This document shows, piece after piece, positions 1 through 64,000 of a DNA stretch of 64,000 bases (positions are counted from its first letter, which is position 1; each line of letters starts with the position of its first letter). The notes below the pieces were generated by a model. The model did no database searches. It was not told the origin of the DNA and worked only from the letters and a program-made list of their open reading frames with translations. The stretch lies in NCBI GenBank assembly GCA_965203775.1, contig OZ241913.1:3242653-3306652 (forward strand). The letters are read 5' to 3'. The stretch is from Dehalococcoidia bacterium (lineage in GTDB: Bacteria; Chloroflexota; Dehalococcoidia; Bin125). The position numbers and the translations under genes are program-made.

Positions 1-78
1 GGAATGACGGGGAGGGGGGCGCAGGAATGACGGGGAGGGCGGGGGTTCCTGCCTGCGCAGGAATGACGGGGAGGGGGA
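1..78. repeat. Edge of a REP-like repeat cluster, family A (ggttcctgcctgcgcaggaatgacgg; hairpin ttcctgc/gcaggaa)
   Basis: Full copy at 44-69 plus partial gcaggaatgacgg copies at 1-10 and 21-33. The same unit recurs more than 12 times in the window. Confidence 0.8.
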
Positions 79-1794
79 CTAGGGCGACGGGGCTGTGAGG
101 CGGTTGTTGGCGCTGTTGCCCCAGCAGGCGATAGTGCCGTCGGTCTTGATGCCGCAGGTGTGTTCATTGCCGGCGCTGACGGCGGTGTAGGTGCCTGCGG
201 TGACGGTGGTTTGGTCCTGGTTGTTGCGGCCCCAACAGGTGATTGCGCCGGCGCTGCTGAGCGCGCAGGTGTGATTTCTGCCGGCGCTGATCGCGGTGAA
301 CGTGCCCGAGGAGGGCGCGTCGCTCCTTTGGTTGTAAGCATTCCGGCCCCAGCAGGAGATCGCGCCGGCGCTGCTCAGCGCGCAGGTATGGCCCCCGCCG
401 GCGCTCAACGCAGTGAATGCGCCTGTCGGCGCGGCGGTCCGATCCTCAATGCTTTCGCCCCAGCAGTGGATCGCCCCGGTGCTGCGCAGCCCGCAGGTGT
501 AGGTGTCGCCGGCGCTGACTGCGCTGAACGTGCCCGTCTGCGCGTCGATCCGGCCTAACGTGCTGGCTCCCCAGCAGGAGACCGCTCCGCCGCTCGCCAG
601 TGCGCAGGTGTGCGACGCATCGGAGCCGCTGCCCAGCGCGGTGAAGCTGCCCGAGGGCGCGTTGAGGCGGTTGTTACTGCTCGCTCCCCAGCACTCAATT
701 GCGCCGCTGCTGCGCAGCGCGCAGGTGTGGTGCGCGCCGACCGCCAGCGCGGTAAATGAGCCCGTCGGAGCGTTGAGGCGGTTGTCGGCGTTGTTGCCCC
801 AGCAGACGATCGTGCCCGTGCTGCGCAGGGCGCAGGTGTGCGACCTGCCCGCGCTGAGCGCGGTGAACGTGGTTGGGGTTGGAGTCGGTGTAGGGGTTGG
901 CGTAGGCGTAGCAGGGTCCGGCGTTGCGCCGCCCTCGTCGTTGCTTGAGGTGTCCGCGACGGTCCGAGTAGCCGTTGTCGGGGTGAGCTCCGCAATCAGC
1001 TCAGGCAAGCGATCATCCTGCCCGCCCCAGCAGCGAGCGCGCTCGTCGTTGAGCGCGCAGGAGTGGCGCATTCCCGCGCTCACGGCGATGTAGCGCCCCG
1101 ACGGGGCGTTGGACTGGTCGTAGCGATCGTCGCCCCAGCACTCGATTGCGCCTGATTCGCGCAGCCCGCACGAGTGCCAGGCTCCGGCGCTGATTTGGGT
1201 GAAGACTCCCGTTGGGGCGTTGAGTTGGCTGAAGTTGTTGAGTCCCCAGCATTCGGCTGCGCCGTTTTCGCGCAGAGCGCAGCTATGCGTCGTGCCCGCG
1301 CTCACTTGCGTGAAGACGCCATCGGGGGCGTCGGTGCGTCCGAGGTTGGCGCGGCCCCAGCAGGCGATTTCGCCTGTTGTGCGCAGTCCGCAGGCGTGCA
1401 GATAGCCCGCGCTAACCGCGCTGAACTCCCCCTCCGGCGGATTCGCTTGTCCGTAGTCGAGCACGCTGCGGCCATAGCTGCTCGTTCCCCAGCACTCGAT
1501 CGCGCTGTCGCTCTTGCGGACGGCGCAGGCGAACTGCCAGCCCACGGCGATGTCGCTGAACGCGCCTTGCGGCGCGTTCTGATCTGCGCCCCAGCAGGCG
1601 ATTTCGCCGCCGCCCTGTCGGATGGCGCAGTTGTGCCAGTCGCCGGCGCTCACGGCCGTGTAGCGGCCTTCGGGGATGTCGCGCAGGTCTGCCTGGTTGC
1701 CGCCCCAGCAGCGGATCACGCCGTCGGCGCGGAGGGTGCATTGGTGCTCGCCGCCGGCGTCGAGCGCGAGGTAGCGGCTGGTTGAGGTGGGCAT
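79..1794 (-). CDS. RCC1-repeat (beta-propeller) protein, two repeat blocks joined by a PT-rich linker, paralog 1
   Basis: About 20 repeats of the type HTCALrstGaIxCWGxN and a (PT)n linker. The frame stays open upstream of the ATG at 1794 and encodes a signal-peptide h-region (KFLPIALAIAALLLAFLTLAQAA) up to the poly-C tract at 1866-1881. Confidence 0.75.
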   Translation of the reverse strand: MPTSTSRYLALDAGGEHQCTLRADGVIRCWGGNQADLRDIPEGRYTAVSAGDWHNCAIRQGGGEIACWGADQNAPQGAFSDIAVGWQFACAVRKSDSAIECWGTSSYGRSVLDYGQANPPEGEFSAVSAGYLHACGLRTTGEIACWGRANLGRTDAPDGVFTQVSAGTTHSCALRENGAAECWGLNNFSQLNAPTGVFTQISAGAWHSCGLRESGAIECWGDDRYDQSNAPSGRYIAVSAGMRHSCALNDERARCWGGQDDRLPELIAELTPTTATRTVADTSSNDEGGATPDPATPTPTPTPTPTPTTFTALSAGRSHTCALRSTGTIVCWGNNADNRLNAPTGSFTALAVGAHHTCALRSSGAIECWGASSNNRLNAPSGSFTALGSGSDASHTCALASGGAVSCWGASTLGRIDAQTGTFSAVSAGDTYTCGLRSTGAIHCWGESIEDRTAAPTGAFTALSAGGGHTCALSSAGAISCWGRNAYNQRSDAPSSGTFTAISAGRNHTCALSSAGAITCWGRNNQDQTTVTAGTYTAVSAGNEHTCGIKTDGTIACWGNSANNRLTAPSP

Positions 1795-1865
1795 GGCGGC
1801 CTGGGCGAGGGTCAGGAATGCGAGCAGGAGCGCGGCGATCGCGAGGGCGATCGGGAGGAATTTAT

Positions 1866-1881
1866 CCCCCCCCCCCCCCCC
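1866..1881 (-). repeat. Homopolymer tract, 16 C on + strand (16 G in the gene sense) inside the predicted signal-peptide region of RCC1 paralog 1
   Basis: Counted directly. ATG at 1929-1931 (minus) reads MTAAQRAGRALAALARSGGGGG then goes out of frame. 17 or 14 G would join it to the downstream ORF. Confidence 0.9.
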
Positions 1882-2072
1882 GATCGGGCAAGCGCCGCCA
1901 ACGCGCGGCCGGCGCGTTGGGCGGCGGTCATGAGGTCGGCACCGTGCTTCACGTCTGCCACTCTACACCAGCGCGGCTGGTTGCGCGATCTTGGGTTGAC
2001 GAGGGTTCTGTGTGAAGATGAGAGGCGACGGGGCGGGCAGCTGGGCTACACTGCCCGAACGGATGGGCGAGG

Positions 2073-3113
2073 ATGAGGATGGCGAACCCCAACAGCGTGG
2101 CAGAGGCGGTGGCTCTGCTGGGCGTCGCGCCGGGAGCGGACGCGGCGGCGGTGCGCAAGCGCTACCGCGAGCTGGCCAAGCAGCTTCACCCCGACCGCAA
2201 CCCCGATGATCCGCTGGCGGACCAGCGGATGGCGGAGCTGAATCGCGCCCGCGACCTGCTGGTCGACGGGGTGCCGCGCGACTTGCAGCGCGGGGCGCCG
2301 GCGAGTCCCCCGCCGCAGCCGAAGCCGGAACCGCAGCGCCGGCCGCAGTCGCGCGCCGAGCGTGCGGAGACGCATCAGGCGTTTCGCGACGAGATGGAGC
2401 GGGCGCGGCGCACGGATACGGAGCGCGAGCGTCGGCGTCGGGCGGCGCGGCGTCGAGCGCGGCAAGAGGCGGAGGAGCGCGCGCGGCGCGCCGCTGAGGC
2501 CGCCCGCGAGGCGGCGGACCAGCCGCCGTCGACCGAGCCGGCTACGGAACGCCGCCGCCGCCGACCGAGCGGGCAAGCGCGAACGGGCGCGAGCAAGACT
2601 GCCGCCCCGAAGCGACGCGGCGGCACCCGCGCGCGCAACGCGCCGCCCAAACGCGACGCATTCACCTCTCCGATCGGTCGAATCTGCGATCTGCTCTCCG
2701 CGCAGGGCTGGGAGGATGCGGTGGCCGCGGTTCGACAGCGCTACCGCGAGGCGGGGGCGTCTGCGCCGCCCAGCGCGGAGTTCGTGCTGTCGGTGGAGCT
2801 TGACGGCGAGGCGCGGGTCGCGGCGGTGGTGGTGGCCGCTCCCGGCGTGCTCGACGGCGCGGCGCTGGACTACGCGATCGGGCGGGCGGCGGAGGTCGGC
2901 GCGCCGTTCGCGTTCGCCGCGAACGAGCGGATGTTCCGTCGGGCCGGCGTCCGCAGCCGAGCACGCACGAATCCGAAAGCGCTCTCGAAATTCCCGAGCC
3001 CCGCTGAGCTGAGCGAGGCGCTGGCGCAGCAGATCGCGGAGGCTGAGGCGGGGGACGGATCGTCGAAGCGCGAGCGCGGGCCGGCGAATTTTGGGCGTCT
3101 GTTCCGTCGCTGA
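2073..3113 (+). CDS. J-domain (DnaJ-like) protein with an Arg/Glu-rich charged segment and an uncharacterised C-terminal domain
   Basis: N-terminus LLGVAPGADAAAVRKRYRELAKQLHPDRNPDD has an intact HPD motif, followed by ERERRRRAARRRARQEAEERARRAAEAA. Confidence 0.75.
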   Translation: MRMANPNSVAEAVALLGVAPGADAAAVRKRYRELAKQLHPDRNPDDPLADQRMAELNRARDLLVDGVPRDLQRGAPASPPPQPKPEPQRRPQSRAERAETHQAFRDEMERARRTDTERERRRRAARRRARQEAEERARRAAEAAREAADQPPSTEPATERRRRRPSGQARTGASKTAAPKRRGGTRARNAPPKRDAFTSPIGRICDLLSAQGWEDAVAAVRQRYREAGASAPPSAEFVLSVELDGEARVAAVVVAAPGVLDGAALDYAIGRAAEVGAPFAFAANERMFRRAGVRSRARTNPKALSKFPSPAELSEALAQQIAEAEAGDGSSKRERGPANFGRLFRR

Positions 3114-3145
3114 GACGGGCGGTTAGGCTCTCGGCAGGAGCAGCG

Positions 3146-4300
3146 ATGATCGAACTTAATGAGGCGCAGGAACTGATTCGGCGCACGGTGCGCGGCTTCG
3201 CGGAGGCGGAGATCGAGCCGATCGCGGACGAGATCGACCGCGAGGACAAGTGGCCGGGGCATTTGTGGCCGATGCTCGGCGAGTTGGGGCTGTTGGGCGT
3301 GACGATCGACGAGCGCTACGGCGGCTCCGACGCGGGGCTGCTGGCGGGCGTGATTGCGACGGAGGAGATCGCGCGGGCGTCGGCGTCGGTCGCGCTGTCC
3401 TACGGCGCGCACGCGAATCTGTGCGCGAACAACATCGCGACCAACGGCAGCGAGGCGCAGAAGCGGCGCTATCTGCCGGGATTGTGCAGCGGGGCGGAGG
3501 TGGGCGCGCTGGCGCTGACCGAGCCGGAGGCGGGCTCCGACGCGGTGGGCATCCGCAGCACGGCGGCGCGCGAGGGCGATGTCTACCGGCTCAACGGGAG
3601 CAAGATGTTCATCACCAACGGGTCGGTCGCGGACACGCTGGTGCTCTACGCCAAGACCGATCCTGAGGCGGGCTCGCGCGGGATCACGGCGTTCATCGTG
3701 GAGTCCTCGTTCGAGGGCTTCTCGGTGGGGCAGAAGTTGGACAAGGTGGGTCACCGCGGCTCGCCTACCGCCGAGCTGCTGCTGGAGGATTGCCTGGTGC
3801 CGGCCGACAATGTGCTGGGGCGGGAGGGCGGCGGCGCGGCGGTGATGATGCAGGGGCTGGCGGTCGAGCGGGCGTTTCTGGCGGGCGAGCCGCTGGGGAT
3901 TGCGCAAGCGGCGCTGGATGCGGCGGTCGGCTACGCCCGCGAGCGGCGGCAGTTCGGACAGCGGATCGGCGATTTCCAGCTGATTCAGGCGATGCTGGCG
4001 GACATGTACACGGAGTTGGAGGCGGCGCGCTGGCTGGTCTACCGCACGGCGTCGCTGGTCGAGCAGCGGGCGGCGCGGGGAGAGCGGGCGAACAAAGAGG
4101 CGGCAGCGGCGATTCTGTATTCGGCGGAGATGTCGAGTCGGGTGGCGGACAAGGCGGTGCAGATTCACGGTGGCTACGGCTACATGAGCGAGAGTCGGGT
4201 GGCGCGCTACGCGCGCGACGCGAAGCTGCTGGAGATCGGGGCGGGGACGAGCGAGATTCGGCGCTTGCTGATTGGTCGGGAGTTGGTGGGGCCGGAGTAG
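3146..4300 (+). CDS. Acyl-CoA dehydrogenase (isovaleryl-CoA dehydrogenase-like)
   Basis: Full-length ACAD pattern (SYGAHANLC, LTEPEAGSD, FITNG, GDFQLIQ, catalytic-base region GGYGY) recognised by eye. Confidence 0.9.
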   Translation: MIELNEAQELIRRTVRGFAEAEIEPIADEIDREDKWPGHLWPMLGELGLLGVTIDERYGGSDAGLLAGVIATEEIARASASVALSYGAHANLCANNIATNGSEAQKRRYLPGLCSGAEVGALALTEPEAGSDAVGIRSTAAREGDVYRLNGSKMFITNGSVADTLVLYAKTDPEAGSRGITAFIVESSFEGFSVGQKLDKVGHRGSPTAELLLEDCLVPADNVLGREGGGAAVMMQGLAVERAFLAGEPLGIAQAALDAAVGYARERRQFGQRIGDFQLIQAMLADMYTELEAARWLVYRTASLVEQRAARGERANKEAAAAILYSAEMSSRVADKAVQIHGGYGYMSESRVARYARDAKLLEIGAGTSEIRRLLIGRELVGPE

Positions 4301-4306
4301 GGGCGG

Positions 4307-4335
4307 TTGACAAGGCGGGGCGGGGCGGTCAATCT
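4307..4335 (+). promoter_or_regulatory. Sigma-70-like promoter of sRNA-like unit A
   Basis: TTGACA (4307-4312), 17-nt spacer, caatct (4330-4335). Confidence 0.5.
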
Positions 4336-4340
4336 TGCTT

Positions 4341-4475
4341 GCGAGGGCCGGCAACTGCGTAGCGGAAGACGGTCCCGCCGACGGCGTCACCAGGCCCCCG
4401 GCAGGCGCTGTCAATGGCTCAAGGGGGTCGGAGGGCTGGTCGCTGCCATTGCGGGGGCCGGCCCTCACTCGTTTC
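4341..4475 (+). ncRNA. Candidate structured small RNA, unit A of four tandem paralogous units (family unknown)
   Basis: Conserved core ggtcccgccgacggcgtcaccaggcccccggcaggcgctgtcaatggct. 3' hairpin gagggctggt (4431-4440) / gccggccctc (4458-4467). No coding frame is shared between units. Ends are approximate. Confidence 0.5.
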
Positions 4476-4536
4476 TGCGCCGCTGGTTCGGCCTTGTCAT
4501 GGATTCAGTGCAGCTAGAGGCGATCTGTAGGCGCGC

Positions 4537-4565
4537 TTGACATTTCTCAGCGAAGCGGCCAACCT
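4537..4565 (+). promoter_or_regulatory. Sigma-70-like promoter of sRNA-like unit B
   Basis: TTGACA (4537-4542), 17-nt spacer, caacct (4560-4565). Confidence 0.5.
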
Positions 4566-4570
4566 TGTTC

Positions 4571-4705
4571 CTGAGGGCCAGCCACTGAGTATTCGGCCGC
4601 TGGTCCCGCCGACGGCGTCGCCAGGCCCCCGGCAGGCGCTGTCAATGGCTTCAGGGGGTCGGAGGGCCAGCCACCGCCACTGCGGTCGCTGGCCCCATTC
4701 GTCTG
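4571..4705 (+). ncRNA. Candidate structured small RNA, unit B
   Basis: Same core as unit A. 3' hairpin gggccagc (4664-4671) / gctggccc (4688-4695), with pairing kept by compensatory changes relative to A and D. Ends are approximate. Confidence 0.5.
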
Positions 4706-4745
4706 GCCCACTCCCCAAACGCGGCTGGAGCTTGGCGTCGGGGGC

Positions 4746-4774
4746 TTGACAATCCGCTTGGCGGTGTGCATCAT
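4746..4774 (+). promoter_or_regulatory. Sigma-70-like promoter of sRNA-like unit C
   Basis: TTGACA (4746-4751), 17-nt spacer, catcat (4769-4774). Confidence 0.5.
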
Positions 4775-4780
4775 TGCTCA

Positions 4781-4915
4781 TGAGGACTGTACCGACCCGT
4801 GGGGGACGGGCGGCCCCGCCGGAGACGTTGCCAGCCCCCGGTTGCGTCGCCATTGGCTGTTTGGGGGTGCGAAGGTCGGCCCCTGCCATCGCGGGCGCCG
4901 GCCTTCATCCTTGCT
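4781..4915 (+). ncRNA. Candidate structured small RNA, unit C (most diverged)
   Basis: Diverged core (ccccgccggagacgttgccagcccccggttgcgtcgccattggct). 3' hairpin gaaggtcggc (4871-4880) / gccggccttc (4897-4906), with a compensatory gg-to-ag / cc-to-ct change. Ends are approximate. Confidence 0.45.
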
Positions 4916-4973
4916 GATCTGCTGCCTCAATCGCGTCCTGGCTCCGCGCCGACAGAGACGATCTACAGGCGCG

Positions 4974-5003
4974 CTTGACATTTCGGGGCTGCGCAGTGCA
5001 TCA
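4974..5003 (+). promoter_or_regulatory. Sigma-70-like promoter of sRNA-like unit D
   Basis: TTGACA (4974-4979), 18-nt spacer, catcat (4998-5003). The upstream context gcgcgcttgacatttc is shared with unit B. Confidence 0.5.
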
Positions 5004-5007
5004 TTGC

Positions 5008-5140
5008 GGTGAGGGCCGGCAACTGCGTAGCGGAAGACGGTCCCGCCGACGGCGTCACCAGGCCCCCGGCAGGCGCTGTCAATGGCTCAAGGGGGTCGGA
5101 GGGCTGGTCGCTGCGTAGCGGGGGCCGGCCCTCACTCGTT
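5008..5140 (+). ncRNA. Candidate structured small RNA, unit D (near-identical to A)
   Basis: Core identical to A. 3' hairpin gagggctggt (5099-5108) / gccggccctc (5124-5133). The 3' end overlaps the stop of the convergent DUF3800 gene. Confidence 0.5.
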
Positions 5141-5857
5141 GGCCGGCATGACCTCGATCGCAGCCTCGCTGCTCCCGTGCAGCTTCTCGCGCACGATTTC
5201 CCAATCGGGCCGTTCCGGGTAACCGACGATGTGCCGGCCAATCGGCGTGACAACCAGGTCCGCCAGCTCCAGATCAACGAGTCGCTCCGATTTGTCATGG
5301 AATGACAACGAGGCAATGCGGCGACGGATCGAGCGCCCGGTGAAATCGCCTGCCCCAACCTCTCGCAGCGTTCGCCACTGCCTGAGAGTGCGGCGGTCCA
5401 ACGCCGGCTGCCGCTGTTCGGCGCGAATTCGCCCGCCGCGGTGCTGGTTGCCGACGATCTCACAGAACCGAATGACCAACCGTTCGAGCGCGTAGTGGTA
5501 CGGGTCGCCGACGGCCGGAGCCGACTCCGCATCAAGGCGATCTTTGCGCACCGCACACGCCACAACGCTGAATTCAAGGCCGCGCAGCACGGCGCTGAGT
5601 TCGCGAAAGAATGCGTTGCGAAAGTCGCGGTCCTGTAGAACAGAGAACACACCAGCGTTCCGGGTGATCTCCACGGTGTGCAAGACGAAGTCCGTTTGCC
5701 CGAACAGATCCCGCTTGAAGGCCCGAATTGCCTCGTCGGCTCGGATCCTCGCGTAGTCATCTTCGAAGATCACTCCGCCGAGGACGAAGACGGGGTAGCC
5801 CGGGTCAATCTGCTTGAGGTTGTGATCCCCCGACTCGTCCAGACTCATCGTCTTCAT
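5132..5857 (-). CDS. DUF3800-like protein
   Basis: Start chosen at MKTMSLDESGDHN (ATG 5855-5857), matching the DESG N-terminus typical of DUF3800. The upstream 84 codons of the track ORF lie inside the UGSC gene. The start overlaps the UGSC stop as ATGA. Confidence 0.65.
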   Translation of the reverse strand: MKTMSLDESGDHNLKQIDPGYPVFVLGGVIFEDDYARIRADEAIRAFKRDLFGQTDFVLHTVEITRNAGVFSVLQDRDFRNAFFRELSAVLRGLEFSVVACAVRKDRLDAESAPAVGDPYHYALERLVIRFCEIVGNQHRGGRIRAEQRQPALDRRTLRQWRTLREVGAGDFTGRSIRRRIASLSFHDKSERLVDLELADLVVTPIGRHIVGYPERPDWEIVREKLHGSSEAAIEVMPANE

Positions 5858-6390
5858 GGTTGCGCGCCGCTGAGCAGAATCTCCACGCCCTGGGCGTAGG
5901 CCTCGGCGGCGCGGGCAGCTAGCTCTGGCTGGCTGGCGCTGCCGATGGGGTGGTCTACCAGGGCGAAGGGGAAGTTGGGGAGGCCGAGGGTGCGGGCGAT
6001 CATTTTGCTCGTGGGCTCGAACGGATGCGTGCAGATCGCCAGCGCGGGCTTGCTCAGCTGCTCGAAAGTGATCGCGTCGTGCACACTGCACGTCGAGCAG
6101 GAGCCTCAATCGCCGACGGCGGTGATCAGGAAGTCCACGTTGTGGCTGAGATCGCGGAGCAGCTGCGGGTCGGCGACGCGGGAGGCGTTGGGCTTGGCCG
6201 TCTCGCGCGCGATGCGGCAGCCGTGCCGCTCGGCGAAGCGCTCGGCGGTCAGCCGCAGCAGGCGGTCGGCGTTGACCTTGCCGTTGGAGAGCAGGCCGAT
6301 TTTGAGGCCGTCGAGCGCGGACAGCCGCGCCGCCGCCGCGTAGCCGGTCTGCGGGGTTTGCCCGGTCGGGTCGAGGAGTTCGAGCGCCAT
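5854..6390 (-). CDS. UGSC-family selenoprotein (in-frame TGA = Sec at 6106-6108)
   Basis: Track ORFs 6106-6390 and 5854-6084 are in the same frame. Read-through gives ...ITAVGD-U-GSCSTCSVHDAITFEQ..., i.e. the UGSC motif. A hairpin follows the TGA. Confidence 0.7.
6075..6095 (-). promoter_or_regulatory. SECIS-like stem-loop downstream of the in-frame UGA
   Basis: RNA sense cgacgugca-gug-ugcacgacg: 6 perfect bp plus 2 bp beyond an A-A mismatch, with a G/U-containing loop. It starts 10 nt after the UGA. Confidence 0.55.
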
Positions 6391-6433
6391 GATGCCTGCC
6401 TTTGCTGGTTGCGCCTGGTTGGTTGGCTCGGCG

Positions 6434-7489
6434 TCAGCAGTCGAGGCAGACGCCGATCGGCCTGGTTTGGTAGAGCGAGTTGCGCCCGCGGCTCCAGGAG
6501 GGCAGGAAGGCGGAATGCCCGCCGGCTTCGCCGCCCGCGACCACGATCAGGATGTCCCCGGGCTCGCGCCCGCGGTGGAACGCGCCCGCGCCTCGCTCGT
6601 CAACGCCCGGGGCCAGGCCGTCGGCAGTGCGCTCGGCCGGCCACTTGCCGTGCGCGAGCAGTTCGGCGGCGGGGCGCCGGGCGCGCTCGAACAGATAGCG
6701 CTGCACATCCTCGCGGGCGTAGCCCGCCGAGGCGGCGATCTGCGCGTGTTCGGGCGACATCACGACCAGCGATTGGCCGTCGGTCAGCGCGCCCAGCGCG
6801 GCCATCGTGTCGGCGAAGGTGTCGAGCAGCGTGTCGGGATCGGCCGTGTAGTGGTTCTCGATGTTGTAGAAGCCGGACGCGGCGAAGGTCGTGACGGTGC
6901 TGACTTCGGGCGGGAAGCCGAGGCCGATGTGCAGCGGCTCCCAGGGGCTGTGCGCGGCGTTCTCGCCGATGCAGCAGCTGTACTTGCCCGGCCAGCCGGT
7001 GGTGGAGCGGTCGGCGATGCCGGGGGTCATGCGGAAGATGTTGAGGATGACGAGTCGGATTGCGCGGCCGATGGTGGCGTTGGCGCGGGCGCCGGGGCCG
7101 AACACGTTGACGCCGGTGTTGAGCCCGATCTCTTCGCCGATTTCGCCAGAGACGATCAGCACCGGCGCGGAGCCGCCGGTCGAGGCCGTCGATCCGTGGA
7201 AGTTGTAGGCGTCTTCGTTGAGCGCTTCCAGCGCGGCGAGCACGGTGGGGAAGTACTGCGGGAGGCAGCCGGCCATCACGGCGTTGATCGCGGCGTCCTG
7301 CACGCTGCACTCGCGGCCGGTGGCGGGGTGGCGGGCGACGACCTCTTCGGGCGGGCGTCCGGCGGCGGCGAGAAAGCGCTCGACCCGCTCGCGGGCGGGC
7401 GGCACGACGGGCAAGCCGTCGGTCCAGCCCTGCTCGTAGCACCAGTCGATCGCGGAGAGTTCGTCTTCAAGGTGGTGTGAGGTGGTCAT
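6434..7489 (-). CDS. Conserved hypothetical protein (351 aa, C-terminal CLDC), first gene of the UGSC cluster
   Basis: Long ORF with a non-repetitive, balanced composition, co-directional with the UGSC gene and 43 nt upstream of it. No family recognised by eye. Confidence 0.6.
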   Translation of the reverse strand: MTTSHHLEDELSAIDWCYEQGWTDGLPVVPPARERVERFLAAAGRPPEEVVARHPATGRECSVQDAAINAVMAGCLPQYFPTVLAALEALNEDAYNFHGSTASTGGSAPVLIVSGEIGEEIGLNTGVNVFGPGARANATIGRAIRLVILNIFRMTPGIADRSTTGWPGKYSCCIGENAAHSPWEPLHIGLGFPPEVSTVTTFAASGFYNIENHYTADPDTLLDTFADTMAALGALTDGQSLVVMSPEHAQIAASAGYAREDVQRYLFERARRPAAELLAHGKWPAERTADGLAPGVDERGAGAFHRGREPGDILIVVAGGEAGGHSAFLPSWSRGRNSLYQTRPIGVCLDC

Positions 7490-7545
7490 GCCTCAATTCT
7501 AAGGCGTGTTCGCACATGGCCGGCCGCCCTCCCATCGCACCCCGC

Positions 7546-9129
7546 TCAGGGCGAGCGCGTCGCGGGCGCCTGGTCTTCAACGTTGCGGCCCCAGCAGGCG
7601 ATCGTGCCATCGGTCTTGATGCCGCAGGTATGCGCATAGCCTGCGCTGACTGCGCTGTAGGTTCCCGCCGCGACCGCCGTCTGGCTGCTGGCATTGGAGC
7701 CCCAGCAAACGACCGCTCCCGCGCCGGTCACCCCGCAGGTGTGCGCATTCCCCGCGCTGACCGCGCTGTAGGTTCCCGCCGTGACGTCCGTCTGGCTGTT
7801 GGTGTTCAGACCCCAACAGACGATCGTCCCCGTGCTGCGCAGCCCGCAGTTGTGGCTGCCGCCCGCGCTGACGGCGGTGAACGTGCCTGTCTGCGCAGCG
7901 GTCCGATCGTTGCCGCTGTTTCCCCAGCAGTGAACCGCTCCCGTGCTGCGCAGTCCGCAGCTGTGACTGCCGCCCGCGCTGACGGCGGTGAATGTGCCCG
8001 TCAGCGTGGAGGTATCGGTCCGACCGTTGCCGCTGGCTCCCCAGCAGGAAACTCCACCACTGCTCGCCACCGCGCAGGTATGCCCCGCCTCGGAGCTGCT
8101 GCCGAGCGCGGTGAAGCTGCCTGAGGGCGCGGTCGTGCGGCTGTGGCCGTTGAATCCCCAGCAGACGATTGCGCCGCTGCTGCGCAGCGCGCAGGTGTGC
8201 GAGTTGCCGGCTGCCAGCGCGGTGAAGTCGGAACCCGTCGGCGGGGTGGCGCGGTTGTTGGCGTTGTTGCCCCAGCAGTCGAGCGTGCCCGTGCTGCGGA
8301 TGGCGCAGGTGTGGAAGCCGCCTGCGCTGACGGCGGTGTACGTGGTCGTCGGAGTTGGCGTCGGCGTCGGTGTGGGAGTTGGCGTGGGCGGGTCCGGCGT
8401 CGTCTCGCTCTCGTCGCCGCTTGATGTATCCGCGACGGTTCGGGTAACAGTGGTCGGCGTGAGCTCCGCAATCAGCTCAGGCAGGCGATCATCCTGCCCG
8501 CCCCAGCAGCGCGTGCCCGTGCGGCTTAGCGCGCAGGAATGGCGCATTCCTGCGCTGATGGCGAGATAGCGCCCCGACGGGGCGTTGGATTGGTCGTAGC
8601 GGTCGTCGCCCCAGCACTCGATTGCGCCTGATTCGCGCAAGCCGCAGCTGTGCCATGCTCCGGCGCTGATTTGGGTGAAGGCTCCTGATGGGGTGTCCAA
8701 CTGGCCGAAGTTGTTCAGCCCCCAGCACTCGGCTTCGCCGTTTTCGTGGAGGGCGCAGGAGTGGGTCGTGCCGGCGCTGATTTGGGTGAAAGTGCCTGAT
8801 GGCGCGTCGGTGCGTCCGAGGTTGGCGCGGCCCCAACAGGTGATTTCTCCCGTCGTTTGCAGTCCGCAGGCGTGGAGGTAGCCAGCGCTCACGGCACGGA
8901 ACTCGCCCTCCGGTGGATCCGCCTGGCCGTAGTCGAGCACGCTGCGGCCATAGCTGCTGGTTCCCCAGCACTCAAGCTCGCTGTCGCTTTCGCGGACGGC
9001 GCAGGCGAACTGCCAGCCTGCGGCGATGTCGCTGAACGCGCCTTGCGGCGCGTTCTGATCTGCGCCCCAGCAGGCGATTTCGTCGTTCTCCTGGCGGATC
9101 GCGCAGTTGTGCCATGCGCCGGCGCTCAC
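7546..9129 (-). CDS. RCC1-repeat protein, paralog 2 (track start is internal; the frame is open up to the poly-G tract at about 9342)
   Basis: Same architecture as 79-1794. Upstream in-frame translation RKPLSIALAIAALLLAALTLAQAATPTSTSRHLALDAGGEHQCTLRADGLIRCWGG matches the paralog 1 N-terminus but contains no start codon. Confidence 0.75.
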   Translation of the reverse strand: MSAGAWHNCAIRQENDEIACWGADQNAPQGAFSDIAAGWQFACAVRESDSELECWGTSSYGRSVLDYGQADPPEGEFRAVSAGYLHACGLQTTGEITCWGRANLGRTDAPSGTFTQISAGTTHSCALHENGEAECWGLNNFGQLDTPSGAFTQISAGAWHSCGLRESGAIECWGDDRYDQSNAPSGRYLAISAGMRHSCALSRTGTRCWGGQDDRLPELIAELTPTTVTRTVADTSSGDESETTPDPPTPTPTPTPTPTPTTTYTAVSAGGFHTCAIRSTGTLDCWGNNANNRATPPTGSDFTALAAGNSHTCALRSSGAIVCWGFNGHSRTTAPSGSFTALGSSSEAGHTCAVASSGGVSCWGASGNGRTDTSTLTGTFTAVSAGGSHSCGLRSTGAVHCWGNSGNDRTAAQTGTFTAVSAGGSHNCGLRSTGTIVCWGLNTNSQTDVTAGTYSAVSAGNAHTCGVTGAGAVVCWGSNASSQTAVAAGTYSAVSAGYAHTCGIKTDGTIACWGRNVEDQAPATRSP

Positions 9130-9343
9130 CGCGCTGTAGCGGCCTTCGGGGGTGTTGCGCAGATCTGCCTGGTTGCCGCCCCAGCAGCGGATTAGGCCGT
9201 CGGCGCGGAGCGTGCATTGGTGTTCGCCGCCGGCGTCGAGGGCGAGGTGGCGGCTGGTGGATGTGGGGGTGGCGGCTTGGGCGAGGGTCAGGGCGGCGAG
9301 CAGGAGCGCGGCGATCGCGAGGGCGATCGAGAGCGGTTTACGT

Positions 9344-9358
9344 CCCCCCCCCCCCCCC
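9344..9358 (-). repeat. Homopolymer tract, 15 C on + strand (15 G in the gene sense) in the signal-peptide region of RCC1 paralog 2
   Basis: Counted directly. GTG at 9428-9430 (minus) reads MNHTANLPTAAQRARRAAAALTRFGGGGG then hits a stop. 14 or 17 G would restore the frame. Confidence 0.9.
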
Positions 9359-9439
9359 GAATCGGGTAAGCGCCGCCGCCGCGCGGCGGGCGCGTTGGGC
9401 GGCGGTCGGGAGGTTGGCGGTGTGGTTCACGGTTGTCAC

Positions 9440-10900
9440 TTTACACCAGTGGGGCGTCTTCGTGATAGCTGCGGGGATGGGGGTGTGGAGAGTTGCTTTG
9501 CGCGCGGTTCCTGCCTGCGCAGGAATGACGGTGGGGGGGCGCAGGAATGACGGTGGGGAGGTGGGGGATGACGAGAGGGGGTGCGGGGGTGACGGGAGAG
9601 GGGCGCGCAGGAATGACGGAATGGGGTAGGTGTGACGGGAGGGAGGCGTGGGAGTGAGGGAGGGAGGCGTGAGGATGGCGAGAGAGGGGGCGGGGATGGC
9701 GGGAGTGTGGATGCCGCCTTGGAGGGTGTGGGCTGCCGCTCGGCCGCTGGTGGACGCTCGGGGCCTCCCACCCCCCACCTAACCTCCCCCCTGGAAGGGG
9801 GGAGGGATGAATTGGGGAAGGGGCGAGGAAAGTGGGGTTGGGAGCGGGTGGGTTCCTGCCTGCGCAGGAATGACGGTGGGGGGCGCGGGAATGACGGGAT
9901 GGGGGCGCAGGGGTGGCGAGAGGGGGGCGCGGGAATGGCGGGAGGGGCGCGCGGGTTCCTGCCTGCGCAGGAATGACGGAGGGGCGCGCGGGGGTGACGG
10001 AATGGGGTAGGTGTGACGGGAGGGAGGCGTGGGGGTGAGGGGAGGGAGGCGTGGGGGTGAGGGGAGTGTGGATGCGCTTTGGAGGGTGTGGGCTGCCGCT
10101 CGGCCGCTGGTGGACGCTCGGGGCCTCCCACCCCCCACCTAACCTCCCCCCTGGAAGGGGGGAGGGATGAATTGGGGAAGGGGTGGGTGTGTGTGAGGGG
10201 GGAGAGGGGTGGATTGGCGGGGTAGGTTCCTGCCTGCGCAGGAATGACGGAGAGGGGGCGCGGGAATGGCGGGAGGGGCGCGCGGGGGTGGCGGGAGGGG
10301 CGCGCGGGTTCCTGCCTGCGCAGGAATGACGGAGGGGGGCGCGGGGGTGACGGAATGGGGTAGGTGTGACGAGAGGGAGGCGTGGGGATGAGGGGAGTGT
10401 GGATGCGCTTTGGAGGGTGTGGGCTGCCGCTCGGCCGCTGGTGGACGCTCGGGGCCTCTCACCCCCCACCTAACCTCCCCCCTGGAAGGAGGGAGGGATG
10501 AATTGGGGAAGGAGGGGGTTGGGGGGGTGTGAGGGGGGATGCGTGTGTGGGGTGGATTTTGGGTGGGTTGCTGGCTGTGCGGGGGTGACGGGGTGGCGCG
10601 CGGGTTCCTGCCTACGCAGGAATGACGGAATAAGGGCAGGAATGACGGAGGGAGGCGCGGGAATGGCGGGAGGGGCGCGCGGGGGTGGCGGAGGGGGTGC
10701 GCGCGGGTTCCTGCCTGCGCAGGAATGACGGAATGGGGGGGCGCGGGAATGGCGGGAGGGGCGCGCGGGGGTGACGGAGGGGGTGCGCGTGGGTTCCTGC
10801 CTGCGCAGGAATGGCGGAGGGGGGAGGCAGGGATGGCGGGAGGGGGGCGCGGGGGTGTGGCGGAGGGGGTGAGGGGGCGTGGGCGATCGGGGTGGGGTGG
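9440..10900. repeat. About 1.45 kb gene-free array of REP-like elements (families A and B) organised as about 350-380 bp macro-repeats
   Basis: Family A copies near 9506, 9851, 9955, 10225, 10306, 10603, 10706 and 10791. Family B (cctcccccc-tggaa-ggggggagg hairpin) at 9783-9805, 10143-10165 and 10474-10497. The block gacggaatggggtaggtgtgac recurs near 9615, 9996 and 10345. Confidence 0.85.
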
Positions 10901-10906
10901 GGGCGG

Positions 10907-11761
10907 TTAGGGGGTGAAGTTGATGTGCTGTGGGTGGGTGGAGGCGAGGCGGCGGGCGGCGATTTGGGTGGCTTTGGGGTTGTTGTCGATTAGTAGGTAG
11001 GGGCGGTTGTTGCGGGCGGCGGCTTCGCCGGTGGTGCCGGAGCCGGCGAAGCAGTCGAGCACGAGGTCGCCGGGGTTAGAGTGGACGCGGACGATGCGTT
11101 CGAGGATGGCGAGCGGCTTTTGGGTGGGGTAGCCGGTGCGCTCGCGGCTGTTGGTGGGGACGATTGTCTGCCACCAGACATCGGTCGGGGTCTTGCCGCG
11201 CTCGGCCTTGGCCTTGCCGACGAGGTCGGGGGCGAGGTAGGGGATGCGATCGATGGCGTCGTAGTTGAAGGTGTAGCGCTGTGGGTCTTTGGCGTACCAA
11301 AAGATGGCGTCGTGCTTGGCGGGCCACTTGCGTTTGGAGCGGCCGCCGAAGTCGTAGGCCCAGATGATTTCGTTGAGGAAGCTCTCGCGTCCGAAGATGG
11401 CGTCGAGGAGCAGCTTGCAGTAGTGGGCTTCGCGGTAGTCGATGTGGAAGAAGAGCGAGCCGTGGGGGGCGAGGATGCGGTGCAGCTCGAGCAGGCGCGG
11501 CTCGATGAAGGCGAGGAAGTCGTCGAAGAGGTCGGCGAAGGAGTGGGAGCCGAGCGCGATGCTGCGGTAGCGTCGCCCGCCGAAGCCGACGCGGTCGCCG
11601 GCGGTGTCGTCGCGCTGGGTGCGGAGGCGCGTGCGGCGCTGCTCGCGGCCGGTGTTGAAGGGCGGGTCGAGGTAGATCAGCGGGACGGAGCCGCTCTCGA
11701 GGCCGGGGAGGATGTCGAGGTTGTCGGCGAGGATGATCCGGTTTTCGCTGCCGCCGCTCAT
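10907..11761 (-). CDS. Site-specific DNA methyltransferase, beta-class (N6-adenine or N4-cytosine), no adjacent endonuclease
   Basis: DPPFNTG (motif IV) is N-terminal and VLDCFAGSGTTGEAA (motif I) is C-terminal, which is the beta-class order. Confidence 0.8.
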   Translation of the reverse strand: MSGGSENRIILADNLDILPGLESGSVPLIYLDPPFNTGREQRRTRLRTQRDDTAGDRVGFGGRRYRSIALGSHSFADLFDDFLAFIEPRLLELHRILAPHGSLFFHIDYREAHYCKLLLDAIFGRESFLNEIIWAYDFGGRSKRKWPAKHDAIFWYAKDPQRYTFNYDAIDRIPYLAPDLVGKAKAERGKTPTDVWWQTIVPTNSRERTGYPTQKPLAILERIVRVHSNPGDLVLDCFAGSGTTGEAAARNNRPYLLIDNNPKATQIAARRLASTHPQHINFTP

Positions 11762-11791
11762 TGGGCCAGTCTAAGCCCAGCGCCCGGCTTG

Positions 11792-11839
11792 GCGGTGTTC
11801 GGGGCGGTGTTCGGGGCGGTGTTCGGGGCGGTGTTCGGG
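11792..11839. repeat. Perfect 4 x 12-nt tandem repeat (gcggtgttcggg) just upstream of the methyltransferase start
   Basis: Counted directly in the sequence. Confidence 0.9.
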
Positions 11840-11916
11840 TTTTGTTTTTTTCAGGGTGATCGGGGGTGATTTTGGGGGCGCCCCTATCTGGTCGGGGCGG
11901 TTGGGGGCGTTCGGAT

Positions 11917-11956
11917 TTGTTCAGGTTTGTTCGGGTTTGTTCAGGTTTGTTCGGGG
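11917..11956. repeat. 4 x 10-nt tandem repeat (tttgttc[a/g]gg)
   Basis: Counted directly in the sequence. Confidence 0.85.
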
Positions 11957-12120
11957 CGGCGCCGGGTTGGTTGGGGCGCGGGATGTGTTGCGGGGGTTGG
12001 GGAGAGACAGGCATGGTCGCGCACCTTTGTTCTTCTGTGAGGGTAAGGGTAGCACGGTTGCGGGGAGTTGGCGGCGCCGGGTGGTTCCTGCCTGCGCAGG
12101 AATGACGGAGGAAGTGCAGG

Positions 12121-13770
12121 ATGGGGACGGAGGAGGTCGTAGGATTGGGGGATGGCGGGGCGCGACGGACCTTTTCGGGAGTGGGGGCTGGGCGCGTGAG
12201 CGCGCTGAGGGGGCGTGGCGCGTCGGGGGATGATCAGCCGCTTGTGAGCGGGCCCAGCCTTGGGCCGATTCCGTATCGGTGGGTGGCGGCGGGGATCGTC
12301 TGCATCGGCATCTTTCTCGGCGTGCTGGACAACTCGATCACGAATGTGGCGCTGCCGACGCTGGCGGACGAGTTCGGGCGGCCGGAAGAGGATGTGATCT
12401 GGGTCGCGCTGGCCTTCATCGTGGTCAGCACCGGGTTGTCGCTGACGATGGGGCGGCTGGGCGACCTCTACGGGCGCAAGCTGCTCTACACGGTCGGCTT
12501 CGCGATCTTCACGGTGGCGACGCTGCTCTCGGCGCTCTCCGGCTCGCTCGAAGAGCTGATCGGCACCCGCGTGCTGCAGGCGATCGGCTCTGCGATGACG
12601 ATGGCCAACGGGGCGGCGATCATCACGGCGTCGTTTCCGCCGTCGCGGCGGGGAACGGGGCTGGGGATCATGGTGTCGACGGTGGGGGCGGGCTTTGCGG
12701 CGGGGCCGGTGCTGGGTGGGGTGCTGGTGGAGTGGCTCGACTGGCGGGCGATTTTCTGGACGCGCGCGCCGCTGGGGCTGGTCGGGGCGTTCCTGGCCTG
12801 GCGGCTGCTGGCCGACGCGCCCGCCGAGCAGCGGCCCAAGGGCCTCGACGTGCCCGGCGCGTTTCTGCTGTTCGGCGTGCTGGGCGCGCTGACGCTGGGC
12901 ATCAACCGAGGGCGCGAGGTCGGCTGGGAAAGCCCGATCATTCTGGGGATGTTCGCCGCCTGCGCGCTCTTCCTGATCGCCTTCATCGCAGTCGAGCGGC
13001 GGGTGGCCAGCCCGGTGGTGGATCTGGGGCTGTTCAAAGGGCGCGGATTTTCGGCGGGCGTGCTCGCCGCGATTCTCCAATTCATGGGCATGTCGGCGGC
13101 GATCTCGCTGGGGCCGTTCTTTCTGATTGACGGAAGCGGCTACAGCACGTTCGAGGCGGGGCTGATGATCATGCCGATGCCGGTGGCGATGCTGCTGATC
13201 TCGCCGGTCTCGGGGATGCTGTCGGATCGGCTCGGTTCGCGGCCGCTGACGACGCTGGGCTTAATTTTGGTCAGCGGCGCGCTGCTCTCGCTGGCGATGC
13301 TGGACAGCGGCGCGCAGCCGATCGAGTTCATGTGGCGGATGCTGGTGCTGGGCATCGGCACTTCGATCTTCAGCTCACCCAACACCTCGGTGATCATGTC
13401 GGCGGTGCCGCCCGACCGATTGGGCACGGCGTCGGCCTCGCAGACCACGGCGCGGACGATTGGCACGGCGATCGGCTACGCGATCTGGTTCGCGCTGTAT
13501 TCCAACGCGGCGATCGCGTTCGGTCTGGAGAACGGCGTGGAGCGGGAAACGCCGGCGGCGATTGTGAGCGGGTACCGGGCGGCGCTGCTGGTGGCTGGGC
13601 TGGTTACGATTCCGGCGATCGGGCTGGCGTTAATCGGCGGGCAGCGGGGCGTGCGGCGCGCGGCGGCGACCGTGCAGCGGCTGGTCGGCGCGCCGATCGC
13701 CACGGGGTTAATCGCCGCGCCGCGCCCGCAGAAGGCGGCCGCGATCGCCGATGAAGGAGTACTGGACTAA
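12121..13770 (+). CDS. MFS transporter, DHA2/EmrB-like (14-TMS type); start uncertain
   Basis: LGVLDNSITNVALPTLADEF, GRLGDLYGRK and many hydrophobic spans. The first 40 or so codons of the track ORF are probably not translated. Confidence 0.8.
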   Translation: MGTEEVVGLGDGGARRTFSGVGAGRVSALRGRGASGDDQPLVSGPSLGPIPYRWVAAGIVCIGIFLGVLDNSITNVALPTLADEFGRPEEDVIWVALAFIVVSTGLSLTMGRLGDLYGRKLLYTVGFAIFTVATLLSALSGSLEELIGTRVLQAIGSAMTMANGAAIITASFPPSRRGTGLGIMVSTVGAGFAAGPVLGGVLVEWLDWRAIFWTRAPLGLVGAFLAWRLLADAPAEQRPKGLDVPGAFLLFGVLGALTLGINRGREVGWESPIILGMFAACALFLIAFIAVERRVASPVVDLGLFKGRGFSAGVLAAILQFMGMSAAISLGPFFLIDGSGYSTFEAGLMIMPMPVAMLLISPVSGMLSDRLGSRPLTTLGLILVSGALLSLAMLDSGAQPIEFMWRMLVLGIGTSIFSSPNTSVIMSAVPPDRLGTASASQTTARTIGTAIGYAIWFALYSNAAIAFGLENGVERETPAAIVSGYRAALLVAGLVTIPAIGLALIGGQRGVRRAAATVQRLVGAPIATGLIAAPRPQKAAAIADEGVLD

Positions 13771-15245
13771 TGCCCGAACAGCGCGGAACGGTCGTGGTGG
13801 TCGGCGCGGGCAACGCGGCGCTGTGCGCGGCGATCAGCGCGCGCGAGCAGGGCGCCGAGGTGCTGGTGCTCGAAAAGGCTCCCGAGGCGGAGCGCGGCGG
13901 TAACACCTATTTCACCGGCGGCGGCTTTCGCTTTCCGTATGAGGGAATTGACGAAATCCGCGAGTTGATCCCCGATCTGAGCGAGGCCGAGCTCGCGCGG
14001 GTGGATGTGGGCGCGTATCCGGCGGCGCAATTCCGCGCGGATCTGGCGCGGGTGACGGAGGGGTTGATCGACGACGGCCTGGCCACGACGCTGGTGCGCG
14101 AGGCGCGGCCCACGATGCGATGGCTGGCCGAGCGCGGCGTGCGCTTCACGCTGATGACCGGGCGGCAGGCGAATGAGGTGGATGGGGTACTCGTTTTCTA
14201 CGGCGGTTTGACCGTCGAGGCGGTTGGGGCGGGCAAGGGGCTGTCCGATCAGGAGTTCGCCGCGGCGGAGCGGCTCGGCGTCGAGCTGCGCTACGGCGCG
14301 AAGGTTGTGGGGCTGCTGCGCGACGGCGCGCGGGTGCGCGGCGTGCGCGTCCGGCTGGACGGCGCGGAAGAAGAGATCGCGGCCGACGCGGTGGTGCTGG
14401 CGGCGGGCGGCTTCGAGGCGAACACGGAGATGCGCACGCGCTACCTGGGGCAGGGCTGGGACCTGGCCAAGGTGCGCGGCTCGCGGTTCAATACCGGCGA
14501 CGCGATCCGCGCGGCGCTGGAGATCGGCGCGCAGTCGTTCGGTCACTGGTCCGGCGCGCACGCCGTCGCCTGGGATCTGAATGCGCCGCCGACGGGGAAT
14601 CGGGTGGTCGCGGATCTGTACCAGAAACACTCGTACCCGTACGGGATCATCGTCAATCTCGACGGCGAGCGGTTCGTGGACGAGGGCGCGGATCTGCGCA
14701 ACTACACGTATGCCAAGTACGGACGCGAAATCCTGCGCCAGCCGGGGCGGGTCGCGTTTCAGGTTTTCGACCAGCAGACGGTCGGTCTGCTGCGCGACGA
14801 GTACCGCGTGAGGCAGGCGACGATGGCGCAGGCAGAGACGATCGGCGAACTGGCGGAGGCGTTGGGCGTTTCCGTTACGGGGTTGGAGCGCACGGTCGCC
14901 GAATTCAACGCGGCCTGCGGCGGGGGGGAATTTCACCCGTCCGTGTTGGACGGGCTGCGCACGGAGGGGGTTGAGCCGCCCAAATCGAATTGGGCGCTGC
15001 CGCTGACGGAGCCGCCCTTCCTCGGCTACGCGGTGACCTGCGGGATTACGTTCACCTTCGGCGGGCTGCGGATTGATCCGCGCTCGGCGCAGGTGCTGGA
15101 TACGGAGGAGCAGCCGATCGAGGGCCTGTACGCGGCCGGCGAGTTGATCGGCGGACTGTTCTACGACAACTACGCGGGCGGCTCCGGCCTGATGGCGGGC
15201 GCGGTGTTCGGCCGCATCGCGGGACGATCGGCGGCGCAGCGATGA
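13770..15245 (+). CDS. FAD-dependent dehydrogenase, TcuA / fumarate-reductase-flavoprotein-like
   Basis: VVVVGAGNAALCAAISAREQGAEVLVLEKAPEAERGGNT dinucleotide-binding N-terminus, and a C-terminal GLYAAGE motif. Confidence 0.75.
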   Translation: MPEQRGTVVVVGAGNAALCAAISAREQGAEVLVLEKAPEAERGGNTYFTGGGFRFPYEGIDEIRELIPDLSEAELARVDVGAYPAAQFRADLARVTEGLIDDGLATTLVREARPTMRWLAERGVRFTLMTGRQANEVDGVLVFYGGLTVEAVGAGKGLSDQEFAAAERLGVELRYGAKVVGLLRDGARVRGVRVRLDGAEEEIAADAVVLAAGGFEANTEMRTRYLGQGWDLAKVRGSRFNTGDAIRAALEIGAQSFGHWSGAHAVAWDLNAPPTGNRVVADLYQKHSYPYGIIVNLDGERFVDEGADLRNYTYAKYGREILRQPGRVAFQVFDQQTVGLLRDEYRVRQATMAQAETIGELAEALGVSVTGLERTVAEFNAACGGGEFHPSVLDGLRTEGVEPPKSNWALPLTEPPFLGYAVTCGITFTFGGLRIDPRSAQVLDTEEQPIEGLYAAGELIGGLFYDNYAGGSGLMAGAVFGRIAGRSAAQR

Positions 15246-15925
15246 TTACCGCCAACGAGGTCGAGCGCCGCCTGGCGAATGCGCCGCAGCCGATGCGCAC
15301 GCCGCAGATGCGGGCGATCGCCCGTCAGCTGGCGGGCGATCTGAAACAGACCGACGCGGAATCGGTGTTACTGTTGTGCGCCGCATTGACGCAGCGCGGC
15401 GGCTGGCAGCGCAGCGTCGCGTTCGAGCTGGCCGCGCGGCATCGCGGCGCGGCGGCGCTGCTCAACTGGCGCTGGCTGGAGCGTCTGAGCGCGACGCTGG
15501 ACGGCTGGGCGAGCGTGGATCATTTCGCGCGGCTGCTCAGCGGTCCGGCCTGGCAGCGCGGCCAGATTTCGGATGCGCGGGTGATGCGCTGGGCGCGCTC
15601 GCCGAACGAGCATTGGCGGCGGACGGCGATCGTATCGACGATCGCGCTCAACGAGCGGCAGCTAGGCAAGGGCGACGCGGCGCGCACGCTGGCGGTGTGC
15701 GATCTGTTTGTCGACGCGCGGGAGGATTTGATCGTGAAGGCGCTTTCGTGGGCGCTGCGGGAGCTGGGCATCCGCGACGAGCAGCCGGTGCGGGAGTGGT
15801 TGGGGCGGTATGAGCCGCGGCTCGCGCCGCGAGTGCTGCGGGAGGTGCGCGCGAAGCTCGATACGGGGTCAAAGGTGGGCAAACCGTCGGAGCGGATGCG
15901 GGAGCGCTGGTCGCAGCGGGATTAG
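15242..15925 (+). CDS. DNA alkylation repair (AlkD-like HEAT-repeat) family protein
   Basis: NEHWRRTAIVSTIAL and VKALSWALRELG resemble the PF08713-type pattern. ATGA overlap with the upstream gene. Confidence 0.6.
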   Translation: MITANEVERRLANAPQPMRTPQMRAIARQLAGDLKQTDAESVLLLCAALTQRGGWQRSVAFELAARHRGAAALLNWRWLERLSATLDGWASVDHFARLLSGPAWQRGQISDARVMRWARSPNEHWRRTAIVSTIALNERQLGKGDAARTLAVCDLFVDAREDLIVKALSWALRELGIRDEQPVREWLGRYEPRLAPRVLREVRAKLDTGSKVGKPSERMRERWSQRD

Positions 15926-15972
15926 GGGTTTCGTCTGGGAGAGCGAAATGTTGGTGGAAGCTCGTGGCTTCG

Positions 15973-16025
15973 CACCCCCCACCTAACCTCCCCCCTGGAA
16001 GGGGGGAGGGATGAATTGGGGAATG
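15973..16025. repeat. REP-like element, family B, isolated copy
   Basis: ccccccacctaacctcccccctggaaggggggagggatgaattgggg. Confidence 0.85.
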
Positions 16026-16080
16026 GATGAGTGTTCGGGAGGTGGGGGGTTGGATGATGGGGATGTGGGTGTTGCTGGTG

Positions 16081-16311
16081 TTAGATGTCGATTGCTTCGT
16101 CGCGGCGGCGGCGGCGGGTGAAGGAGATGCGGTTGCCGATTGGGCCGGGGCCGGCGATGAGGATGGTGAGCGGGGCGGCGACGGAGGCGATGCTGAGGAC
16201 GATCAGGAAGAATGCGGCGCCGCCGGCCACGATGATTGCGAAGAGGACGCAGATCAGCGTTGCGGCGAGGGCGAAGACGATGCGGCGGAAGAGGTTGTTT
16301 AGCAGGTTCAT
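16081..16311 (-). CDS. Small hypothetical membrane protein (76 aa)
   Basis: Two hydrophobic segments, 50 nt downstream of the carboxyltransferase gene. Weak support. Confidence 0.35.
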   Translation of the reverse strand: MNLLNNLFRRIVFALAATLICVLFAIIVAGGAAFFLIVLSIASVAAPLTILIAGPGPIGNRISFTRRRRRDEAIDI

Positions 16312-16360
16312 GGCAGGTTCCTTCGCTGCTGGGCGGCGTGGGTGTAACAGAGCGCGGTGG

Positions 16361-17923
16361 TCAGACGCAGGTGGGCCAGGAGGCGAGGGTTTTGGTTTGG
16401 CCGCGCGGGGGCGGGGCGGCGGGGAAGCGCTGAACGGCTTCGAGCAGCCAGCGGCGGGTGTCGGCGGGGTCGATGATTTCGTCGAGGTTCATTATCCCGG
16501 CTGCGCCGTAGGGCTCGTGGCCGAGCGTCCAGTCGTCGATCAGGCGTTGGCGCTCGGCTTCGGGGTTGGGGGCGTTTTCGATGTCGCGGGCGTGAACGAC
16601 GTTGACGCCGACTCCGGGGTCCATGAAGGAGATTTCGGCGCCGGGCCAGGCGGTGACGAGGGCGTTATCGAGGCTGTTGCCGGAGAGGGAGAAGTAGGCG
16701 AGGCCGAAGGCCTTGCGGAGTACGACGGTGAAGCGCGGCACGGTGGTGAGAGCGAGCGCCTCGAGGAACATGATCGCCTTGTGCAGGAGGCGGTTGTGTT
16801 CGGGCTGGCTGCCGACGATGAAGCCGGGCACATCCTGTAGGAAGACGAGCGGGATGTTGAAGGCCTCGCAGAGGCAGAGGAATTGAGTTGCTTTATCGCA
16901 GGTTTCGGGAGTGAGCGCGCCGGCGTTGAACATGGGATTGCTGGCGAGGATGCCGACACTGTTACCGCCGATGCGGGCGAGGGCGGTGATCAGGGAACGC
17001 CCGAAGCGCGGTTTGAGTTCCAGCATTTGTCCGTCGTCGACGATCCGCGCGATTATGCGGTGCATGTCGTAGGCGCGCTGGCGGCGGGTGGGGACGAGTT
17101 CGGCGAGTTGGGGATCGGGTTCGGCGCGGTCGTTACCGGGGAGTATGGGCGGGGTCTGCCAGCAGTTGTCGGGCATGTAGGAGAGGAAGGTTTTGATCAG
17201 GGCGATTGCCGCGTCCTCGTCGTCGGCCACCTGATCGATCTGGCCCGTGCGATCGAGGTGGACGTCGACGCCGCCCAGGTCTTCGAGGGAGATGCGCTCG
17301 CCGGTGGCGATTTCGATGACGCGGGGGCTGGAGACGGCCATCGAGCTGCCGCGCACCTGCACGACGAAATCGGAGAACGCGCCGTGAAAGGAGGAACCGC
17401 CGAAAGATTCGCCGAGGATGGCGGTGGCGAGGGGGATGCGTCGGCGTCGGCGACCCATTTCGAGTCCGGGCGGGATTTTGCTGAAGCCTTCGGAGCCGAG
17501 GGCGTCGGGCAGGCGCGCACCGCCGGTCTCGCCGAAGTAGACGTAGGGGACGCCCTGGGTAAGAGCCTGTTCGTAGATGCGCTTCATGCGCTTGCCGCCG
17601 ACGACCGAGGAGGAGCCGTGGAGGACGGTGATGTCGTCGCCGCAGGCGGCGGCGGGGCGTCCGTCGATTTTGCCCCAGCCGCCGATTTTGCCGTCGCCGG
17701 GCGTGCGGTCGCGGACGTCGGGGTGCTCCGAAACGGCGAATGTGCCGATTTCGCGGAAGCTGCCGGGGTCGAAGAGGCGGTCGAGGCGCTCGCGGATGGT
17801 GAGGCGTCCGCGGGCGTGCTGGCGGGCGATGCGGTCGGCGGAGCCCATCTGCTCGACGATGCGCTCGCGGCGGGCGTGCAGGTCGTCGCGGATTTGTTGC
17901 GGGGTGCGGACAGCGTCGGTCAT
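16361..17923 (-). CDS. Acyl-CoA carboxylase carboxyltransferase (beta) subunit
   Basis: Full-length carboxyl-transferase pattern (two crotonase-like halves; GGARLPD, GESFGGSSF, GPCAGG-like region). Confidence 0.85.
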   Translation of the reverse strand: MTDAVRTPQQIRDDLHARRERIVEQMGSADRIARQHARGRLTIRERLDRLFDPGSFREIGTFAVSEHPDVRDRTPGDGKIGGWGKIDGRPAAACGDDITVLHGSSSVVGGKRMKRIYEQALTQGVPYVYFGETGGARLPDALGSEGFSKIPPGLEMGRRRRRIPLATAILGESFGGSSFHGAFSDFVVQVRGSSMAVSSPRVIEIATGERISLEDLGGVDVHLDRTGQIDQVADDEDAAIALIKTFLSYMPDNCWQTPPILPGNDRAEPDPQLAELVPTRRQRAYDMHRIIARIVDDGQMLELKPRFGRSLITALARIGGNSVGILASNPMFNAGALTPETCDKATQFLCLCEAFNIPLVFLQDVPGFIVGSQPEHNRLLHKAIMFLEALALTTVPRFTVVLRKAFGLAYFSLSGNSLDNALVTAWPGAEISFMDPGVGVNVVHARDIENAPNPEAERQRLIDDWTLGHEPYGAAGIMNLDEIIDPADTRRWLLEAVQRFPAAPPPRGQTKTLASWPTCV

Positions 17924-20900
17924 TGGGCAGTCTCCGGTTGGGGTTGGGCGAGCGACGCCTGTTCGGCGGCGCCGGTGTGGGTGTAGAGCAGCCAGGCCTC
18001 TTTGACGGTCTGGCCGGCGGCAGTGAGCATTGCGGCGTAGGTTCGCACCTGCTCCTTGTAACGTCGATCTCGTTCGCGATCGCGGGAACGGTCGCTTTTG
18101 AAGTCGACGACGATCCAGCCGCCGGGCTCGTGAAAGACGAGGTCGGCGACGCCTTCGATGATGGTGATTTGGGCGGCGTCGGCGCCGTTGGAGCTGTTTG
18201 CGGCCTGGACGAGGGGGAGCTCGAAGTGGCGCTGGTCGGCTTGGGCGGCGCGGCGGAGCAGGTCGGTGTTGAGGGCGCGGTGGATTTCGGCCGCAAAGTC
18301 GGTGAGATCGAGCTTGTACTCCTCGGCGACGCGTCGGGCGATGTTGGCGGTTCGGGCGGGGTCGTTGAGGTCGGCGAGGGCGAGGGCGCGGTGGATGGCG
18401 ATGCCGCGCTTGAGCGCCTGCGCGCGGGAGGATGCGGGAGGAACGTATTCGGGAGGAGTAGTGTCGTCGTCGTCATCGGCGGCGGCGGTACCGGCTTCGC
18501 GCTCGGCTTTTTCTGCGTCGCCGCCGTGCTGCGAGGGGGCGCGGGTGATGATATTGACGCGGCCGGTTTCGAGCGTTGCGGCGCGGCGGGATTGCCAGGC
18601 GTCGGTGATCGCCTGGTGGGCGACGGGCGCGGGTTGGGGGGTAGGCGGTTCGAAGGCGTCGAACTGGTCGGGGGAGAGCTCGATAACGTGATCGGGGTCG
18701 GCGGTTTGGAGGGGTTCTTCGAGGAAGGCGGCGAAGGTGGATTCGGCGCGGCTCTGGGCGAGGAAATGGGGGAGGATGAGCCAGTCTTCGGCGCGGGTGG
18801 CGGCGACGTAGAGGAGGCGTCGGAATTCTGCTTCGGCGTGGGTGCGTTCGCGATCAGGGTCGAAGCCGGGAGTGTGGAAGCCGGCGTTGCTGGGGCCGAC
18901 CTGGATTTCGAAGGTATCGTTTTCGCGGTCGACCATCAGCTGGGTGGTGTCGCGGCGTCCGTCGCCGAGTTTGGGGACGATCACGATGGGGAATTCGAGG
19001 CCTTTGGCCTGGTGGATGGTGAGGATGCGGACGACCTGCTCGACGGCTTCGGAGGTGGCGGACTCGGCTTCGGAGAGGTCCTGATCGCGGCGCTGGGCGA
19101 TCCATTGGACGAAGGGGCGCAGGGAGTCTTCGGCGGCGGCGGCGAATTCGGCGGCGCGGTGGACGAGCATCTGCAGGTTGGCGGCGCGCTCTGCGCCGTG
19201 AATGCCATGCGCGAACTGCGCCTCGAGCAGGCCGGATTTGTGCAGTACGAAGTCGATGAACTGGGGCAGGGAGCGGTCGCGCAGGCCATCGCGCAGGCTG
19301 CGCAGCTGGGCGAAGCCGTCGCGGAGCGGGCCGTCGTACTCGTCGGGCACGGCGTGTTCGTCAAGCGTGAAGCGGGCGCGGCGGTTGGGGTCGTTGCGGG
19401 CGTAGACGTAGTCGAAGAGTTCCTGGTCGGAGGCGGAGGCGAGCGGGGTTTTGAGGGCGGACATGACGGCGACTTCGTCGGTGGGATCGTCGACGGCCAT
19501 GAGGATGTTGGCGAAGTCGTGGATTTCGGGGCGGGTGAAGAAGCCGCGTCCGCTGTCGAGGTGGTAGGGGATGGCGTGTTGGTCGAAGGCTTTGGTGTAG
19601 GTGTCGATTGCGGTGCGGGTGCGGACCAGGACGGCGATGTCGCCCATCCTGGGCGGGCGCGGGGCAGGGCAGGCTTGCTTTCGCTGGCAGGCGTCGCAGT
19701 TTTCGCAGGGCAGCTGGCCGAAGCCGGCGCGGTTTTCGGTGAGGTCGTGGATCAGGCGAACGAGCAGATCGGCTTCGGCTTCACGGGCCAGGGCGACCCG
19801 CTCGAACACATCGCCGCCGTTGATGACGACGACGCCCGGGCCGTCGCCCTCGCGGTGTGCGGCGATTGGCTTGCCGTAATCGGCTTGCGCGCCTTGGTGC
19901 TCGGGATCGGTGTGCAGGATTTGGGGGAAGGCGTCGTTGGCCCAGCCGACGAGGTCGGGGCGTGAGCGGAAGTTGACGCCGAGCCGCTCGACGGCTGCGC
20001 CGGCGTCGTCCTCGGCGGTCTGCTCGAAGATGCGCTGAACCTGCTGGTAGATGCGGATATCGGCGCGTCGGAAGCGGTAGATGGACTGTTTGGGGTCGCC
20101 GACGACGAAGAGTTTGCCGGGGGCGGGCTGCGCGGCGCGCCAGTCGTCGGTGTCTTCGGCGGCGGCGAGCAGCAGGACGAGTTCGGACTGGAGCGGGTCG
20201 GTGTCCTGGAATTCGTCGATCAGCAGGGTTTTGAAGCGCCGGCGGAAGTGCTGGCGGGCGCGGGGGTGGTCGCGGATCAGGTTGCGGGCGTAGAGCAGGA
20301 GGTCGTCGAAGGAGAGTTTGCCGGCGGCGCGGCGACGGTCGGCGTGCCAGGTGACGAAGTCGGTCAGCGCTCGCAGCAGGCGATGGAGCGCGGTGCTGCG
20401 CACGGCGTCGGCGAACTCGTTGCGGTCGTCGGCCGCGTCGTCCCAGAGTTCGCGGGCTTCGGCGTTGCGCTTGTACTTGCGGGGCGGGCGGATTGTCGGA
20501 TCGGCGGCGAACAGGGCCATGCGTCGGGCGAGGGCGTCGGCGTCTTCGCCGTCTCGCTCGCCGCCGCGCAGGTCGTCGAGTCCCTGTAGCAGCGCGGCAA
20601 TGCGGTTGTGGGCTTCCGGGCTGTCCTCGACCCGCAGATAGGCGTCGGCGGTCCGCTGCGCGTCGATAATCCACTGGTCCAGCGTCGCGGCCGGGTCGGG
20701 GACTTCCGCGCCGAAGCCGGGAGGATTGAGGTCGCGGTAGCGGCCGACGAGTTCGGCGGCGTCCTGGATGTGCGAAACCTGTAGGCCATGGCTCAGCATC
20801 TCTTCCAGCGCGCTGGTGTGGCTCTGGTCGCGCCCGGACCAGATCCATTCGTCCCAGGCGTCCCGGAAATCAAGCGTCTGGCCGAGTTGATCGAGGACGC

Positions 20901-22029
20901 TGAAGTAGGGGGCGAGCTTGGCCTCGAAGGGTCGCTCGCGGAGCAGGCTGGAGGCGAAGGCGTGGATGGTGCCGATCTGCGCGACATCCACCTGTTCCTG
21001 CGCTGTGCGCAGGCGATCGCGCTCTGCCGGATTGGGGGCGTCTTTCAGCTCGTCGGCCAGGCCGCGGCGGATTCGGGCGCGGAGTTCGCCAGCGGCCTTT
21101 TCGGTGAAGGTGATGGCGACGATTTCGCGTAGTTCGGCTTTGCCCTGGCGGACGGTTTCGATCACGCGCTCGACCATCACGCGGGTTTTGCCCGCGCCGG
21201 CGCCGGCTTCGAGGAAGAAGGAGGTATCGAGTTCGTGGACGACGCGCTCGCGGGTTTGTTGGTCCTGGTCGGCGATTTGGCGACGGGCGCGCTTGCGTTC
21301 CTCGGCGGCTTCAGCTTCGCGACGGGCGCGCTCAAGCTCGGCTGCTTCCCGCGCTGCAGCTGCTTCAGCTTCGCGGCGCACTCGCTCGCGTTCGGCGGCT
21401 TCCCGCGCTGCGGCGGCCTCAGCTTCGCGGCGCACCCGCTCACGCTCGGCAGCTTCGGCTTCTCGGCGCACTCGCTCGCGTCTGGCAGCTTCGGCTTCGC
21501 GGCGCGCTCGCTCGCGTTCGGCGGTTTCGGCTTCGCGGCGGGCTTGCTTGCGTTCTGCCTCGGCTGTGGCCTCGCGCCAGGCGCGTTCGCGTTCTGCCGC
21601 TGCTTCGGCTTCGCGACGTGCTTGTTCGCGTTCTCGGGCTCGTTCGTGTTCGGCCGCGGCTGTAGCCTCGCGCCAGGCGCGTTCGCGTTCTGCCGCTGCT
21701 TCAGCTTCGCGGCGCGCTCGTTCCGCCTGCTGCTGAGTCTGTCGGTTGCTCCCGCCAGCGCGGCGTGGAGCCTGCTCAGATCCGGTGCGACGGCGATCGC
21801 CCTGCTGCCTTCCAGGAGTTGGCTTCGGGTCGTCGGACAGGATGGGCTCCACGAGCTCCCAAGCTACGTTGATCTCCGCCGTGCGCTGGTCAGCGTCGGT
21901 GGCGGCGTTGCGATCAGAGTGATGAAGTTTCACCAGTTTGCGGTAAGCTGCCAAGCCAGCTTTCTTCGTCGTGCTGGCCGAGATGCCCAACACCTTGAGC
22001 GCTTCTTTCGGGGTTTTCGGAATTGCCAT
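17920..22029 (-). CDS. addA: AddA/RecB-type UvrD-family helicase-nuclease with an N-terminal J-like domain and charged coiled-coil extension
   Basis: J-like LKVLGISASTTKKAGLAAYRKLVKLHHSDRN (HPD replaced by HSD), about 200 aa of REAEAAAERER repeats, Walker A GAGAGKT, DEFQDTD, and the C-terminal RecB nuclease motif GVADLVFHEPGGWIVVDFKSD. Confidence 0.8.
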   Translation of the reverse strand: MAIPKTPKEALKVLGISASTTKKAGLAAYRKLVKLHHSDRNAATDADQRTAEINVAWELVEPILSDDPKPTPGRQQGDRRRTGSEQAPRRAGGSNRQTQQQAERARREAEAAAERERAWREATAAAEHERAREREQARREAEAAAERERAWREATAEAERKQARREAETAERERARREAEAARRERVRREAEAAERERVRREAEAAAAREAAERERVRREAEAAAAREAAELERARREAEAAEERKRARRQIADQDQQTRERVVHELDTSFFLEAGAGAGKTRVMVERVIETVRQGKAELREIVAITFTEKAAGELRARIRRGLADELKDAPNPAERDRLRTAQEQVDVAQIGTIHAFASSLLRERPFEAKLAPYFSVLDQLGQTLDFRDAWDEWIWSGRDQSHTSALEEMLSHGLQVSHIQDAAELVGRYRDLNPPGFGAEVPDPAATLDQWIIDAQRTADAYLRVEDSPEAHNRIAALLQGLDDLRGGERDGEDADALARRMALFAADPTIRPPRKYKRNAEARELWDDAADDRNEFADAVRSTALHRLLRALTDFVTWHADRRRAAGKLSFDDLLLYARNLIRDHPRARQHFRRRFKTLLIDEFQDTDPLQSELVLLLAAAEDTDDWRAAQPAPGKLFVVGDPKQSIYRFRRADIRIYQQVQRIFEQTAEDDAGAAVERLGVNFRSRPDLVGWANDAFPQILHTDPEHQGAQADYGKPIAAHREGDGPGVVVINGGDVFERVALAREAEADLLVRLIHDLTENRAGFGQLPCENCDACQRKQACPAPRPPRMGDIAVLVRTRTAIDTYTKAFDQHAIPYHLDSGRGFFTRPEIHDFANILMAVDDPTDEVAVMSALKTPLASASDQELFDYVYARNDPNRRARFTLDEHAVPDEYDGPLRDGFAQLRSLRDGLRDRSLPQFIDFVLHKSGLLEAQFAHGIHGAERAANLQMLVHRAAEFAAAAEDSLRPFVQWIAQRRDQDLSEAESATSEAVEQVVRILTIHQAKGLEFPIVIVPKLGDGRRDTTQLMVDRENDTFEIQVGPSNAGFHTPGFDPDRERTHAEAEFRRLLYVAATRAEDWLILPHFLAQSRAESTFAAFLEEPLQTADPDHVIELSPDQFDAFEPPTPQPAPVAHQAITDAWQSRRAATLETGRVNIITRAPSQHGGDAEKAEREAGTAAADDDDDTTPPEYVPPASSRAQALKRGIAIHRALALADLNDPARTANIARRVAEEYKLDLTDFAAEIHRALNTDLLRRAAQADQRHFELPLVQAANSSNGADAAQITIIEGVADLVFHEPGGWIVVDFKSDRSRDRERDRRYKEQVRTYAAMLTAAGQTVKEAWLLYTHTGAAEQASLAQPQPETAQ
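21290..21730 (-). repeat. Imperfect in-frame tandem repeats encoding the Arg/Glu/Ala coiled-coil of the AddA fusion
   Basis: Recurrent gcttcggcttcgcggcgcgctcgctcgcgttc-type units on the + strand. Confidence 0.7.
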
Positions 22030-22086
22030 TGTGGTTTGCGCGGTTCCTTTAGCAGGTGGGTGGTGTGAGGTCGCGTGTGTTGCTGA

Positions 22087-25000
22087 TCAGCGGATGCGCT
22101 TTGCGACTAGCTGCTCGAAGTCGGCGGTGAGGGACTGGTTGCGGCGCTGCTTGGTTATGTAGCGGGGGGCGACCTGCGAGTTGCAGGCGGGCTGGAAATC
22201 GCACCATTTGCAGTGAGTGTCGTCGGGCTTCTTCTGCGCTGAGCGGAAGGGAAAGGGGAAGAATGCGCCGTTGACGATGCCCTCGGAGATGGTTTCCAGG
22301 ACATGCTCCAGCTCGTCGGCCGGCGTGAGGGCGTCGGGCGTTCCGTGGGGAGCGAGCTCGCTGCCATCGAGCGGTTCGCGCTGGAAGCCGCCTTTGGCGG
22401 AGACGTAGAAGAATTCGGCGGTGGATGCGGCGAGCTCGCCGCGGTCGTCCTGCTCCATGGCGTGGAGGTAGAGGGGGAGTTGCATGAGGTAGCCGGAGCG
22501 GAAGGCTTCGGCGGCGTCGCGGCGGTGTTTGCCGGTCTTGTAGTCGATTGCGCGGCGGCGTCCGCCGGGCGCTTCGTCGACCCGGTCGATTCGGCCATTG
22601 ACGATCAGGGTGCGGTCGTTGCCGGCGTCCAGCTGGACGTTCTCGAATTTGCGCTCGACGGAGCGGGGGCGCCAGTGGGGCTCGGCGGCGGCGCGTTTCG
22701 CTTCGGCCTGGCGGGCTTGTTCAAGGTCGTCGAGCACCTGGCGTCGGAGGCCGTCGGCGATGCCGGGGGGACCGAGTTGGCGCTTCTGCTCGGCCTCGTC
22801 GAGCTTTGCGTTGGCGACTTCGAGCAGCGGAGCGGGGTCGAGGGCGTACTCGGGCCAATCCGGGCGTTTCTGGTTGAGCCAGTTTTGCACCCAGGCTTCG
22901 AGGATCTCGTGCATGAGGCTGCCACGATCGAGCACGGAGAGTTCGCCGCCTTCTTCGGGCTCTTCGACGGCGTGGACGCCGAGGATGTTGGCGAGGAAGA
23001 AGCGGTAGGGGCAGGCGGCGTAGCGCTCGAGGGCGGTGGCGGAGAGGGTGCGCTGGCCGTCGAAGGGATTCCAGAGGTCGCCGGGGGGGCGGATGAGGCC
23101 GTCGAATTCGGTGAATTGGAGGCTGTTGCGTCCGCGTCGGGCGATGTCGGCGCGCTCGGCGGGGAGGCCGCCGATCTCGAGCAGCAGCTGGTGGCCGACG
23201 ACGCCGGGGGCGCTGAGCATGGCGATGCGCAGGTCCGATTCGTCGAGCGCGCGTTGTTCTGCGCCCCAAATCGGCGCGCCGTCCTCGTCGGGGCGGGGCG
23301 CGGCTTCGGAAACGGCGGCGGGGAGGCGTTGGAAGCGCTCGCTCTTGTTGAGGGCTTCTTCATCGAGCGGAGCGGTACCGGAGCCGTTGACGCGGCCGAT
23401 GGCCTGGGTGAGTAGGACGGAGGGGTGTGAGGGGCCGCCGACGGCGGAGGCGCGGCGGGCGTAAGAGAGGGTGAGTCGTTTGCGGGCGGCCTGCTCGATC
23501 AGGGTGAAGGCGAGACGGTCCAGGCGGGTGCGGGTTTGGCCGAGGCGCAGGGCTTCGGCTCCGATTTGGGCGTTGAGGTCGCGGCGGGCGCTGTCGGGCA
23601 GGAGCGGGTCCTGGCGGGGGACGGCGGGAAAGCTGCGCTCGGCCATGCCGGGGACGAAGACGGCGTCGAAGCGGAGGGTTCGGGCTGCGCCGGCGGCGTT
23701 GCCGATCAGGACGCCCTGGAGGGCGCGGCGTGGCCGGAGGCGGGACTTGTTGAGCGCGCCGCGGGCGGCGTGGAGCAGGCGGGCGGAGGTGTAGCGGGCT
23801 TCGATTCGGTCGATGCCGCCGAGCTCGGAGAGCGCGGCGCGGATGGCGTCGATTAAGCGGGGGTAGTCGTCGGGCGCGTCTTCAGCTGCGTCGGAGTCCG
23901 GCCTGCCTCGGCCGTCGTTGATGTAGTCGTCGAGCGCCTTGAGCACGACTTTGACGGCGTCGGACCAGTTGCCGGCGTGCGCAATCTGGTCGGCGCGCGA
24001 TTGCAGGTCGTCGCAGACCGCCAGCAGTTCGCGGGTGGCTTGCTGCTCGTAGGGGCGTTCGGCGTCGTTGCGCTTGAGTGAGTCGAGGTGCTGTTCGAGG
24101 TGGGAGTGGAACTCGGCCCAATCGCTGGTCAGGCGGGCGCTGCGGGAGATGCGCTCCCACTGGAGCGGCTTGGGGCGCGGACCGACGGGGAGGGGCGCGC
24201 GGAGGGTGGGATTGCCGAGGAATTCGAGCAGTTGGGGGCGCTGGGGTTTGTCGCAGAGCAGTTCGAGCAGGCGCAGGGCGGCGCGCCCGGGGTTGGTGTG
24301 GAGGACGGGCTGTCCGCCGGCGACGAAGGCGGGGATGTCGGCGCGCCGGAGCGCGTCGGCGAGGCTGGCGTCGCCTGCGGCACCGGCGCGGTGGAGGATC
24401 GCCATTTCGTGGAATTTGACGCCGCCTGCGGCGGCGTCGAGGACGCGGCGGGCGGTTTCGGCGGCTTCGGCGCGGGGATCGGAGGTGGAGAAGCCGCCCG
24501 CGGCGGCCGGGCTCGATTGGGCGGGCGCGGGCGGGAGCGACTCGGCGTCGGTTTCGGCTTGGAGAGTGTCGGCAAGAGCGGCGGCGTGTTCGTCGCCGTC
24601 GGGGGCGGGGATGAGCACGTGGACGGGAACCTGCGCGGCGCAGCTGGCGAGCAGTTGACGCTGGACGCGGGTGAAGTCGTACATGCCGGTGACGATCAGC
24701 CGCGCGCCGCCGAGTGCGGCGGCGATGTCGTGGGGCTGGACGGCCTGGGCGAGCGCGTCTTCGTAGAAGGAGGGGCGGTCGCGGAGTTCGGCGGCGCGGT
24801 CGCGCCAGGCGGTGTAGAGCGCGGCGAGGTCGGCGATGATGCGGCGGTCGTCGGCGTTGGCGGGGCGGTCGTGGGCGAAGCGGGCGAATGTTTCGGCGTC
24901 GACGCCGCCCTCGCGGAGGTCGGTGAAGGTGACGTGCAGCGCTTCGGCGAGGCCGGGGGAGTTGGGGTCGAGTTCGCGGAGCTGACCGGCGGCGGCGAGG

Positions 25001-25299
25001 TTGTGGATGATGTCGTCAAGCAGGAGCGGGGCGGCGCCGGGCGGGAGCAGGATGCGCTTGGGCAGGTCGGCGCGGTCGGCGATTTCGCGGGCGAGGTCGG
25101 CGGGGGTGAAGAAGTAGATGGCGGCGAGCGGGCCGACTTGTTGTGCGAGGCGGCGCTGGTGGTAGAGGCGCTGGAGGCCGGAGCCGACGAGGATGTTGAC
25201 GCGGGCAAGGGGTTGGTCGGCGCGCCGCTCGCCGAGCGCCGCCTGAAGGCGGCGCTCGGCGGCGGCGATGTCGCGGCAGCGCTCGATGGTGAGGGGCAT
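22087..25299 (-). CDS. addB: AddB-type PD-(D/E)XK nuclease subunit with C-terminal Fe-S cysteine cluster
   Basis: Sits directly upstream of addA. C-terminal region has CPYRFF ... IDYKTGK ... CKWCDFQPAC. Confidence 0.75.
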   Translation of the reverse strand: MPLTIERCRDIAAAERRLQAALGERRADQPLARVNILVGSGLQRLYHQRRLAQQVGPLAAIYFFTPADLAREIADRADLPKRILLPPGAAPLLLDDIIHNLAAAGQLRELDPNSPGLAEALHVTFTDLREGGVDAETFARFAHDRPANADDRRIIADLAALYTAWRDRAAELRDRPSFYEDALAQAVQPHDIAAALGGARLIVTGMYDFTRVQRQLLASCAAQVPVHVLIPAPDGDEHAAALADTLQAETDAESLPPAPAQSSPAAAGGFSTSDPRAEAAETARRVLDAAAGGVKFHEMAILHRAGAAGDASLADALRRADIPAFVAGGQPVLHTNPGRAALRLLELLCDKPQRPQLLEFLGNPTLRAPLPVGPRPKPLQWERISRSARLTSDWAEFHSHLEQHLDSLKRNDAERPYEQQATRELLAVCDDLQSRADQIAHAGNWSDAVKVVLKALDDYINDGRGRPDSDAAEDAPDDYPRLIDAIRAALSELGGIDRIEARYTSARLLHAARGALNKSRLRPRRALQGVLIGNAAGAARTLRFDAVFVPGMAERSFPAVPRQDPLLPDSARRDLNAQIGAEALRLGQTRTRLDRLAFTLIEQAARKRLTLSYARRASAVGGPSHPSVLLTQAIGRVNGSGTAPLDEEALNKSERFQRLPAAVSEAAPRPDEDGAPIWGAEQRALDESDLRIAMLSAPGVVGHQLLLEIGGLPAERADIARRGRNSLQFTEFDGLIRPPGDLWNPFDGQRTLSATALERYAACPYRFFLANILGVHAVEEPEEGGELSVLDRGSLMHEILEAWVQNWLNQKRPDWPEYALDPAPLLEVANAKLDEAEQKRQLGPPGIADGLRRQVLDDLEQARQAEAKRAAAEPHWRPRSVERKFENVQLDAGNDRTLIVNGRIDRVDEAPGGRRRAIDYKTGKHRRDAAEAFRSGYLMQLPLYLHAMEQDDRGELAASTAEFFYVSAKGGFQREPLDGSELAPHGTPDALTPADELEHVLETISEGIVNGAFFPFPFRSAQKKPDDTHCKWCDFQPACNSQVAPRYITKQRRNQSLTADFEQLVAKRIR

Positions 25300-25358
25300 A
25301 GGGAGAGGGTAGCCCGCGAGCGCGTTTGCGTGGGTGGGTAGAGAACGCCGGCCGCGGG

Positions 25359-25697
25359 TTAGACGGCGGAGGGGCCGCGCTCGCGGGTGCGCACGCGGAC
25401 GGCGTCTTCGACGGGGAGGACGAAGATTTTGCCGTCGCCGATCTGGCCGGTGCCGGCGTTTTCGAGGATCGCGTCGATCACGGAGTCGAGCGGGGTGGTG
25501 TTGATCACGATCTCGATGCGGATTTTGGGCAGGTAGTCGACCTGCACCTGCTGTCCGCGGTACTCCTGGACCATGCCGCGCTGCGCGCCGCGGCCGCGGA
25601 CTTCGGTGATCGTCATGCTGACGATGCCGATCTGTTCGAGCGCGTGGCGGACGATCGAGAGTCGTTCGGGTCGGATGATGGCGATGACCATCTTCAT
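25359..25697 (-). CDS. glnK: P-II nitrogen regulatory protein
   Basis: MKMVIAIIRPERL... with T-loop EYRG. 112 aa, immediately downstream of amt. The track N-terminal extension was rejected. Confidence 0.9.
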   Translation of the reverse strand: MKMVIAIIRPERLSIVRHALEQIGIVSMTITEVRGRGAQRGMVQEYRGQQVQVDYLPKIRIEIVINTTPLDSVIDAILENAGTGQIGDGKIFVLPVEDAVRVRTRERGPSAV

Positions 25698-25767
25698 GGG
25701 ATGAGCCTTTCTGTAGCGGGGGCGGCCGGGTGGGCCGCCCCCGCGCTGTGGTTGCCGCGGGGCGAGG

Positions 25768-27285
25768 CTAGTCGCCGCCGGCAGCGGGTGCGGGAGCGGG
25801 CGACTCCTCGAGTGCGGAGACTTCGGTCGCGGTGCCCGGCGCGACGGTGGGGAACTCGGGGTAAGCGCCGATGCCGTGCTCCTGGACATCGAGGCCGGCG
25901 AGCTCTTCGGCTTCGCTGACGCGCAGGCCGATGGTGTTCTTGATCACGAAGAACAGGATGCCGGCGGTGGCGAGCGTCCAGCCGAGGACGGCGAGGATGC
26001 CGACGATCTGCACCCAGAGGACGCCGAAGCCGCCGCCCATCAGCAGGCCGTACGGACCGGTCCACTCTTCGATCGGGATGTCGGTGCCACTCCAGAAGTG
26101 AGCGCCGCCTTTGATGGCGAAGAGACCGACAGCCAGAGTGCCCCAGATGCCGCACACGCCGTGGACGGAGATTGCGCCCACAGGGTCGTCGATTTTGATC
26201 CGGTCGAAGAACGCGACGGCGAAGACGACCAGAACTCCGCCAACAGCGCCGATGAGCAGCGCGGCCCAGGGCTCGACGAAGCCGCAGCCGGCGGTGATCG
26301 AGACGAGTCCGGCGAGCGCGCCGTTCATCGTCAGGCCGAGGTCAGCCTTGCCGTAGCGGAGCTTGGCGACGCCCATGGCGACGATCGCGCCTGCGCCGGC
26401 GGAGAGGGTGGTGTTGATCGCGACCCAAGCGGCTTCGGTGGCGAGCCCGTCGGTGAGGCCGAGGGTGGAGCCGGGGTTGAAGCCGTACCAGCCGAACCAG
26501 AGGATGAACATGCCGAGCGCGGCCATGCTCATGTTGTGTCCAGGAATGGCGGTGGGGGTGCCATCAGAGGCGTACTTGCCGATGCGGGGTCCGAGCAGGA
26601 AGGCTCCGGCGAGTCCGGCCCAGGCGCCGACGCTGTGGACGATCGTCGAGCCGGCGTAGTCCATGAAGCCCGTCTCGCCGAGCTCGCTCAGCCAGCCGCC
26701 GCCCCAGGTCCAGTTGACGACGATCGGGTAGATCAGGCCGGTGATGAAGACGGTGTAGAAGAGGTAGGCGGAGAATTTGGTGCGCTCGGCGAGCGCGCCG
26801 GAGACGATGGTGGCGGCGGTGGCGGCGAAGGCCCATTGGAAGAAGAAGAGGGCGGCCTCGGAGACGCCGTCGGTCTCGGTCAGCCCGCCCAGGGCGGGGA
26901 AGAACGAGTGGCCGCCGATGAAGCCGCCTTGACTGGTGCCGAAGGCGAAGCCGAACCCGACGGCCCACCAGACGACGCCGCCGAGCGAGGCGTCGAGCAC
27001 GTTCTTCATCAGGATGTTGGCGGTGTTTTTGACGCGGACGAAGCCGGCCTCGAGCATCCCAAATCCCGCCTGCATGAAGAAGACGAGGATGCCGGCGATG
27101 ACGTACCAGATGGTGTCGACGGCGAGGATCAGGTCGGCGACGGCTTCGGCGTCCTGCGCGGCGGCGATGCCGAGAGTGGCGAGCAGGGCGGTGGCGAGGC
27201 CGGCGGCGAGGCCGATGCCCGCTCGTTTGGCTCCGCGGGGGAGCCTGCCCCGTAAGGGGCGACTGCGAATTCCGGGGTGAATCAT
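25768..27285 (-). CDS. amt: Ammonium transporter
   Basis: Amt/MEP signature regions (FGFNPGS, HGVCGIWG) and an N-terminal signal-like segment. Start chosen at MIHPGIRS. The track N-terminal extension comes from translating repeats. Confidence 0.9.
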   Translation of the reverse strand: MIHPGIRSRPLRGRLPRGAKRAGIGLAAGLATALLATLGIAAAQDAEAVADLILAVDTIWYVIAGILVFFMQAGFGMLEAGFVRVKNTANILMKNVLDASLGGVVWWAVGFGFAFGTSQGGFIGGHSFFPALGGLTETDGVSEAALFFFQWAFAATAATIVSGALAERTKFSAYLFYTVFITGLIYPIVVNWTWGGGWLSELGETGFMDYAGSTIVHSVGAWAGLAGAFLLGPRIGKYASDGTPTAIPGHNMSMAALGMFILWFGWYGFNPGSTLGLTDGLATEAAWVAINTTLSAGAGAIVAMGVAKLRYGKADLGLTMNGALAGLVSITAGCGFVEPWAALLIGAVGGVLVVFAVAFFDRIKIDDPVGAISVHGVCGIWGTLAVGLFAIKGGAHFWSGTDIPIEEWTGPYGLLMGGGFGVLWVQIVGILAVLGWTLATAGILFFVIKNTIGLRVSEAEELAGLDVQEHGIGAYPEFPTVAPGTATEVSALEESPAPAPAAGGD

Positions 27286-27458
27286 GCATTCCTCCGTTCC
27301 CGGGTGGGTGGTGTCATTGAGTAAGCTATGCAGCGTTGGCGGCAGCTTGGTTTCGCGCGGTTTACGCGCTTGTGTCGTTTGGATGTCGCCGTGTTTCGGG
27401 GATGTTTCGGGGACTGATCGTGAGTGGGGTAAATCGGGCAGGTGAGCGGAGCGGGACG

Positions 27459-27890
27459 ATGAACTATCGGCTGATGCGGGCGGTGACGCGAATTCAGGAT
27501 GCGCAGTTTTCGCTGTTTGGGGGGCGCTGGATGGGTCCGCCGACGCTGCGGTTGACGACGACGGGTCGGCGGAGCGGTCGGGCGCGGCGGGTGCTGCTGC
27601 TGTATCTGGAGGATGGGGAGCGGCTGGTCGTGATCGCGTCGGCGGGCGGGGCGGCGGCGGATCCGGACTGGTGCAAAAATCTGCGGGCAAATCCGCGGGC
27701 GGTGGTGGAGCGCGGCAGGCGGGCGACGGCGGAGTATGAGGCGGTGGAGTTGGAGGGTGAGGAGCGGGAGGCGATGTTCGGGAAGATGTGCGGGCTGTTT
27801 TCGCATTTCGAGGGGTATCAGCGGAAGGCGGGGCGTTTGATTCCGGTGGTGGCGTTGGAGCGGGTGGGGTTCCTGCCTGCGCAGGAATGA
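27459..27890 (+). CDS. Deazaflavin(F420)-dependent nitroreductase-family protein
   Basis: TTTGRRSGRARRVLLLYLEDGERLVVIASAGGAAADPDWCKNLRANP pattern. The C-terminal GFLPAQE and the stop codon come from a family A repeat. Confidence 0.7.
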   Translation: MNYRLMRAVTRIQDAQFSLFGGRWMGPPTLRLTTTGRRSGRARRVLLLYLEDGERLVVIASAGGAAADPDWCKNLRANPRAVVERGRRATAEYEAVELEGEEREAMFGKMCGLFSHFEGYQRKAGRLIPVVALERVGFLPAQE

Positions 27891-28257
27891 CGGTGAAGGG
27901 CGCGGGAGTGACGGTTGGGGATGACGAGTGGGGGGTGGGAGTGGCGAGCGGGGGGGGGGGGGCGGGAGTGACTAGCGGGAGCGCAGGAGTGGCGAGCGGG
28001 GGCGCAGGAATGACGGCGCGGGGATGACGAGTGGTGGGGCGGGAATGGGGTTGGGGGAGAGGGGTGGTGCGCTTGGGGGGTGGTGGGTGTTCGCGGCCGC
28101 TCACCCCCCACCTAACCTCCCCCCTGGTAGGGGGGAGGGACCTGAAAGGGAGGGGGATTGTTGTGAGGGAGAGCGGGCGGAATGGATGGGGTGGGTTCCT
28201 GCCTGCGCAGGAATGACGGTTGAGGGCGCAGGAGGAATGGATGGGCGGCGGGTGGGT
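27868..28257. repeat. REP-like array (families A and B), left part, truncated by the IS insertion
   Basis: Family A at 27868 and 28195, family B hairpin at 28116-28139. The half copy gggtgggttc ends at 28257. Confidence 0.8.
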
Positions 28258-29294
28258 TCGCTAAGTTGGCGCTTGGGGTGCAACGGATGTTGGAGGTGGA
28301 GCGATGGCCCGAACGCACACGCAGCTCAGCCGCGAGGAGCGCTGGCGGCTGGCCCGACTACACGCCGAGGGCCGCTCCGCGCGGCAAATCGCGGCAACTC
28401 TGGATCGCGCGCCATCGACGATTACTCGAGAGTTGAAGCGCAACGCGCGCGCCGACGGCGGTTACGACCCGGACTACGCCCAGCAGCAGACCCGCGCCCA
28501 CTGCATGACTGGGCTTCCGCGGCTTGCGGCTGGAGCGCGACGCCGAACTGCGCGAGCAGGTGCTGAACATGCTCGCCGCCGGCCGCTCGCCCCAGCAGGT
28601 CGCCGGGCGGCTCAAGCGCGAAGCCGGGCGGCACGTGATCTCGCCCGAGAGCATCTACCGCTTCATCCACGCCCAGATCGCCCGCACCAAGGACTACCGC
28701 TTCGCCCGCTATCTGCCCCGCGGGCGGGTCAAGCGCGGTTACAGCCGCACGCGCGGCGCGCGCGGCTCGACCGATTACCTGCAGGAGCGCCGTCCGCTCA
28801 GCGAGCGCCCGCCCGAGGCCGACCAGCGCCTGGTCTACGGCCACTGGGAGGTGGACCTGATGAGCTTCGGCCAGGGGCGCCCGCCGCTGCTCGTGCTGCA
28901 GGAACGCCGCTCCCGCGCGCTGCTCGCCGCGGCCCTGCCGAGCAAGGCCGCCGAGCCGCTCAGCCGCGTCCTGCGCGGGCTGTTCCGGCGCCTCCCGCCG
29001 GCCCTCCGGCGCAGCGCCACCTTCGACAACGGCTCCGAGTTCGTCCGCCATCACCGGCTCCACGACCTGGGCGTCGAGACGTTCTTCTGCGACCCGCATT
29101 CGCCCTGGCAGAAGGGCGGCGTGGAGAACGCAATCGGCCGGCTGCGCCGCAACACCGACCTCAACGCGCTCTCCGCCGCCGCGCTCCACGCCGTCATCCG
29201 CGCCGCCAACAACACCCCCCGCAAGTGCCTCGACTACCAAACCCCCGCCGAAGTGCTCCACAACCAACTGTTGCATTTGCAAGCTGACTCCACA
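28258..29294 (+). mobile_element. IS30-family insertion sequence inserted into a family A repeat
   Basis: IS30-type transposase. Imperfect terminal inverted repeats (gcttggggtgcaac... / ...gttgcatttgcaagc). TTC lies on both flanks (28255-28257 and 29295-29297), and the flanks reconstitute gggttcctgcctgcgcagg. Confidence 0.75.
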
Positions 29295-29315
29295 TTCCTG
29301 CCTGCGCAGGAATGA
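28304..29315 (+). pseudogene. IS30-family transposase, interrupted by a frameshift near 28515-28525
   Basis: The N-terminal HTH (MARTHTQLSREERWRLARLHAEGRSARQIAATLDRAPSTITRELKRN) is in one frame. The remainder (LERDAELREQVL...DDE region...HSPWQKGGVENAIGRLRR) is in another frame. The ORF runs past the IS end into the flanking repeat. Confidence 0.7.
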
Positions 29316-29640
29316 CGGTTGAGGGCGCGAGAATGATGAGTGGGGGCGGGAGCGGCGAGCGGGGGGCGGGAATGGGGTTGGGGGAGAGAGGTGGTGCGCT
29401 TGGGGGGTGGTGGATGTTCGCGGCCGCTCACCCCCCACCTAACCTCCCCCCTGGTAGGGGGGAGGGACCAGAAAAGGGCGGGGGATTGTTGTGAGGGAGA
29501 GCGGGCGGGATGGGGCGGGAATGTGTGCGTGGGAGGAATAGATGGGGTGGCGGGTGGGTTCCTGCCTGCGCAGGAATGACGGTTGGGGGCGCGGGAAATG
29601 AGGGGGAGGGGGCGCGGGAAATGAGGGGAGGAGGGGAATT
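29295..29640. repeat. REP-like array, right part
   Basis: Family A at 29295 and 29557, family B hairpin at 29443-29465. This macro-unit is homologous to 28030-28257. Confidence 0.8.
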
Positions 29641-29654
29641 GGGGATGGACGACG

Positions 29655-29682
29655 GAGAGCCGAGCTTTGGGGCTCGGCTCTC
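29655..29682 (-). terminator. Perfect 11-bp hairpin immediately 3' of tRNA-fMet (possible operon terminator, no U-tract)
   Basis: gagagccgagc-tttggg-gctcggctctc. Confidence 0.4.
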
Positions 29683-29693
29683 TGAGTGGTGTC

Positions 29694-29768
<75 letters not shown>

Positions 29769-29861
29769 ACCGTGGACTGAGGGAGCAGGCTGCGAAAGCG
29801 TGTTGAGCGTGCGGCGTGTGCGGCGCGGATGCGCGCCGCTGCGCTGCGCAGTGGGTAGGGC

Positions 29862-32848
<2,987 letters not shown>

Positions 32849-33164
32849 CGCTACACGCTGCGCATGCGCATGAACCACACGCTCTGCCTCCGGACGCGCT
32901 GCGCCTGGCCGCCGCGGTCCTTTCGGGCCGGGGCGGGCGCTGCGCACCGAAGGCGTTTCCCGCTGCTCCCTGCGTCGCATGCAGGGAGCGCTGTGGACGC
33001 TTTCGCAACCTGTCCCTTGTCAAGGCGCTCCCCGCAGGCGGGCGGCGCTCCGCCGGAGCGGCGCGGGCTCGCTGAGGGGTGCAAGACGCAATCCTACCCC
33101 CCTGATCGCGCTGGCGTCAACCGCCCCGTGAGGGAGGCTGTGCAGGGGCGGGGCCGGGGGCGGC

Positions 33165-33986
33165 TCAGAAGCGGTCCTGGTAGGAGCGGGCGAGCGATTC
33201 GGAGGGGTCGGCCTGGATGCCGAGCGGGGGGATGGGGTAGCGCAGCCCGTTGCGCGAGAGGGCTTCAAGCCCGGCGATGAGCTTGGGCAGGTAGCGGGGC
33301 GGGATGGCCATGAGCAGTTCGTCGTCCTGCACGCCGCCGAAGCGGCGCTCGGCGTAGCAGGGGATGGAGAGGGAGGGCTCGCCGGTGCGGAGGGCGCGGC
33401 CCCAGCTGTCGGCGCAGGCGGATTCGCCGACGACGGTGAAGTCGAATTTCTTGTAGCCGCTGAACTGGAGGCCGTTGATCAGGATGATCATCTGCCCCGG
33501 AGTGCCGTAGAGCAGGACGAGGTCGGGCGGGTCGAGGCGGCCGGCGGCGAGGGGGGAGACGGCGAGGGCGGCGTAGCGTCCGCTGGGGAGGACATCCATG
33601 GCCTGCTGGTGGGCGATGGAGTCTTCGTCGGTCTCGAACCAGACATTGGTCATGGTGGTGCGGCCGCGCCACTCGCCGCCGTCTTCGTTGGGGTGGAGTC
33701 CGACGGGCGCGCCGCACTGCGCACCGATCAGGTCGTCCATGGTGATGCCGAGGGTGAAGTTGAGCCAGCGGGCCTGGGCGACGATCTGGTCGAGGGCGAA
33801 TTTGGTCTGGGGGCGGCGGATGCGGGGGACCGCCTCCATTTGCTCGACGGTCTCGAACAACTTCATGCCGACGGGGGTGGGCGTGAGTCGGAGCAGGCGG
33901 GCGAGGTCGGCGACGATTTGGGGCCAGTCGTAGACGTCGGGCTCGGGCGGTGCGTCGGCGGCGACGCCGATAGCGGTGGTGGTCAT
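33165..33986 (-). CDS. DUF169-like protein
   Basis: Recognised by overall pattern only (PVGMKLFE..., conserved Cys positions). Confidence 0.5.
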   Translation of the reverse strand: MTTTAIGVAADAPPEPDVYDWPQIVADLARLLRLTPTPVGMKLFETVEQMEAVPRIRRPQTKFALDQIVAQARWLNFTLGITMDDLIGAQCGAPVGLHPNEDGGEWRGRTTMTNVWFETDEDSIAHQQAMDVLPSGRYAALAVSPLAAGRLDPPDLVLLYGTPGQMIILINGLQFSGYKKFDFTVVGESACADSWGRALRTGEPSLSIPCYAERRFGGVQDDELLMAIPPRYLPKLIAGLEALSRNGLRYPIPPLGIQADPSESLARSYQDRF

Positions 33987-34090
33987 GGTGCGTCCTCCCT
34001 TGCCTGCGATGGTAGGCGAGAGGCGACCGCGACGCTCTATCCTCAGTCGCCAACCCGGACCCGTGATGGACTCGGAAAGGTCGGCGCGCC

Positions 34091-35344
34091 ATGAGAATTC
34101 CCAAGGTCCTCTTCTTCGCCCTGATCGCTGCGGCGGTCGCCGGCGGGATGCTGATCAGCCAGTTTGCGTTGGGCGGCGCGTCGGCTCAGAGCGAGGGGGG
34201 TACGCATGCGCGGGAGGTGCGGATTGCGGCGCTCACGCACGAGAACGGGCGGGTGGAGGTGGCGCTGCAGCAACGAGAAGCGAACGGTGAATGGGGAGCG
34301 CGGCAGCGGCCTGCGCTGCGCTTTGTGGCGGACGACGCGCCGGCCGGCCGCTGGCTGCACAGTTCGCCGCTGGCGCTGACGCCGCCCGACGATCACTTCT
34401 ACTGCCTGATTGGGCACGGTCGCGCGGACGACTACTTCTGGGCGCAGCTGGAGCGGTATTCGAAGCTGGCCGCGCAGCGGCTGGGGCTGAATGTGCGCTT
34501 CGGCAACTACCTGGACCACAGCGAGCAGGTGGCGGCGATCCGCGAGTGCATCGCCGACGGCGCGGCGGCGATCGCCTCGTCGATTCCGCAGCCGAGCGAG
34601 ATCGTCGGGGCGCTGCAGGAGGCGCGCGAGGCGGGTATTCGGGTGCTGACCTACAACTCGGGCTCGGAGTTCGCAACGGAGGCCGGTTCGTCGGTCCATT
34701 TCCAGCTCGATGAACGGGCGGCGGGGCGCAAGGCGGCGGAGCGGCTGAACCTGGAGCAGGTGACGGGGCGAGCGCTGTGCGTGATTCACGAGGAGCGCAA
34801 CGTGGGCTTGCCGCCGCGCTGCGCGGCGCTGACCGAGACCTACACGGGCGGGCCGGTCGAGGTCTTACAGCTGCGCGATGCGGACGGCTTCGACTCGATC
34901 AGCCGCCGCCTGCGGGCGCGTTTTGAGGACGAGTCGCAGCCGGCGCTGGCGGTGATCGTGAGTCTGAGCGGGGACACGATGATCGCGGCGATGGCGGCGG
35001 TCGAGGGTTCGGAGCTCTGCCCGGAGTCGGAGCGTTGCCCGCGCGTGGCGGCGGTCGGCGCGACGCCGCGGATTGCGACGTTCCCGCCGTGGGTGCGCGA
35101 GCGGAATCTGACGACGGTCGACGACGCCGGCTCGTTCCAAGGTTATCTGATCACGGCGTCGTTCCACATGTGGCAGAACTACCACCGCCCGGACTTTCTG
35201 ATTCTGGGGACGCCGATTCTGTCGATCGATCCGTACGTGAACAACGCGGCGGGCTACCGGACACAGGCGGCGGCGGAGACGCTCGATTCGAATCTGGATC
35301 TGATCGGGGATGACCCGGAGAGTCGCACGGAGCAGAGCGAGTAA
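34091..35344 (+). CDS. Secreted periplasmic-binding-protein type 1 (sugar-binding-like) domain protein
   Basis: Signal peptide MRIPKVLFFALIAAAVAGGMLISQFALGGASAQ, and a PBP1-like segment (AAIASSIPQPSEIVGALQEAREAGIRVLTYNSG). Confidence 0.5.
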   Translation: MRIPKVLFFALIAAAVAGGMLISQFALGGASAQSEGGTHAREVRIAALTHENGRVEVALQQREANGEWGARQRPALRFVADDAPAGRWLHSSPLALTPPDDHFYCLIGHGRADDYFWAQLERYSKLAAQRLGLNVRFGNYLDHSEQVAAIRECIADGAAAIASSIPQPSEIVGALQEAREAGIRVLTYNSGSEFATEAGSSVHFQLDERAAGRKAAERLNLEQVTGRALCVIHEERNVGLPPRCAALTETYTGGPVEVLQLRDADGFDSISRRLRARFEDESQPALAVIVSLSGDTMIAAMAAVEGSELCPESERCPRVAAVGATPRIATFPPWVRERNLTTVDDAGSFQGYLITASFHMWQNYHRPDFLILGTPILSIDPYVNNAAGYRTQAAAETLDSNLDLIGDDPESRTEQSE

Positions 35345-35709
35345 GGGCGGTTGAGCCGGCAGCCTCTCTTCTTCCATCGAGAGGAGAGGCCGTCGGCGGG
35401 GGGGCGTCGGGTTTGCCGGGATGGCGCTTGCCTGGCCAGCGGGCCCGATTGAGGTCGTTGCGACGCTTGAGCGCGGCATCGTCCGGGCTCTGTAGGGCGT
35501 CACTTGTGGGCGTCTGTTCGTTCTCTAGCAGGTGGCGCGGGTGGGCAGACGGCTGAGTGGAAGTTTTGCGACGGTCTCCGCGAGGGGGAGCGATAGAGCA
35601 TTGGCGTTTACACCGTCGCGCTGCTGCGGTCTTGGCTAGGATGCGCCCAACTGTGCAGGGCAGCGGGATCGCGCGCGGGACCGCGGCCGACGGATCGAGG
35701 AGGGTTGAG

Positions 35710-36945
35710 ATGCCGGCGTTGGACGGGATGCGGGTGCTGGACATGACGCAATACGAGGCGGGCACGTCGTGCACGCAGGCGCTGGCCTGGCTGGGCGCGG
35801 ATGTGGTCAAGGTGGAGCAGCCCGGGCGGGGCGATCCGGGCCGCGGCGTGCGCGGGACGGAGTTCGACTCGCCGTATTTCGTGGCGTGGAACTCGAACAA
35901 GCGCTCGGTGGCGCTGGATTTGCAGTCGGAGCGGGGGCGGGCGCTGCTGCTGGAGATGGCTCCGCACTACGACGTGTTCGTGGAGAACTACGGGCCGGGC
36001 GTGATGGAGCGTCTGGGGCTGACCTACGCGGCGTTTGAGGCGGTCAACCCGGCGATCATCTACGCGCGGCTGAAGGGGTTCGGGCTGTCGGGGCCGTTCG
36101 CGGAGTACAAGTGCTTCGACCCGATTGCGCAGAACGCGGCGGGGGCGTTTTCGACGACGGGCGAGGCGGACGGCCCGCCGACGCTGCCGGGCGCGGCGGT
36201 GGGCGACTCGGGGACGGGGATGCAGCTGGCGTTCGCGATCACGGCGGCGTATGTGCAGAAGCTGCGCACGGGCGAGGGGCAGGAGATCGAGATTTCGATG
36301 CAGGAGGCGATGACCTACTACATGCGGACGTACGTGGCGCAGACGGACGACTGGGGGGAGACGGTGGTGCCGCGCAGCGGGAACGGTTTCGGGCGGGGGC
36401 CGACGAATCTGTACCCGTGCAAGCCGGTCGAGGGCTCGGACGGGTCGAACGACTACGTGTACCTGATCGTGATGACCTCGCGGATGTGGGACACGATGTG
36501 CGCGGCGATGGAGCGGACGGATCTGCTGGTGGATCCGCGCTTCGCGGATGAGGAGGCGCGGGTGGAGCACGTGGCGGAGCTGCAGGCGGAGATTCGCAAT
36601 TGGACGATGCAGCGGACGAAGTGGGAGGCGATGGAGATTCTGGGCAAGGCGGGGGTGCCGTGCTCGGCGACGCACGACACCTACGACCTGTTCCACAACC
36701 CGCACTTCGAGGCGCGGGGCTTCATTGCGCATCTGGAACACCCGCAGTGGGGCGAAATTCGGCAGTTGGGCTGGGCGCCGCGGCTGTCGCGCTCGGCGGT
36801 GCCGATGCGGGCCGCGCCGCTGCTGGGCGAGCACACGCGCGAGGTGCTGGCGGACGACCTCGGGGTCTGCGCGGAGGATCTGGCGGCGTTGGCTCGGGAG
36901 GGCGTGGTCGGGGGCGTCGGCGAGGGCGCGGCGGGAACTCTATGA
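35710..36945 (+). CDS. Family III CoA-transferase (CaiB/BaiF-like), copy 1
   Basis: MPALDGMRVLDMTQYEAGTSCTQALAWLGADVVKVEQPGRGDPGR. Start moved to the ATG at 35710 by comparison with copy 2. Confidence 0.85.
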   Translation: MPALDGMRVLDMTQYEAGTSCTQALAWLGADVVKVEQPGRGDPGRGVRGTEFDSPYFVAWNSNKRSVALDLQSERGRALLLEMAPHYDVFVENYGPGVMERLGLTYAAFEAVNPAIIYARLKGFGLSGPFAEYKCFDPIAQNAAGAFSTTGEADGPPTLPGAAVGDSGTGMQLAFAITAAYVQKLRTGEGQEIEISMQEAMTYYMRTYVAQTDDWGETVVPRSGNGFGRGPTNLYPCKPVEGSDGSNDYVYLIVMTSRMWDTMCAAMERTDLLVDPRFADEEARVEHVAELQAEIRNWTMQRTKWEAMEILGKAGVPCSATHDTYDLFHNPHFEARGFIAHLEHPQWGEIRQLGWAPRLSRSAVPMRAAPLLGEHTREVLADDLGVCAEDLAALAREGVVGGVGEGAAGTL

Positions 36946-37008
36946 TGAGTGCGATGATCAGAGCGCCTGCGAGCCGCCGCCGGCTCGCGCCGCGGAGGAG
37001 GACTGACG

Positions 37009-38232
37009 ATGCCCGCACTTGACGGAATGCGGATCCTGGACATGACGCAGTACGAGGCGGGCACGTCGTGCACGCAGGCGCTGGCCTGGCTGGGCGCAGA
37101 TGTGGTGAAGATCGAGCAGCCGGGCGTGGGCGATCCGGGCCGCGGCGTGCGCACGGGGGCGCTGAACTCGCCGTATTTCGTGAACTGGAACTCGAACAAG
37201 CGGAGCGTGACGCTGAACCTGCGCGAGGCGCGGGGGCGGGAGCTGCTCCTGGAGATGGCGCCGCACTACGATGTGTTCGTGGAGAACTACGGGCCGGGCG
37301 TGATCGAGAATCTGGAGCTGGGCTACGAGGTGATGAAGGAAGCGAATCCGGGGATCATCTACGCGCGGCTGAAGGGGTTCGGGCTGTCGGGCCCGTGGGC
37401 GGACTACAAGTGCTTCGACATGATCGCGCAGGCGGCGGCCGGGGCGTTTTCGGTGACGGGCGAGGAGGACGGGCCGCCGATGCTGCCGGGCGCGACAGTG
37501 GGAGACTCGGGGACGGGGGTGGAGCTGGCGCTGGCGATCACGGCGGCCTATGTGCAGAAGCAGCGGACGGGCGAGGGGCAGTTCATCGAGATCACGATGC
37601 AGGAGGCGATGACCTACTTCATGCGGACGCGGATCGCGTACTCGGAGTGGGGCGAGAAGGTGGCGCCGCGGCGGGGCAACTCGGCGGGCGCGCCGACGGA
37701 CCTGTACCCCTGCAAGCCGGCGCACGGCGGCGACGGGGCGAACGATTATGTCTACGTGATGGTCGTGACCTCGCGGATGTGGGACACGCTCTGCGCCACC
37801 ATCGGGCGGCCGGAGCTGATCGTGGACCCGCGCTTCGAGGACATGTGGAAGCGGAACGAGAACGGCAAGGATCTCTACGCGGAGATCGCGAAGTGGACGC
37901 GGCAGCGGACCAAGTGGGAGGCGATGGAGGAGCTGGGGGCGGCGGGCGTGCCGGCGTCGGCGGTGCTGGACACCTACGACCTGTTCCACAATCCGCACTT
38001 CGAGGAGCGCGGCTTCGTGCATGATCTGGAGCATCCGGACTACGGGCCAATTCGGCTGCTGGGCTGGGCGCCGCGAATGTCGGCGAGCGAGGTGCCGCTG
38101 CGCCGCGCGCCGCTGCTGGGCGAGCACACGCTGGATGTGCTGAGCGACGATCTGGGGCTCGGCTCGGGCGAGATGCAGGAGCTGGAGGCGGCGGGGGTGA
38201 TCGGCGGCGCGCCGGTGATCGCGGGGAAGTAG
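37009..38232 (+). CDS. Family III CoA-transferase (CaiB/BaiF-like), copy 2 (tandem paralog)
   Basis: Collinear with copy 1 along its whole length. Confidence 0.85.
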   Translation: MPALDGMRILDMTQYEAGTSCTQALAWLGADVVKIEQPGVGDPGRGVRTGALNSPYFVNWNSNKRSVTLNLREARGRELLLEMAPHYDVFVENYGPGVIENLELGYEVMKEANPGIIYARLKGFGLSGPWADYKCFDMIAQAAAGAFSVTGEEDGPPMLPGATVGDSGTGVELALAITAAYVQKQRTGEGQFIEITMQEAMTYFMRTRIAYSEWGEKVAPRRGNSAGAPTDLYPCKPAHGGDGANDYVYVMVVTSRMWDTLCATIGRPELIVDPRFEDMWKRNENGKDLYAEIAKWTRQRTKWEAMEELGAAGVPASAVLDTYDLFHNPHFEERGFVHDLEHPDYGPIRLLGWAPRMSASEVPLRRAPLLGEHTLDVLSDDLGLGSGEMQELEAAGVIGGAPVIAGK

Positions 38233-38273
38233 GGGCGCCGACGTCGGCCGAAGAGTCGCCGCTGCTGCGTGGG

Positions 38274-38774
38274 TTGCCGCCGATTCTGCCGGATGGCAGG
38301 TTGCGGGCGCTGGTGCTGGGCTCGTTTCCGAGCGTGGCGTCGCTGGAAGCGGGGCAGTACTACGCGCATCCGCAAAACTGGTTCTGGCGGGTGCTGGAGC
38401 GCTGCGGGGTAATCGCGGATGCGAACGCGCCGTATGAGCGGCGGGTGGCGGAGCTGCGGCGGGTCGGCCTGGGCGTGTGGGATTTGTACGCGCGGGTGCG
38501 GCGGGAAGGTTCGGGGGACGATCGGATTCGCGACCAGGCGGTCAACCGGGTCGATCTGCTGCTGCGGGAGCGGGGGCCGTTTCCGATTTTGCTGAACGGC
38601 CGCCGGGAGCGGGAGTGGCGGCGTCATTTCGGGGGTCTGGATGCGGAGACGGCGGCGCTGCCAAGCACAAGCCCGCGTCCGCTGCATTGGAATACGGAGG
38701 AGTCGCGGGCGGCGGCGATCGGGGAGTGGTGTGAGGCGCTGTCGGTGCTCAATCGGGATACACTTGATCAGTGA
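38274..38774 (+). CDS. DNA-deoxyinosine (hypoxanthine) glycosylase, UDG family 6-like
   Basis: LVLGSFPSVASLEAGQYYAHPQNWFWRVL and LPSTSP motifs. TTG start. Confidence 0.7.
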   Translation: MPPILPDGRLRALVLGSFPSVASLEAGQYYAHPQNWFWRVLERCGVIADANAPYERRVAELRRVGLGVWDLYARVRREGSGDDRIRDQAVNRVDLLLRERGPFPILLNGRREREWRRHFGGLDAETAALPSTSPRPLHWNTEESRAAAIGEWCEALSVLNRDTLDQ

Positions 38775-38805
38775 TCATCAGGATTCGCCGCCGAGGATTG
38801 TGAAC

Positions 38806-39096
38806 ATGCCGATGCTCAACCCACCTCATCCCGGGCGCATGCTGCTGCGCGACTGCATTGAGGCGCTGGGGCTGACGGTCGCTGAGGCGGCGGAGCATCT
38901 GCGGGTGAACGAAGAGGCGCTGGCCGCGATCTGTCGGCGCGAGGCGCCGATCACGGCGGATATCGCCGTGCGCGTCGACAAGGCGTTCGGCGGCAGCGCG
39001 GAGGCCTGGCTGCGGATGCAGGTTGCGCACGACCTTGCGCAGGCGCGGCGGGATGTTGAGCAGGTCTCGATCAAGCGGATCGAGCGGGCGGCGTAG
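38806..39096 (+). CDS. higA: HigA-family antitoxin-like XRE HTH protein, copy 1
   Basis: HPGRMLLRDCIEALGLTVAEAAEHLRV...ITADIAVRVDKAFGGSAEAWLRMQVAHDL. Confidence 0.75.
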   Translation: MPMLNPPHPGRMLLRDCIEALGLTVAEAAEHLRVNEEALAAICRREAPITADIAVRVDKAFGGSAEAWLRMQVAHDLAQARRDVEQVSIKRIERAA

Positions 39097-39098
39097 AG

Positions 39099-39389
39099 AT
39101 GCCGCGTCGGATATCGCACCATCCGGGGGAGACGCTGCGCGAAGATTGCATCGAGGCGCTGGGGCTGACGATCGCTGAGGCGGCGGAGCATCTACAGGTT
39201 GACGAGCAGGCGCTCGCAGCCATCTGCGAGTGCAAGGCTCCGATCACGGCTGATCTGGCGATTCGCTTTGAGCAGGCGTTTGGGAGCACGGCGGAGCATT
39301 GGCTGCGGATGCAGGTTGCGCACGACCTGGGACGGGCGCGTGCGGTCGGCCAACGCCCGCCGATTGCGCGGATTGCGCGCCCCGCCTGA
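39099..39389 (+). CDS. higA: HigA-family antitoxin-like XRE HTH protein, copy 2
   Basis: Paralog of copy 1, 2 nt downstream of it. No higB-like ORF on either side. Confidence 0.75.
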   Translation: MPRRISHHPGETLREDCIEALGLTIAEAAEHLQVDEQALAAICECKAPITADLAIRFEQAFGSTAEHWLRMQVAHDLGRARAVGQRPPIARIARPA

Positions 39390-39422
39390 CGGCCCACGAT
39401 CGTTTTGGGCGGCGCCCGCGCG

Positions 39423-40046
39423 TCACTGGGGGCGATTGCAGGCTTTGCCGCGCCAGACGAGTGGTTTGGCGGTTTCGGCGTCTATGAGGCCGTCGATCAG
39501 CGGCGGGCAATCCGGGTCGGCGCAGGCCGAGTCGAGCTGGCGTTGCGTCAGACCGCAAGACTTGGATTGCACGCCTCCGCCGATGAAGTCGGCTCCCGAG
39601 AGATTTGCGCCCATCAGGTCCGCATTGGTCAAGTTTGCGTTTTGCAGCTTCGCGCCCGTCAGGTCGGCGTCGGTCAATGTCGTATCACCGAGGTCTGCGT
39701 ACCTCAGATCGGCGTCGATCAGCACCGCTTCGCGCAGCGCCGCTTCCTGTAGGTTGGCGCCAACCAGGTTCGTCCGCGCCAGGTTGGTGTGTACGAGTCG
39801 GGCCTGCGAAAGATTGGCTTTGCCCAGCCAGCCGTCCGAGAGATCGGCATAGGAGAGCCGCGCGTCGACCAGATGCCCCTCGATCGCCTCGAGGCCGCGC
39901 ATTCGCGCGCCGCGCCAGTCGATTCGCCGCACTTTGCGCTGCGCGGCCTGCTCAGGGTCCGTCCGAAAGGCGATCATGCCCTGCTGGTCGGGCGGCAGCC
40001 GGGGCGGGATGTCGGGCTCGTACATTGAGCGTTCAATCGCGGTCAT
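39423..40046 (-). CDS. Pentapeptide-repeat protein (module 1)
   Basis: Runs of A(D/N)LxX quintets (ANLSQARLVHTNLARTNLVGANLQEAALREAVLIDADLRYADLGDTTLTDADLTGAKLQNANLTNADLMGANLSGADF). Start at MTAIERS overlaps the upstream stop by 14 nt. Confidence 0.8.
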   Translation of the reverse strand: MTAIERSMYEPDIPPRLPPDQQGMIAFRTDPEQAAQRKVRRIDWRGARMRGLEAIEGHLVDARLSYADLSDGWLGKANLSQARLVHTNLARTNLVGANLQEAALREAVLIDADLRYADLGDTTLTDADLTGAKLQNANLTNADLMGANLSGADFIGGGVQSKSCGLTQRQLDSACADPDCPPLIDGLIDAETAKPLVWRGKACNRPQ

Positions 40047-40461
40047 GGTCGTCCTCGACTGGAAACTGGCGGAGCGCATCAAAGAGCTCCTCGACTCGGC
40101 CGCCGTAGGAGTCAGGATACTCGGCTGCGAGCCGACGCAGGGCGTTCAGGCCGGTGACGCGGATCGCCGGCACGGAGCTGCCGAGCATCTGGATGGCGTG
40201 CTGGAACCTGCCGTCGAGCAGATCGCGGTGGGCGGTATCGGCTTGCCGTTCGGCGACTCTGCTGCGCCAGATCGCGACGGGCAGAGCGATCACTGCAGCG
40301 ACGACCAGGCCGACGTTGCGGATGTCTTCCGTCTCGTCCCAGAAGAAGACCGAGACGACGATCACAGCGGCCAGTGCGAGGATGGCCAGAGGCGCCATGC
40401 CGGCCTCGGCGAGCAGCGCGGCGCGCTTGCTGAGTTCGTTGATCCGGTGGATGAGCGGCAT
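40033..40461 (-). CDS. Two-TM membrane protein with cytoplasmic helical domain (module 1)
   Basis: TM segments MAPLAILALAAVIVVSVFFW and VGLVVAAVIALPVAIW, then RSRVAERQADTA, which is conserved in the paralog at 45631-46074. Confidence 0.65.
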   Translation of the reverse strand: MPLIHRINELSKRAALLAEAGMAPLAILALAAVIVVSVFFWDETEDIRNVGLVVAAVIALPVAIWRSRVAERQADTAHRDLLDGRFQHAIQMLGSSVPAIRVTGLNALRRLAAEYPDSYGGRVEELFDALRQFPVEDDHDRD

Positions 40462-40498
40462 TGGCGTCTCCGAGCCGAGTTTAGGGCGTGCTCACACT

Positions 40499-40557
40499 TC
40501 CGTCATACCCGCGCCCCGCCTCCGCCATACCCGCGCTCGCCGCGGGTATCTCGCCGT
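40499..40557. repeat. Palindromic element (ccgtcatacccgcgc...gcgggtatctcgcc), left copy with an internal partial duplication
   Basis: Inverted relative to 41761-41794. This family is seen only at these two sites in the window. Confidence 0.75.
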
Positions 40558-40628
40558 GACGAGCATGTACGCCCGCTATCTGGTAGGCTGAGTTCACTGC
40601 TCAGAGTAAGGGCGACTGGAGAGGACGC

Positions 40629-41726
40629 ATGACTAGCTGCGCAGAGGGTCACCACACAGCGTTCGTGATCATGCCTTTTGGCGTTGAGTTTGACGCGATC
40701 TACAAGGAGTTCATCGTCGCAGTTCTCTCAGAGGTCGGATTCACAGTCACGCGAGCTGACGAGGCGATCAGCTCCGCCAGCATCATGGCGAACATCATTC
40801 GCGGCATCAAGGAGAGCTGCATTGTCGTCGCTGACCTGACTGGCGGGAATGCGAATGTCCTCTACGAGCTGGGCTTGGCCCACGCTCTCCACAAGCCTGT
40901 CATCCACCTCACTCAAGACGTAAAGGGCCTACCTTTCGACATCAGCGGCTACCAGGCCATTCCCTACGACCGAGACTTCGTCGCGATGGGCGTGGCTCAG
41001 CGCACCCTCGCCGAAGTCGCTGCGGGTGTGCTCGGTGGCAAAACAGCCTTCGGCAATCCCTACTCCGACCACGTCGGCAAGGGGATCATTCCGTCATGCT
41101 CCACCGGGCGTTCCGCTGAGGCTGAGCAACGCCAAGAACAACAGCGGAATGGCGAAAGCGGGCCGCTCGGATTTCTTGATCACCAAACGGCGATGGAGGA
41201 GGGCTTCGAAACGATCCGAGATTCGACTGAGGAGATCGCCATCAAGACCGCTCAAGTCGACGAGAGCATGCGGAGGCTCACGACTGAGCTTAACGCCACT
41301 CAAAGTGTTCGCGGCTCTCGCCAGACACAACAGCGGCTGAAACTCATCCGGGGTCTCGCCCAGGAAATGGACGGCTACGCGGATTTTCTGTCCACAGCGA
41401 ACGGCGAGTACAGTGACGCTGTTGACCGAAGCCGACCCGCGCTCGAAGCCATGCTTGCCGCGAGCCAAGATGACCCAAACGACATCCAGGACCTCTTGGG
41501 TACTCTCGACACGGTTGAGCAGCAGGTCGTCACCTTTCATGAGACGACTAACACTGTCGCAACCGTGATCAGCGAGCTGCCGGATGTTGAGAGCTCGTTT
41601 ATGAGGGCCCGAGATCGAGTGGTCGACCAGTTGCGGCAACTGGCGGGCAACATCGCCCGTATCGTCGCGATGATCGCCCGGACGAGAGAGCTTGCTCGGC
41701 TGAAACTTGCTGAGCAAACTGAGTGA
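40629..41726 (+). CDS. Nucleoside 2-deoxyribosyltransferase-like (TIR-related Rossmannoid) N-terminal domain protein with a long C-terminal coiled-coil
   Basis: AFVIMPFGVEFDAIYKEFI ... IVVADLTGGNANVLYELGLAHALHKPVIHL (NDT-type YElG Glu motif). C-terminal 200 aa are helical and Gln/Glu-rich. Visibly lower GC than its neighbours. Confidence 0.55.
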   Translation: MTSCAEGHHTAFVIMPFGVEFDAIYKEFIVAVLSEVGFTVTRADEAISSASIMANIIRGIKESCIVVADLTGGNANVLYELGLAHALHKPVIHLTQDVKGLPFDISGYQAIPYDRDFVAMGVAQRTLAEVAAGVLGGKTAFGNPYSDHVGKGIIPSCSTGRSAEAEQRQEQQRNGESGPLGFLDHQTAMEEGFETIRDSTEEIAIKTAQVDESMRRLTTELNATQSVRGSRQTQQRLKLIRGLAQEMDGYADFLSTANGEYSDAVDRSRPALEAMLAASQDDPNDIQDLLGTLDTVEQQVVTFHETTNTVATVISELPDVESSFMRARDRVVDQLRQLAGNIARIVAMIARTRELARLKLAEQTE

Positions 41727-41760
41727 CCCGTAGCAGCCGCGCGGGGCTTGTGCTGGGCGC

Positions 41761-41794
41761 GGCGAGATACCCGCGGTGAGCGCGGGTATGACGG
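41761..41794. repeat. Palindromic element, right copy (atacccgcg-gtgag-cgcgggtat hairpin) between convergent gene ends
   Basis: Its reverse complement matches the left copy. It could also act as a bidirectional terminator. Confidence 0.75.
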
Positions 41795-41811
41795 ATCTCG
41801 GAGTCGAAATT

Positions 41812-44800
41812 TCAGTCGCTTTGGCTGACCGCCTCCAGGATGGCGGCGATGCGACGGGTTGCCTCCGAGAACCAGCTTACCTCATCCAGCGTCAGCGCGC
41901 GGCCTAGGACTTTGTGGTCGCGGTAGGAGAGGTATTTTTTTAGGACTTGGTAGCCGCCCAGGCGGTATTGCCAGACGGGTTTGGGGATGTTTGACCAGTA
42001 GGTTTGGTCGTTGAGGTGGATGTTTACGGTGTCGCCGTGGTCTTCGATGCGGCCCTGGCCGGGCATTACGGCTTTGTTTGCGCCGTAGTGGCCCCAGCCG
42101 GCGGTGAGTTTGAAGTCGTCGTCTTTCATGTTGGAGCCGTCGGTTTTGGTTGGGACGGCGATATTGTGGTCGAGGAGGTCGGCGGCGTCGGACTCGGTGT
42201 CGAGCAGGCGGGCCAGGGCGCGTCCGCGCTCGGCGGAGGCGATCAGGGCGTCTCGGTCGTCGGGGAGGGGGATTCGGGGCCAGCCCATACGCAGGCCGCC
42301 GGCGTTGTCGCGCAGGTAGGAGGGATCGTGCAGGGTTGCGATGACGTGGTGGAAGAGGTCAACGGGATCGATGCGCATTGCGCCAAGGTATTGGCGAGCA
42401 TCGTCGCTGAGGTTAGCGATCCGTCGTTCGCCTTCTACTTCGACGTGGAATTGGTCGCCCTCCAATGCCAGCGGGTCTTCACGCAGGTAGAGCGGAAACA
42501 TGTTGGCGCCACGCTCGATCAGGTGCAGGCAGGCTATCTGGCCCGTGACACAGGCTTGCGGTTCGTCCTCGCCTTTTCGAAGATGCGGCGCAGCGGACAG
42601 CCAAACGTTTCCGGCGAAGACATGCGGCCGGTAGTCGGGCCGCTTCTCGTTTAGGAGCTTGGTGTCAGCTTCCCAGTACAACCATCGAACGTCGAACGGC
42701 CGATAGGCGTAGCGGATAAAGCCAGACTCTGTCGGGCCGCCGCGTTGAAGCAGCGCTCTACGCACTTTGTGAGGATCGAACCGCGCTCGGCGACCCATTG
42801 CGACAGAGTAGCGGCGTGCGATTTCGTCGTCGGGCTGGTCCGCGTCGAAGTAATCGTCGATGCGCTGCTTCAGCGGGGCAAGATCGATGTCCACGACGAA
42901 GCCATCTCGATTGGTGTTGACGCCAGAGAACTGCCGCGGAAACAGGTCGGGCAAAGCCGGCCAGCTGGACCAATCGCCGCCCGTCTTGGTCGGCGTGAAC
43001 GGCAAGCCCAACGACGGCGAGGGGCTAAGGGCGTCATAGATCGAATCCGGATCGGCGTCAGCCGTGGCCAAGAGTTCGTCGCGCTTACCGACGCCCCAGA
43101 GATTCCTGAACTGCACGACATCAGTCGAGGCGTGTTCGGTTTTGCGGATCAGCGTTGCGATCGCCGTTCCGACCTGAATGCCGACTGACTGATCATCCAC
43201 GGTGAAGATGCTCGGATCCGGTGCTCCGCTAGGCGTCCGTCCGCCTTTCCGCACATCGCCGTTGAGGTGGTCGATGCGGACGTGATCAAACTCGCGGAGG
43301 TATCGCTCTCTCATTCCCGCGAACGATCGTCCATCGAGCCACGACTGGTTCGAAATGAAACAGACGACGCCCTCGGTGGTCCTCTCAGTGATTCGCCGTT
43401 CGGCGATGCGAAAGAACCTTACGTACAGATCGTGGAGCGCCCGTGTATCCGGTAGGTCGACATCCTGTGATGTTCGGTATGCCTCAAGCATCTCGTCTTC
43501 TTCCTCGACGGCGACGCCGGCAAAGCCGTTGTAGGGCGGGTTGCCGAGCACTACGAGGATGGGGCGCTCGCGCTTGACCTCGTTGGCGCGCTCGCGTTCC
43601 TCTTCCAGCTCCGGGAACGGCAAGTCCTTGGTAACGGCTTCTTCCCAGCCGGTGAGGGCGTTGGTGAGGAAGACGGCGGCGCGCTGGTCGTCGCCGAGGG
43701 GGGCGTTCAGCTGTTCGAGGGCGAGGCCGATTTGGAGGTGTGCGACGACGAGCGGTGCGGGCATGATTTCGAAGCCGAAGACGCGGGTTTGGGCGGCCTG
43801 GCGCAGTGCTTCGCCGGCGGCGGCGCCCGAGCCCTGCAAGGACTCGGCGATGCAGCGCAGGGTTTCGACGAGGAACGCGCCGGTGCCGCAGCAGGGGTCG
43901 AGCACGACGACGCGCTGATCGGCGAGTCCGTCGGCGAGGCCGAGGTCGTCGCGCAGGGTGCGGTCGACGCGGGCGACCATGTACTGGACGATTTCGCGCG
44001 GGGTGTACCAGACGCCGAGTTGTTTGCGCAGTTCGGGGTCGAAGGCTTCGAGGAAGGGCTCGTAGAAGTACTGGACGGCTTCGCCCTGCTTGAAGCGGTC
44101 GAGGAATGTTTCGTGGTCGACGCGCGAGAGGACGGCGTCGGACCAGTCCAGCACTTCGACCAGGTCGAGGCGGCGCAGGCGGCGGCGATCGGTCAGTTGG
44201 TGGAACAGGACGCTCAATACCGGCATTTGCAGGTAGTCGACCGCGTCCTTCCAGCGGAACCGCCCGGTGTTTCCCTCTCGCACCCATAGCACCCAGGCGG
44301 CGAAGACGCCGTAGAAGAGGGTTTGCACGAGAGTTGAGCGGAAGAGTTGCGCGCCGCGCTGGTCGTCGAAGCGCATGCCCAGCGCCTGGTCGAGGGCGCG
44401 GCGGACCTGCGAGAGCGATTTTTCGTCGCTGGCGGCGTTGACGCGCTCGAGCGCGTCTCTCGCGCAGAGGGCGAGCAGTCGAGCCAGGTCGCGCGGGTCG
44501 CGAATTGGCGCGGTGTGCTGCATTACGCGCGCGAGGTACTCGCCGAGCCGCACGCCGTGGCGGTTAGCCGCCGCTTGCGGATGCCGCAGCTGTTGCTCGA
44601 ATTCCTCGATGTCCGCCGCCAGGGAATAGCGTTCGAGCACGGTTTTCGCGCCGTCGCTGTCTTCCCCAATCAGGGCGAATTGACGCAGGTTGGTTACGAG
44701 TACGAGTCGGTGCGCGCGCCAGTATCTGCCGACCTGCTCGGAGGCGATGAGCTGATCCAGGTCTGCGTCCGCGCTCTTCACTTCGACGACGCCGCGGTCG

Positions 44801-45039
44801 GCGGTGTCGGCGGTGAACAATGTCTGCTTGCCGGCGTCGGAGAAGAAACCGATGTCGGGCTGATCGGAGCCGGGTTCGCTGGGGTGGACAACGGCGCGAA
44901 CGCGCGGTTTGAGTTGCGCGCCGACAGCGTCGAAGAGGTTATCGAGCGCGGTGTAGTGGGAGAGTTCGGGGGTGCCGACGCTGCGGACTGCGGCGATCGC
45001 TTTGAGGTAGTCGCGGACGGCCTGTTTGTACTCGTTCAT
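41812..45039 (-). CDS. MmeI-like/type IIG-type single-chain restriction-modification enzyme candidate (N6-adenine MTase with N-terminal PD-ExK-like motif)
   Basis: N-terminal GVVEVKSADADLDQL (ExK-S..DLD as in the MmeI family). Motif I VVVLDPCCGTGAFLVE, motif IV VVLGNPPYNGFAG. C-terminal WQYRLGGYQVLKKYLSYRD specificity-domain-like tail. Start taken at MNEYK (ATGA overlap with the upstream PRP gene); the track start is 45078. Confidence 0.7.
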   Translation of the reverse strand: MNEYKQAVRDYLKAIAAVRSVGTPELSHYTALDNLFDAVGAQLKPRVRAVVHPSEPGSDQPDIGFFSDAGKQTLFTADTADRGVVEVKSADADLDQLIASEQVGRYWRAHRLVLVTNLRQFALIGEDSDGAKTVLERYSLAADIEEFEQQLRHPQAAANRHGVRLGEYLARVMQHTAPIRDPRDLARLLALCARDALERVNAASDEKSLSQVRRALDQALGMRFDDQRGAQLFRSTLVQTLFYGVFAAWVLWVREGNTGRFRWKDAVDYLQMPVLSVLFHQLTDRRRLRRLDLVEVLDWSDAVLSRVDHETFLDRFKQGEAVQYFYEPFLEAFDPELRKQLGVWYTPREIVQYMVARVDRTLRDDLGLADGLADQRVVVLDPCCGTGAFLVETLRCIAESLQGSGAAAGEALRQAAQTRVFGFEIMPAPLVVAHLQIGLALEQLNAPLGDDQRAAVFLTNALTGWEEAVTKDLPFPELEEERERANEVKRERPILVVLGNPPYNGFAGVAVEEEDEMLEAYRTSQDVDLPDTRALHDLYVRFFRIAERRITERTTEGVVCFISNQSWLDGRSFAGMRERYLREFDHVRIDHLNGDVRKGGRTPSGAPDPSIFTVDDQSVGIQVGTAIATLIRKTEHASTDVVQFRNLWGVGKRDELLATADADPDSIYDALSPSPSLGLPFTPTKTGGDWSSWPALPDLFPRQFSGVNTNRDGFVVDIDLAPLKQRIDDYFDADQPDDEIARRYSVAMGRRARFDPHKVRRALLQRGGPTESGFIRYAYRPFDVRWLYWEADTKLLNEKRPDYRPHVFAGNVWLSAAPHLRKGEDEPQACVTGQIACLHLIERGANMFPLYLREDPLALEGDQFHVEVEGERRIANLSDDARQYLGAMRIDPVDLFHHVIATLHDPSYLRDNAGGLRMGWPRIPLPDDRDALIASAERGRALARLLDTESDAADLLDHNIAVPTKTDGSNMKDDDFKLTAGWGHYGANKAVMPGQGRIEDHGDTVNIHLNDQTYWSNIPKPVWQYRLGGYQVLKKYLSYRDHKVLGRALTLDEVSWFSEATRRIAAILEAVSQSD

Positions 45040-45644
45040 TGTTCGCGGGGCTGCGCGTTGGGCGGCGCGCTGGGCCAAGCGAGCGGGGCGCCGGTTTGGG
45101 CGTCGGCGGCGTTGCCGAGGATGGGGGGTTCGTCGGGTTCGGCGCGTGCGCGGTCGAGTTGGGCCTGGGTGAGGCCGACGGCGGCGGCCTGGTCGTCGGC
45201 GAAGATTGCGCCGCTGATGTCCGCGCCGTCGAGGGTGGCGTCGGTGAGGTCGGCGCCCTGGAGTTGGGCGTGCGCGAGGTCTGCGTTGGTCAGGTCGGCG
45301 GTGGTCAGGTCGGCGCGGCGGAGGTCGACGGCGGCGAGGACGGCGTCGCGGAAGGTGGCGCCGGCGAGCTTGGATTTGTGGAGGCTGCCGCCGGCGAGGT
45401 CGGCTTCGGAGAAGTCGGCGTGGTTCATGCGCCCGTGTGAGAGGTCGGTTTTCCAGAGCTTGGCGCGGACGAAGTTGCCGTAGTCGGCGTCGATGCCGAG
45501 CAGCCGGCTGCCGCGCCAGTCGATCGGGACGTGATGGAGGCTGGCGGCGCGCTTGGGGTCGGTTCGGACTCTGACGATCGTCCTCCCGACGGGGCGAAGC
45601 CAGCGGCGCGAAACGAGATCCTGCACCCGTTCAGAGGTTGTCAT
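45036..45644 (-). CDS. Pentapeptide-repeat protein (module 2)
   Basis: TDLSHGRMNHADFSEADLAGGSLHKSKLAGATFRDAVLAAVDLRRADLTTADLTNADLAHAQLQGADLTDATLDGADISGAIF. The same 14-nt overlap with the upstream membrane gene as in module 1. Confidence 0.8.
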   Translation of the reverse strand: MTTSERVQDLVSRRWLRPVGRTIVRVRTDPKRAASLHHVPIDWRGSRLLGIDADYGNFVRAKLWKTDLSHGRMNHADFSEADLAGGSLHKSKLAGATFRDAVLAAVDLRRADLTTADLTNADLAHAQLQGADLTDATLDGADISGAIFADDQAAAVGLTQAQLDRARAEPDEPPILGNAADAQTGAPLAWPSAPPNAQPREQ

Positions 45645-46074
45645 CGGTGTCTCCAATGTGTTGGCTGGTCAGGTGGCGGTCTATCAGCTCGACGATCTGC
45701 GAACCGTAGGCGTCAGGATACTCGGCCAGGAGCCGCTCCAAGATCGAGAGGCCGTCGAGCTGGATTGCTTCCCGCTCGTCCTGGAGCATGCGCAAGCCGA
45801 GCTCGAAGCGAGCGTCGAGGCGGGTGGCTTCGGCGGTGTCGGCCTGGCGCTCGGCGACTCTGCTGCGCCAGATTGCGAGGGCGACGGCGACGACTCCGCC
45901 GGCGAGCAGGCCGAAGTTGCGCACTTCGTCGGACGATTGCCACCACAGGATGGCGACGATGACGATCGCGGCGAGCAGCGCGAGGGCGGCGATGGCGAGG
46001 CGCTGTTCGAGCGCCCAGAGGATCGCGCGGAGTATCCGCTCCAGCCAGTCGGCCACGGTTCGCAGGCGGCTCAT
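45631..46074 (-). CDS. Two-TM membrane protein with cytoplasmic helical domain (module 2)
   Basis: Paralog of 40033-40461 (IAALALLAAIVIVAILWW, FGLLAGGVVAVALAIWRSRVAERQADTA). ATGA overlap with the panE stop. Confidence 0.65.
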   Translation of the reverse strand: MSRLRTVADWLERILRAILWALEQRLAIAALALLAAIVIVAILWWQSSDEVRNFGLLAGGVVAVALAIWRSRVAERQADTAEATRLDARFELGLRMLQDEREAIQLDGLSILERLLAEYPDAYGSQIVELIDRHLTSQHIGDTDDNL

Positions 46075-47018
46075 GGGCGGTGGTCCAGCTGGCGGACGAG
46101 GGCGGCGAGGGTGTTGATGTTGGGTGTGGGGACGCCGAGTTGAGCGGCGCGGCGGGCGGGGGTCTCGAACATGGCCTCGACCTCCATGGGGCGTCCGTCG
46201 ATGAAATCGAGCACGGTGCTGGGGCGGTAGGGGCCCATGCCGGCGGTCATCGTGAGGTAGCGGTCGCAGAGGGCGTCGCTGTCGATGCGGGCGGGTTGAC
46301 CGCGCGCGGCGAGGTCGGCGTTGCCTGCGGCGGCGACTTCGCGCATGGCGCGGTGGGCGGCGTCGCGCAGGGCGGAGTCGGACATGATGGTTTCGGTGGA
46401 CGCGCCGCCGGCGACGACGCAGAGGCCGTTGAAGGGGATGTTCCAGCCGAGCTTTTCCCAGCGGGCTTTGAGCAGGGAGGGTTCGGGGCGGATTTCGACT
46501 TTGGAGTCTTGCCAGAGGGCGATTGCGTCGGCGAGTTGGGCGGGGGCGTCGCCGTGGTGGCCGAGGTTGAGCGCGCCGAACTCGAGGTGGAGGATTTGGC
46601 CGGGCTCGCCGCGGTGGACGCCGATGAAGGCCATGCCGCCGAAGATTTGGCGGTCGGGCAGCAGGGCGGCGATTTCGCTTTCGATGGTGAGGCCGTTCAT
46701 CAGAGCGATGACGCGGGTTTCTGGGGAGAGGAGCGGGCCGGCGAGGGCGGGGAGGGCGTCGAGCCCGGTGGCTTTGAGGCCGACGAGCAGCCAGTCGACT
46801 GGGCCGTGCGCGGCGAGCTCGTCGGGCGTGCGGGCGATGCCTGGGCTGGGCAGGTGGAGGTCGCCGAGCGGGCTGACAAGTCGGAGTCCGTCGGCGGCGA
46901 CGGCGTCGTAGTCGCGGCGGAGCAGGAAGCGGACATCGCAGCCGGCCTCGGCGAGGCGCATGCCGTAGTAGCCGCCCACCGCGCCCGCGCCGACGACCGC
47001 GACCCGTTGAGGCGGCAT
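46071..47018 (-). CDS. panE: 2-dehydropantoate 2-reductase
   Basis: VAVVGAGAVGGYYG NAD(P) fold, KARWEKLGWNIPFNGL, STVLDFIDGRPMEVEAM. Confidence 0.8.
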   Translation of the reverse strand: MPPQRVAVVGAGAVGGYYGMRLAEAGCDVRFLLRRDYDAVAADGLRLVSPLGDLHLPSPGIARTPDELAAHGPVDWLLVGLKATGLDALPALAGPLLSPETRVIALMNGLTIESEIAALLPDRQIFGGMAFIGVHRGEPGQILHLEFGALNLGHHGDAPAQLADAIALWQDSKVEIRPEPSLLKARWEKLGWNIPFNGLCVVAGGASTETIMSDSALRDAAHRAMREVAAAGNADLAARGQPARIDSDALCDRYLTMTAGMGPYRPSTVLDFIDGRPMEVEAMFETPARRAAQLGVPTPNINTLAALVRQLDHRP

Positions 47019-47021
47019 TGC

Positions 47022-48194
47022 TCAGGAACCGGCGGCCGATGCGGCGTCGGCACCGAGCAGACGCTCGAAGCGGAAGAGGTGCAGGTCGTGGCGGGAGCGG
47101 CGGTCGATGGCGAGGTCGGCGATCGCTTCGCCGATGGCGGGAGCGAATTTGAAGCCGTGCCCGGAGCAGGGGCAGGCGGCGACGATGTTGGGGCGCTTGG
47201 GGTGGAGGTCAAGCAGGAAGTGGGCGTCGGGGGTGTTGGTGTAGAGGCAGGTTTCGGCGCGGAGGATTTGGCCGGAGGCGTCGGGCAGGGTGTCGCCGAG
47301 CCAGGCGCGGATGGTGGCTTCGTCGCGGGGGTGGATGTTGCGGTCGTAGTCGGAGGGTTCGACGGCTTCGTCGGGGAAGTGGTGGCCGACTTTGACGCCG
47401 TTGCCGAAGTCGGGCAGGCCGTAGCCGAAGTCCTGGCGGCCGCGCTCCCACATCCAGATCGGCAGGTTGCCGGCCTGGAAGCGGTCGGCGTCGCCTTTGG
47501 GGCGCAGCCAGAACATCACCTGGCGGGAGACGAGCAACGGCAGCGCGAGCTTGCGCAGCAGCGAGGCGGTCCAAGCGCCGGCGGTGAGGATCAGGCGGTC
47601 GGCGGTAACTGCGCCGTCGGGGGTTTGGATTTCGATGGGGGATTCGAGGTCGTTGAGGTCGGTGGGCGTCCAGCGTTCGATTGGGGTGTCGAAGCGGAGC
47701 TCCGCGCCGTTGCGGGCGGCGAGCTCGAGCTGGGCGCCAATGCAGCCTTCGATGTCGAGCGCGCCGGCGCGGTGCTCGAAGAGGCCGATCAGCGACTCGC
47801 GCGGGGCCATCACGGGGAAGCGGCGGCGAATTTCGGCGGCGCTGAGCGGCTCGTGGGGGATGTTGTGTTCGCGGGCGCTGGCGAGCGCGCCGGGGACGAG
47901 CAGGCCGTCGGCTTCGCTGACCATCAGCGCGCCGGTCCGGCGGAGCAGTTGGCGGTCGGTCGCGGCGGCGAGTTCGCCCCACAGTTCGTAGGCGCGTTGG
48001 ACCAGCGGGACGTAGGAGGGGTCTTCGTAGTAGGCCTCGCGGATGACACGGGTGTCGCCGTGCGAGGAGCCGAGGTTGTGGGGCGGGTGGAAGCGGTCGA
48101 AGCCAACGACGCTGAGGCCGCGCCGGGCGAGCATCCAGGCGGCGGCGGAGCCCATTGCGCCGAGTCCGATGATGGCAGCGTCGTAGCGTGGCAT
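47022..48194 (-). CDS. solA: Monomeric sarcosine oxidase / N-methyl-L-tryptophan oxidase family flavoprotein
   Basis: YDAAIIGLGAMGSAAAWMLARRG, HGDTRVIREAYYEDPSYVPL, and the covalent-FAD Cys context CSGHGFKFAP. Confidence 0.75.
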   Translation of the reverse strand: MPRYDAAIIGLGAMGSAAAWMLARRGLSVVGFDRFHPPHNLGSSHGDTRVIREAYYEDPSYVPLVQRAYELWGELAAATDRQLLRRTGALMVSEADGLLVPGALASAREHNIPHEPLSAAEIRRRFPVMAPRESLIGLFEHRAGALDIEGCIGAQLELAARNGAELRFDTPIERWTPTDLNDLESPIEIQTPDGAVTADRLILTAGAWTASLLRKLALPLLVSRQVMFWLRPKGDADRFQAGNLPIWMWERGRQDFGYGLPDFGNGVKVGHHFPDEAVEPSDYDRNIHPRDEATIRAWLGDTLPDASGQILRAETCLYTNTPDAHFLLDLHPKRPNIVAACPCSGHGFKFAPAIGEAIADLAIDRRSRHDLHLFRFERLLGADAASAAGS

Positions 48195-48380
48195 GGGTGG
48201 AGTCTAGAGTTAGTCAGGGCGGCTCGAACAGGACCACCGACGCTCGGCGCATGCCACGTAAACCATGCGTAAAGCCGTCGGAAGCGCAAGACGGGCAGCA
48301 CGCCGGCTGTCGAGCGTTGCACCGCTGGCCGGCGAAAAGGTACATTGCACTACAGGACAGAGGAGAGAAAGGGGCCGCAA

Positions 48381-48671
48381 ATGAGTCAAGCGACTCCGCC
48401 GGAAGCGGGCAACCCTGCGGAACGATGCGTCAGCGAGGATGTGCGCGATGCGATGTGGGACGAGCATCAGCGGAACCTGGATTACTTCCTCAAGCATGGG
48501 CTGGCGCTCTTTGAGCAGCATCCGGATCAGTGGCTGCTGATCCACAGCGGCAGCGAAGTTGAGGGCTTCGACAATCTCGCGGACCTGTTTGACCGCTGCG
48601 ACACGTTCGGGAGTGTGCAGCGCGGTGCGGCGATGATCGAGCGACGCAAGACTGGCGCGTGGATTCTGTGA
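48381..48671 (+). CDS. Small DUF5678-like protein, partner of retropepsin-like protease 1
   Basis: SD aggaga/aagggg then ATG. Core WDEHQRNLDYFLKHGLALFEQHPDQWLLIHSGSEVEGFDNLADLF is conserved in the two paralogs. Confidence 0.65.
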   Translation: MSQATPPEAGNPAERCVSEDVRDAMWDEHQRNLDYFLKHGLALFEQHPDQWLLIHSGSEVEGFDNLADLFDRCDTFGSVQRGAAMIERRKTGAWIL

Positions 48672-49234
48672 CGCGACGAGTCCGCGGCGCGCTCTGGCCA
48701 GTTCCGCCGGCGCATCAGCTTCTTCCCGCATCTCCACCCGCCGTCGTCGCCGTCGATGTTGAGATCGGCGGCCAGTCCAAGACGGTCGACTTCATGATCG
48801 ACAGCGGAGCAGATTTCACAACTCTCGGACCTGTGGAGGCGAATGAGTTGCTCGGTGAAGAACGCTACGAAAGCCTGGACTTTAACGACCCGCAACGCTC
48901 ACTGGCGATGCACGGCGTTGGGCAACTCGCCGCTCGAGTTTTTCTCCTGGATGCTCAGATCATGTTCCGGGATGATCAAGGTCAGCGAATTCCGATACCG
49001 CTTGTGGCAGCTGTCGCCCAGCCGCTCCCCTCTCCTTCAGCGCACCGCCGCAGGGAGCGACGACGCCGTCTGGCGCGACGGCAGGGGTCGATACCGGACC
49101 TGCAAGAAGTCGAAGAGCCAGACAATTGGTGGATGCCAAACCTCTTGGGACGCGACATTCTCCACCACTTTGACCTCCATGTCAGCTACGGCGCAGATTC
49201 GGTGTCTCTGATAGAGAGGCCTTCCGGCGGCTGA
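48668..49234 (+). CDS. Retropepsin-like (clan AA) aspartic protease 1
   Basis: VDFMIDSGADFTTLG (D-S/T-G-A active site) and LLGRDILHHFDL. The GTG start overlaps the partner stop (GTGA). Confidence 0.7.
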   Translation: MTRRVRGALWPVPPAHQLLPASPPAVVAVDVEIGGQSKTVDFMIDSGADFTTLGPVEANELLGEERYESLDFNDPQRSLAMHGVGQLAARVFLLDAQIMFRDDQGQRIPIPLVAAVAQPLPSPSAHRRRERRRRLARRQGSIPDLQEVEEPDNWWMPNLLGRDILHHFDLHVSYGADSVSLIERPSGG

Positions 49235-49300
49235 GGCGCCGGGGCTCCCCATGCGGCCATCGCGCGGGTGCGGTATGCTGTATGCGCAAGGAGCGTTCTG

Positions 49301-49918
49301 ATGACCCAGCCGACGACCGTGGCGGCCGATCCGGCGCAGCGCAGCCCAGCCGTGGACGATCTGATCCGCGGCATGCACGCGGAGCGCGAGCGCAACCGCG
49401 CGTTCTTCGAGGCGCATTGCGACGATCTGTTTGCGGAGCACTCGGAAGACTGGCTGCTGATTCACAGCGGCGGCGAAGTGATTGCGTCGGACAACCTCTT
49501 CGAGTTGGCAGGCCGGCGCGAGGCGCTTGACACGGTGCCCCGTGGCGGAGCGCTGATCAAGGGACGCCCGCGACGGCTCGCTGATAAGCGCAAGCCGAAC
49601 GCTGGCGGCTCCGAGTCGCTTGACTCGCTGCCGAAGCCGCGGCTGGTGCGCAGCGGCCCGCTGAGCGACCGGGCGCGCGCCAGCGCTGAGGAACACCAGC
49701 GCAATCTCGATTTCTTCCTGGCTCACCAGGAAGAGCTGTTCGCCAAGTACCCGAAGATGTGGCTGTTGATCCACAGCGGCGGTGAAGTGGTCGCGTCCAA
49801 GGACCTGTTCGAACTCAACGATCTGCGTGAGACGTTCGACAGTGTGACGCGGAGCGCCGCCCTGTTCGAGATCAAGCGCCCGTGGCCGATGATCCCCACG
49901 CTGTTTTTCGTCCGATGA
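49301..49918 (+). CDS. Tandem-duplicated DUF5678-like protein (two copies of the small-protein domain), partner of protease 2
   Basis: SD aaggag then ATG. Contains both ...FEAHCDDLFAEHSEDWLLIHSGGEVIASDNLFEL... and ...FLAHQEELFAKYPKMWLLIHSGGEVVASKDLFEL... Confidence 0.65.
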   Translation: MTQPTTVAADPAQRSPAVDDLIRGMHAERERNRAFFEAHCDDLFAEHSEDWLLIHSGGEVIASDNLFELAGRREALDTVPRGGALIKGRPRRLADKRKPNAGGSESLDSLPKPRLVRSGPLSDRARASAEEHQRNLDFFLAHQEELFAKYPKMWLLIHSGGEVVASKDLFELNDLRETFDSVTRSAALFEIKRPWPMIPTLFFVR

Positions 49919-50403
49919 CTCGGCATATCAGAGGCGTATTTCGTCGCCACGGCCAGTACCAGCATCCCGCTGCCCCACTGGCCGCCTACGTCAATGTCGT
50001 GGTGGGCGAAAACGACCCGCCGCGCAGTGTGGATTTCATGATCGACACCGGCGCTGATTTTACGACGCTGGCGCCGCGCGACACTCTCAGACTGCTTGGG
50101 CGGGCTTATGGGAACATTGACTTTGGGGACCCAGCAAGCAGTATCGAGTCGATCGGCGTTGGCCACGCTGGAGCGCGCCTGATTAGGATCTCGACGCAGC
50201 TGCAATTCACAGACGACGCAGGTGGGCATCTCACCATCGAAATTCCTGTCGCAGTCGCCGAGCCTGTCCCTCCGCAACCCGGCGCGCATGGCAACTGGTT
50301 AATGCCGAGCTTGTTGGGGCGGGATGTGCTTCAGTATTTCGACTTGCAGCTGGGCTATCACCCGCCTTCGGTGGTGCTGGAGGAGGCGTCGGCGGGCGGC
50401 TGA
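49915..50403 (+). CDS. Retropepsin-like aspartic protease 2
   Basis: VDFMIDTGADFTTLA and LLGRDVLQYFDL. ATGA overlap with the partner stop. Confidence 0.7.
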   Translation: MTRHIRGVFRRHGQYQHPAAPLAAYVNVVVGENDPPRSVDFMIDTGADFTTLAPRDTLRLLGRAYGNIDFGDPASSIESIGVGHAGARLIRISTQLQFTDDAGGHLTIEIPVAVAEPVPPQPGAHGNWLMPSLLGRDVLQYFDLQLGYHPPSVVLEEASAGG

Positions 50404-50485
50404 GCGGCGAGGTGGTCGGCGTTGCGGTCGGCGGCGGCGGAGGGTATGCTGCCTCTACAAGACGACACTCATGAGAGGAGGCCTC

Positions 50486-50776
50486 ATGAGCCACATGACC
50501 AAGTCCGAGATGCACGATCCGAGTGCGGATCTGCGCATTGATGGCGCGCGCCGGGCGATGTGGGACGAGCATCGGCGAAACTTCGACTACTTCACCGAGC
50601 ATTCCACGGCGCTCTTCGCGGAGCATCCCGACGAGTGGCTGCTCATTCACAGCGGCGGCGCGGTCGAGACCTTTGACAATCTGGGGAAGCTCTTCGAGCG
50701 TCGCAGTCAGCTTGCCAGCGTGCAACGCAAGGCCGCGATGATCGAGCGGCGCAAGGTGGCCGCGTGGATCCTGTGA
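50486..50776 (+). CDS. Small DUF5678-like protein, partner of protease 3
   Basis: SD gaggagg then ATG. WDEHRRNFDYFTEHSTALFAEHPDEWLLIHSGGAVETFDNLGKLF. Confidence 0.65.
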   Translation: MSHMTKSEMHDPSADLRIDGARRAMWDEHRRNFDYFTEHSTALFAEHPDEWLLIHSGGAVETFDNLGKLFERRSQLASVQRKAAMIERRKVAAWIL

Positions 50777-51282
50777 CCCGGCGAATTCCCGCGCATGTCG
50801 AGGAACACCAACTCGATGCGACCCCACCGCATCCCAGCCTCCGCTCGACTGCGGCGGCGATTGTGCGCGCAGAGGTTGAGATCGACGGCGCGTTGGGCAT
50901 GGTTGACTTCCGACTCGACACCGGCGCCGACTTCACGACTCTCAGCCCAAGAGACGCATACTCCGTACTCGAAGAACGCTATCTCGAAATGGTCTTCGAT
51001 CCGGAGGAGGAGGTCATTGAGATGGTCGGCGCCGGCGGCGGCGCATCCACCATCGTTCGACAAGCGCGAATCGCACTCTTCGACGAAGATGACCGACCGG
51101 TTCCCATCACACTCGGCGTCGCCCTGATAAGGCCAAGCCCGCGACAGCCTGGCGCTCACGGACTCTGGGACAACTGGGATATGCCAAGCTTGCTCGGCCT
51201 AGACATTCTGCACTACTTCGACTTGCGCCTGAGCTATCACCCGCCATCGGTGGTGCTGGAGGAGGCGTCGGCGAGCGGCTGA
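50773..51282 (+). CDS. Retropepsin-like aspartic protease 3
   Basis: VDFRLDTGADFTTLS and LLGLDILHYFDL. GTGA overlap with the partner stop. Confidence 0.7.
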   Translation: MTRRIPAHVEEHQLDATPPHPSLRSTAAAIVRAEVEIDGALGMVDFRLDTGADFTTLSPRDAYSVLEERYLEMVFDPEEEVIEMVGAGGGASTIVRQARIALFDEDDRPVPITLGVALIRPSPRQPGAHGLWDNWDMPSLLGLDILHYFDLRLSYHPPSVVLEEASASG

Positions 51283-51386
51283 GCGGCGAGGTGGTCGGCG
51301 TTGCGGCTGGCGGCCTCGTCGCTCTCGGCGAGCCGGGCGCGGATGCGCTAAGATGGCGGAGCGCGACGACGAACGGAGGTGTGCGC

Positions 51387-52352
51387 GTGAGCTCTGAGAA
51401 CCGACCCTTCACCCCGCTGCTCGCTCGTCATGGAATGGACGAGCGCGATTACAGCGTCCGCTCCAAAGATGTCGAACCGCACCTGAAAGACTTGCTCTGG
51501 GATTGGTGCCGCTCATACGTCGTCTCCTGGGATCCAAACGTGCTCAACCCGCGCGGTGCCCGCATGTGCCTCGTACTGAGACTGACTGCGAGATCAGAAT
51601 CAGCGCTGAGGAGTATCATAAGCAGGAAGCCCAACATGCTGCTCAACATGGCAGACTGGTTGCTGCAAACTGGCGAGTCCTACGGCTACGGCTACGAACC
51701 TCTCCAGGTCGAGCACCTGGAGCAGATGCTTGACGCAGGCGGCTCCGGCTGGCGGGTTGCGCCCGATGGCAAGAGCCTGATCGAGCGAACGCTCGATGCT
51801 GAGCACGCTGCTGTCGAGCTGGCTGCGCAAGGTGGTGATCAGGTCGCAGCCGACATCAACATGGCATGGAGCGCCGCGTGGCGCCGCGAAGAGCCGTCGG
51901 CGATTGAGGCGTACGCAGCCGCCGTCAAGGCCGTTGAGGGCGTGCTGGCCCCAATCGTCACGCCCGATGATCCCAAGCCGTCTTTGGGCAAGATGATCCC
52001 CGCACTGCGCGACAAGCCGGAGAAATGGGATACTCGCTTTCGCAGCGTTGAGACTGTCGAAGCGCTGGCCGGCATGCTTGATGAGGTGTGGCGGTCGCAA
52101 CATCGTCACGGCGGCGGGGCCGAGTTGCCCAACACACTGGATGAGGCGCGCGACGCCGTCTCGATCGCCGTCGCCGTCGTTGGTCTATGCCGCCGCAGCT
52201 TTCTCGAACGGCTTGATGAGATCACGCCCGACGAGGAAACGGCGGATCGCGAGTGGGCGGCCGAACTGCGCCGCGAGCTCGACGAAGACGGCGCAGGCGA
52301 CACGATCCCGATTGAGGAGCTATTCGCCGATCAGCGGGCGAGCGGCGAGTGA
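51387..52352 (+). CDS. Hypothetical 321-aa protein in the antitoxin position upstream of a RelE/ParE toxin; possible HEPN-type Rx4H motif
   Basis: SD ggagg, 7 nt, GTG. WRSQHRHG near 52088-52111. Acidic C-terminal tail. GTGA overlap with the toxin start. No family recognised with confidence. Confidence 0.55.
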   Translation: MSSENRPFTPLLARHGMDERDYSVRSKDVEPHLKDLLWDWCRSYVVSWDPNVLNPRGARMCLVLRLTARSESALRSIISRKPNMLLNMADWLLQTGESYGYGYEPLQVEHLEQMLDAGGSGWRVAPDGKSLIERTLDAEHAAVELAAQGGDQVAADINMAWSAAWRREEPSAIEAYAAAVKAVEGVLAPIVTPDDPKPSLGKMIPALRDKPEKWDTRFRSVETVEALAGMLDEVWRSQHRHGGGAELPNTLDEARDAVSIAVAVVGLCRRSFLERLDEITPDEETADREWAAELRRELDEDGAGDTIPIEELFADQRASGE

Positions 52353-52627
52353 CGTCAACGCCGCGCGGCCCCTATCGAGTCAGCTTCACGCCCCGCGCCG
52401 CGCGGCATCTCCGCCGCGTCGATACTGCGTACCGGGGTCGAATCACGCGGCGCATATCCGCGCTCGCCGATGCGCCGCGACCCCGCGGGGCGATCAAACT
52501 CGATCAGGAATCGTGGCGGTTTCGCGTAGGTCCCTGGCGCATCTTCTATGAGATCCGCGACACGGAACTGTCGGTGATCGTTACGGATGTCCTGCGCCGC
52601 GAAAAAGATACGTACAGCAGGCGTTGA
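52349..52627 (+). CDS. Type II toxin-antitoxin system RelE/ParE-family toxin
   Basis: YRVSFTPRAARHLRRV...ISALADAPRPRGAIKL...WRFRVGPWRIFYEIRDTELSVIVTDVLRRE. Confidence 0.8.
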   Translation: MTSTPRGPYRVSFTPRAARHLRRVDTAYRGRITRRISALADAPRPRGAIKLDQESWRFRVGPWRIFYEIRDTELSVIVTDVLRREKDTYSRR

Positions 52628-52632
52628 TCGGC

Positions 52633-55600
52633 CTACTTGAGCAGCTGGGCGACGAGGCGCTCGACCTGCTGGCCTTCGGCGCTTTGGGCTAGCCAGTTGC
52701 GGATTTCGCGGCGGGCGATGGTGGCGGTGGTGGGTTTGCCCTGGACGGCGCGGATGGTTTGGACTTCCTGTAACAGCGCTGTTGCGCCTGCGGTTGCTTC
52801 GACTGCGGCGGCGGCGATGTCTCGGTGGAGGGGATTGTGGTCGTCGTACTCGGGGATGGGGAGGCGCCAAGGATGTTTCAGCACGTGGCGGGCACCAAAC
52901 TGTCCTTTGGGCATCAGCGGCGCCAGCTTGACTTCAAGCGCTGTGCTGTTCAGCACGGCCACTAGAAAATTCGCCTCGGCGATAGACACTGTGTCAACCC
53001 AGTAAAGCGTTTTGTCGAAAACGGCGTCACGATCTCCGACTATCGCTGCCGTCGGGCGACCTGACGAACCGTAGACGACGCGATGCGTGTCTCCCCGTTG
53101 TCTGAGCTCGGTATCCTGCGCGGTCAGCTTACCCATGTAGTCGAGCTGGCCAAGCAGATCGAGCTTGTTGTTCACGCTCTTGTGCTGATCCCAGAGTCGA
53201 TTGACGACACGCCAGCGACGACGCATCCGATCGCCGAGATGAGTTGGATCGAGCCCTAGCAGCCCACTCTCCTTTCTGACGAGGCCGCCTGTTCGGTGGG
53301 AAAGCGGCAGCACCGCGTAGAGCGGCTCCAGCAAGACGTATGGAGCTAACGTCTCACCCAGATAAACGGCCCGGACATGCGCGGTCTCGATCGGTCGACT
53401 TGAGAGATCGAGCAGGTCGAGCGTCTTCCACGGGGCCTTCTCTTGGCTCGATCGCCGGTGAGAGACCGTAATGATGTCGGCAGCGCGGACAGCTACTCCT
53501 GACGCCTCCTTGTTCACGAAGAAAAGCGACCGCGGGTAGATGGTCGCTCCTTCTCGCGCACGATCCCCATATGGTGACGCAAACTCACCTGACGTATCGA
53601 CCAACGGGACATCCTCGTGCGTGAATGGTCCACCAGGCTCGCCGCGCCAGCGGTCAGCCGTTTTAGCTAACGGTGTTGCTGATCCGTCTGTGCGGCGGAG
53701 GAAGCCCACACAGGAGGGCACCGGAAAGAATGTGTTGGGCTTGACCCGCTCAAGATCCCACGGCTGGCGCAACGAGAAATCGACGCGCGTGGACCCCCAG
53801 TCTCCCCCGCGCCACTTGCGATATTGGCCGCTCTGTAGCGCGCTGTGGGGGAGTACCATCGCCGCGACGCCGCCCGGCTTGAGATAGAGATCGACGCAGC
53901 GTGTGAAAAACAGTCCCGCCACATCTTGATTAGAGGCGTAGCGTCCGCCGGTCCAAATCTCATAGGTCGACTTGCTTTGTTGCTCCAGCTCTGAGCGCAA
54001 GACCGCCGCAGTGCGGTTGTAGGTGAGCCAGGGCGGGTTGCCGACGACTACGTCTACGGGGTCGGCGCGGAGGGCGATGGGGCGGACGAGGTTGCGGGCG
54101 TAGTAGGCCCAGATGTGGTCGCGTCCGTCGGCGTGGAGGCGAGCGAGAGTGTCGGCGGTGCGTTCGAGCATCGGGCGGTCGGCGTCGTCGGGGATGCCGA
54201 CGTCGTCGAGCGCCTGGCGCGGGTCGCCGCCCTGTTCGAGTTCTTCGGCGAAGCGGGTCATAAGGCTATCGAACCAGTCGCCCTGCTCGACGAGAGCGCG
54301 GGGAAATTCGAGGCTGAGGTTGCGCTCGAGATCGCCGTCGTCGTTTTCGATCTCGATCGTTACGGTGCTGCTGGCGAAGAGGCCGGAGGTCTCGGTGCGC
54401 AGCTGAAGCGAGTCGCCCAGGTAGATGGGGACGGTGACGTCGTCCGCGCCGGCGCCGCGGGCGCGTTCGAGTGCTTCGCGGGCGGCGAAGGTCCAGGTGG
54501 CGCGGGCGAGGTGGACGGCGGCGGGGTGTACGTCGATGCCTGTGACGTGGGTGAGCAGTCCGTCGAGCACGCGGGCGGGTTTGCGGCGCGCGGCGCGGGC
54601 GGCGGCGAGATACTTGCGCACGGCGGCGAAGATGAATGAGCCGGAGCCGCAGGCGGGGTCGAGCACGCGCTGGTTGAGCGGGTCGGTGACGACGGCGTCG
54701 ACGATTTCGCGGGCGAGCCAGTCGGGGGTGTAATACTCGCCGAGTCGGCGGCGGTCGTCGGCGGGGATGACGGTTTCGTAGAGGATGCGGGCGACATCGG
54801 ACTCGGCGCGGGTCCAATCAAAGCGGTCGACGCGGCGGGCGAGACCGCGCAGCCATGCGCCGCCCTCGACTTCGGCGGGCCAGGTGAAGAAGTCGGACTC
54901 GACGACGCCGCGCACGCCGGTTTCGTTAACGAATAGCTGGCCGTTGAGCAGTTCGGCGGGGTCGCGCTGCGCGTATTGGACGATATTGATGCCGAAGGCG
55001 GATTGCAGGGCGAGCGCGACGACGGCGGAGAGGTAGGTGTGGCGGAGGAACAGGTCGTCGAGGTTATCCTCGTGCTCGATCACTTCGCCCAGCGCGGCGG
55101 CGAGCAGTTGCCGCCAGAGGCGGCGCTTAATCGCGATGGTGGGCTCGTCGCGGCGCTGCTCGTACAGCTCGCGGAGCGACTGGAGGTGCTGCTCGAAGCG
55201 CGGGCCGGGACCGAGCCGTTTACGCACCTCCCCATCAGTGGGAGTCAGTTCGCTGCGCTCCAGTGCCTGCGATTCGTCGCGCAGCCATTCGTAGAGGTTG
55301 TAACCGCGGTTGGCGTCTTCAAGCGTGAAGGCGTAGGGCGGCGCGGCGCTCCAGGCGGCGGCGCCAGGGCGGCGCAGCAGCCAGTACTTGCCGTCGGTGA
55401 GGATGCCGAGACGGGGCGGTTTGCCATCGCGGGCGAGCGCGCGGAGGTAGTGGTCGAGTTGCTGTTTGTTATCGTCGGTGGCGTCGAGTCGAGTGCCGAT
55501 TCGGCGCTTAACCTCGATCACGAGGTCGTCGGATTCCAGGTCGATTCTGCCGCCGCCGGCCTTGCTTTCCATCTGGATATCGGCGCGGCGGGCGAGTTTG

Positions 55601-55728
55601 GCGGCGACCAGAAAGTCGCGCAGCGCGCCGCGAATATCGGCTTCCGAGGTGTTGTCGGCGTGGCGGTCGAGCAGCGTCTGGGCGCTGCGGCGGAGCGCCG
55701 GGCTTTCCGGGGTGATCTCGCGCGTCAT
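52633..55728 (-). CDS. MmeI-like/type IIG-type single-chain restriction-modification enzyme candidate 2 (N6-adenine MTase with N-terminal PD-ExK-like motif)
   Basis: RIDLESDDLVIEVKRRIG (D-x8-E-x-K), motif I RVLDPACGSGSFIFAAV, motif IV VVVGNPPWLTYN. Large C-terminal region, visibly lower in GC. Confidence 0.7.
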   Translation of the reverse strand: MTREITPESPALRRSAQTLLDRHADNTSEADIRGALRDFLVAAKLARRADIQMESKAGGGRIDLESDDLVIEVKRRIGTRLDATDDNKQQLDHYLRALARDGKPPRLGILTDGKYWLLRRPGAAAWSAAPPYAFTLEDANRGYNLYEWLRDESQALERSELTPTDGEVRKRLGPGPRFEQHLQSLRELYEQRRDEPTIAIKRRLWRQLLAAALGEVIEHEDNLDDLFLRHTYLSAVVALALQSAFGINIVQYAQRDPAELLNGQLFVNETGVRGVVESDFFTWPAEVEGGAWLRGLARRVDRFDWTRAESDVARILYETVIPADDRRRLGEYYTPDWLAREIVDAVVTDPLNQRVLDPACGSGSFIFAAVRKYLAAARAARRKPARVLDGLLTHVTGIDVHPAAVHLARATWTFAAREALERARGAGADDVTVPIYLGDSLQLRTETSGLFASSTVTIEIENDDGDLERNLSLEFPRALVEQGDWFDSLMTRFAEELEQGGDPRQALDDVGIPDDADRPMLERTADTLARLHADGRDHIWAYYARNLVRPIALRADPVDVVVGNPPWLTYNRTAAVLRSELEQQSKSTYEIWTGGRYASNQDVAGLFFTRCVDLYLKPGGVAAMVLPHSALQSGQYRKWRGGDWGSTRVDFSLRQPWDLERVKPNTFFPVPSCVGFLRRTDGSATPLAKTADRWRGEPGGPFTHEDVPLVDTSGEFASPYGDRAREGATIYPRSLFFVNKEASGVAVRAADIITVSHRRSSQEKAPWKTLDLLDLSSRPIETAHVRAVYLGETLAPYVLLEPLYAVLPLSHRTGGLVRKESGLLGLDPTHLGDRMRRRWRVVNRLWDQHKSVNNKLDLLGQLDYMGKLTAQDTELRQRGDTHRVVYGSSGRPTAAIVGDRDAVFDKTLYWVDTVSIAEANFLVAVLNSTALEVKLAPLMPKGQFGARHVLKHPWRLPIPEYDDHNPLHRDIAAAAVEATAGATALLQEVQTIRAVQGKPTTATIARREIRNWLAQSAEGQQVERLVAQLLK

Positions 55729-56153
55729 TGGGCGTCGGCGAGTTCGGCTGCGGCCTGGGTCATCGAGTTGTTTTCCCAGTAGAGGGTGTGTTCGACGTGC
55801 TCGCGGATTGACCAGTCGTCGTTGGGCGCTTTGGCGTCGAGCAGCTCGTCGGGCATCTGGAGGAGTTGTCCGACCAGTTCGGCGCGCTCGCGGATCAGTT
55901 CGCGGGTGAGGCGGCCGAGGTCGGATTCCTGCATTCGCCTGGCGGTGTAGCGGGCGGTGGAGACGGCGCCGGCGTGCATGCGGTCGTGTTCGGCGTTATG
56001 GATGAGCAGGCGTCGGATGCCGCCGTCCATCGCGCAACCGTGCGCGGTGGGGAAGGCGAGGTCGTCTTCCTCCATCGCGAGCAGGGTTTCGACGGTTTGG
56101 GTGAGCTGGCGGAGCAGTTGCAGGGCGAGTTCGCCGCTCTCTCGGTGCGTCAT
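55725..56153 (-). CDS. DinB-family (four-helix-bundle, metal-binding) protein
   Basis: 142 aa with His-rich pattern (HNAEHDRMH, EHVEHTLYW). ATGA overlaps at both ends. Confidence 0.55.
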   Translation of the reverse strand: MTHRESGELALQLLRQLTQTVETLLAMEEDDLAFPTAHGCAMDGGIRRLLIHNAEHDRMHAGAVSTARYTARRMQESDLGRLTRELIRERAELVGQLLQMPDELLDAKAPNDDWSIREHVEHTLYWENNSMTQAAAELADAQ

Positions 56154-57193
56154 TCGATCCTCCGTTTCGCGGGCGTGTCGGCGAGAAACTTGAGTAGTAC
56201 GCGGTTGGTGTGGTCGGGCGCTTCTTCGGGGAAGAAATGCCCAGCGCCGGGCGCGGGCTCGGCGCGAAGGTCGGGGAAGTACATGGGGAACTGGTCGAAG
56301 AAGGGGTTGCCGGCGGGGGTTACGCCGGGGCGCGAGCGCTTGGACGGGTCGCCGTACATCCAGAGGGTTGGGCCGGGGAATTGTTTGCCGCGGTCTTCGG
56401 GGCCGTAGTCCATGTACTCGCGGCCGTAGAGGTGCTGGTCGAGTCCTGTGCGCCAGACATGGCCGACTTCGGTCGCGGAGAGGCGATCGAAGCGCAGGCC
56501 GCCGCGGCGGCGTTTGTCGGCGATGATGCGGTGGAAGGGCAGCGCGTGGCGGTAGTAGGAGATGGCGGCGCGTTGGGTGTCGGGATCGCGGAAGGCGCGC
56601 TGGTAGGCGCGAATGTCGGCGTCGGTCGCCCAGCGGTTGGGCGCGAGTTGCCGCGAGGCGTAGCCCCACGGCGATTGCGGCGGGCCGGGCAGATCGACGC
56701 CGGGGTCGCCGCCGAAGATTTGTGCTATGAATTCCTTGTGGTAGCGGGCGAAGAAACGCTCGGGCAGCGGGCGCGCCTTGAACCAGAAACCGTGGATGGC
56801 CTGGGGCAGCCAGACGGTGCAGAGGGTGTCCATGAGCGCGGCGCGGGAGACGCGCTCGGGGTGGTCGATGATCAGTTTGAAGCCGATGATGCCGCCCCAG
56901 TCGTGGCCGACGACGGCGGCCTGCTCGATGTCGAGTTGGTCGAGCAGGCCGAGCATGTCGTCGGCGAGGAGCTTGCGGGAGTAGCGCCCGTGGGGCTTGT
57001 CGGATTTGCCGAAGCCGCGCGTGTCGGGGGCGATGACGCGGTAGCCGGCGTCGGCCAGCGCGGGGATTTGGTTGCGCCATTCGTAGCTGGTCTCGGGGAA
57101 GCCGTGGATAAGCAGGACGGGGTCGCCGTTGCGCGGTCCGGCGGTGAGGGCGTGCAGTCGGATGCCGTTGCTGTGGATGTAGCGGCTGGCCAT
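56150..57193 (-). CDS. Alpha/beta-fold hydrolase, epoxide-hydrolase/haloalkane-dehalogenase-like
   Basis: LIHGFPETSYEWRNQIPALADAGYRVIAPDTRGFGKSD and nucleophile context VVGHDWGG. Confidence 0.8.
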   Translation of the reverse strand: MASRYIHSNGIRLHALTAGPRNGDPVLLIHGFPETSYEWRNQIPALADAGYRVIAPDTRGFGKSDKPHGRYSRKLLADDMLGLLDQLDIEQAAVVGHDWGGIIGFKLIIDHPERVSRAALMDTLCTVWLPQAIHGFWFKARPLPERFFARYHKEFIAQIFGGDPGVDLPGPPQSPWGYASRQLAPNRWATDADIRAYQRAFRDPDTQRAAISYYRHALPFHRIIADKRRRGGLRFDRLSATEVGHVWRTGLDQHLYGREYMDYGPEDRGKQFPGPTLWMYGDPSKRSRPGVTPAGNPFFDQFPMYFPDLRAEPAPGAGHFFPEEAPDHTNRVLLKFLADTPAKRRIE

Positions 57194-57243
57194 GGCGTGC
57201 TCCGTTGGCTGGTTGCGGGGTGCTCGCAGGGTAGCAGGTTGGG

Positions 57244-60174
57244 TCAGTCGCAGTAGGCGTAGTCTTCGATGACCGGCCCGCCCTGATCGGCGCTGATGGC
57301 TGCCGTGACTTCGATTTCGGCGCGCAGATCCGCATCCAACGCGGCGGGTATGTCGACGAATACGGCCTGCTCAAGGTCGTTGCCCTGCGGTTCATAGACT
57401 TTCCACCAACTGATGCCGTCGGCGCGGAGGGTGACGGCGTAATTGGTCGCTTCGGCGATTGAGGGCCAGGAGACGATGATGTCGGAATCTCGGCGTTGCA
57501 GCGTGGGGTGGATTGCGTCGGGCAGGGTTCGGGCGATGTGGGATTCGGTCCAGTCGAGCTGGTTGGGTTGGGCGAGGTCGTCGGCGCCGAAATAGGTTGC
57601 AAGCTGGACCTCGTACTCGGTGTTCGGAGCGAGACCGTCCAAGGTCCACTTGGATGAGCCGCCTGTGCAGTTGATCGGTCTTATGCCGTCTGTGGTGCGA
57701 TAGCGCCATACCTGTGTGCCGATTTCGCGCCAGCGGACAACGAACGAGCGCAAGTGGCGGCTTTGCTCCCACCGAAAATCTCCGTTGTAGCGATTCCAGC
57801 GCAGCAGAAGCGAGTTGCTCTGAACGTAGAAGCGACTCAGCGCCAATGGAGGCCATCGTCGATGCCAGCTCTCCGCGCGGCTGATCGGTTCACCGTTATC
57901 GTCGCGGAAGTCGAGGATGGTGTAGCGAATTCCATCCCGATCCGTACGCCCGCGTGCGTCGGTGACCGTCACCACGGCACGGACTTCGGTCCGGATCTCG
58001 CGTTGCATGTCCCCGGTTTCGCAGTGGACCTCCAGTAGCCCTTCATGATCGCTCGTCACGGTCGCTAGACCACCGTCGACCTGAATGGTGTATGGCGCAG
58101 CGCCGCCCTGGATGCGCCAAGAAACAAGCGCGGGAACGCCGCCGACCCGGTCACAGGTCAACATATCGTGGTGAACTGGATCGTCATATGTGCTGCTCAC
58201 GTATATGATCGGGCCAGCGGATTGCGAGAAAGTCTGGGAGGTCGCGCGGCCCTCGCCGAGCGAATCACTGTATGAGGCGACTTGGATTTCGTATTCGCCG
58301 CTGTCAGCGGGAATCGGAAACTCGGCGCTGGTCGCCATCCCAACATCGAGCATTCGAACCTGCTCGCCGGTTCGATGCAGGTACACTCGGAAGCCGTCGA
58401 TCAGGCCGCGAAGGAGATCGTGAGCATCGGAGAAGTACCCCGGCGGACTTGCCGGCGGCAGCGGCCAGGATGCGATTAACACTCCTTGCTGCTCCCGCAC
58501 GTAGAGCGACTCGGGCGGTGGCGGCTTCGCGGATACTCGCAACGCCGACGACCACCGCGACCAGGGACCAAGTTCGCCACGGCGGAGGCGCAATTGGAAC
58601 GGGTAAGGACCGGGATCGGCGGTCCAAATCACGATCGGCGGTTGTTCAGCTGATTGCGTCATCGCGTGGCCATCGCGCAGCCAGCGGACCTGGACGATTT
58701 TGCCTCTGTGCTCAGTGTCCCAGGTGACGACGAACTTGTAGCCGCGACTACGCTCGCCGTAGTCTGGGTAGCGATGCTCCACATGCCAGTCGGGCAGCGT
58801 CATGTACTCGTCGATGCTCTCGGACTCGGTTGATCGCGGCTCCACGATCACTCGCGTCTCTTCGTCCTCGATGCCGAGATGGCGCACGAACACCTCGTAG
58901 GTGGTGTCCCGCGGCAGTCTCACCACATAGCTTGGCCCTCCACCGCCCCCCACCGGCGTGATCGGATCGGGGCGAGGCGTGCCATACTCGTGCGCGATCA
59001 CCTCGTACGCTCGTTCTTCGCCTTCGAGTGGCGGGTCCCAGGCCACGACGAATCCGACGCCGCCTGGATGCGCGGTCGCCCGAACGTTTTGGGGACGGCG
59101 AGGTTCCCTCGACCAGCCCGGCGGCGCGGGTGCGGTGCGCACCGAAAGGCGTCGCGTCGAAGCGCACAACTCATCATCCCAGCCGTAGCTATCGCAGTTG
59201 TCATCGAGCGCGACTCGGACGCTGTAGAGGGTATCGGGCAACAGTCCGTCGTAGCTCACCTCATAGGGCAGCGCAGGTCCGGCAGTCTTCTGTGACCACT
59301 CCGACCGATCCCAGGCTCCATGGCGCCGGTCGTAGTCTCGATCCCGGCGACCCACGGGGCTCACACTAGCCTTCCAGGCCAATCCCTCGGTGGTTGGGCC
59401 CCATGAGACAGTAATGGTATCGTGCGTCGCACGAGCGGTCAGATCGGTTGGCGGCGAGGCTGTCGTCGCGTACGCCGTTTCGCTCCAATTGAGTAGATTA
59501 AGCGTCGCAGATTCGGCCAAAGATCGCACCTGGGCGACCTCGACGGCCACGCGCGCGCCGATCATTTCGGTCTCGTGGTACAGCAAATAATCGGGCCCAC
59601 TCGAGCCGGGCAGCGCGGTGTCGGTATGGTAGTTCCAGACTGTGCTTCCCTGCGCACGCCAGCGAATGAGATAACGGCGAACCTGGTTCACACCGACGCC
59701 GTGTGCATGTGCGGTGATCAGCGTGCGGTAGGTCCACCCGGGGATCGGCCCTGCATCCACTGTAGGCGCCGGGAGCGGCGGGGCGCGGTTGAGAGTGAGA
59801 GCGTGAGCCGCTTCGGATCCGGCGGCGTCGAGGATGGTCAGATCGATGTTGAGCGGCGGCGGCTGGACAATGCCGCGCAGCCAGGCGGGAATGTCGTAGG
59901 CGGGGCCGCAGGGGGCTGGGGCGCTGTTGGACGATGCGTCTACGGGCTCGCCGTTGAGCGTTGCCTGGTAGGGTTCGGCGCCGCCGCTGATTTGCCAGTG
60001 GACTTGCATCATTGAGCCGGCGGTGCAGACTGACGCATCGGCGTGGAACGTTACTTCCAATGGGGTGGGCGGGCTTTCGGCGGCGTCGGGTTCGTCGGCA
60101 TGCGCGACGGTCCAGCCGGCCGCAAGGGCGGCGAACAGCGCGCAGCACAGGCCGAGCGCGAGTGGAAGTCTCAT
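57244..60174 (-). CDS. Large secreted protein with multiple fibronectin-III-like repeats, paralog 1
   Basis: Start moved to MRLPLALGLCCALFAALAAGWTVAHA (signal peptide). Recurrent ...RWR..G...W.Y... strands. Confidence 0.6.
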   Translation of the reverse strand: MRLPLALGLCCALFAALAAGWTVAHADEPDAAESPPTPLEVTFHADASVCTAGSMMQVHWQISGGAEPYQATLNGEPVDASSNSAPAPCGPAYDIPAWLRGIVQPPPLNIDLTILDAAGSEAAHALTLNRAPPLPAPTVDAGPIPGWTYRTLITAHAHGVGVNQVRRYLIRWRAQGSTVWNYHTDTALPGSSGPDYLLYHETEMIGARVAVEVAQVRSLAESATLNLLNWSETAYATTASPPTDLTARATHDTITVSWGPTTEGLAWKASVSPVGRRDRDYDRRHGAWDRSEWSQKTAGPALPYEVSYDGLLPDTLYSVRVALDDNCDSYGWDDELCASTRRLSVRTAPAPPGWSREPRRPQNVRATAHPGGVGFVVAWDPPLEGEERAYEVIAHEYGTPRPDPITPVGGGGGPSYVVRLPRDTTYEVFVRHLGIEDEETRVIVEPRSTESESIDEYMTLPDWHVEHRYPDYGERSRGYKFVVTWDTEHRGKIVQVRWLRDGHAMTQSAEQPPIVIWTADPGPYPFQLRLRRGELGPWSRWSSALRVSAKPPPPESLYVREQQGVLIASWPLPPASPPGYFSDAHDLLRGLIDGFRVYLHRTGEQVRMLDVGMATSAEFPIPADSGEYEIQVASYSDSLGEGRATSQTFSQSAGPIIYVSSTYDDPVHHDMLTCDRVGGVPALVSWRIQGGAAPYTIQVDGGLATVTSDHEGLLEVHCETGDMQREIRTEVRAVVTVTDARGRTDRDGIRYTILDFRDDNGEPISRAESWHRRWPPLALSRFYVQSNSLLLRWNRYNGDFRWEQSRHLRSFVVRWREIGTQVWRYRTTDGIRPINCTGGSSKWTLDGLAPNTEYEVQLATYFGADDLAQPNQLDWTESHIARTLPDAIHPTLQRRDSDIIVSWPSIAEATNYAVTLRADGISWWKVYEPQGNDLEQAVFVDIPAALDADLRAEIEVTAAISADQGGPVIEDYAYCD

Positions 60175-60248
60175 CGCTGCGCCTCCGTTTCGAGCGTCTC
60201 GCCTGCAAGACGCCGGAGCGGCGCTGATTGTTCCCTCGGCGCGCGCGG

Positions 60249-61229
60249 CTAGAGGAGGGCGGGCAGGACTTCCTCGGTGACGCGGCGGTACTGGCCCTGC
60301 TGGTCGGCGCTGCAGAGGCGGAGGGTGATGGTGGTCGCGCCGGCGGCGATGTATTCGCGGATGTCGGCGGCGCACTGCTCAGGCGAGCCCATGGCGGCCC
60401 AGAGATTGAGCTGCGCCTCGCTGTAGTCGGTGGTGTAGTAGGCGTCGAGGTAGCGCTTGGTTTCGGCCAGCGCGGCGCTGCGATCCTCGTTGACGTTGAT
60501 GTTGTAGTAGACGGCGGTTTCGAAGTTGTCGGGCAGTTCGCGGCCCGCTTCGGCGGCGTAGCGGCCGATCTCGGCGCGGTACTCGCGGACGATTTCGGGC
60601 GGCTGGAAGGTGGTCATCCAGCCGTCGCCGAGGCGGGCGACGCGGCTGAGTCCGTTGCGACGGTTGCGGCTGAGGTGCGGCGCGGGGTTGGAGGTGATCC
60701 AGATGGGGATGGGGCGCTGCACGGAGCGGGGCTCGATCGTAACACCTTCGAAGTCGTTGTGCTCGCCGTGGTAGGAGACATCGTCTTCGCTGGTGAGCAG
60801 GCGCAGGATTTCGACGGCCTCCTCCATTCGCTTCATGCGCGACTCGGTGGGGACGCAGAAGGCGGCGAATTCGTCGTCCATATCGCCGCCGCCGGCGCCG
60901 GGCGCGCCCATGCAGGCGACGAAGATGGAGCGGCCGCCGCTGAGCAGGTCGAGCGAGGCCCACTGGTAGGCGAGCAGCAGGGCGGGGCGCAGCGGGGTGC
61001 TGGCGAAGCAGGCGGGGCCGATGCGCACGCGGTCGGTCTGCACGGCCAGCGCGGACATCAGGCCGAGCGCGTCGAGGCGCGGCTTGGCGAGCAGCGAGTC
61101 GCCGACCCAGATGCTGTCCCAGGCCTGGTCGGCGTCGGCCAGCCGGGCGAGGGTGAGCATGTCCTCGATGGTGCTCGAGCCGGTCACAACGCCGCGGTTG
61201 GAGAGGGTGAGTCCGAATTTGGTCGCCAT
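60249..61229 (-). CDS. LLM-class (luciferase-like) flavin/F420-dependent oxidoreductase
   Basis: MATKFGLTLSNRG...WVGDSLLAKPRLD...IWITSNP pattern. Confidence 0.7.
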   Translation of the reverse strand: MATKFGLTLSNRGVVTGSSTIEDMLTLARLADADQAWDSIWVGDSLLAKPRLDALGLMSALAVQTDRVRIGPACFASTPLRPALLLAYQWASLDLLSGGRSIFVACMGAPGAGGGDMDDEFAAFCVPTESRMKRMEEAVEILRLLTSEDDVSYHGEHNDFEGVTIEPRSVQRPIPIWITSNPAPHLSRNRRNGLSRVARLGDGWMTTFQPPEIVREYRAEIGRYAAEAGRELPDNFETAVYYNINVNEDRSAALAETKRYLDAYYTTDYSEAQLNLWAAMGSPEQCAADIREYIAAGATTITLRLCSADQQGQYRRVTEEVLPALL

Positions 61230-61305
61230 TGCGCGCCTCCGATCGTGTGCAGTGCAGGATAGCGGTTGTCAGCCGCCGATGCAGCGGTGTGAGCTATGGT
61301 CAATG

Positions 61306-64000
61306 TCATTCGCCGAACGGCCCGGCGAATGCGAAGCCCGGCGTGAGTATCTCTTCACCGTTGGAGAGCGGGGGAGTGATGATCTCGACGTCGTATTCGA
61401 CATCCGCGGGCAAGCCTCTGAAGAGCGCTCGCTCAAACACATCGCCGCTCGGTTCGCGCCAGGTCCACCACGACGCGCCCGCGGCGCGCAGGACGATCTG
61501 GTACGCCCATGCGTCGGGTTGCGAACGCCAGGAGACGGCCACGCCGCCATCTTCGGCGGCGAGGCGAACATCGGTCGATGGCCCAAGCGTCGTCACAGTC
61601 TCGGTGGGAGTCCATTCAAGCGTCTCGGGAGATTCGAGCTGCGCGGGGTGGGCATAGACGGCGAGCTGAAACTCATAGCGCGTCGACGGCTCGAGGTCCG
61701 GCCACCGGCCGCGGCATACCCAATCAGGGTCGCTGCGCCACGGCACGAACTTCTCTTGTGCCATATAGCGCCACTCCTCCTCCGCGCGAGCACGCCAGCG
61801 GATGGCGGTCTTCTGGTTCCAGCGAGTGCAATCCCAGCTGAGCCAGATGTGGAAGCGGTGAACGCTGCGCAGATACAAGCCGCCCCACGGCTGGCCGGGC
61901 ATCCGGTCAAGCCGATCGTCGCCGGCGTACACGATCCTCGTAGCGCCGGCGGCTGTGCGGCCGTAGTAGTCTGCCAGCTCCGCGCGTACTACGTGCGTAT
62001 CGGGCTGGGACGGAACGACATCGGGCCGGCATCTGATCTCCGTCGTCCCGCGCCGCTCAATCGTTTCGAAAGCAGCGTCGCCATCGATGGCGAGCAGAAA
62101 CGGCGCGGCGCCCCCCGTGATCTCCCAGGACACGCTTGTTTTAATTCCTGCTTGGGGCAGGCAGCGGGGATGCCAGTACGTCGTGTGTGCGAGTTCGAGG
62201 ATTGGCGGCTCGCCTTGGCGATATTCGGCGGTGTACGAGCGCGGACCTTCACCGCCCTCGCGACTCCAGGCGGTTACCGAGACCGAGTACTCTGTTTCGC
62301 CCGGATCGATCGGATGCAAGATCGATGTTGCCTTCCCTGCGTCGATCACTTCTTCGACGCCGTTCGGGCAGCAGATGTACACGCGATAGCCGTCAACTGG
62401 GAGTGTAATCCACGGTGAGAGCCAGTTGACAACCAGGTGGCCGCTTCGCTCGTCGAGTCTCACAGCAGCAGGCCAACCCGGTACGAGGGATATCCGAACC
62501 GCTTCCGACCACGGCGACCAAACGCCTTCGTTCAGATAGCGGACGCGAAATGAGGGAGACTCTTCCGTTTTGATCCCGACGAATTGGGAATGCACTTCGT
62601 CCGCCGCCACTTGCCAGCGCATTGTCCGGTCTCGCACAGTCCATTCGAGCTCGGCGCGCTGCGCCTCGACGGTTTCGTCCCAAACGAGACTGAAGAACTC
62701 CAATCCTTCGTGGTCGGATGATTCTGGAAACCCTGGCGGTATCCCGGGCCTGCCGCTGTGCCGGACATCGGGCGGAGGCGGAGGAGCGCCGGCGGTCGCT
62801 CCCCCGTCGGCGGGATAGGGGACGTAGACGACGCGCTCAACGACCGCCGGCGGAATTGATCTGTGAGCGACGCGAATCCGATAGGTGCCTCCCGCGGGCG
62901 ACTGCATCGAGAAGATGGCTTGGCGCTCTCTTGCGGCGACGGAATGGCAGGTGTAGGGATAGAGCGGCCTGTCATCAGGCCTCTGGCAGACCGAGTAGCC
63001 CAGCTCGGGACCCACGAGGGGCGGCTCCCACATGATCCGCAAGCCCTCGTCCACCGAAACCGCGTTCACGCTCTGCGGAAGCCGTGGCTTTGGTGTCCAA
63101 TCCGGCGGCGCCGGTTCCGTACGCACCTCGAACCACCGCGGCGGTGCTACTTTCCCTTCAGCGAATCCGACATGAACTCGATACCAGGTGTCGGGCAGCA
63201 GGCCGTCGAAGTGCGCCGCGCAAGGACACGTTGCTGCGGCATCGATGCTCCAAGAATCCCACGCGTGGTAGTCGGAGCCGCCGGCCGACAGCGCGGCGAT
63301 GTAATGCGTTCCCGGCGAATTTGGCCCCCAGGAGAGCGTGATCGTATCGTGCGTCGTTTTCGCGACGATGCTGCGCGGCGGCGGCGCGGCGGAGATCAGC
63401 TGCGGCGGCGACCAGCTGAGCGCGTGCGGCGACTCGCGCTCGATGCCGCGGCGCAGATGCGCGAGTTGGATTTCGAGCACGCGGTCGATCAGCGATTTAT
63501 CGACCGACCACTTGTGGAGCTGCTCGGACTCGAAGCGCTCGACCGGCGCCGGCGCCTCGTAGGCCCAACGGTCGGCGCCCTGCACGCGCCAGCGCAGCAG
63601 CATGTAGCGAGCAGCGGGTTGCCATGGCGGCGTTCCGGCGCGCCAGCGCGTCCTGATCTGTGGATCGCCGAACTCGAACTGCACCGGTACCGGTGTGTGG
63701 AGCCAGACCAGAAAGCTCCGCGATTGCGCGTCGGTGGGCGGGTCGAGCGCGGCGGCGAGTGTCAGCCGCGCCGATGCCGTGGCCGCCGCGCCCAGCGAGT
63801 CGGTCGCCACGGCGGTGACGTGGCGCTGGCGACCGATGCCCAGCAGCCATTCGAGGCCGTCGTCGACCATTGCACCGCAGGGCGCGAGCGCGTGCGGCGC
63901 GGCGGCGGCAACCTCTTCGCCGTTGATCGTGAGGGCGTAGGGCGGCGTCCCTCCGCTGATGATCCAGGAAACCTGAGTCAGCGTGCCGGCGGTGCAGAGT
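61306..64000 (-). CDS. Large secreted fibronectin-III-like repeat protein, paralog 2 (5' end outside the window)
   Basis: The frame stays open upstream of the track Met (63870) to the window edge. LCTAGTLTQVSWIISGGTPPYALTINGEEV aligns with CTAGSMMQVHWQISGGAEPYQATLNGEPV of paralog 1. Confidence 0.6.
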   Translation of the reverse strand, partial: LCTAGTLTQVSWIISGGTPPYALTINGEEVAAAAPHALAPCGAMVDDGLEWLLGIGRQRHVTAVATDSLGAAATASARLTLAAALDPPTDAQSRSFLVWLHTPVPVQFEFGDPQIRTRWRAGTPPWQPAARYMLLRWRVQGADRWAYEAPAPVERFESEQLHKWSVDKSLIDRVLEIQLAHLRRGIERESPHALSWSPPQLISAAPPPRSIVAKTTHDTITLSWGPNSPGTHYIAALSAGGSDYHAWDSWSIDAAATCPCAAHFDGLLPDTWYRVHVGFAEGKVAPPRWFEVRTEPAPPDWTPKPRLPQSVNAVSVDEGLRIMWEPPLVGPELGYSVCQRPDDRPLYPYTCHSVAARERQAIFSMQSPAGGTYRIRVAHRSIPPAVVERVVYVPYPADGGATAGAPPPPPDVRHSGRPGIPPGFPESSDHEGLEFFSLVWDETVEAQRAELEWTVRDRTMRWQVAADEVHSQFVGIKTEESPSFRVRYLNEGVWSPWSEAVRISLVPGWPAAVRLDERSGHLVVNWLSPWITLPVDGYRVYICCPNGVEEVIDAGKATSILHPIDPGETEYSVSVTAWSREGGEGPRSYTAEYRQGEPPILELAHTTYWHPRCLPQAGIKTSVSWEITGGAAPFLLAIDGDAAFETIERRGTTEIRCRPDVVPSQPDTHVVRAELADYYGRTAAGATRIVYAGDDRLDRMPGQPWGGLYLRSVHRFHIWLSWDCTRWNQKTAIRWRARAEEEWRYMAQEKFVPWRSDPDWVCRGRWPDLEPSTRYEFQLAVYAHPAQLESPETLEWTPTETVTTLGPSTDVRLAAEDGGVAVSWRSQPDAWAYQIVLRAAGASWWTWREPSGDVFERALFRGLPADVEYDVEIITPPLSNGEEILTPGFAFAGPFGE

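What the first reader, a model, noticed from the sequence alone, without database searches (positions are those of the whole stretch)
17920..22029. AddA helicase-nuclease fused to a degenerate J-domain and a charged coiled coil of about 200 aa
The N-terminal 60 or so aa fit the J-domain helix II-III pattern, but HPD is HSD. The HPD tripeptide is needed to stimulate the Hsp70 ATPase, so this domain may only bind DnaK, or may do something else. It is followed by highly repetitive REAEAAAERER units and then a complete UvrD/RecB-type helicase with a C-terminal nuclease. The free-standing protein at 2073-3113 has the same J-domain + Arg/Glu-rich architecture with an intact HPD, suggesting a shared module. 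I am not aware of a described chaperone-linked AddAB.
Basis: partly seen in the sequence, partly recalled or inferred. Interest (0 to 1): 0.65.

Follow-up and report, generated by a model that had tools for sequence, protein, structure and literature searches.

The report
AddA helicase-nuclease with J-like head
In a sponge-associated Dehalococcoidia bacterium, the DNA-break-processing enzyme AddA has recently gained an in-frame front end made of a fast-evolving, mostly degenerate J-domain (chaperone-recruiting fold) on a long charged helix; the fusion is real, differs between strains and is missed by public annotation, but its J motif is probably no longer a working chaperone switch.

Summary
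A 1369-codon ORF on the minus strand (22029..17920) encodes four parts:
- a three-helix J-type domain (aa 1-64, HSD instead of HPD);
- a disordered linker (65-94);
- an uninterrupted Glu/Arg/Ala helix of about 160 aa (95-252);
- a complete AddA (Walker A at 275-282, RecB-type nuclease at 1202-1356).

AddB lies directly upstream.

Origin and spread:
- The extension is an 839-nt insertion of foreign codon usage. It replaces the 52 nt that hold the ancestral, translationally coupled addA start in relatives that are 95-97% identical.
- It is not an assembly artefact. Both junctions appear in contigs of at least six runs from at least four studies, often beside the short allele.
- Four in-frame long alleles exist: HPD, HSD twice, and one with the HPD loop deleted.
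- No usable start codon exists between the repeats and the Walker A motif. Public gene calls that start at M285 are wrong.

The J head evolves nearly neutrally (dN/dS 0.6-0.7, against 0.13 in the helicase). The stalk lacks heptad hydrophobics, so it looks like a single alpha-helix rather than a coiled coil.

Verdict: a real, unreported, strain-polymorphic J-like-AddA fusion. In this allele it is probably not a canonical DnaK activator. I found no description of it in the literature I searched.

The parts
22087..25299 (-). addB: 1070-aa partner subunit with a C-terminal PD-(D/E)XK nuclease and a four-Cys cluster
   Evidence: PDDEXK_1 at 127 bits, residues 751-1040. Cys763/1030/1033/1039 form a C...CX2CX5C pattern; RIDRV903 and DYK919 are present. 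NCBIfam gives only weak addB_Gpos/TIGR03623 hits, below the cut-offs.
22030..22086 (-). 57-nt leader brought in with the insertion. It contains AAAGGA 15 nt upstream of the ATG and replaces the ancestral TGATG stop/start overlap.
   Evidence: Junction comparison with L001/L002. The leader is conserved in all four long alleles. It holds no in-frame start codon. No sigma-70-like promoter or terminator was found.
21247..22086 (-). The insertion as a whole: the 839-nt extent given by blastn (written here as 840 positions, an off-by-one at one end). It replaces 52 nt of the short allele and has foreign codon usage.
   Evidence: blastn window vs L001/L002. Reads show the joint 21246->22086 'skips 839, 52 letters between'. 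GC3 is 0.62 against 0.84 (helicase) and 0.87 (addB); Ala GCC is 44% against 80%.
21838..22029 (-). J-like domain, aa 1-64: helices I-III, no helix IV
   Evidence: PF00226 at 23.4/28.0 bits. AF2 pLDDT 85 with Foldseek hits all J-domains. Alignment with HPD-bearing J-proteins.
21913..21921 (-). H37-S38-D39 (CAC TCT GAT) at the HPD position
   Evidence: Sequence. All of the closest external J-domains that I read and aligned have HPD. Allele B has HPD, C has HSD, and D has lost the loop.
21748..21837 (-). Pro/Gly/Arg/Gln-rich disordered linker, aa 65-94
   Evidence: AF2 pLDDT is below 50 at residues 60-79 and 81-93. The linker is nearly identical in alleles A, B and C.
21274..21747 (-). Glu/Arg/Ala-rich repetitive helix, aa 95-252 (probably a single alpha-helix stalk, about 24 nm if fully helical)
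   Evidence: TRF periods of 36/54/39/57 nt. Composition and enrichment of opposite charges at i,i+4: 33 against 24.3±3.8. Continuous AF2 helix with pLDDT 85-97. Copy number varies between alleles and reads.
17920..21273 (-). AddA proper, from A253 ('ADQDQQTRERVVHELD', like the ancestral N-terminus) to the stop. Walker A is AGAGAGKT at 275-282 (21184-21207). The nuclease is at 1202-1356 (17962-18426).
   Evidence: Pfam UvrD-helicase, UvrD_C and AAA_19. PDDEXK_1. 95-97% nt identity to eight relatives, dN/dS 0.12-0.15.
21235..22068 (+). Spurious antisense 277-aa ORF that public gene callers prefer over the true extension
   Evidence: ORF list. It was called as a gene in L011, which carries the identical allele. 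P0172 equals window residues 285-1369.
2073..3113 (+). Free-standing J-protein (HPD intact) with an Arg/Glu-rich stretch and an unassigned C-terminal domain; a distant relative of the AddA head
   Evidence: DnaJ at 50 bits. tblastn gives 41% identity over 61 aa, E 7e-8. Pairwise E values are 1e-11 to 1e-13 to all four heads. The C-terminal 147 aa has no Pfam hit.

Best explanation
This is a real, translated, recent gene fusion.

How it arose: a foreign 5' gene fragment recombined into the start of addA in one lineage of a sponge-associated Dehalococcoidia population. The fragment carried its own leader, an ATG, a J-domain, a linker and an Arg/Glu/Ala repeat helix. It deleted the ancestral start, which overlapped the addB stop.

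Why the extension must be translated: the new ATG at 22029 is the only start from which a complete, Walker-A-bearing AddA can be made without beginning inside the added J head or repeats.

What the enzyme does (inferred): AddA-AddB still works as an ordinary helicase-nuclease that resects double-strand breaks.

What the added module is: by descent, a J-domain held on a flexible linker plus a rigid helix of about 24 nm, placed in front of motor domain 1A.

What the head does in the window's allele (inferred):
- The HPD proline is Ser, and across the alleles the motif is not under constraint.
- The head is therefore most likely an attenuated or dead 'J-like' domain, not an Hsp70 ATPase activator.
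- The extension persists mainly because it carries the start codon and is harmless.
- Any remaining role would be plain binding, through the retained basic face of helix II (R30, K31, K34).
For: Reality of the insertion:
- The window has 839 nt where L001/L002 have 52 nt, with clean junctions.
- Both junctions and the insert lie in contigs of runs X1, X3, X5, X6, X7, X8 and X9 from several studies, often together with the short form.
- The identical allele occurs in a second 3.40-Mb assembly, L011.

Translation:
- Four alleles of 1304-1369 aa are all in frame. All indels are multiples of 3. The leader and the 'MAIP' start are conserved.
- There is no in-frame start between GTG217 and the Walker A motif.
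- Variants in run X7 are mostly third-position and synonymous: 7 synonymous against 4 amino-acid changes.

Foreign origin:
- GC3 is 0.62 against 0.84-0.87 in the flanking genes.
- All outgroups at 53-87% identity have the short form, 1117-1162 aa.

J ancestry:
- Pfam scores are 28.0 bits (allele A), 36.1 (B), 27.3 (C) and none (D).
- The predicted fold matches only J-domains.
- The nearest relatives whose sequences I read are all small HPD-bearing J-proteins.

Relaxed constraint on the head:
- The motif is HPD in B, HSD in A and C, and the loop is deleted in D.
- For aa 21-68, dN/dS is 0.6-0.7 against 0.12-0.15 in the helicase.

The HPD is part of the primary interface that stimulates Hsp70 ATP hydrolysis and is near-invariant among J-domain proteins (PMC10410713).
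Against: - Several deeply diverged alleles persist. In the head, dS is 0.4-0.6 against about 0.1 in the flanks, and it is saturated for allele D.
- A 1.4-kb tract with zero differences, carrying allele A, is shared by two genomes that otherwise differ by about 4%. This looks like recent spread by recombination and could reflect selection for the module.
- Allele B keeps a full HPD and scores above the Pfam threshold.
- The basic face of helix II is retained in allele A.
- The repeat helix has dN/dS of about 0.2, although alignments of repeats are unreliable.
- No expression or protein data could be found.
Confidence: 0.5

Rival explanations
1. The module is a working chaperone adaptor. The J head recruits DnaK to AddAB, either to remodel or recycle the enzyme or to clear protein roadblocks at DNA ends. 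It does so fully in HPD alleles, and in HSD alleles perhaps in a weakened or binding-only mode.
For: - The J fold and the basic face of helix II are retained.
- Allele B has HPD and scores 36 bits.
- The alleles are long-lived, and a recombination tract is spreading allele A.
- Precedents from general knowledge: polyomavirus large T antigen carries an N-terminal J-domain on a helicase, and DnaJ/DnaK release lambda P from the DnaB helicase.
Against: - HPD is lost in three of four alleles, and each of the three residues is lost in some allele.
- The head evolves almost neutrally.
- Helix IV is absent.
- About half of the population, and all outgroups, do without the module.
Confidence: 0.25
2. 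The head on its stalk is a fast-evolving interaction surface under diversifying or balancing selection. It could be, for example, a decoy or sensor for phage proteins that target AddAB or DnaK, with heads swapped between alleles by recombination.
For: - Hypervariability is confined to aa 21-68, between conserved flanks, and both dN and dS are raised there.
- At least four to five alleles, plus presence/absence polymorphism, occur within single samples.
- Allele D's head is about as far from alleles A-C (33-35% identity) as from the free J-protein (33%). This suggests replacement of the whole head.
- The alleles are mosaics, and a 1.4-kb tract is identical between two otherwise diverged genomes.
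Against: - dN/dS is below 1 in every pair.
- No defence genes were noted next to the locus. The neighbours are Amt/P-II, a carboxyl transferase and a DNA-alkylation repair gene.
- No partner is known.
Confidence: 0.12
3. The extension is not part of the mature enzyme. Translation starts at an internal GTG (codon 187, 199 or 217), or the region is a non-coding spacer, and the long ORF is a by-product of high G+C content.
For: - Long ORFs are common at 68% G+C.
- The AAAGGA lies 15 nt from the ATG, further than is usual.
- Gene callers chose M285 plus an antisense ORF.
Against: - A start at M285 removes the Walker A motif.
- Only this frame is open across the insert on the coding strand.
- Four alleles with many substitutions and indels keep the frame and the ATG.
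- A J-domain sits exactly at the N-terminus.
- The polymorphisms are biased to third codon positions.
- An internal GTG start would still include 45-75 aa of the stalk.
Confidence: 0.1
4. The fusion is an assembly chimera or a sequencing error (including Ser38).
For: The region is repetitive and polymorphic, and short-read unitigs break there.
Against: - The same junctions occur in many independent runs and assemblies, including three complete contigs of about 3.4 Mb.
- HSD is also seen in the independent allele C.
- No read variant was reported at 21916-21918 in eight runs.
Confidence: 0.02

Closest known systems
AddAB helicase-nuclease (Bacillus subtilis type; RecBCD analogue)
   Same: - AddA has a UvrD-like SF1 motor plus a C-terminal RecB-family nuclease.
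- AddB is directly upstream, with a PD-(D/E)XK nuclease and a C...CX2CX5C cysteine cluster.
- The two genes lie in an addB-addA operon.
   Different: - It has a 252-aa N-terminal J-like head plus helix.
- Scores lie far below the NCBIfam equivalog cut-offs: addA_Gpos 299 against 707.65, addB_Gpos 56 against 903.7.
- The AddB N-terminus shows no GK[ST] Walker A motif in the sequence.
Polyomavirus (SV40) large T antigen (comparison from general knowledge, not tested here)
   Same: An N-terminal J-domain is joined by a linker to a DNA helicase in one polypeptide. It is the best-known J-domain-helicase fusion.
   Different: - It is an SF3 hexameric replicative helicase of a eukaryotic virus.
- Its HPD is intact and is needed for Hsc70-dependent functions.
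- It has no nuclease and no long charged helix.
J-like proteins without HPD (e.g. mitochondrial Pam16/Tim16; DNAJB13)
   Same: A J-type helical fold whose HPD is altered, so that Hsp70 ATPase stimulation is not expected. DNAJB13 lacks the classical HPD (PMC10410713). Pam16 is cited from general knowledge.
   Different: Those proteins are conserved and have defined partners. Here the head varies between strains, and one allele still carries HPD.
Small free-standing J-domain + Arg/Glu-rich proteins (window 2073-3113; P0121, 213 aa)
   Same: A J-domain at the extreme N-terminus, followed by a short Pro/Gly-rich linker and an Arg/Glu/Ala-rich helical stretch. The free J-protein is 41% identical over the J-domain.
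   Different: They have an intact HPD, are not fused to an enzyme, and are no closer to the AddA head than other database J-domains, which are up to about 50% identical.
ER/K-type single alpha-helix (SAH) spacers (e.g. myosin VI/X, caldesmon; general knowledge)
   Same: A long, uninterrupted, highly charged helix with enriched opposite charges at i,i+4 and almost no hydrophobic core positions.
   Different: It is one third alanine and uses Arg rather than Lys. Whether it is monomeric is untested. It is built of 12-, 13- and 18-residue tandem repeats whose copy number varies.

Membership tests
J-domain (Pfam PF00226) | Profile score at or above the gathering threshold (27.8 bits) | tested here: inconclusive
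   23.4 bits in the whole protein and 28.0 bits for the isolated N-terminus. Sister alleles score 36.1 (B), 27.3 (C) and no hit (D).
J-domain (Pfam PF00226) | Helix I / helix II / loop / helix III hairpin fold | tested here: met
   The AF2 model has pLDDT 85 and helices at 7-14, 22-35 and 46-63. All top 50 Foldseek PDB hits are J-domains, with probability 0.91-1.0 (1.00 for the top 25) and RMSD of about 1-1.5 A over 52 residues for the best-fitting hits. Caveat: the alignment used for the model consisted of J-domains.
J-domain (Pfam PF00226) | Helix IV | tested here: not met
   Profile positions 53-63 are unmatched. No helix follows residue 63-64 in either AF2 model.
J-domain (Pfam PF00226) | His-Pro-Asp tripeptide between helices II and III | tested here: not met
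   The window has H37-S38-D39.
J-domain (Pfam PF00226) | Basic residues on helix II that face Hsp70 | tested here: met
   Y29-R30-K31-x-x-K34 aligns with the AYRxLAxxHHPD consensus.
J-domain (Pfam PF00226) | Stimulates Hsp70/DnaK ATPase | not testable with these tools
   This needs a biochemical assay. No dnaK gene lies in the window.
AddA subunit of AddAB | UvrD-like SF1 helicase N- and C-terminal domains with a Walker A GKT | tested here: met
   PF00580 at 190.7 bits and PF13361 at 89.8 bits. AGAGAGKT lies at residues 275-282.
AddA subunit of AddAB | C-terminal RecB-family PD-(D/E)XK nuclease | tested here: met
   PDDEXK_1 at 39.2 bits on the last 226 aa. Motifs GVADL, DFK and QVRTY are present.
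AddA subunit of AddAB | Adjacent AddB partner with a nuclease and a Cys cluster | tested here: met
   The upstream ORF has PDDEXK_1 at 127 bits and Cys763/1030/1033/1039.
AddA subunit of AddAB | Score above a curated NCBIfam equivalog cut-off (addA_Gpos, addA_alphas, recB) | tested here: not met
   299 against 707.65, 212 against 860.75, and 231 against 696.05. The protein is a divergent member of the AddA/RecB superfamily.
AddA subunit of AddAB | ATP-dependent, Chi-regulated resection of DNA ends | not testable with these tools
   This needs a biochemical or genetic assay.
Canonical coiled coil | Heptad pattern with hydrophobic a/d positions | tested here: not met
   Only 7 of 152 residues are VILMFWY, spaced 32, 36, 12, 18, 15 and 20 residues apart. 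Repeat units are 12, 13 and 18 aa.
Charged single alpha-helix (SAH) | Continuous predicted helix, high charge, enriched opposite charges at i,i+4 | tested here: met
   Helix at 95-273 with pLDDT 85-97. R+E make up 56%. There are 33 i,i+4 pairs against 24.3±3.8 in shuffles.
Charged single alpha-helix (SAH) | Monomeric and stable in isolation | not testable with these tools
   This needs CD, AUC or SAXS.

The most novel reading that the evidence does not exclude
The J-like head on a rigid stalk is a selected, swappable interaction module of AddAB, not a relic. It would either couple DnaK to the processing of double-strand breaks, or act as a rapidly diversifying decoy or sensor in a conflict with phage proteins. 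Its alleles would be maintained and spread by recombination within a sponge-symbiont population.
Probability: 0.2. Interest if true: 0.8.

Novelty: new variant of a known kind. Interest (0 to 1): 0.55.

Why it matters
AddAB/RecBCD enzymes are central to bacterial break repair and to the destruction of phage DNA. As far as my literature searches reach, no member has been described with a chaperone-type domain attached.

Here the fusion can be seen soon after it arose. The ancestral allele and several derived alleles circulate together in one natural population, and the derived alleles carry an intact, a mutated or a deleted HPD. That gives a ready-made allelic series to test two questions: whether a J-domain can be put to use on a DNA-repair motor, and how quickly a captured domain decays.

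The case also exposes a systematic annotation error. Gene callers replace the unusual extension with an antisense ORF and truncate AddA behind its ATP-binding motif.

Tried and rejected
Searches that found nothing useful:
- Scans of genome contigs and metagenome contigs with the first 100 aa found no relative.
- An exact 39-nt junction pattern found nothing in metagenome contigs.
- The word-indexed protein search with the 289-aa N-terminus was swamped by Arg/Glu-rich proteins and gave 3 weak hits.
- The exhaustive phmmer search found nothing closer than about 50% identity, so no donor gene was identified.
- The full-length fused protein is not on record as a called gene. The long alleles turned up only as hidden members of 90% clusters whose representatives are short.
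- A request for RNA runs returned only runs of unknown kind, which look like host-genome or metagenome DNA, so expression could not be tested.

Method note: BLASTP with composition adjustment failed to align the two J-proteins of the window. tblastn and unadjusted BLASTP did align them.

Ideas rejected:
- Diversity-generating retroelement: the changes fall on all codon positions and dS is also raised.
- Assembly chimera: many independent assemblies and runs carry the fusion.
- Downstream start near the Walker A motif: no start codon exists there, and M285 lies after GKT.
- Long allele ancestral, short allele derived by deletion: all outgroups are short.
- The long-allele and short-allele carriers are not separate clades by helicase sequence. 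All pairs are 95-97% identical.

Full report
**1. What is in the sequence**

The finding's coordinates hold one ORF on the minus strand, 22029..17920, with an ATG start and 1369 aa. The window has about 68% G+C.

Pfam finds these domains in the protein:
- UvrD-helicase at residues 258-667, 190.7 bits.
- UvrD_C at 947-1086.
- A weak DnaJ match at 12-59: 23.4 bits, against a gathering score of 27.8.
- On the isolated first 105 aa, the DnaJ score is 28.0 bits.
- The last 226 aa match PDDEXK_1 at 39.2 bits. The RecB nuclease motifs GVADL1293, DFK1309 and QVRTY1327 are present.

The ORF directly upstream, 25299..22087, is an AddB-like subunit. It has PDDEXK_1 at 127 bits and cysteines at 763, 1030, 1033 and 1039.

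NCBIfam ranks addA_Gpos, recB and addA_alphas first, but all fall far below their equivalog cut-offs. The pair is therefore a divergent AddAB.

The tripeptide at the HPD position is H37-S38-D39, encoded CAC TCT GAT at 21921-21913. Ser is one transition away from Pro.

**2. Anatomy of the extension**

J-like head:
- With an alignment of the nearest J-proteins, AlphaFold2 gives a confident three-helix domain (pLDDT 85; helices 7-14, 22-35, 46-63) and no helix IV.
- All 50 best Foldseek matches in the PDB are J-domains. Probability is 1.00 for the top 25 and 0.91-1.00 for the rest. The best E-value is 8e-3, which is modest because the domain is short.

Linker and stalk:
- A single-sequence model of residues 1-360 shows the same three helices.
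- It then shows a disordered stretch, with pLDDT below 50 at residues 60-79 and 81-93.
- One unbroken helix follows, from 95 to 273, with pLDDT 85-97.

Composition of the repeat region, residues 101-252:
- 33% Ala, 28% Arg and 28% Glu.
- Only 7 hydrophobic residues, at irregular spacing.
- Opposite charges at i,i+4 are enriched: 33 pairs against 24.3±3.8 in shuffles.

At the DNA level the region is built of tandem repeats of 36, 54 and 39/57 nt. This fits a charged single alpha-helix better than a heptad coiled coil. The stretch is about 160 aa long, not 200.

**3. The extension is an insertion**

- The closest homologues (81-97% identity) are about 1125 aa and begin 'MANSSHAPRQPADADIRRRVVHELD'.
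- In their contigs (L001, L002, and the Dehalococcoidia MAG chromosome OZ241849.1 = L003), the addB stop overlaps the addA ATG as TGATG.
- blastn shows that window 22085..21247 (839 nt) replaces 52 nt of those loci. The flanks are 93-96% identical.
- The insert brings a 57-nt leader, a new ATG and 261 codons.
- Its codon usage is foreign. GC3 is 0.62, against 0.84 in the helicase and 0.87 in addB. Ala GCC is 44% against 80%.
- All more distant relatives (53-87% identity; 11 clusters checked) are short, so short is the ancestral state.

**4. It is real and polymorphic**

- Contigs of public runs from sponge and marine metagenomes, and from host-organism sequencing projects, hold up to 92% of the sampled words of the insert and its junctions.
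- Laid on the window, runs X1, X3 and X5 hold contigs that cross both junctions, and X6 holds contigs that cross the left junction and run to within 25 nt of the right one.
- X1, X3, X7, X8, X9 and X12 also contain the short form, seen as the joint 21246->22086 with 52 other letters between.

Cluster members hidden behind short representatives revealed more long alleles:
- P0171, 1355 aa, from a 3.40-Mb contig. Motif 'RFHPDVN', with HPD intact.
- P0170, 1337 aa. Motif 'RHHSDHN'.
- P0168, 1304 aa, from a 3.46-Mb contig. Motif 'RHNPLTAE'. By alignment with the free J-protein, the HPD loop is deleted.

The allele that dominates runs X6 and X8 (depth 320 and 1290) has the structure of P0168. L011, a 3.40-Mb contig from another sample, carries exactly the window's allele.

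**5. It is translated with AddA (inferred from conservation, not shown directly)**

- All four alleles keep the leader, the 'MAIP' start and the reading frame, despite many substitutions and several indels. All the indels are multiples of three.
- On the coding strand, only this frame is open across the insert.
- Between GTG217 and the Walker A motif (AGAGAGKT, 275-282) there is no in-frame start. The next starts are GTG284 and ATG285, after the GKT.
- Polymorphisms in run X7 inside the insert give seven synonymous and four amino-acid changes.
- Public annotation nevertheless calls an antisense 277-aa ORF and starts AddA at M285. P0172 is exactly window residues 285-1369. That call removes the ATP-binding loop and is wrong.
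- No RNA data could be found.

**6. How the parts evolve** (Nei-Gojobori estimates)

| Region | dS | dN | dN/dS |
|---|---|---|---|
| Helicase-nuclease | 0.09-0.16 | 0.013-0.019 | 0.12-0.15 |
| J head, aa 21-68, alleles A/B/C | 0.41-0.63 | 0.27-0.37 | 0.6-0.7 |
| Repeat helix | 0.09-0.72, varies by pair | 0.016-0.15 | about 0.2 |

- Residues 1-20 and the linker are almost identical among alleles A, B and C.
- Allele D is saturated relative to the others in the head and linker.
- Pfam scores follow the same order: B 36.1, A 28.0, C 27.3, D none.
- Each of the three HPD residues is lost in at least one allele.
- The HPD, with helices II and III, forms the primary interface that stimulates Hsp70 ATP hydrolysis. 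In a survey of about 280,000 J-proteins it is near-invariant, and the HPE variant makes up about 1% (PMC10410713).
- The canonical activity therefore does not appear to be what keeps the head.

Signs of a recombining population:
- The helicase parts of eight genomes are all 95-97% identical. Carriers of long and short alleles are not separated.
- The window and L011 differ by about 4% over 15 kb. Yet they have no difference at all from about 22702 to about 21303, which covers the end of addB, the leader and almost the whole insert. This is a recent recombination tract that carries allele A.
- The five long-allele loci share an inverted gene order relative to the short-allele loci L001 and L002.

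**7. Relation to the other J-protein**

- The 346-aa protein at 2073-3113 has a good J-domain (50 bits, HPD). An Arg/Glu-rich stretch and an unassigned C-terminal domain follow.
- Its J-domain is 41% identical to the AddA head (tblastn E 7e-8).
- All four heads match it at pairwise E values of 1e-11 to 1e-13.
- Unrelated database J-proteins reach up to about 50% identity, so it is not demonstrably the donor.
- P0121 (213 aa) is another free-standing protein with a J-domain plus an Arg/Glu-rich stretch.
- The 'shared module' idea therefore holds for the architecture and for distant homology only.

**8. Interpretation**

Shown:
- The fusion exists.
- It came from a foreign insertion.
- It is polymorphic within the population.
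- The head descends from a J-domain.
- The head is under relaxed constraint.

Inferred:
- AddAB still acts as an ordinary end-resection enzyme.
- The extension is translated because it carries the start codon.
- In the window's HSD allele the head is an attenuated or dead J-like domain, held about 24 nm from the motor by a rigid helix.

The main rival is that the module does recruit DnaK, at least in the HPD allele. A more speculative reading is that the head is a fast-evolving interaction surface kept by diversifying or balancing selection. The persistence of deeply diverged alleles and the recombination tract give these rivals some weight.

Full-text searches found no description of a J-domain-AddAB or J-domain-UvrD fusion. 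The nearest analogy I know is the J-domain-helicase arrangement of polyomavirus large T antigen (general knowledge).

**9. Verdict**

This is a new variant of a known kind. Its interest is moderate: the fusion is real, unreported and offers a natural allelic series. However, it is restricted to one species-level clade, it is degenerate in this allele, and no function has been shown for it.

Noticed in passing
window 21303-22702 (compared with L011): A stretch of about 1.4 kb has zero differences between the window and L011, two genomes that otherwise differ by 3-9 sites per 200 nt on both sides. It covers the 3' end of addB, the leader and almost the whole extension. This is a recent recombination tract carrying allele A.
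   Followed up: partly
window 15927-27857 (compared with L001/L002): The block of about 12 kb that holds carboxyl transferase-addA-addB-P-II-Amt is inverted relative to the flanking MFS/FAD/DNA_alkylation genes in all five long-allele loci (window, L007, L009, L010, L011), compared with the short-allele loci L001 and L002.
   Followed up: partly
window 21235-22068 (+) and 17920-21177 (-): Public gene calls for this allele take an antisense 277-aa ORF over the extension and start AddA at M285, after the Walker A GKT. P0172 equals window residues 285-1369. This is a mis-annotation, probably caused by the odd codon usage of the insert.
   Followed up: yes
window 21640-21702: Copy-number variants of 39 nt (13 aa) occur in the repeat helix in runs X5, X10 and X12, seen as joints 21662->21702 and 21640->21680. 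Run X10 also shows a further diverged head allele, with about 50 differences in 21702-22200.
   Followed up: no
window 22087-22089 and 22029: The addB stop codon TGA is in the same reading frame as the long addA ORF, 60 nt upstream of its ATG. Read-through would join AddB to AddA. This is probably a coincidence.
   Followed up: no
window 79-1794 (-): A 571-aa protein made of RCC1-type repeats (RCC1_2 at 278 bits in 11 stretches; RCC1-like domain at 180 bits), with a Thr/Pro-rich spacer in the middle. This is a eukaryote-like repeat protein of the kind often reported in sponge symbionts.
   Followed up: partly
window 2670-3113 (+): The C-terminal 147 aa or so of the free-standing J-protein has no Pfam match at E<=0.01, so the domain is of unknown type.
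   Followed up: partly
window 17920-17923; P0024: The addA stop overlaps the start of the downstream carboxyl-transferase gene by 4 nt. In a relative at 48% identity (P0024, 1360 aa), AddA is called as one protein fused to a carboxyl-transferase domain. This is likely a read-through or a frameshift in that contig.
   Followed up: no
P0124 (3748 aa): The best hit of the J-like head in the exhaustive search is a 3748-aa protein with five separate J-like stretches. This is an unusual multi-J-domain giant protein, not examined further.
   Followed up: no

Follow-up and report, generated by a model that had tools for sequence, protein, structure and literature searches.

A predicted membrane-anchored pentapeptide-repeat protein beside a single-chain restriction-modification enzyme at a Dehalococcoidia defence locus

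The gene string downstream of solA-panE

The window analysed here, a 64,000-nucleotide stretch of a Dehalococcoidia chromosome, carries an overlapping string of genes on the minus strand (41812-47018) encoding a restriction-modification (RM) enzyme, a pentapeptide-repeat protein (PRP1), a membrane protein (MEM1) and, furthest upstream, the ketopantoate reductase PanE. The panE gene (46071..47018; Pfam ApbA 8.9e-36, ApbA_C 8.4e-22) is a housekeeping gene and forms the upstream edge of a variable defence locus. Its stop codon overlaps the MEM1 ATG as ATGA, the MEM1 stop (45631-45633) falls 14 nt inside the PRP1 gene (ATG at 45644), and the PRP1 stop (45036-45038) again overlaps the enzyme ATG at 45039 as ATGA. 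An alternative TTG start at 45078 would lengthen the enzyme to 1088 aa and its overlap with PRP1 to 43 nt; the ATG start is supported because the closest homologue (P0042, 93% identical) is likewise 1075 aa long. Genes, overlaps and coordinates are all as the initial annotation had given them, and its caution over overlap as evidence was well placed: ATGA junctions are common, run on through panE and count for little as evidence. By contrast, the 14-nt overlap is repeated to the nucleotide by a second pair of genes in the window, even though the two pairs are only 45-49% identical, and is present also in the orthologous loci L001 and L002; it is therefore conserved rather than a product of chance.

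The enzyme (1075 aa; 41812..45039, minus strand) matches the Pfam models N6_Mtase, MmeI_Mtase and Type_ISP_C (E=2.6e-46) and the PADLOC model REase_MTase_IIG (E=5e-100), and its closest solved structure is that of DrdV (7LO5; E=1.2e-34, residues 315-929). On the same strand lie a PD...ExK nuclease motif (44773-44862), methyltransferase motifs I (DPCCGTGAF, 43873-43899) and IV (NPPY, 43531-43542) and the Pfam-defined Type_ISP_C specificity domain (~41887-42948); the segment at ~42360-43255 is hypervariable among orthologues, and the TRD segment is unalignable to those of L010 or L012. These features mark it as a DrdV-like Type IIG/IIL enzyme, intact and self-sufficient, with a predicted nuclease, gamma-class N6-adenine methyltransferase and Type-ISP-type specificity domain. 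The initial annotation had described it as MmeI-like; its single-chain nuclease-methylase character stands, while assignment to the MmeI family in the strict sense was rejected, as there are no matches to MmeI_N, MmeI_hel, MmeI_TRD or MmeI_C and the TRD is of the Type_ISP_C kind. An ATP-dependent Type ISP enzyme was likewise rejected, given the lack of a helicase/translocase domain and a length of 1075 aa vs 1406-1578 aa.

Instead of the single MEM/PRP pair first reported, two paralogous pairs flank the enzyme, the second lying 5 kb downstream of the first. MEM2 (142 aa; 40033..40461, minus strand) is 49% identical to MEM1 over 92 aligned residues (BLASTP 5e-32) and has its own upstream intergenic region; PRP2 (207 aa; 39423..40046, minus strand; Pfam Pentapeptide 1.2e-26) is 45% identical to PRP1 (BLASTP 3e-43), and its ATG lies 14 nt inside MEM2, as in pair 1, at the junction CATGACCGCGATTGA. 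Between enzyme and second pair, divergent from MEM2 and convergent with the enzyme gene, is a plus-strand gene (40629..41726) for a 365-aa protein with an N-terminal TIR-like/nucleoside-deoxyribosyltransferase-like domain (PADLOC TIR effector 8.4e-10; Pfam Nuc_deoxyrib_tr 4.7e-6, below the cut-off). This gene is a variable cassette passenger: it is absent from L008 and L002, its orthologue in L012 is 87% identical, and the L001 gene at its position matches CAP12-PCTIR_TIR.

In L001-L005, L008-L012 and L014, solA-panE is retained while the genes downstream of it vary, and the gene string is part of the variable cargo carried by a defence hot spot at this position; in the window, GC content drops to 0.62-0.64 across 40-44 kb. 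Among related genomes this site carries the pair with the enzyme, the pair alone or the enzyme alone. For example, L005 has an orthologous enzyme (68% identical) fused to the end of panE and no MEM/PRP; conversely, MEM/PRP occurs without the enzyme in L011 and L014. Neither MEM/PRP nor the enzyme needs the other. Additionally, L006 has an enzyme homologue without MEM/PRP, and a second IIG-like gene in the window (52633-55728) has no adjoining PRP.

Two halves of one predicted membrane-anchored protein

By hydropathy, MEM1 (147 aa; 45631..46074, minus strand) has two hydrophobic helices that form a two-transmembrane (2-TM) hairpin. An RN motif precedes TM2, and the chain also includes a conserved AIWRSRVAERQA helix together with HEAT-like ones; Pfam, PADLOC and NCBIfam hold no model that matches it. 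PRP1 (202 aa; 45036..45644, minus strand; Pfam Pentapeptide 9e-21) comprises a cap region, a pentapeptide beta-helix of ~5 coils (~residues 42-147; core pLDDT 75-90 in the AF2 model) and a conserved tail, GLTQxQLDxAxAxPDxPP...PLxW, and is mildly acidic (net -4/-5, pI 5.1-5.8). In the PADLOC check of the locus, which recognised the enzyme, neither half was matched by any model, the only hit of a hairpin being that of MEM2 alone to a 4TM effector (E=0.0057).

The two were initially taken for separate partners. A MEM profile search returned 2607 representative clusters, and among the best 149 of these most proteins are 300-450 aa long, with the MEM domain N-terminal and pentapeptide repeats C-terminal; in such fused homologues, PRP1 corresponds in order to the linker, PRP and tail. 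A single ORF is found at all non-syntenic loci with a complete gene, and L002 (second copy) and L008 (third copy) have fused genes too. The AF2 model of one fused homologue (P0324; pLDDT 86, pTM 0.74) shows two TM segments, the second with a long helix, then a HEAT-like pair and a disordered linker; cap helices and a beta-helix of ~3 coils follow. Judged from these sequences and models, MEM and PRP are the two halves of one predicted membrane-anchored pentapeptide-repeat protein (hereafter the membrane-PRP protein), split at the disordered linker in the lineage of the window, and the halves stay translationally coupled through the conserved 14-nt overlap. The most conserved residues lie in or around the hairpin (W45, R52, N53, W69, R70 and the AIWRSRVAERQA helix).

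The initial comparison of the PRP with MfpA and Qnr holds for its pentapeptide beta-helix and fails for membership of that class, which was rejected on scores of 27-34 bits vs cut-offs of 240-360, the ~5 coils and the mild acidity. In Foldseek searches, cyanobacterial Np275-type and synthetic PRPs rank above MfpA and Qnr, and the closest fold matches are functionally uncharacterised cyanobacterial PRPs. These matches are consistent with a housekeeping or envelope role unrelated to restriction or defence, the gene order being an accident of a compact genome; the overlaps do run on into panE and solA, and cyanobacteria have membrane-anchored PRPs with non-defence roles, HglK among them. Such a role is nonetheless very improbable, given that RM adjacency recurs in five phyla and that the gene bears the signature of an accessory, mobile element, being patchy in close relatives, IS-associated and borne on plasmids and a prophage.

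Restriction genes beside membrane-PRP relatives

The linkage suspected from this one locus recurs across genomes in facultative form. Outside the lineage of the window, a restriction gene lies within 2.5 kb in 11/19 loci with a close membrane-PRP relative, nine of them with single-chain IIG/IIL enzymes from two different families; the restriction-linked loci come from Latescibacterota, Acidobacteriota, Nitrospirota, Gammaproteobacteria and Dehalococcoidia. A Type_ISP_C IIG gene is found directly upstream of the membrane-PRP gene in L007, L020 and L022, at a distance of 2.3 kb on the upstream side in L038, and in decayed form in L034; L025, L027 and L033 have a true MmeI-family enzyme on the upstream side, and L026 has one downstream; in L016 a Type I hsdM...hsdS...hsdR operon encloses the gene between hsdM and hsdS, and in L023 Mrr is directly upstream. 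Most of these neighbours are co-oriented and at most 65 nt away (gaps of -4 to +65 nt, same strand, in seven loci); in the window, in L007 and in L025 the enzyme gene and its neighbour overlap at their start and stop codons, an indication of co-translation.

By the binomial, nine of 19 loci with an IIG/IIL neighbour has P ~1e-7 to 4e-5 if, as assumed, 5-10% of defence-island genes have such neighbours, and 11/19 for any RM gene has P ~1e-14 vs an assumed genome background of 2%; with a generous defence-island background and shared-ancestry events collapsed, the excess is marginal (P ~0.06). As judged from gene neighbourhoods outside the lineage of the window, the family sits immediately beside co-oriented restriction genes far above genome background, its partners being IIG/IIL enzymes of two unrelated families, Mrr and a Type I operon. 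The initial annotation knew of no system of such composition, and no description of the association was found in the literature searched; it points to an undescribed restriction-linked accessory.

The association is facultative and the family is mobile. No RM gene is nearby in 7/19 loci, of which five, or six if L036 and L037 are both counted (L017, L019, L021, L035, L036, L037), adjoin transposase/IS genes and L018 does not; the copies in L019, L021 and L035, from different genomes, are near-identical and each has an IS element next to it. In the MEM tree the RM partner types are intermixed, with no sign of co-evolution. Seven sampled actinomycete and cyanobacterial plasmid homologues (Streptomyces, Verrucosispora, Calothrix) and one prophage homologue, a reverse-oriented moron in Mycobacterium abscessus, stand alone. 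Non-RM systems also occur alongside: in L015 the gene stands between a Gabija-like OLD+UvrD pair on the upstream side and Helicase_C plus MZB/DUF1998 downstream, and the Type I operon of L016 also holds Shedu and Schlafen/AlbA genes. These stand-alone, IS-adjacent and island copies, together with the three combinations at the solA-panE site, fit an autonomous defence or exclusion gene, either interfering with DNA entry or joining a PRP sensor to a TM-hairpin effector, that would share islands and operons with RM systems through the general clustering and joint movement of defence genes and would not touch the enzyme physically. We consider this somewhat unlikely: in 8-9/19 loci the gene immediately adjoins a co-oriented single-chain IIG/IIL gene, well above what generic island co-residence would be expected to give under the assumed backgrounds, the overlaps argue for co-translation, and neither half matches a PADLOC model.

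Candidate roles and relation to known systems

The reading that we tentatively prefer, and to which we give somewhat less than an even chance, is that the membrane-PRP protein is a facultative restriction-enzyme accessory whose beta-helix docks on the DNA-binding surface of the enzyme at the inner membrane. With both hairpin termini cytoplasmic, a DNA-sized beta-helix would hang from the inner membrane and could dock onto that surface, keeping part of the enzyme pool at the membrane, off the transiently unmethylated chromosome and near the entry of foreign DNA, until real DNA displaced it; the net effect would be inhibition (a safety catch) or positioning, between which the sequence does not discriminate. 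Single-chain enzymes that modify one strand face an acknowledged problem in telling self from foreign after replication (bioRxiv 10.1101/2021.01.06.425610), which would provide a rationale for such an accessory. As a precedent, Ocr and ArdA establish that a DNA-shaped protein can fill the site at which methyltransferase complexes of the Type I and BREX kinds bind DNA, but the DNA-mimic PRPs McbG and QnrB had no inhibitory effect on BREX, a system with a methyltransferase of related type (PMC7261183). This failure counts against docking, as do the shortness and only mild acidity of the beta-helix, the independence of the two partners, the second IIG-like gene with no PRP, the loci and stand-alone homologues that lack an RM neighbour, the intermixed partner types in the MEM tree and the marginal excess under the generous background. 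Furthermore, in L033 five tandem membrane-PRP paralogues adjoin one MmeI enzyme, an array more in keeping with diversifying sensors than with a stoichiometric tether. A guard or an independent defence gene would explain the observations roughly as well as the DNA-mimic inhibitor initially suggested, which might for instance be released when phage perturbs the envelope.

A guard might work as does PrrC, the anticodon nuclease that the EcoprrI Type I locus carries as an RM-linked latent abortive-infection module: the enzyme would hold the beta-helix, a phage anti-restriction protein would free it, and the 2-TM hairpin would then oligomerise, damage the membrane and kill the infected cell. The membrane-PRP gene lies inside or beside RM operons of four different kinds, all of them kinds of enzyme known as targets of phage DNA mimics (for Ocr and ArdA, PMC7261183); the enzyme functions without it, as expected for a second-line module; the conservation peak in and around the hairpin suggests more than an anchor; and the L033 array and promiscuous partner choice fit a diversifying sensor. 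Moreover, a phage-encoded PRP acts against a defence system, placing PRPs in the arms race (bioRxiv 10.1101/2024.07.02.601686). We regard such a module as unlikely, however: it has no recognised toxic or pore-forming domain, the marginal 4TM effector score of MEM2 being the sole PADLOC match of a hairpin, and copies with no RM gene nearby would be unguarded toxins or dead.

Among known systems, DrdV (PDB 7LO5/7LVV) and other Type IIL/IIG enzymes resemble the enzyme in combining, on one chain, an N-terminal PD-(D/E)xK nuclease, a gamma-class N6-adenine methyltransferase (DPCCGTGAF, NPPY) and a C-terminal specificity domain, although sequence similarity to DrdV is only distant; as far as the literature searched shows, neither DrdV nor MmeI has a described membrane-PRP companion. 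The MmeI family sensu stricto (MmeI_N, MmeI_hel, MmeI_Mtase, MmeI_TRD, MmeI_C) shares the overall architecture and size and gives a weak MmeI_Mtase match (30.4 bits vs a cut-off of 27). The methyltransferase and Type_ISP_C domains are homologous to those of the Type ISP enzymes LlaGI and LlaBIII (PDB 5FFJ, 4XQK; E=8e-27, 1e-24). The gyrase-protecting DNA mimics MfpA, Qnr, AlbG and McbG share the right-handed quadrilateral pentapeptide beta-helix, the basis of the DNA-mimic idea, but they are soluble dimers of 8-10 coils, as opposed to ~5 coils on a 2-TM tether. PrrC of EcoprrI is likewise an extra gene in or beside an RM operon and dispensable for restriction (compare L016), whereas the membrane-PRP protein has no nuclease or ATPase domain and its putative effector would be the membrane hairpin. 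Finally, the phage and plasmid anti-restriction mimics Ocr and ArdA are related to it in neither sequence nor fold; they are invader-encoded, soluble and much more acidic, whereas the membrane-PRP gene adjoins the enzyme.

A two-helix pentapeptide-repeat protein, split and duplicated in the window

The 1075-aa single-chain restriction-modification enzyme (41812-45039, minus strand) belongs to a gene string in which a solA-like gene (47022-48194, minus strand) lies upstream of panE (46071-47018, minus strand), panE meets the membrane gene MEM1 (45631-46074, minus strand; 147 aa, two hydrophobic helices) in an ATGA, MEM1 stops 14 nt inside PRP1 (45036-45644, minus strand; a 202-aa pentapeptide-repeat protein), and PRP1 meets the enzyme in another ATGA, or overlaps it by 43 nt if an upstream TTG is used. 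The junctions between MEM1, PRP1 and the enzyme reported in the initial annotation match the sequence, and its caveat about the similar overlaps with panE was justified, as such overlaps reflect only tight packing. We prefer the ATG start of the enzyme because its closest homolog (93% identical) is also 1075 aa long. A second pair, MEM2 (40033-40461; 49% identical to MEM1) and PRP2 (39423-40046; 45% identical to PRP1), has an identical 14-nt start-in-stop overlap. A programmed frameshift at this overlap, yielding a fused protein, was considered and is disfavored, as no slippery sequence was seen and each half has its own ATG; coupling by termination and reinitiation would be the simpler reading. 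Promoters and terminators predicted over 39.3-48.5 kb were no more numerous than in shuffled sequences, a result that is uninformative on transcription units in that interval. GC content drops from ~0.69 to 0.62-0.64 over 40-44 kb, and MEM1 in a comparison locus (L008, OZ241849.1) is 99% identical to MEM1 of the window, itself from a Dehalococcoidia MAG.

A profile of MEM homologs retrieved 2607 representative clusters (E<=1e-3), and most of the 149 best representatives are proteins of 300-450 aa that have an N-terminal MEM domain and C-terminal pentapeptide repeats. Wherever a non-syntenic locus has a complete gene, both parts lie in a single ORF; the downstream copy in the related locus L002 is fused (365 aa), and L008 carries a third copy that is also fused. 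MEM and PRP are thus one protein, hereafter the membrane-PRP, that was split and duplicated in the lineage of the window; the membrane protein and PRP that were initially taken for separate partners are its two halves. Fused members begin with TM1 and a short loop whose last residues, (T/V)RN, are conserved, followed by TM2. The latter continues as a conserved helix (AIWRSxVAERQAxTAQ), after which come a HEAT-like pair (LLNERYQKGAEMLGS..VRLGGIYAL.RLA.EHP..YH.QIM), a linker that is acidic and variable, two cap helices (REDVQAVM...), 3-6 pentapeptide coils and a conserved C-terminal tail (GLTQxQxDxAxAxxxxPPxLxGVxDAxTGxPLVWRG). An AlphaFold2 model of P0324, a fused homolog, shows the same architecture (27-sequence alignment; pLDDT 86, pTM 0.74), with ~3 coils and a disordered linker (residues 119-144), and it is at this linker that the window genes are split. 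PRP1 itself is modeled as a beta-helix of ~5 coils (residues ~42-147, pLDDT 75-90) with poorly defined termini; its model was built from PRP1 and PRP2 only, alignment with fused homologs having misplaced the N terminus, and the termini are of low confidence because PRP2 was the sole partner sequence. Both ends of the membrane-PRP should be cytoplasmic, since two TM helices are flanked on both sides by arginine-rich segments (positive-inside rule).

No Pfam or NCBIfam model covers the MEM domain, the PRP half has only generic pentapeptide matches in Pfam, NCBIfam and PADLOC, and MEM1, PRP1 and PRP2 match no known or candidate defense system model in PADLOC-DB v2. Foldseek searches of the fused-homolog model against the PDB and BFVD matched nothing but generic PRP beta-helices, with low TM-scores, and left the N-terminal module unmatched. 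The two TM helices, AIWRSRVAERQA and the HEAT-like module together form a defined domain of ~2600 clusters for which Pfam, NCBIfam and PADLOC currently have no model.

The single-chain enzyme and the solA-panE site

Nuclease, methyltransferase and specificity domains all reside in the one enzyme polypeptide, as judged from Pfam matches to N6_Mtase, MmeI_Mtase (30.4 bits, just over cut-off), Eco57I and, strongly, Type_ISP_C, and from PADLOC matches to REase_MTase_IIG (5e-100 and 8e-84, the second spanning residues 168-1075). A pattern search located an N-terminal PD-(D/E)xK motif (QPDIGFF, aa 60-66; VVEVKS, aa 84-89) that is assigned at motif level only, and the gamma-class N6-adenine methyltransferase motifs I (DPCCGTGAF, aa 381-389) and IV (NPPY, aa 500-503) are intact. 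Among solved structures, the Type IIL enzyme DrdV is the best match (7LO5; 1.2e-34), followed by the Type ISP enzymes LlaGI and LlaBIII, which are matched in their methyltransferase regions only. Whereas Type ISP and Type I systems have an ATP-dependent translocase, no helicase or translocase family is among the Pfam matches of the enzyme. Because DrdV is the best relative, the target recognition domain (TRD) is of the Type_ISP_C family and a helicase domain is lacking, the enzyme is classified from its domain content as a probable DrdV-like Type IIG/IIL protein with a Type-ISP-type TRD. The initial label "MmeI-like" holds for the architecture but not for family membership, as MmeI_N, MmeI_hel, MmeI_TRD and MmeI_C are all unmatched; an enzyme found in a gammaproteobacterial locus (L025), by contrast, matches all five MmeI domains. 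The enzyme has >8000 homologs. Taken by itself, it is a new but unremarkable representative of a known class. Its TRD segment (~42360-43255, minus strand), alone among the parts of the gene, cannot be aligned at the DNA level to the orthologs in L010 and L012, the flanks of which are 79-85% identical, and the L008 gene is 89% identical except at ~42420-42673, a pattern commonly left by specificity switching, which here suggests TRD swapping.

In related Dehalococcoidia, this site is bounded by solA-panE on one side and by HigA/HigB, UDG and CoA-transferase genes on the other, and the content between these flanks varies. The window and L012 carry a pair, the enzyme, a TIR-like gene and a second pair; L001/L010 carry the same arrangement with a different TIR-type gene; L002 has a pair, a T5orf172 gene, the enzyme and a fused copy; and L008 has a pair, the enzyme, a fused copy and another pair. 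A pair alone is found in L011 and L014, and L005 has only an enzyme (68% identical) that directly overlaps panE and is followed by DUF4365; the enzyme also occurs without a membrane-PRP in L006. Since pair with enzyme, pair alone and enzyme alone are all found at one site, neither needs the other.

Several other genes in and around this site merit mention. The TIR-like gene of the window (40629-41726, plus strand), within the low-GC stretch, encodes 365 aa; the N-terminal domain is TIR-like/nucleoside-deoxyribosyltransferase-like (PADLOC TIR effector, 8e-10), and the C-terminal part is long and helical. Homologous enzymes in L001 (CAP12-PCTIR_TIR) and L006 (HTH+TIR_2) likewise have TIR-type genes beside them, and a separate recurrent enzyme-TIR pairing may exist. 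A UDG-superfamily gene (38274-38774, plus strand) is followed by tandem HigA-like HTH antitoxin genes (38809-39096 and 39099-39389), and the HigB-like toxin present here in syntenic loci was not found in the window. A second single-chain IIG-like gene (52633-55728, minus strand; 1031 aa; N6_Mtase 6.7e-12, Eco57I 7e-7) lies downstream of alpha/beta-hydrolase and DinB-like genes, as in L001 and L002, with no adjoining PRP or membrane gene. Finally, two successive, mutually similar gene pairs at 48345-50403 (plus strand; 108+191 aa, then 216+173 aa) have second members with a D(S/T)GA retropepsin-like motif (weak Asp_protease_2 match, E=0.0014) and first members without an assigned family.

Restriction neighbors and mobility of the wider family

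A MEM-motif scan of species-representative genomes yielded 20 loci, context look-ups of more homologs added nine, and neighbors were annotated with tblastn and Pfam. Nineteen loci lie away from the solA-panE site and include sequence on either side of the gene; in 11 of these 19, a restriction gene is found within 2.5 kb of the membrane-PRP, so that the co-occurrence initially proposed as a check extends to other genomes. A Type_ISP_C IIG gene lies directly upstream in L007 (4-nt overlap), L020 (Latescibacterota) and L022 (Dehalococcoidia, at another site), 2.3 kb upstream together with Mrr in L038, and as decayed fragments in L034. True MmeI-family enzymes lie directly upstream in L025 (4-nt overlap) and L027 (Bryobacterales; a fragment), directly downstream in L026 (Terriglobia), and directly upstream in L033 (1539-10766), where, in a 1.83-Mb genome, a 931-aa enzyme precedes five tandem, co-oriented membrane-PRP paralogs (395, 371, 244+104, 415 and 375 aa). 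In L023 (Nitrospira) Mrr lies 5 nt upstream, and in a Latescibacterota MAG (L016, 6502-18475) the membrane-PRP sits inside a Type I operon, between hsdM and hsdS, in the order hsdM, 281-aa gene, membrane-PRP, hsdS, 251-aa gene, Shedu (SduA_C), Schlafen/AlbA_2-HATPase, hsdR; this locus is a compact multi-system island. Genes are adjacent and co-oriented in L007, L020, L022, L023, L025, L026 and L033, and in one representative protein (P0254) a Type_ISP_C fragment precedes the MEM and PRP parts. Adjacency of the membrane-PRP to restriction genes outside the lineage of the window is thus recurrent and mostly operonic, which makes an absence of any relation to defense very unlikely. In a further locus (L015, 4665-16514), the membrane-PRP lies between a Gabija-like pair (OLD-family ATPase/TOPRIM and UvrD) and a DISARM-like core (a 1135-aa Helicase_C protein, then a 596-aa MZB/DUF1998 protein).

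Measured against the genome as a whole, or against an expectation of 5-10% for IIG/IIL genes in islands, both assumed backgrounds, restriction neighbors are in very large excess; the excess is only marginal (P ~0.06) against an assumed 25% background of any restriction-modification gene in islands with events collapsed for possible shared ancestry. The remaining 7 of the 19 loci have no restriction-modification gene nearby, and all except L018 adjoin transposase or IS genes. That the membrane-PRP is an independent defense or exclusion gene merely traveling with restriction genes is a possibility to which we give some, albeit limited, credence. In a neighbor-joining tree of MEM domains the partner types are intermixed, and therefore several independent associations are favored and partner-specific co-evolution is disfavored; a pair specific to the window enzyme was rejected on this intermixing together with the three combinations at the solA-panE site.

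Distant homologs (27-40% identity over the MEM domain), annotated as pentapeptide repeat-containing, are carried on 43 Streptomyces plasmids and on two Kitasatospora, one Calothrix and one Verrucosispora plasmids. In all seven plasmid contexts sampled the gene stands alone; two have parA next to it, one lies near a Type I-E CRISPR-Cas locus and one near a Pycsar-effector-family gene. On location alone, including the adjoining parA on Streptomyces plasmids, plasmid-borne anti-restriction might be the primary role. A Mycobacterium abscessus prophage (prophiT49-1, gene 39; L039, 5001-6224) encodes a 407-aa member, a hypothetical protein the N terminus of which matches MEM (E=3e-8), on the opposite strand to its neighbors; a serine recombinase gene adjoins it and a DNA methylase gene is 4 kb away, a position typical of a prophage accessory gene. 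A narrow MEM alignment retrieved one uninformative 1.3-kb contig from metagenomes and nothing from viral contigs. Given this plasmid and prophage carriage, the family is accessory and mobile overall, and it is the subfamily nearest to the window that shows the restriction link. Recent transposon-borne spread is suggested by near-identical copies that adjoin transposase genes (IS110, rve or others), two of them at separate places in one Marinacidobacterales genome (L019, L021) and one in an unrelated 10.4-Mb genome (L035).

Candidate roles and comparison with known systems

We tentatively favor, as the leading candidate, a facultative restriction accessory, the beta-helix of which would dock the enzyme at the inner membrane and thereby act as a safety catch and/or position the enzyme, a link that we infer from the preference for single-chain methyltransferase-nucleases of two unrelated families and the start/stop overlaps with such enzymes. 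The facultative distribution, the lack of co-evolution with partners, the short and only mildly acidic beta-helix and the five-gene array in L033 speak against this reading, which contains the initially proposed inhibitor. We rank it ahead of the independent defense gene, a guard resembling PrrC and no relation to defense, in that order.

How one-strand-methylating enzymes spare fresh host DNA while cutting invaders is an unsolved problem, and to our knowledge the single-chain enzymes of this type have no protein partner. Because it is conserved, mobile and repeatedly found beside such enzymes, Type I systems and Mrr in several phyla, the membrane-PRP is a candidate for regulating or localizing restriction, or for serving as a second-line guard. 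In either case restriction-modification biology would gain a new class of component, and pentapeptide repeats would acquire an immune function in the host other than protecting gyrase. The self/non-self problem that one-strand-modifying single-chain enzymes such as DrdV face after replication is recognized (bioRxiv 10.1101/2021.01.06.425610), predicted immunity proteins include PRPs as accessory domains (PMC10853773), and the Sucellos system is counteracted by a phage PRP (bioRxiv 10.1101/2024.07.02.601686). In agreement with the initial annotation, which knew of no system of this composition, a full-text literature search on pentapeptide repeats and restriction or defense found no description of the association. 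Both the flanking pairs and the cross-phylum restriction association of the family appear undescribed, and a conserved but still unexplained accessory accompanies the restriction locus of the window.

The PRP half shares the pentapeptide beta-helix with Qnr, MfpA and AlbG (Pfam, AlphaFold2, Foldseek), and Pfam Pentapeptide matches the window proteins at 9e-21 and 1.2e-26. However, those proteins are soluble tail-to-tail dimers of 8-10 coils that span a DNA-gate-sized segment, whereas PRP1 has ~5 coils, P0324 has ~3, and the PRP is the C-terminal half of a two-TM membrane protein. NCBIfam scores are 33-34 bits for the Qnr model (cut-off 240) and 27-31 bits for the MfpA model (cut-off 360), and in Foldseek cyanobacterial Np275-type and designed PRPs outrank MfpA and Qnr, with low TM-scores throughout. 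Of the initial proposal of a Qnr/MfpA-type DNA mimic, the fold stands, and family scores, coil number and solubility do not agree; the fold alone ties the PRP to DNA-mimic PRPs. Ocr and ArdA imitate the DNA backbone with dense negative surface charge; PRP1 and PRP2, considered by whole-sequence charge only, carry net -4 (pI 5.8) and -5 (pI 5.1), with acidic residues gathered in the later coils (residues 101-180) and a basic N-terminal 40 residues; the C-terminal parts of 100 fused relatives have a median pI of 5.05. Among established mimics, McbG and QnrB failed to inhibit BREX, which Ocr inhibited (PMC7261183). It is improbable, in our estimate, that a DNA-like beta-helix rests in the cleft of the accompanying Type I, MmeI-type or DrdV-type enzyme and that its displacement, whether by anti-restriction DNA mimics of phages or by a massive influx of DNA, would let the hairpin inflict a membrane lesion and abort infection; were this so, a host-encoded DNA mimic would serve as a tripwire and not as an inhibitor, a new kind of restriction guard.

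A guard resembling PrrC, with the hairpin as membrane effector, is somewhat unlikely; conserved polar residues in the two-TM hairpin and a PADLOC 4TM effector match below significance (E=0.0057) are the sole hints of an effector. The likeness to PrrC-like modules lies in genetic placement: these are embedded inside or beside a restriction-modification operon and yet are dispensable, and the membrane-PRP is likewise found within the Type I operon of L016, with the enzyme standing alone in L005 and L006.
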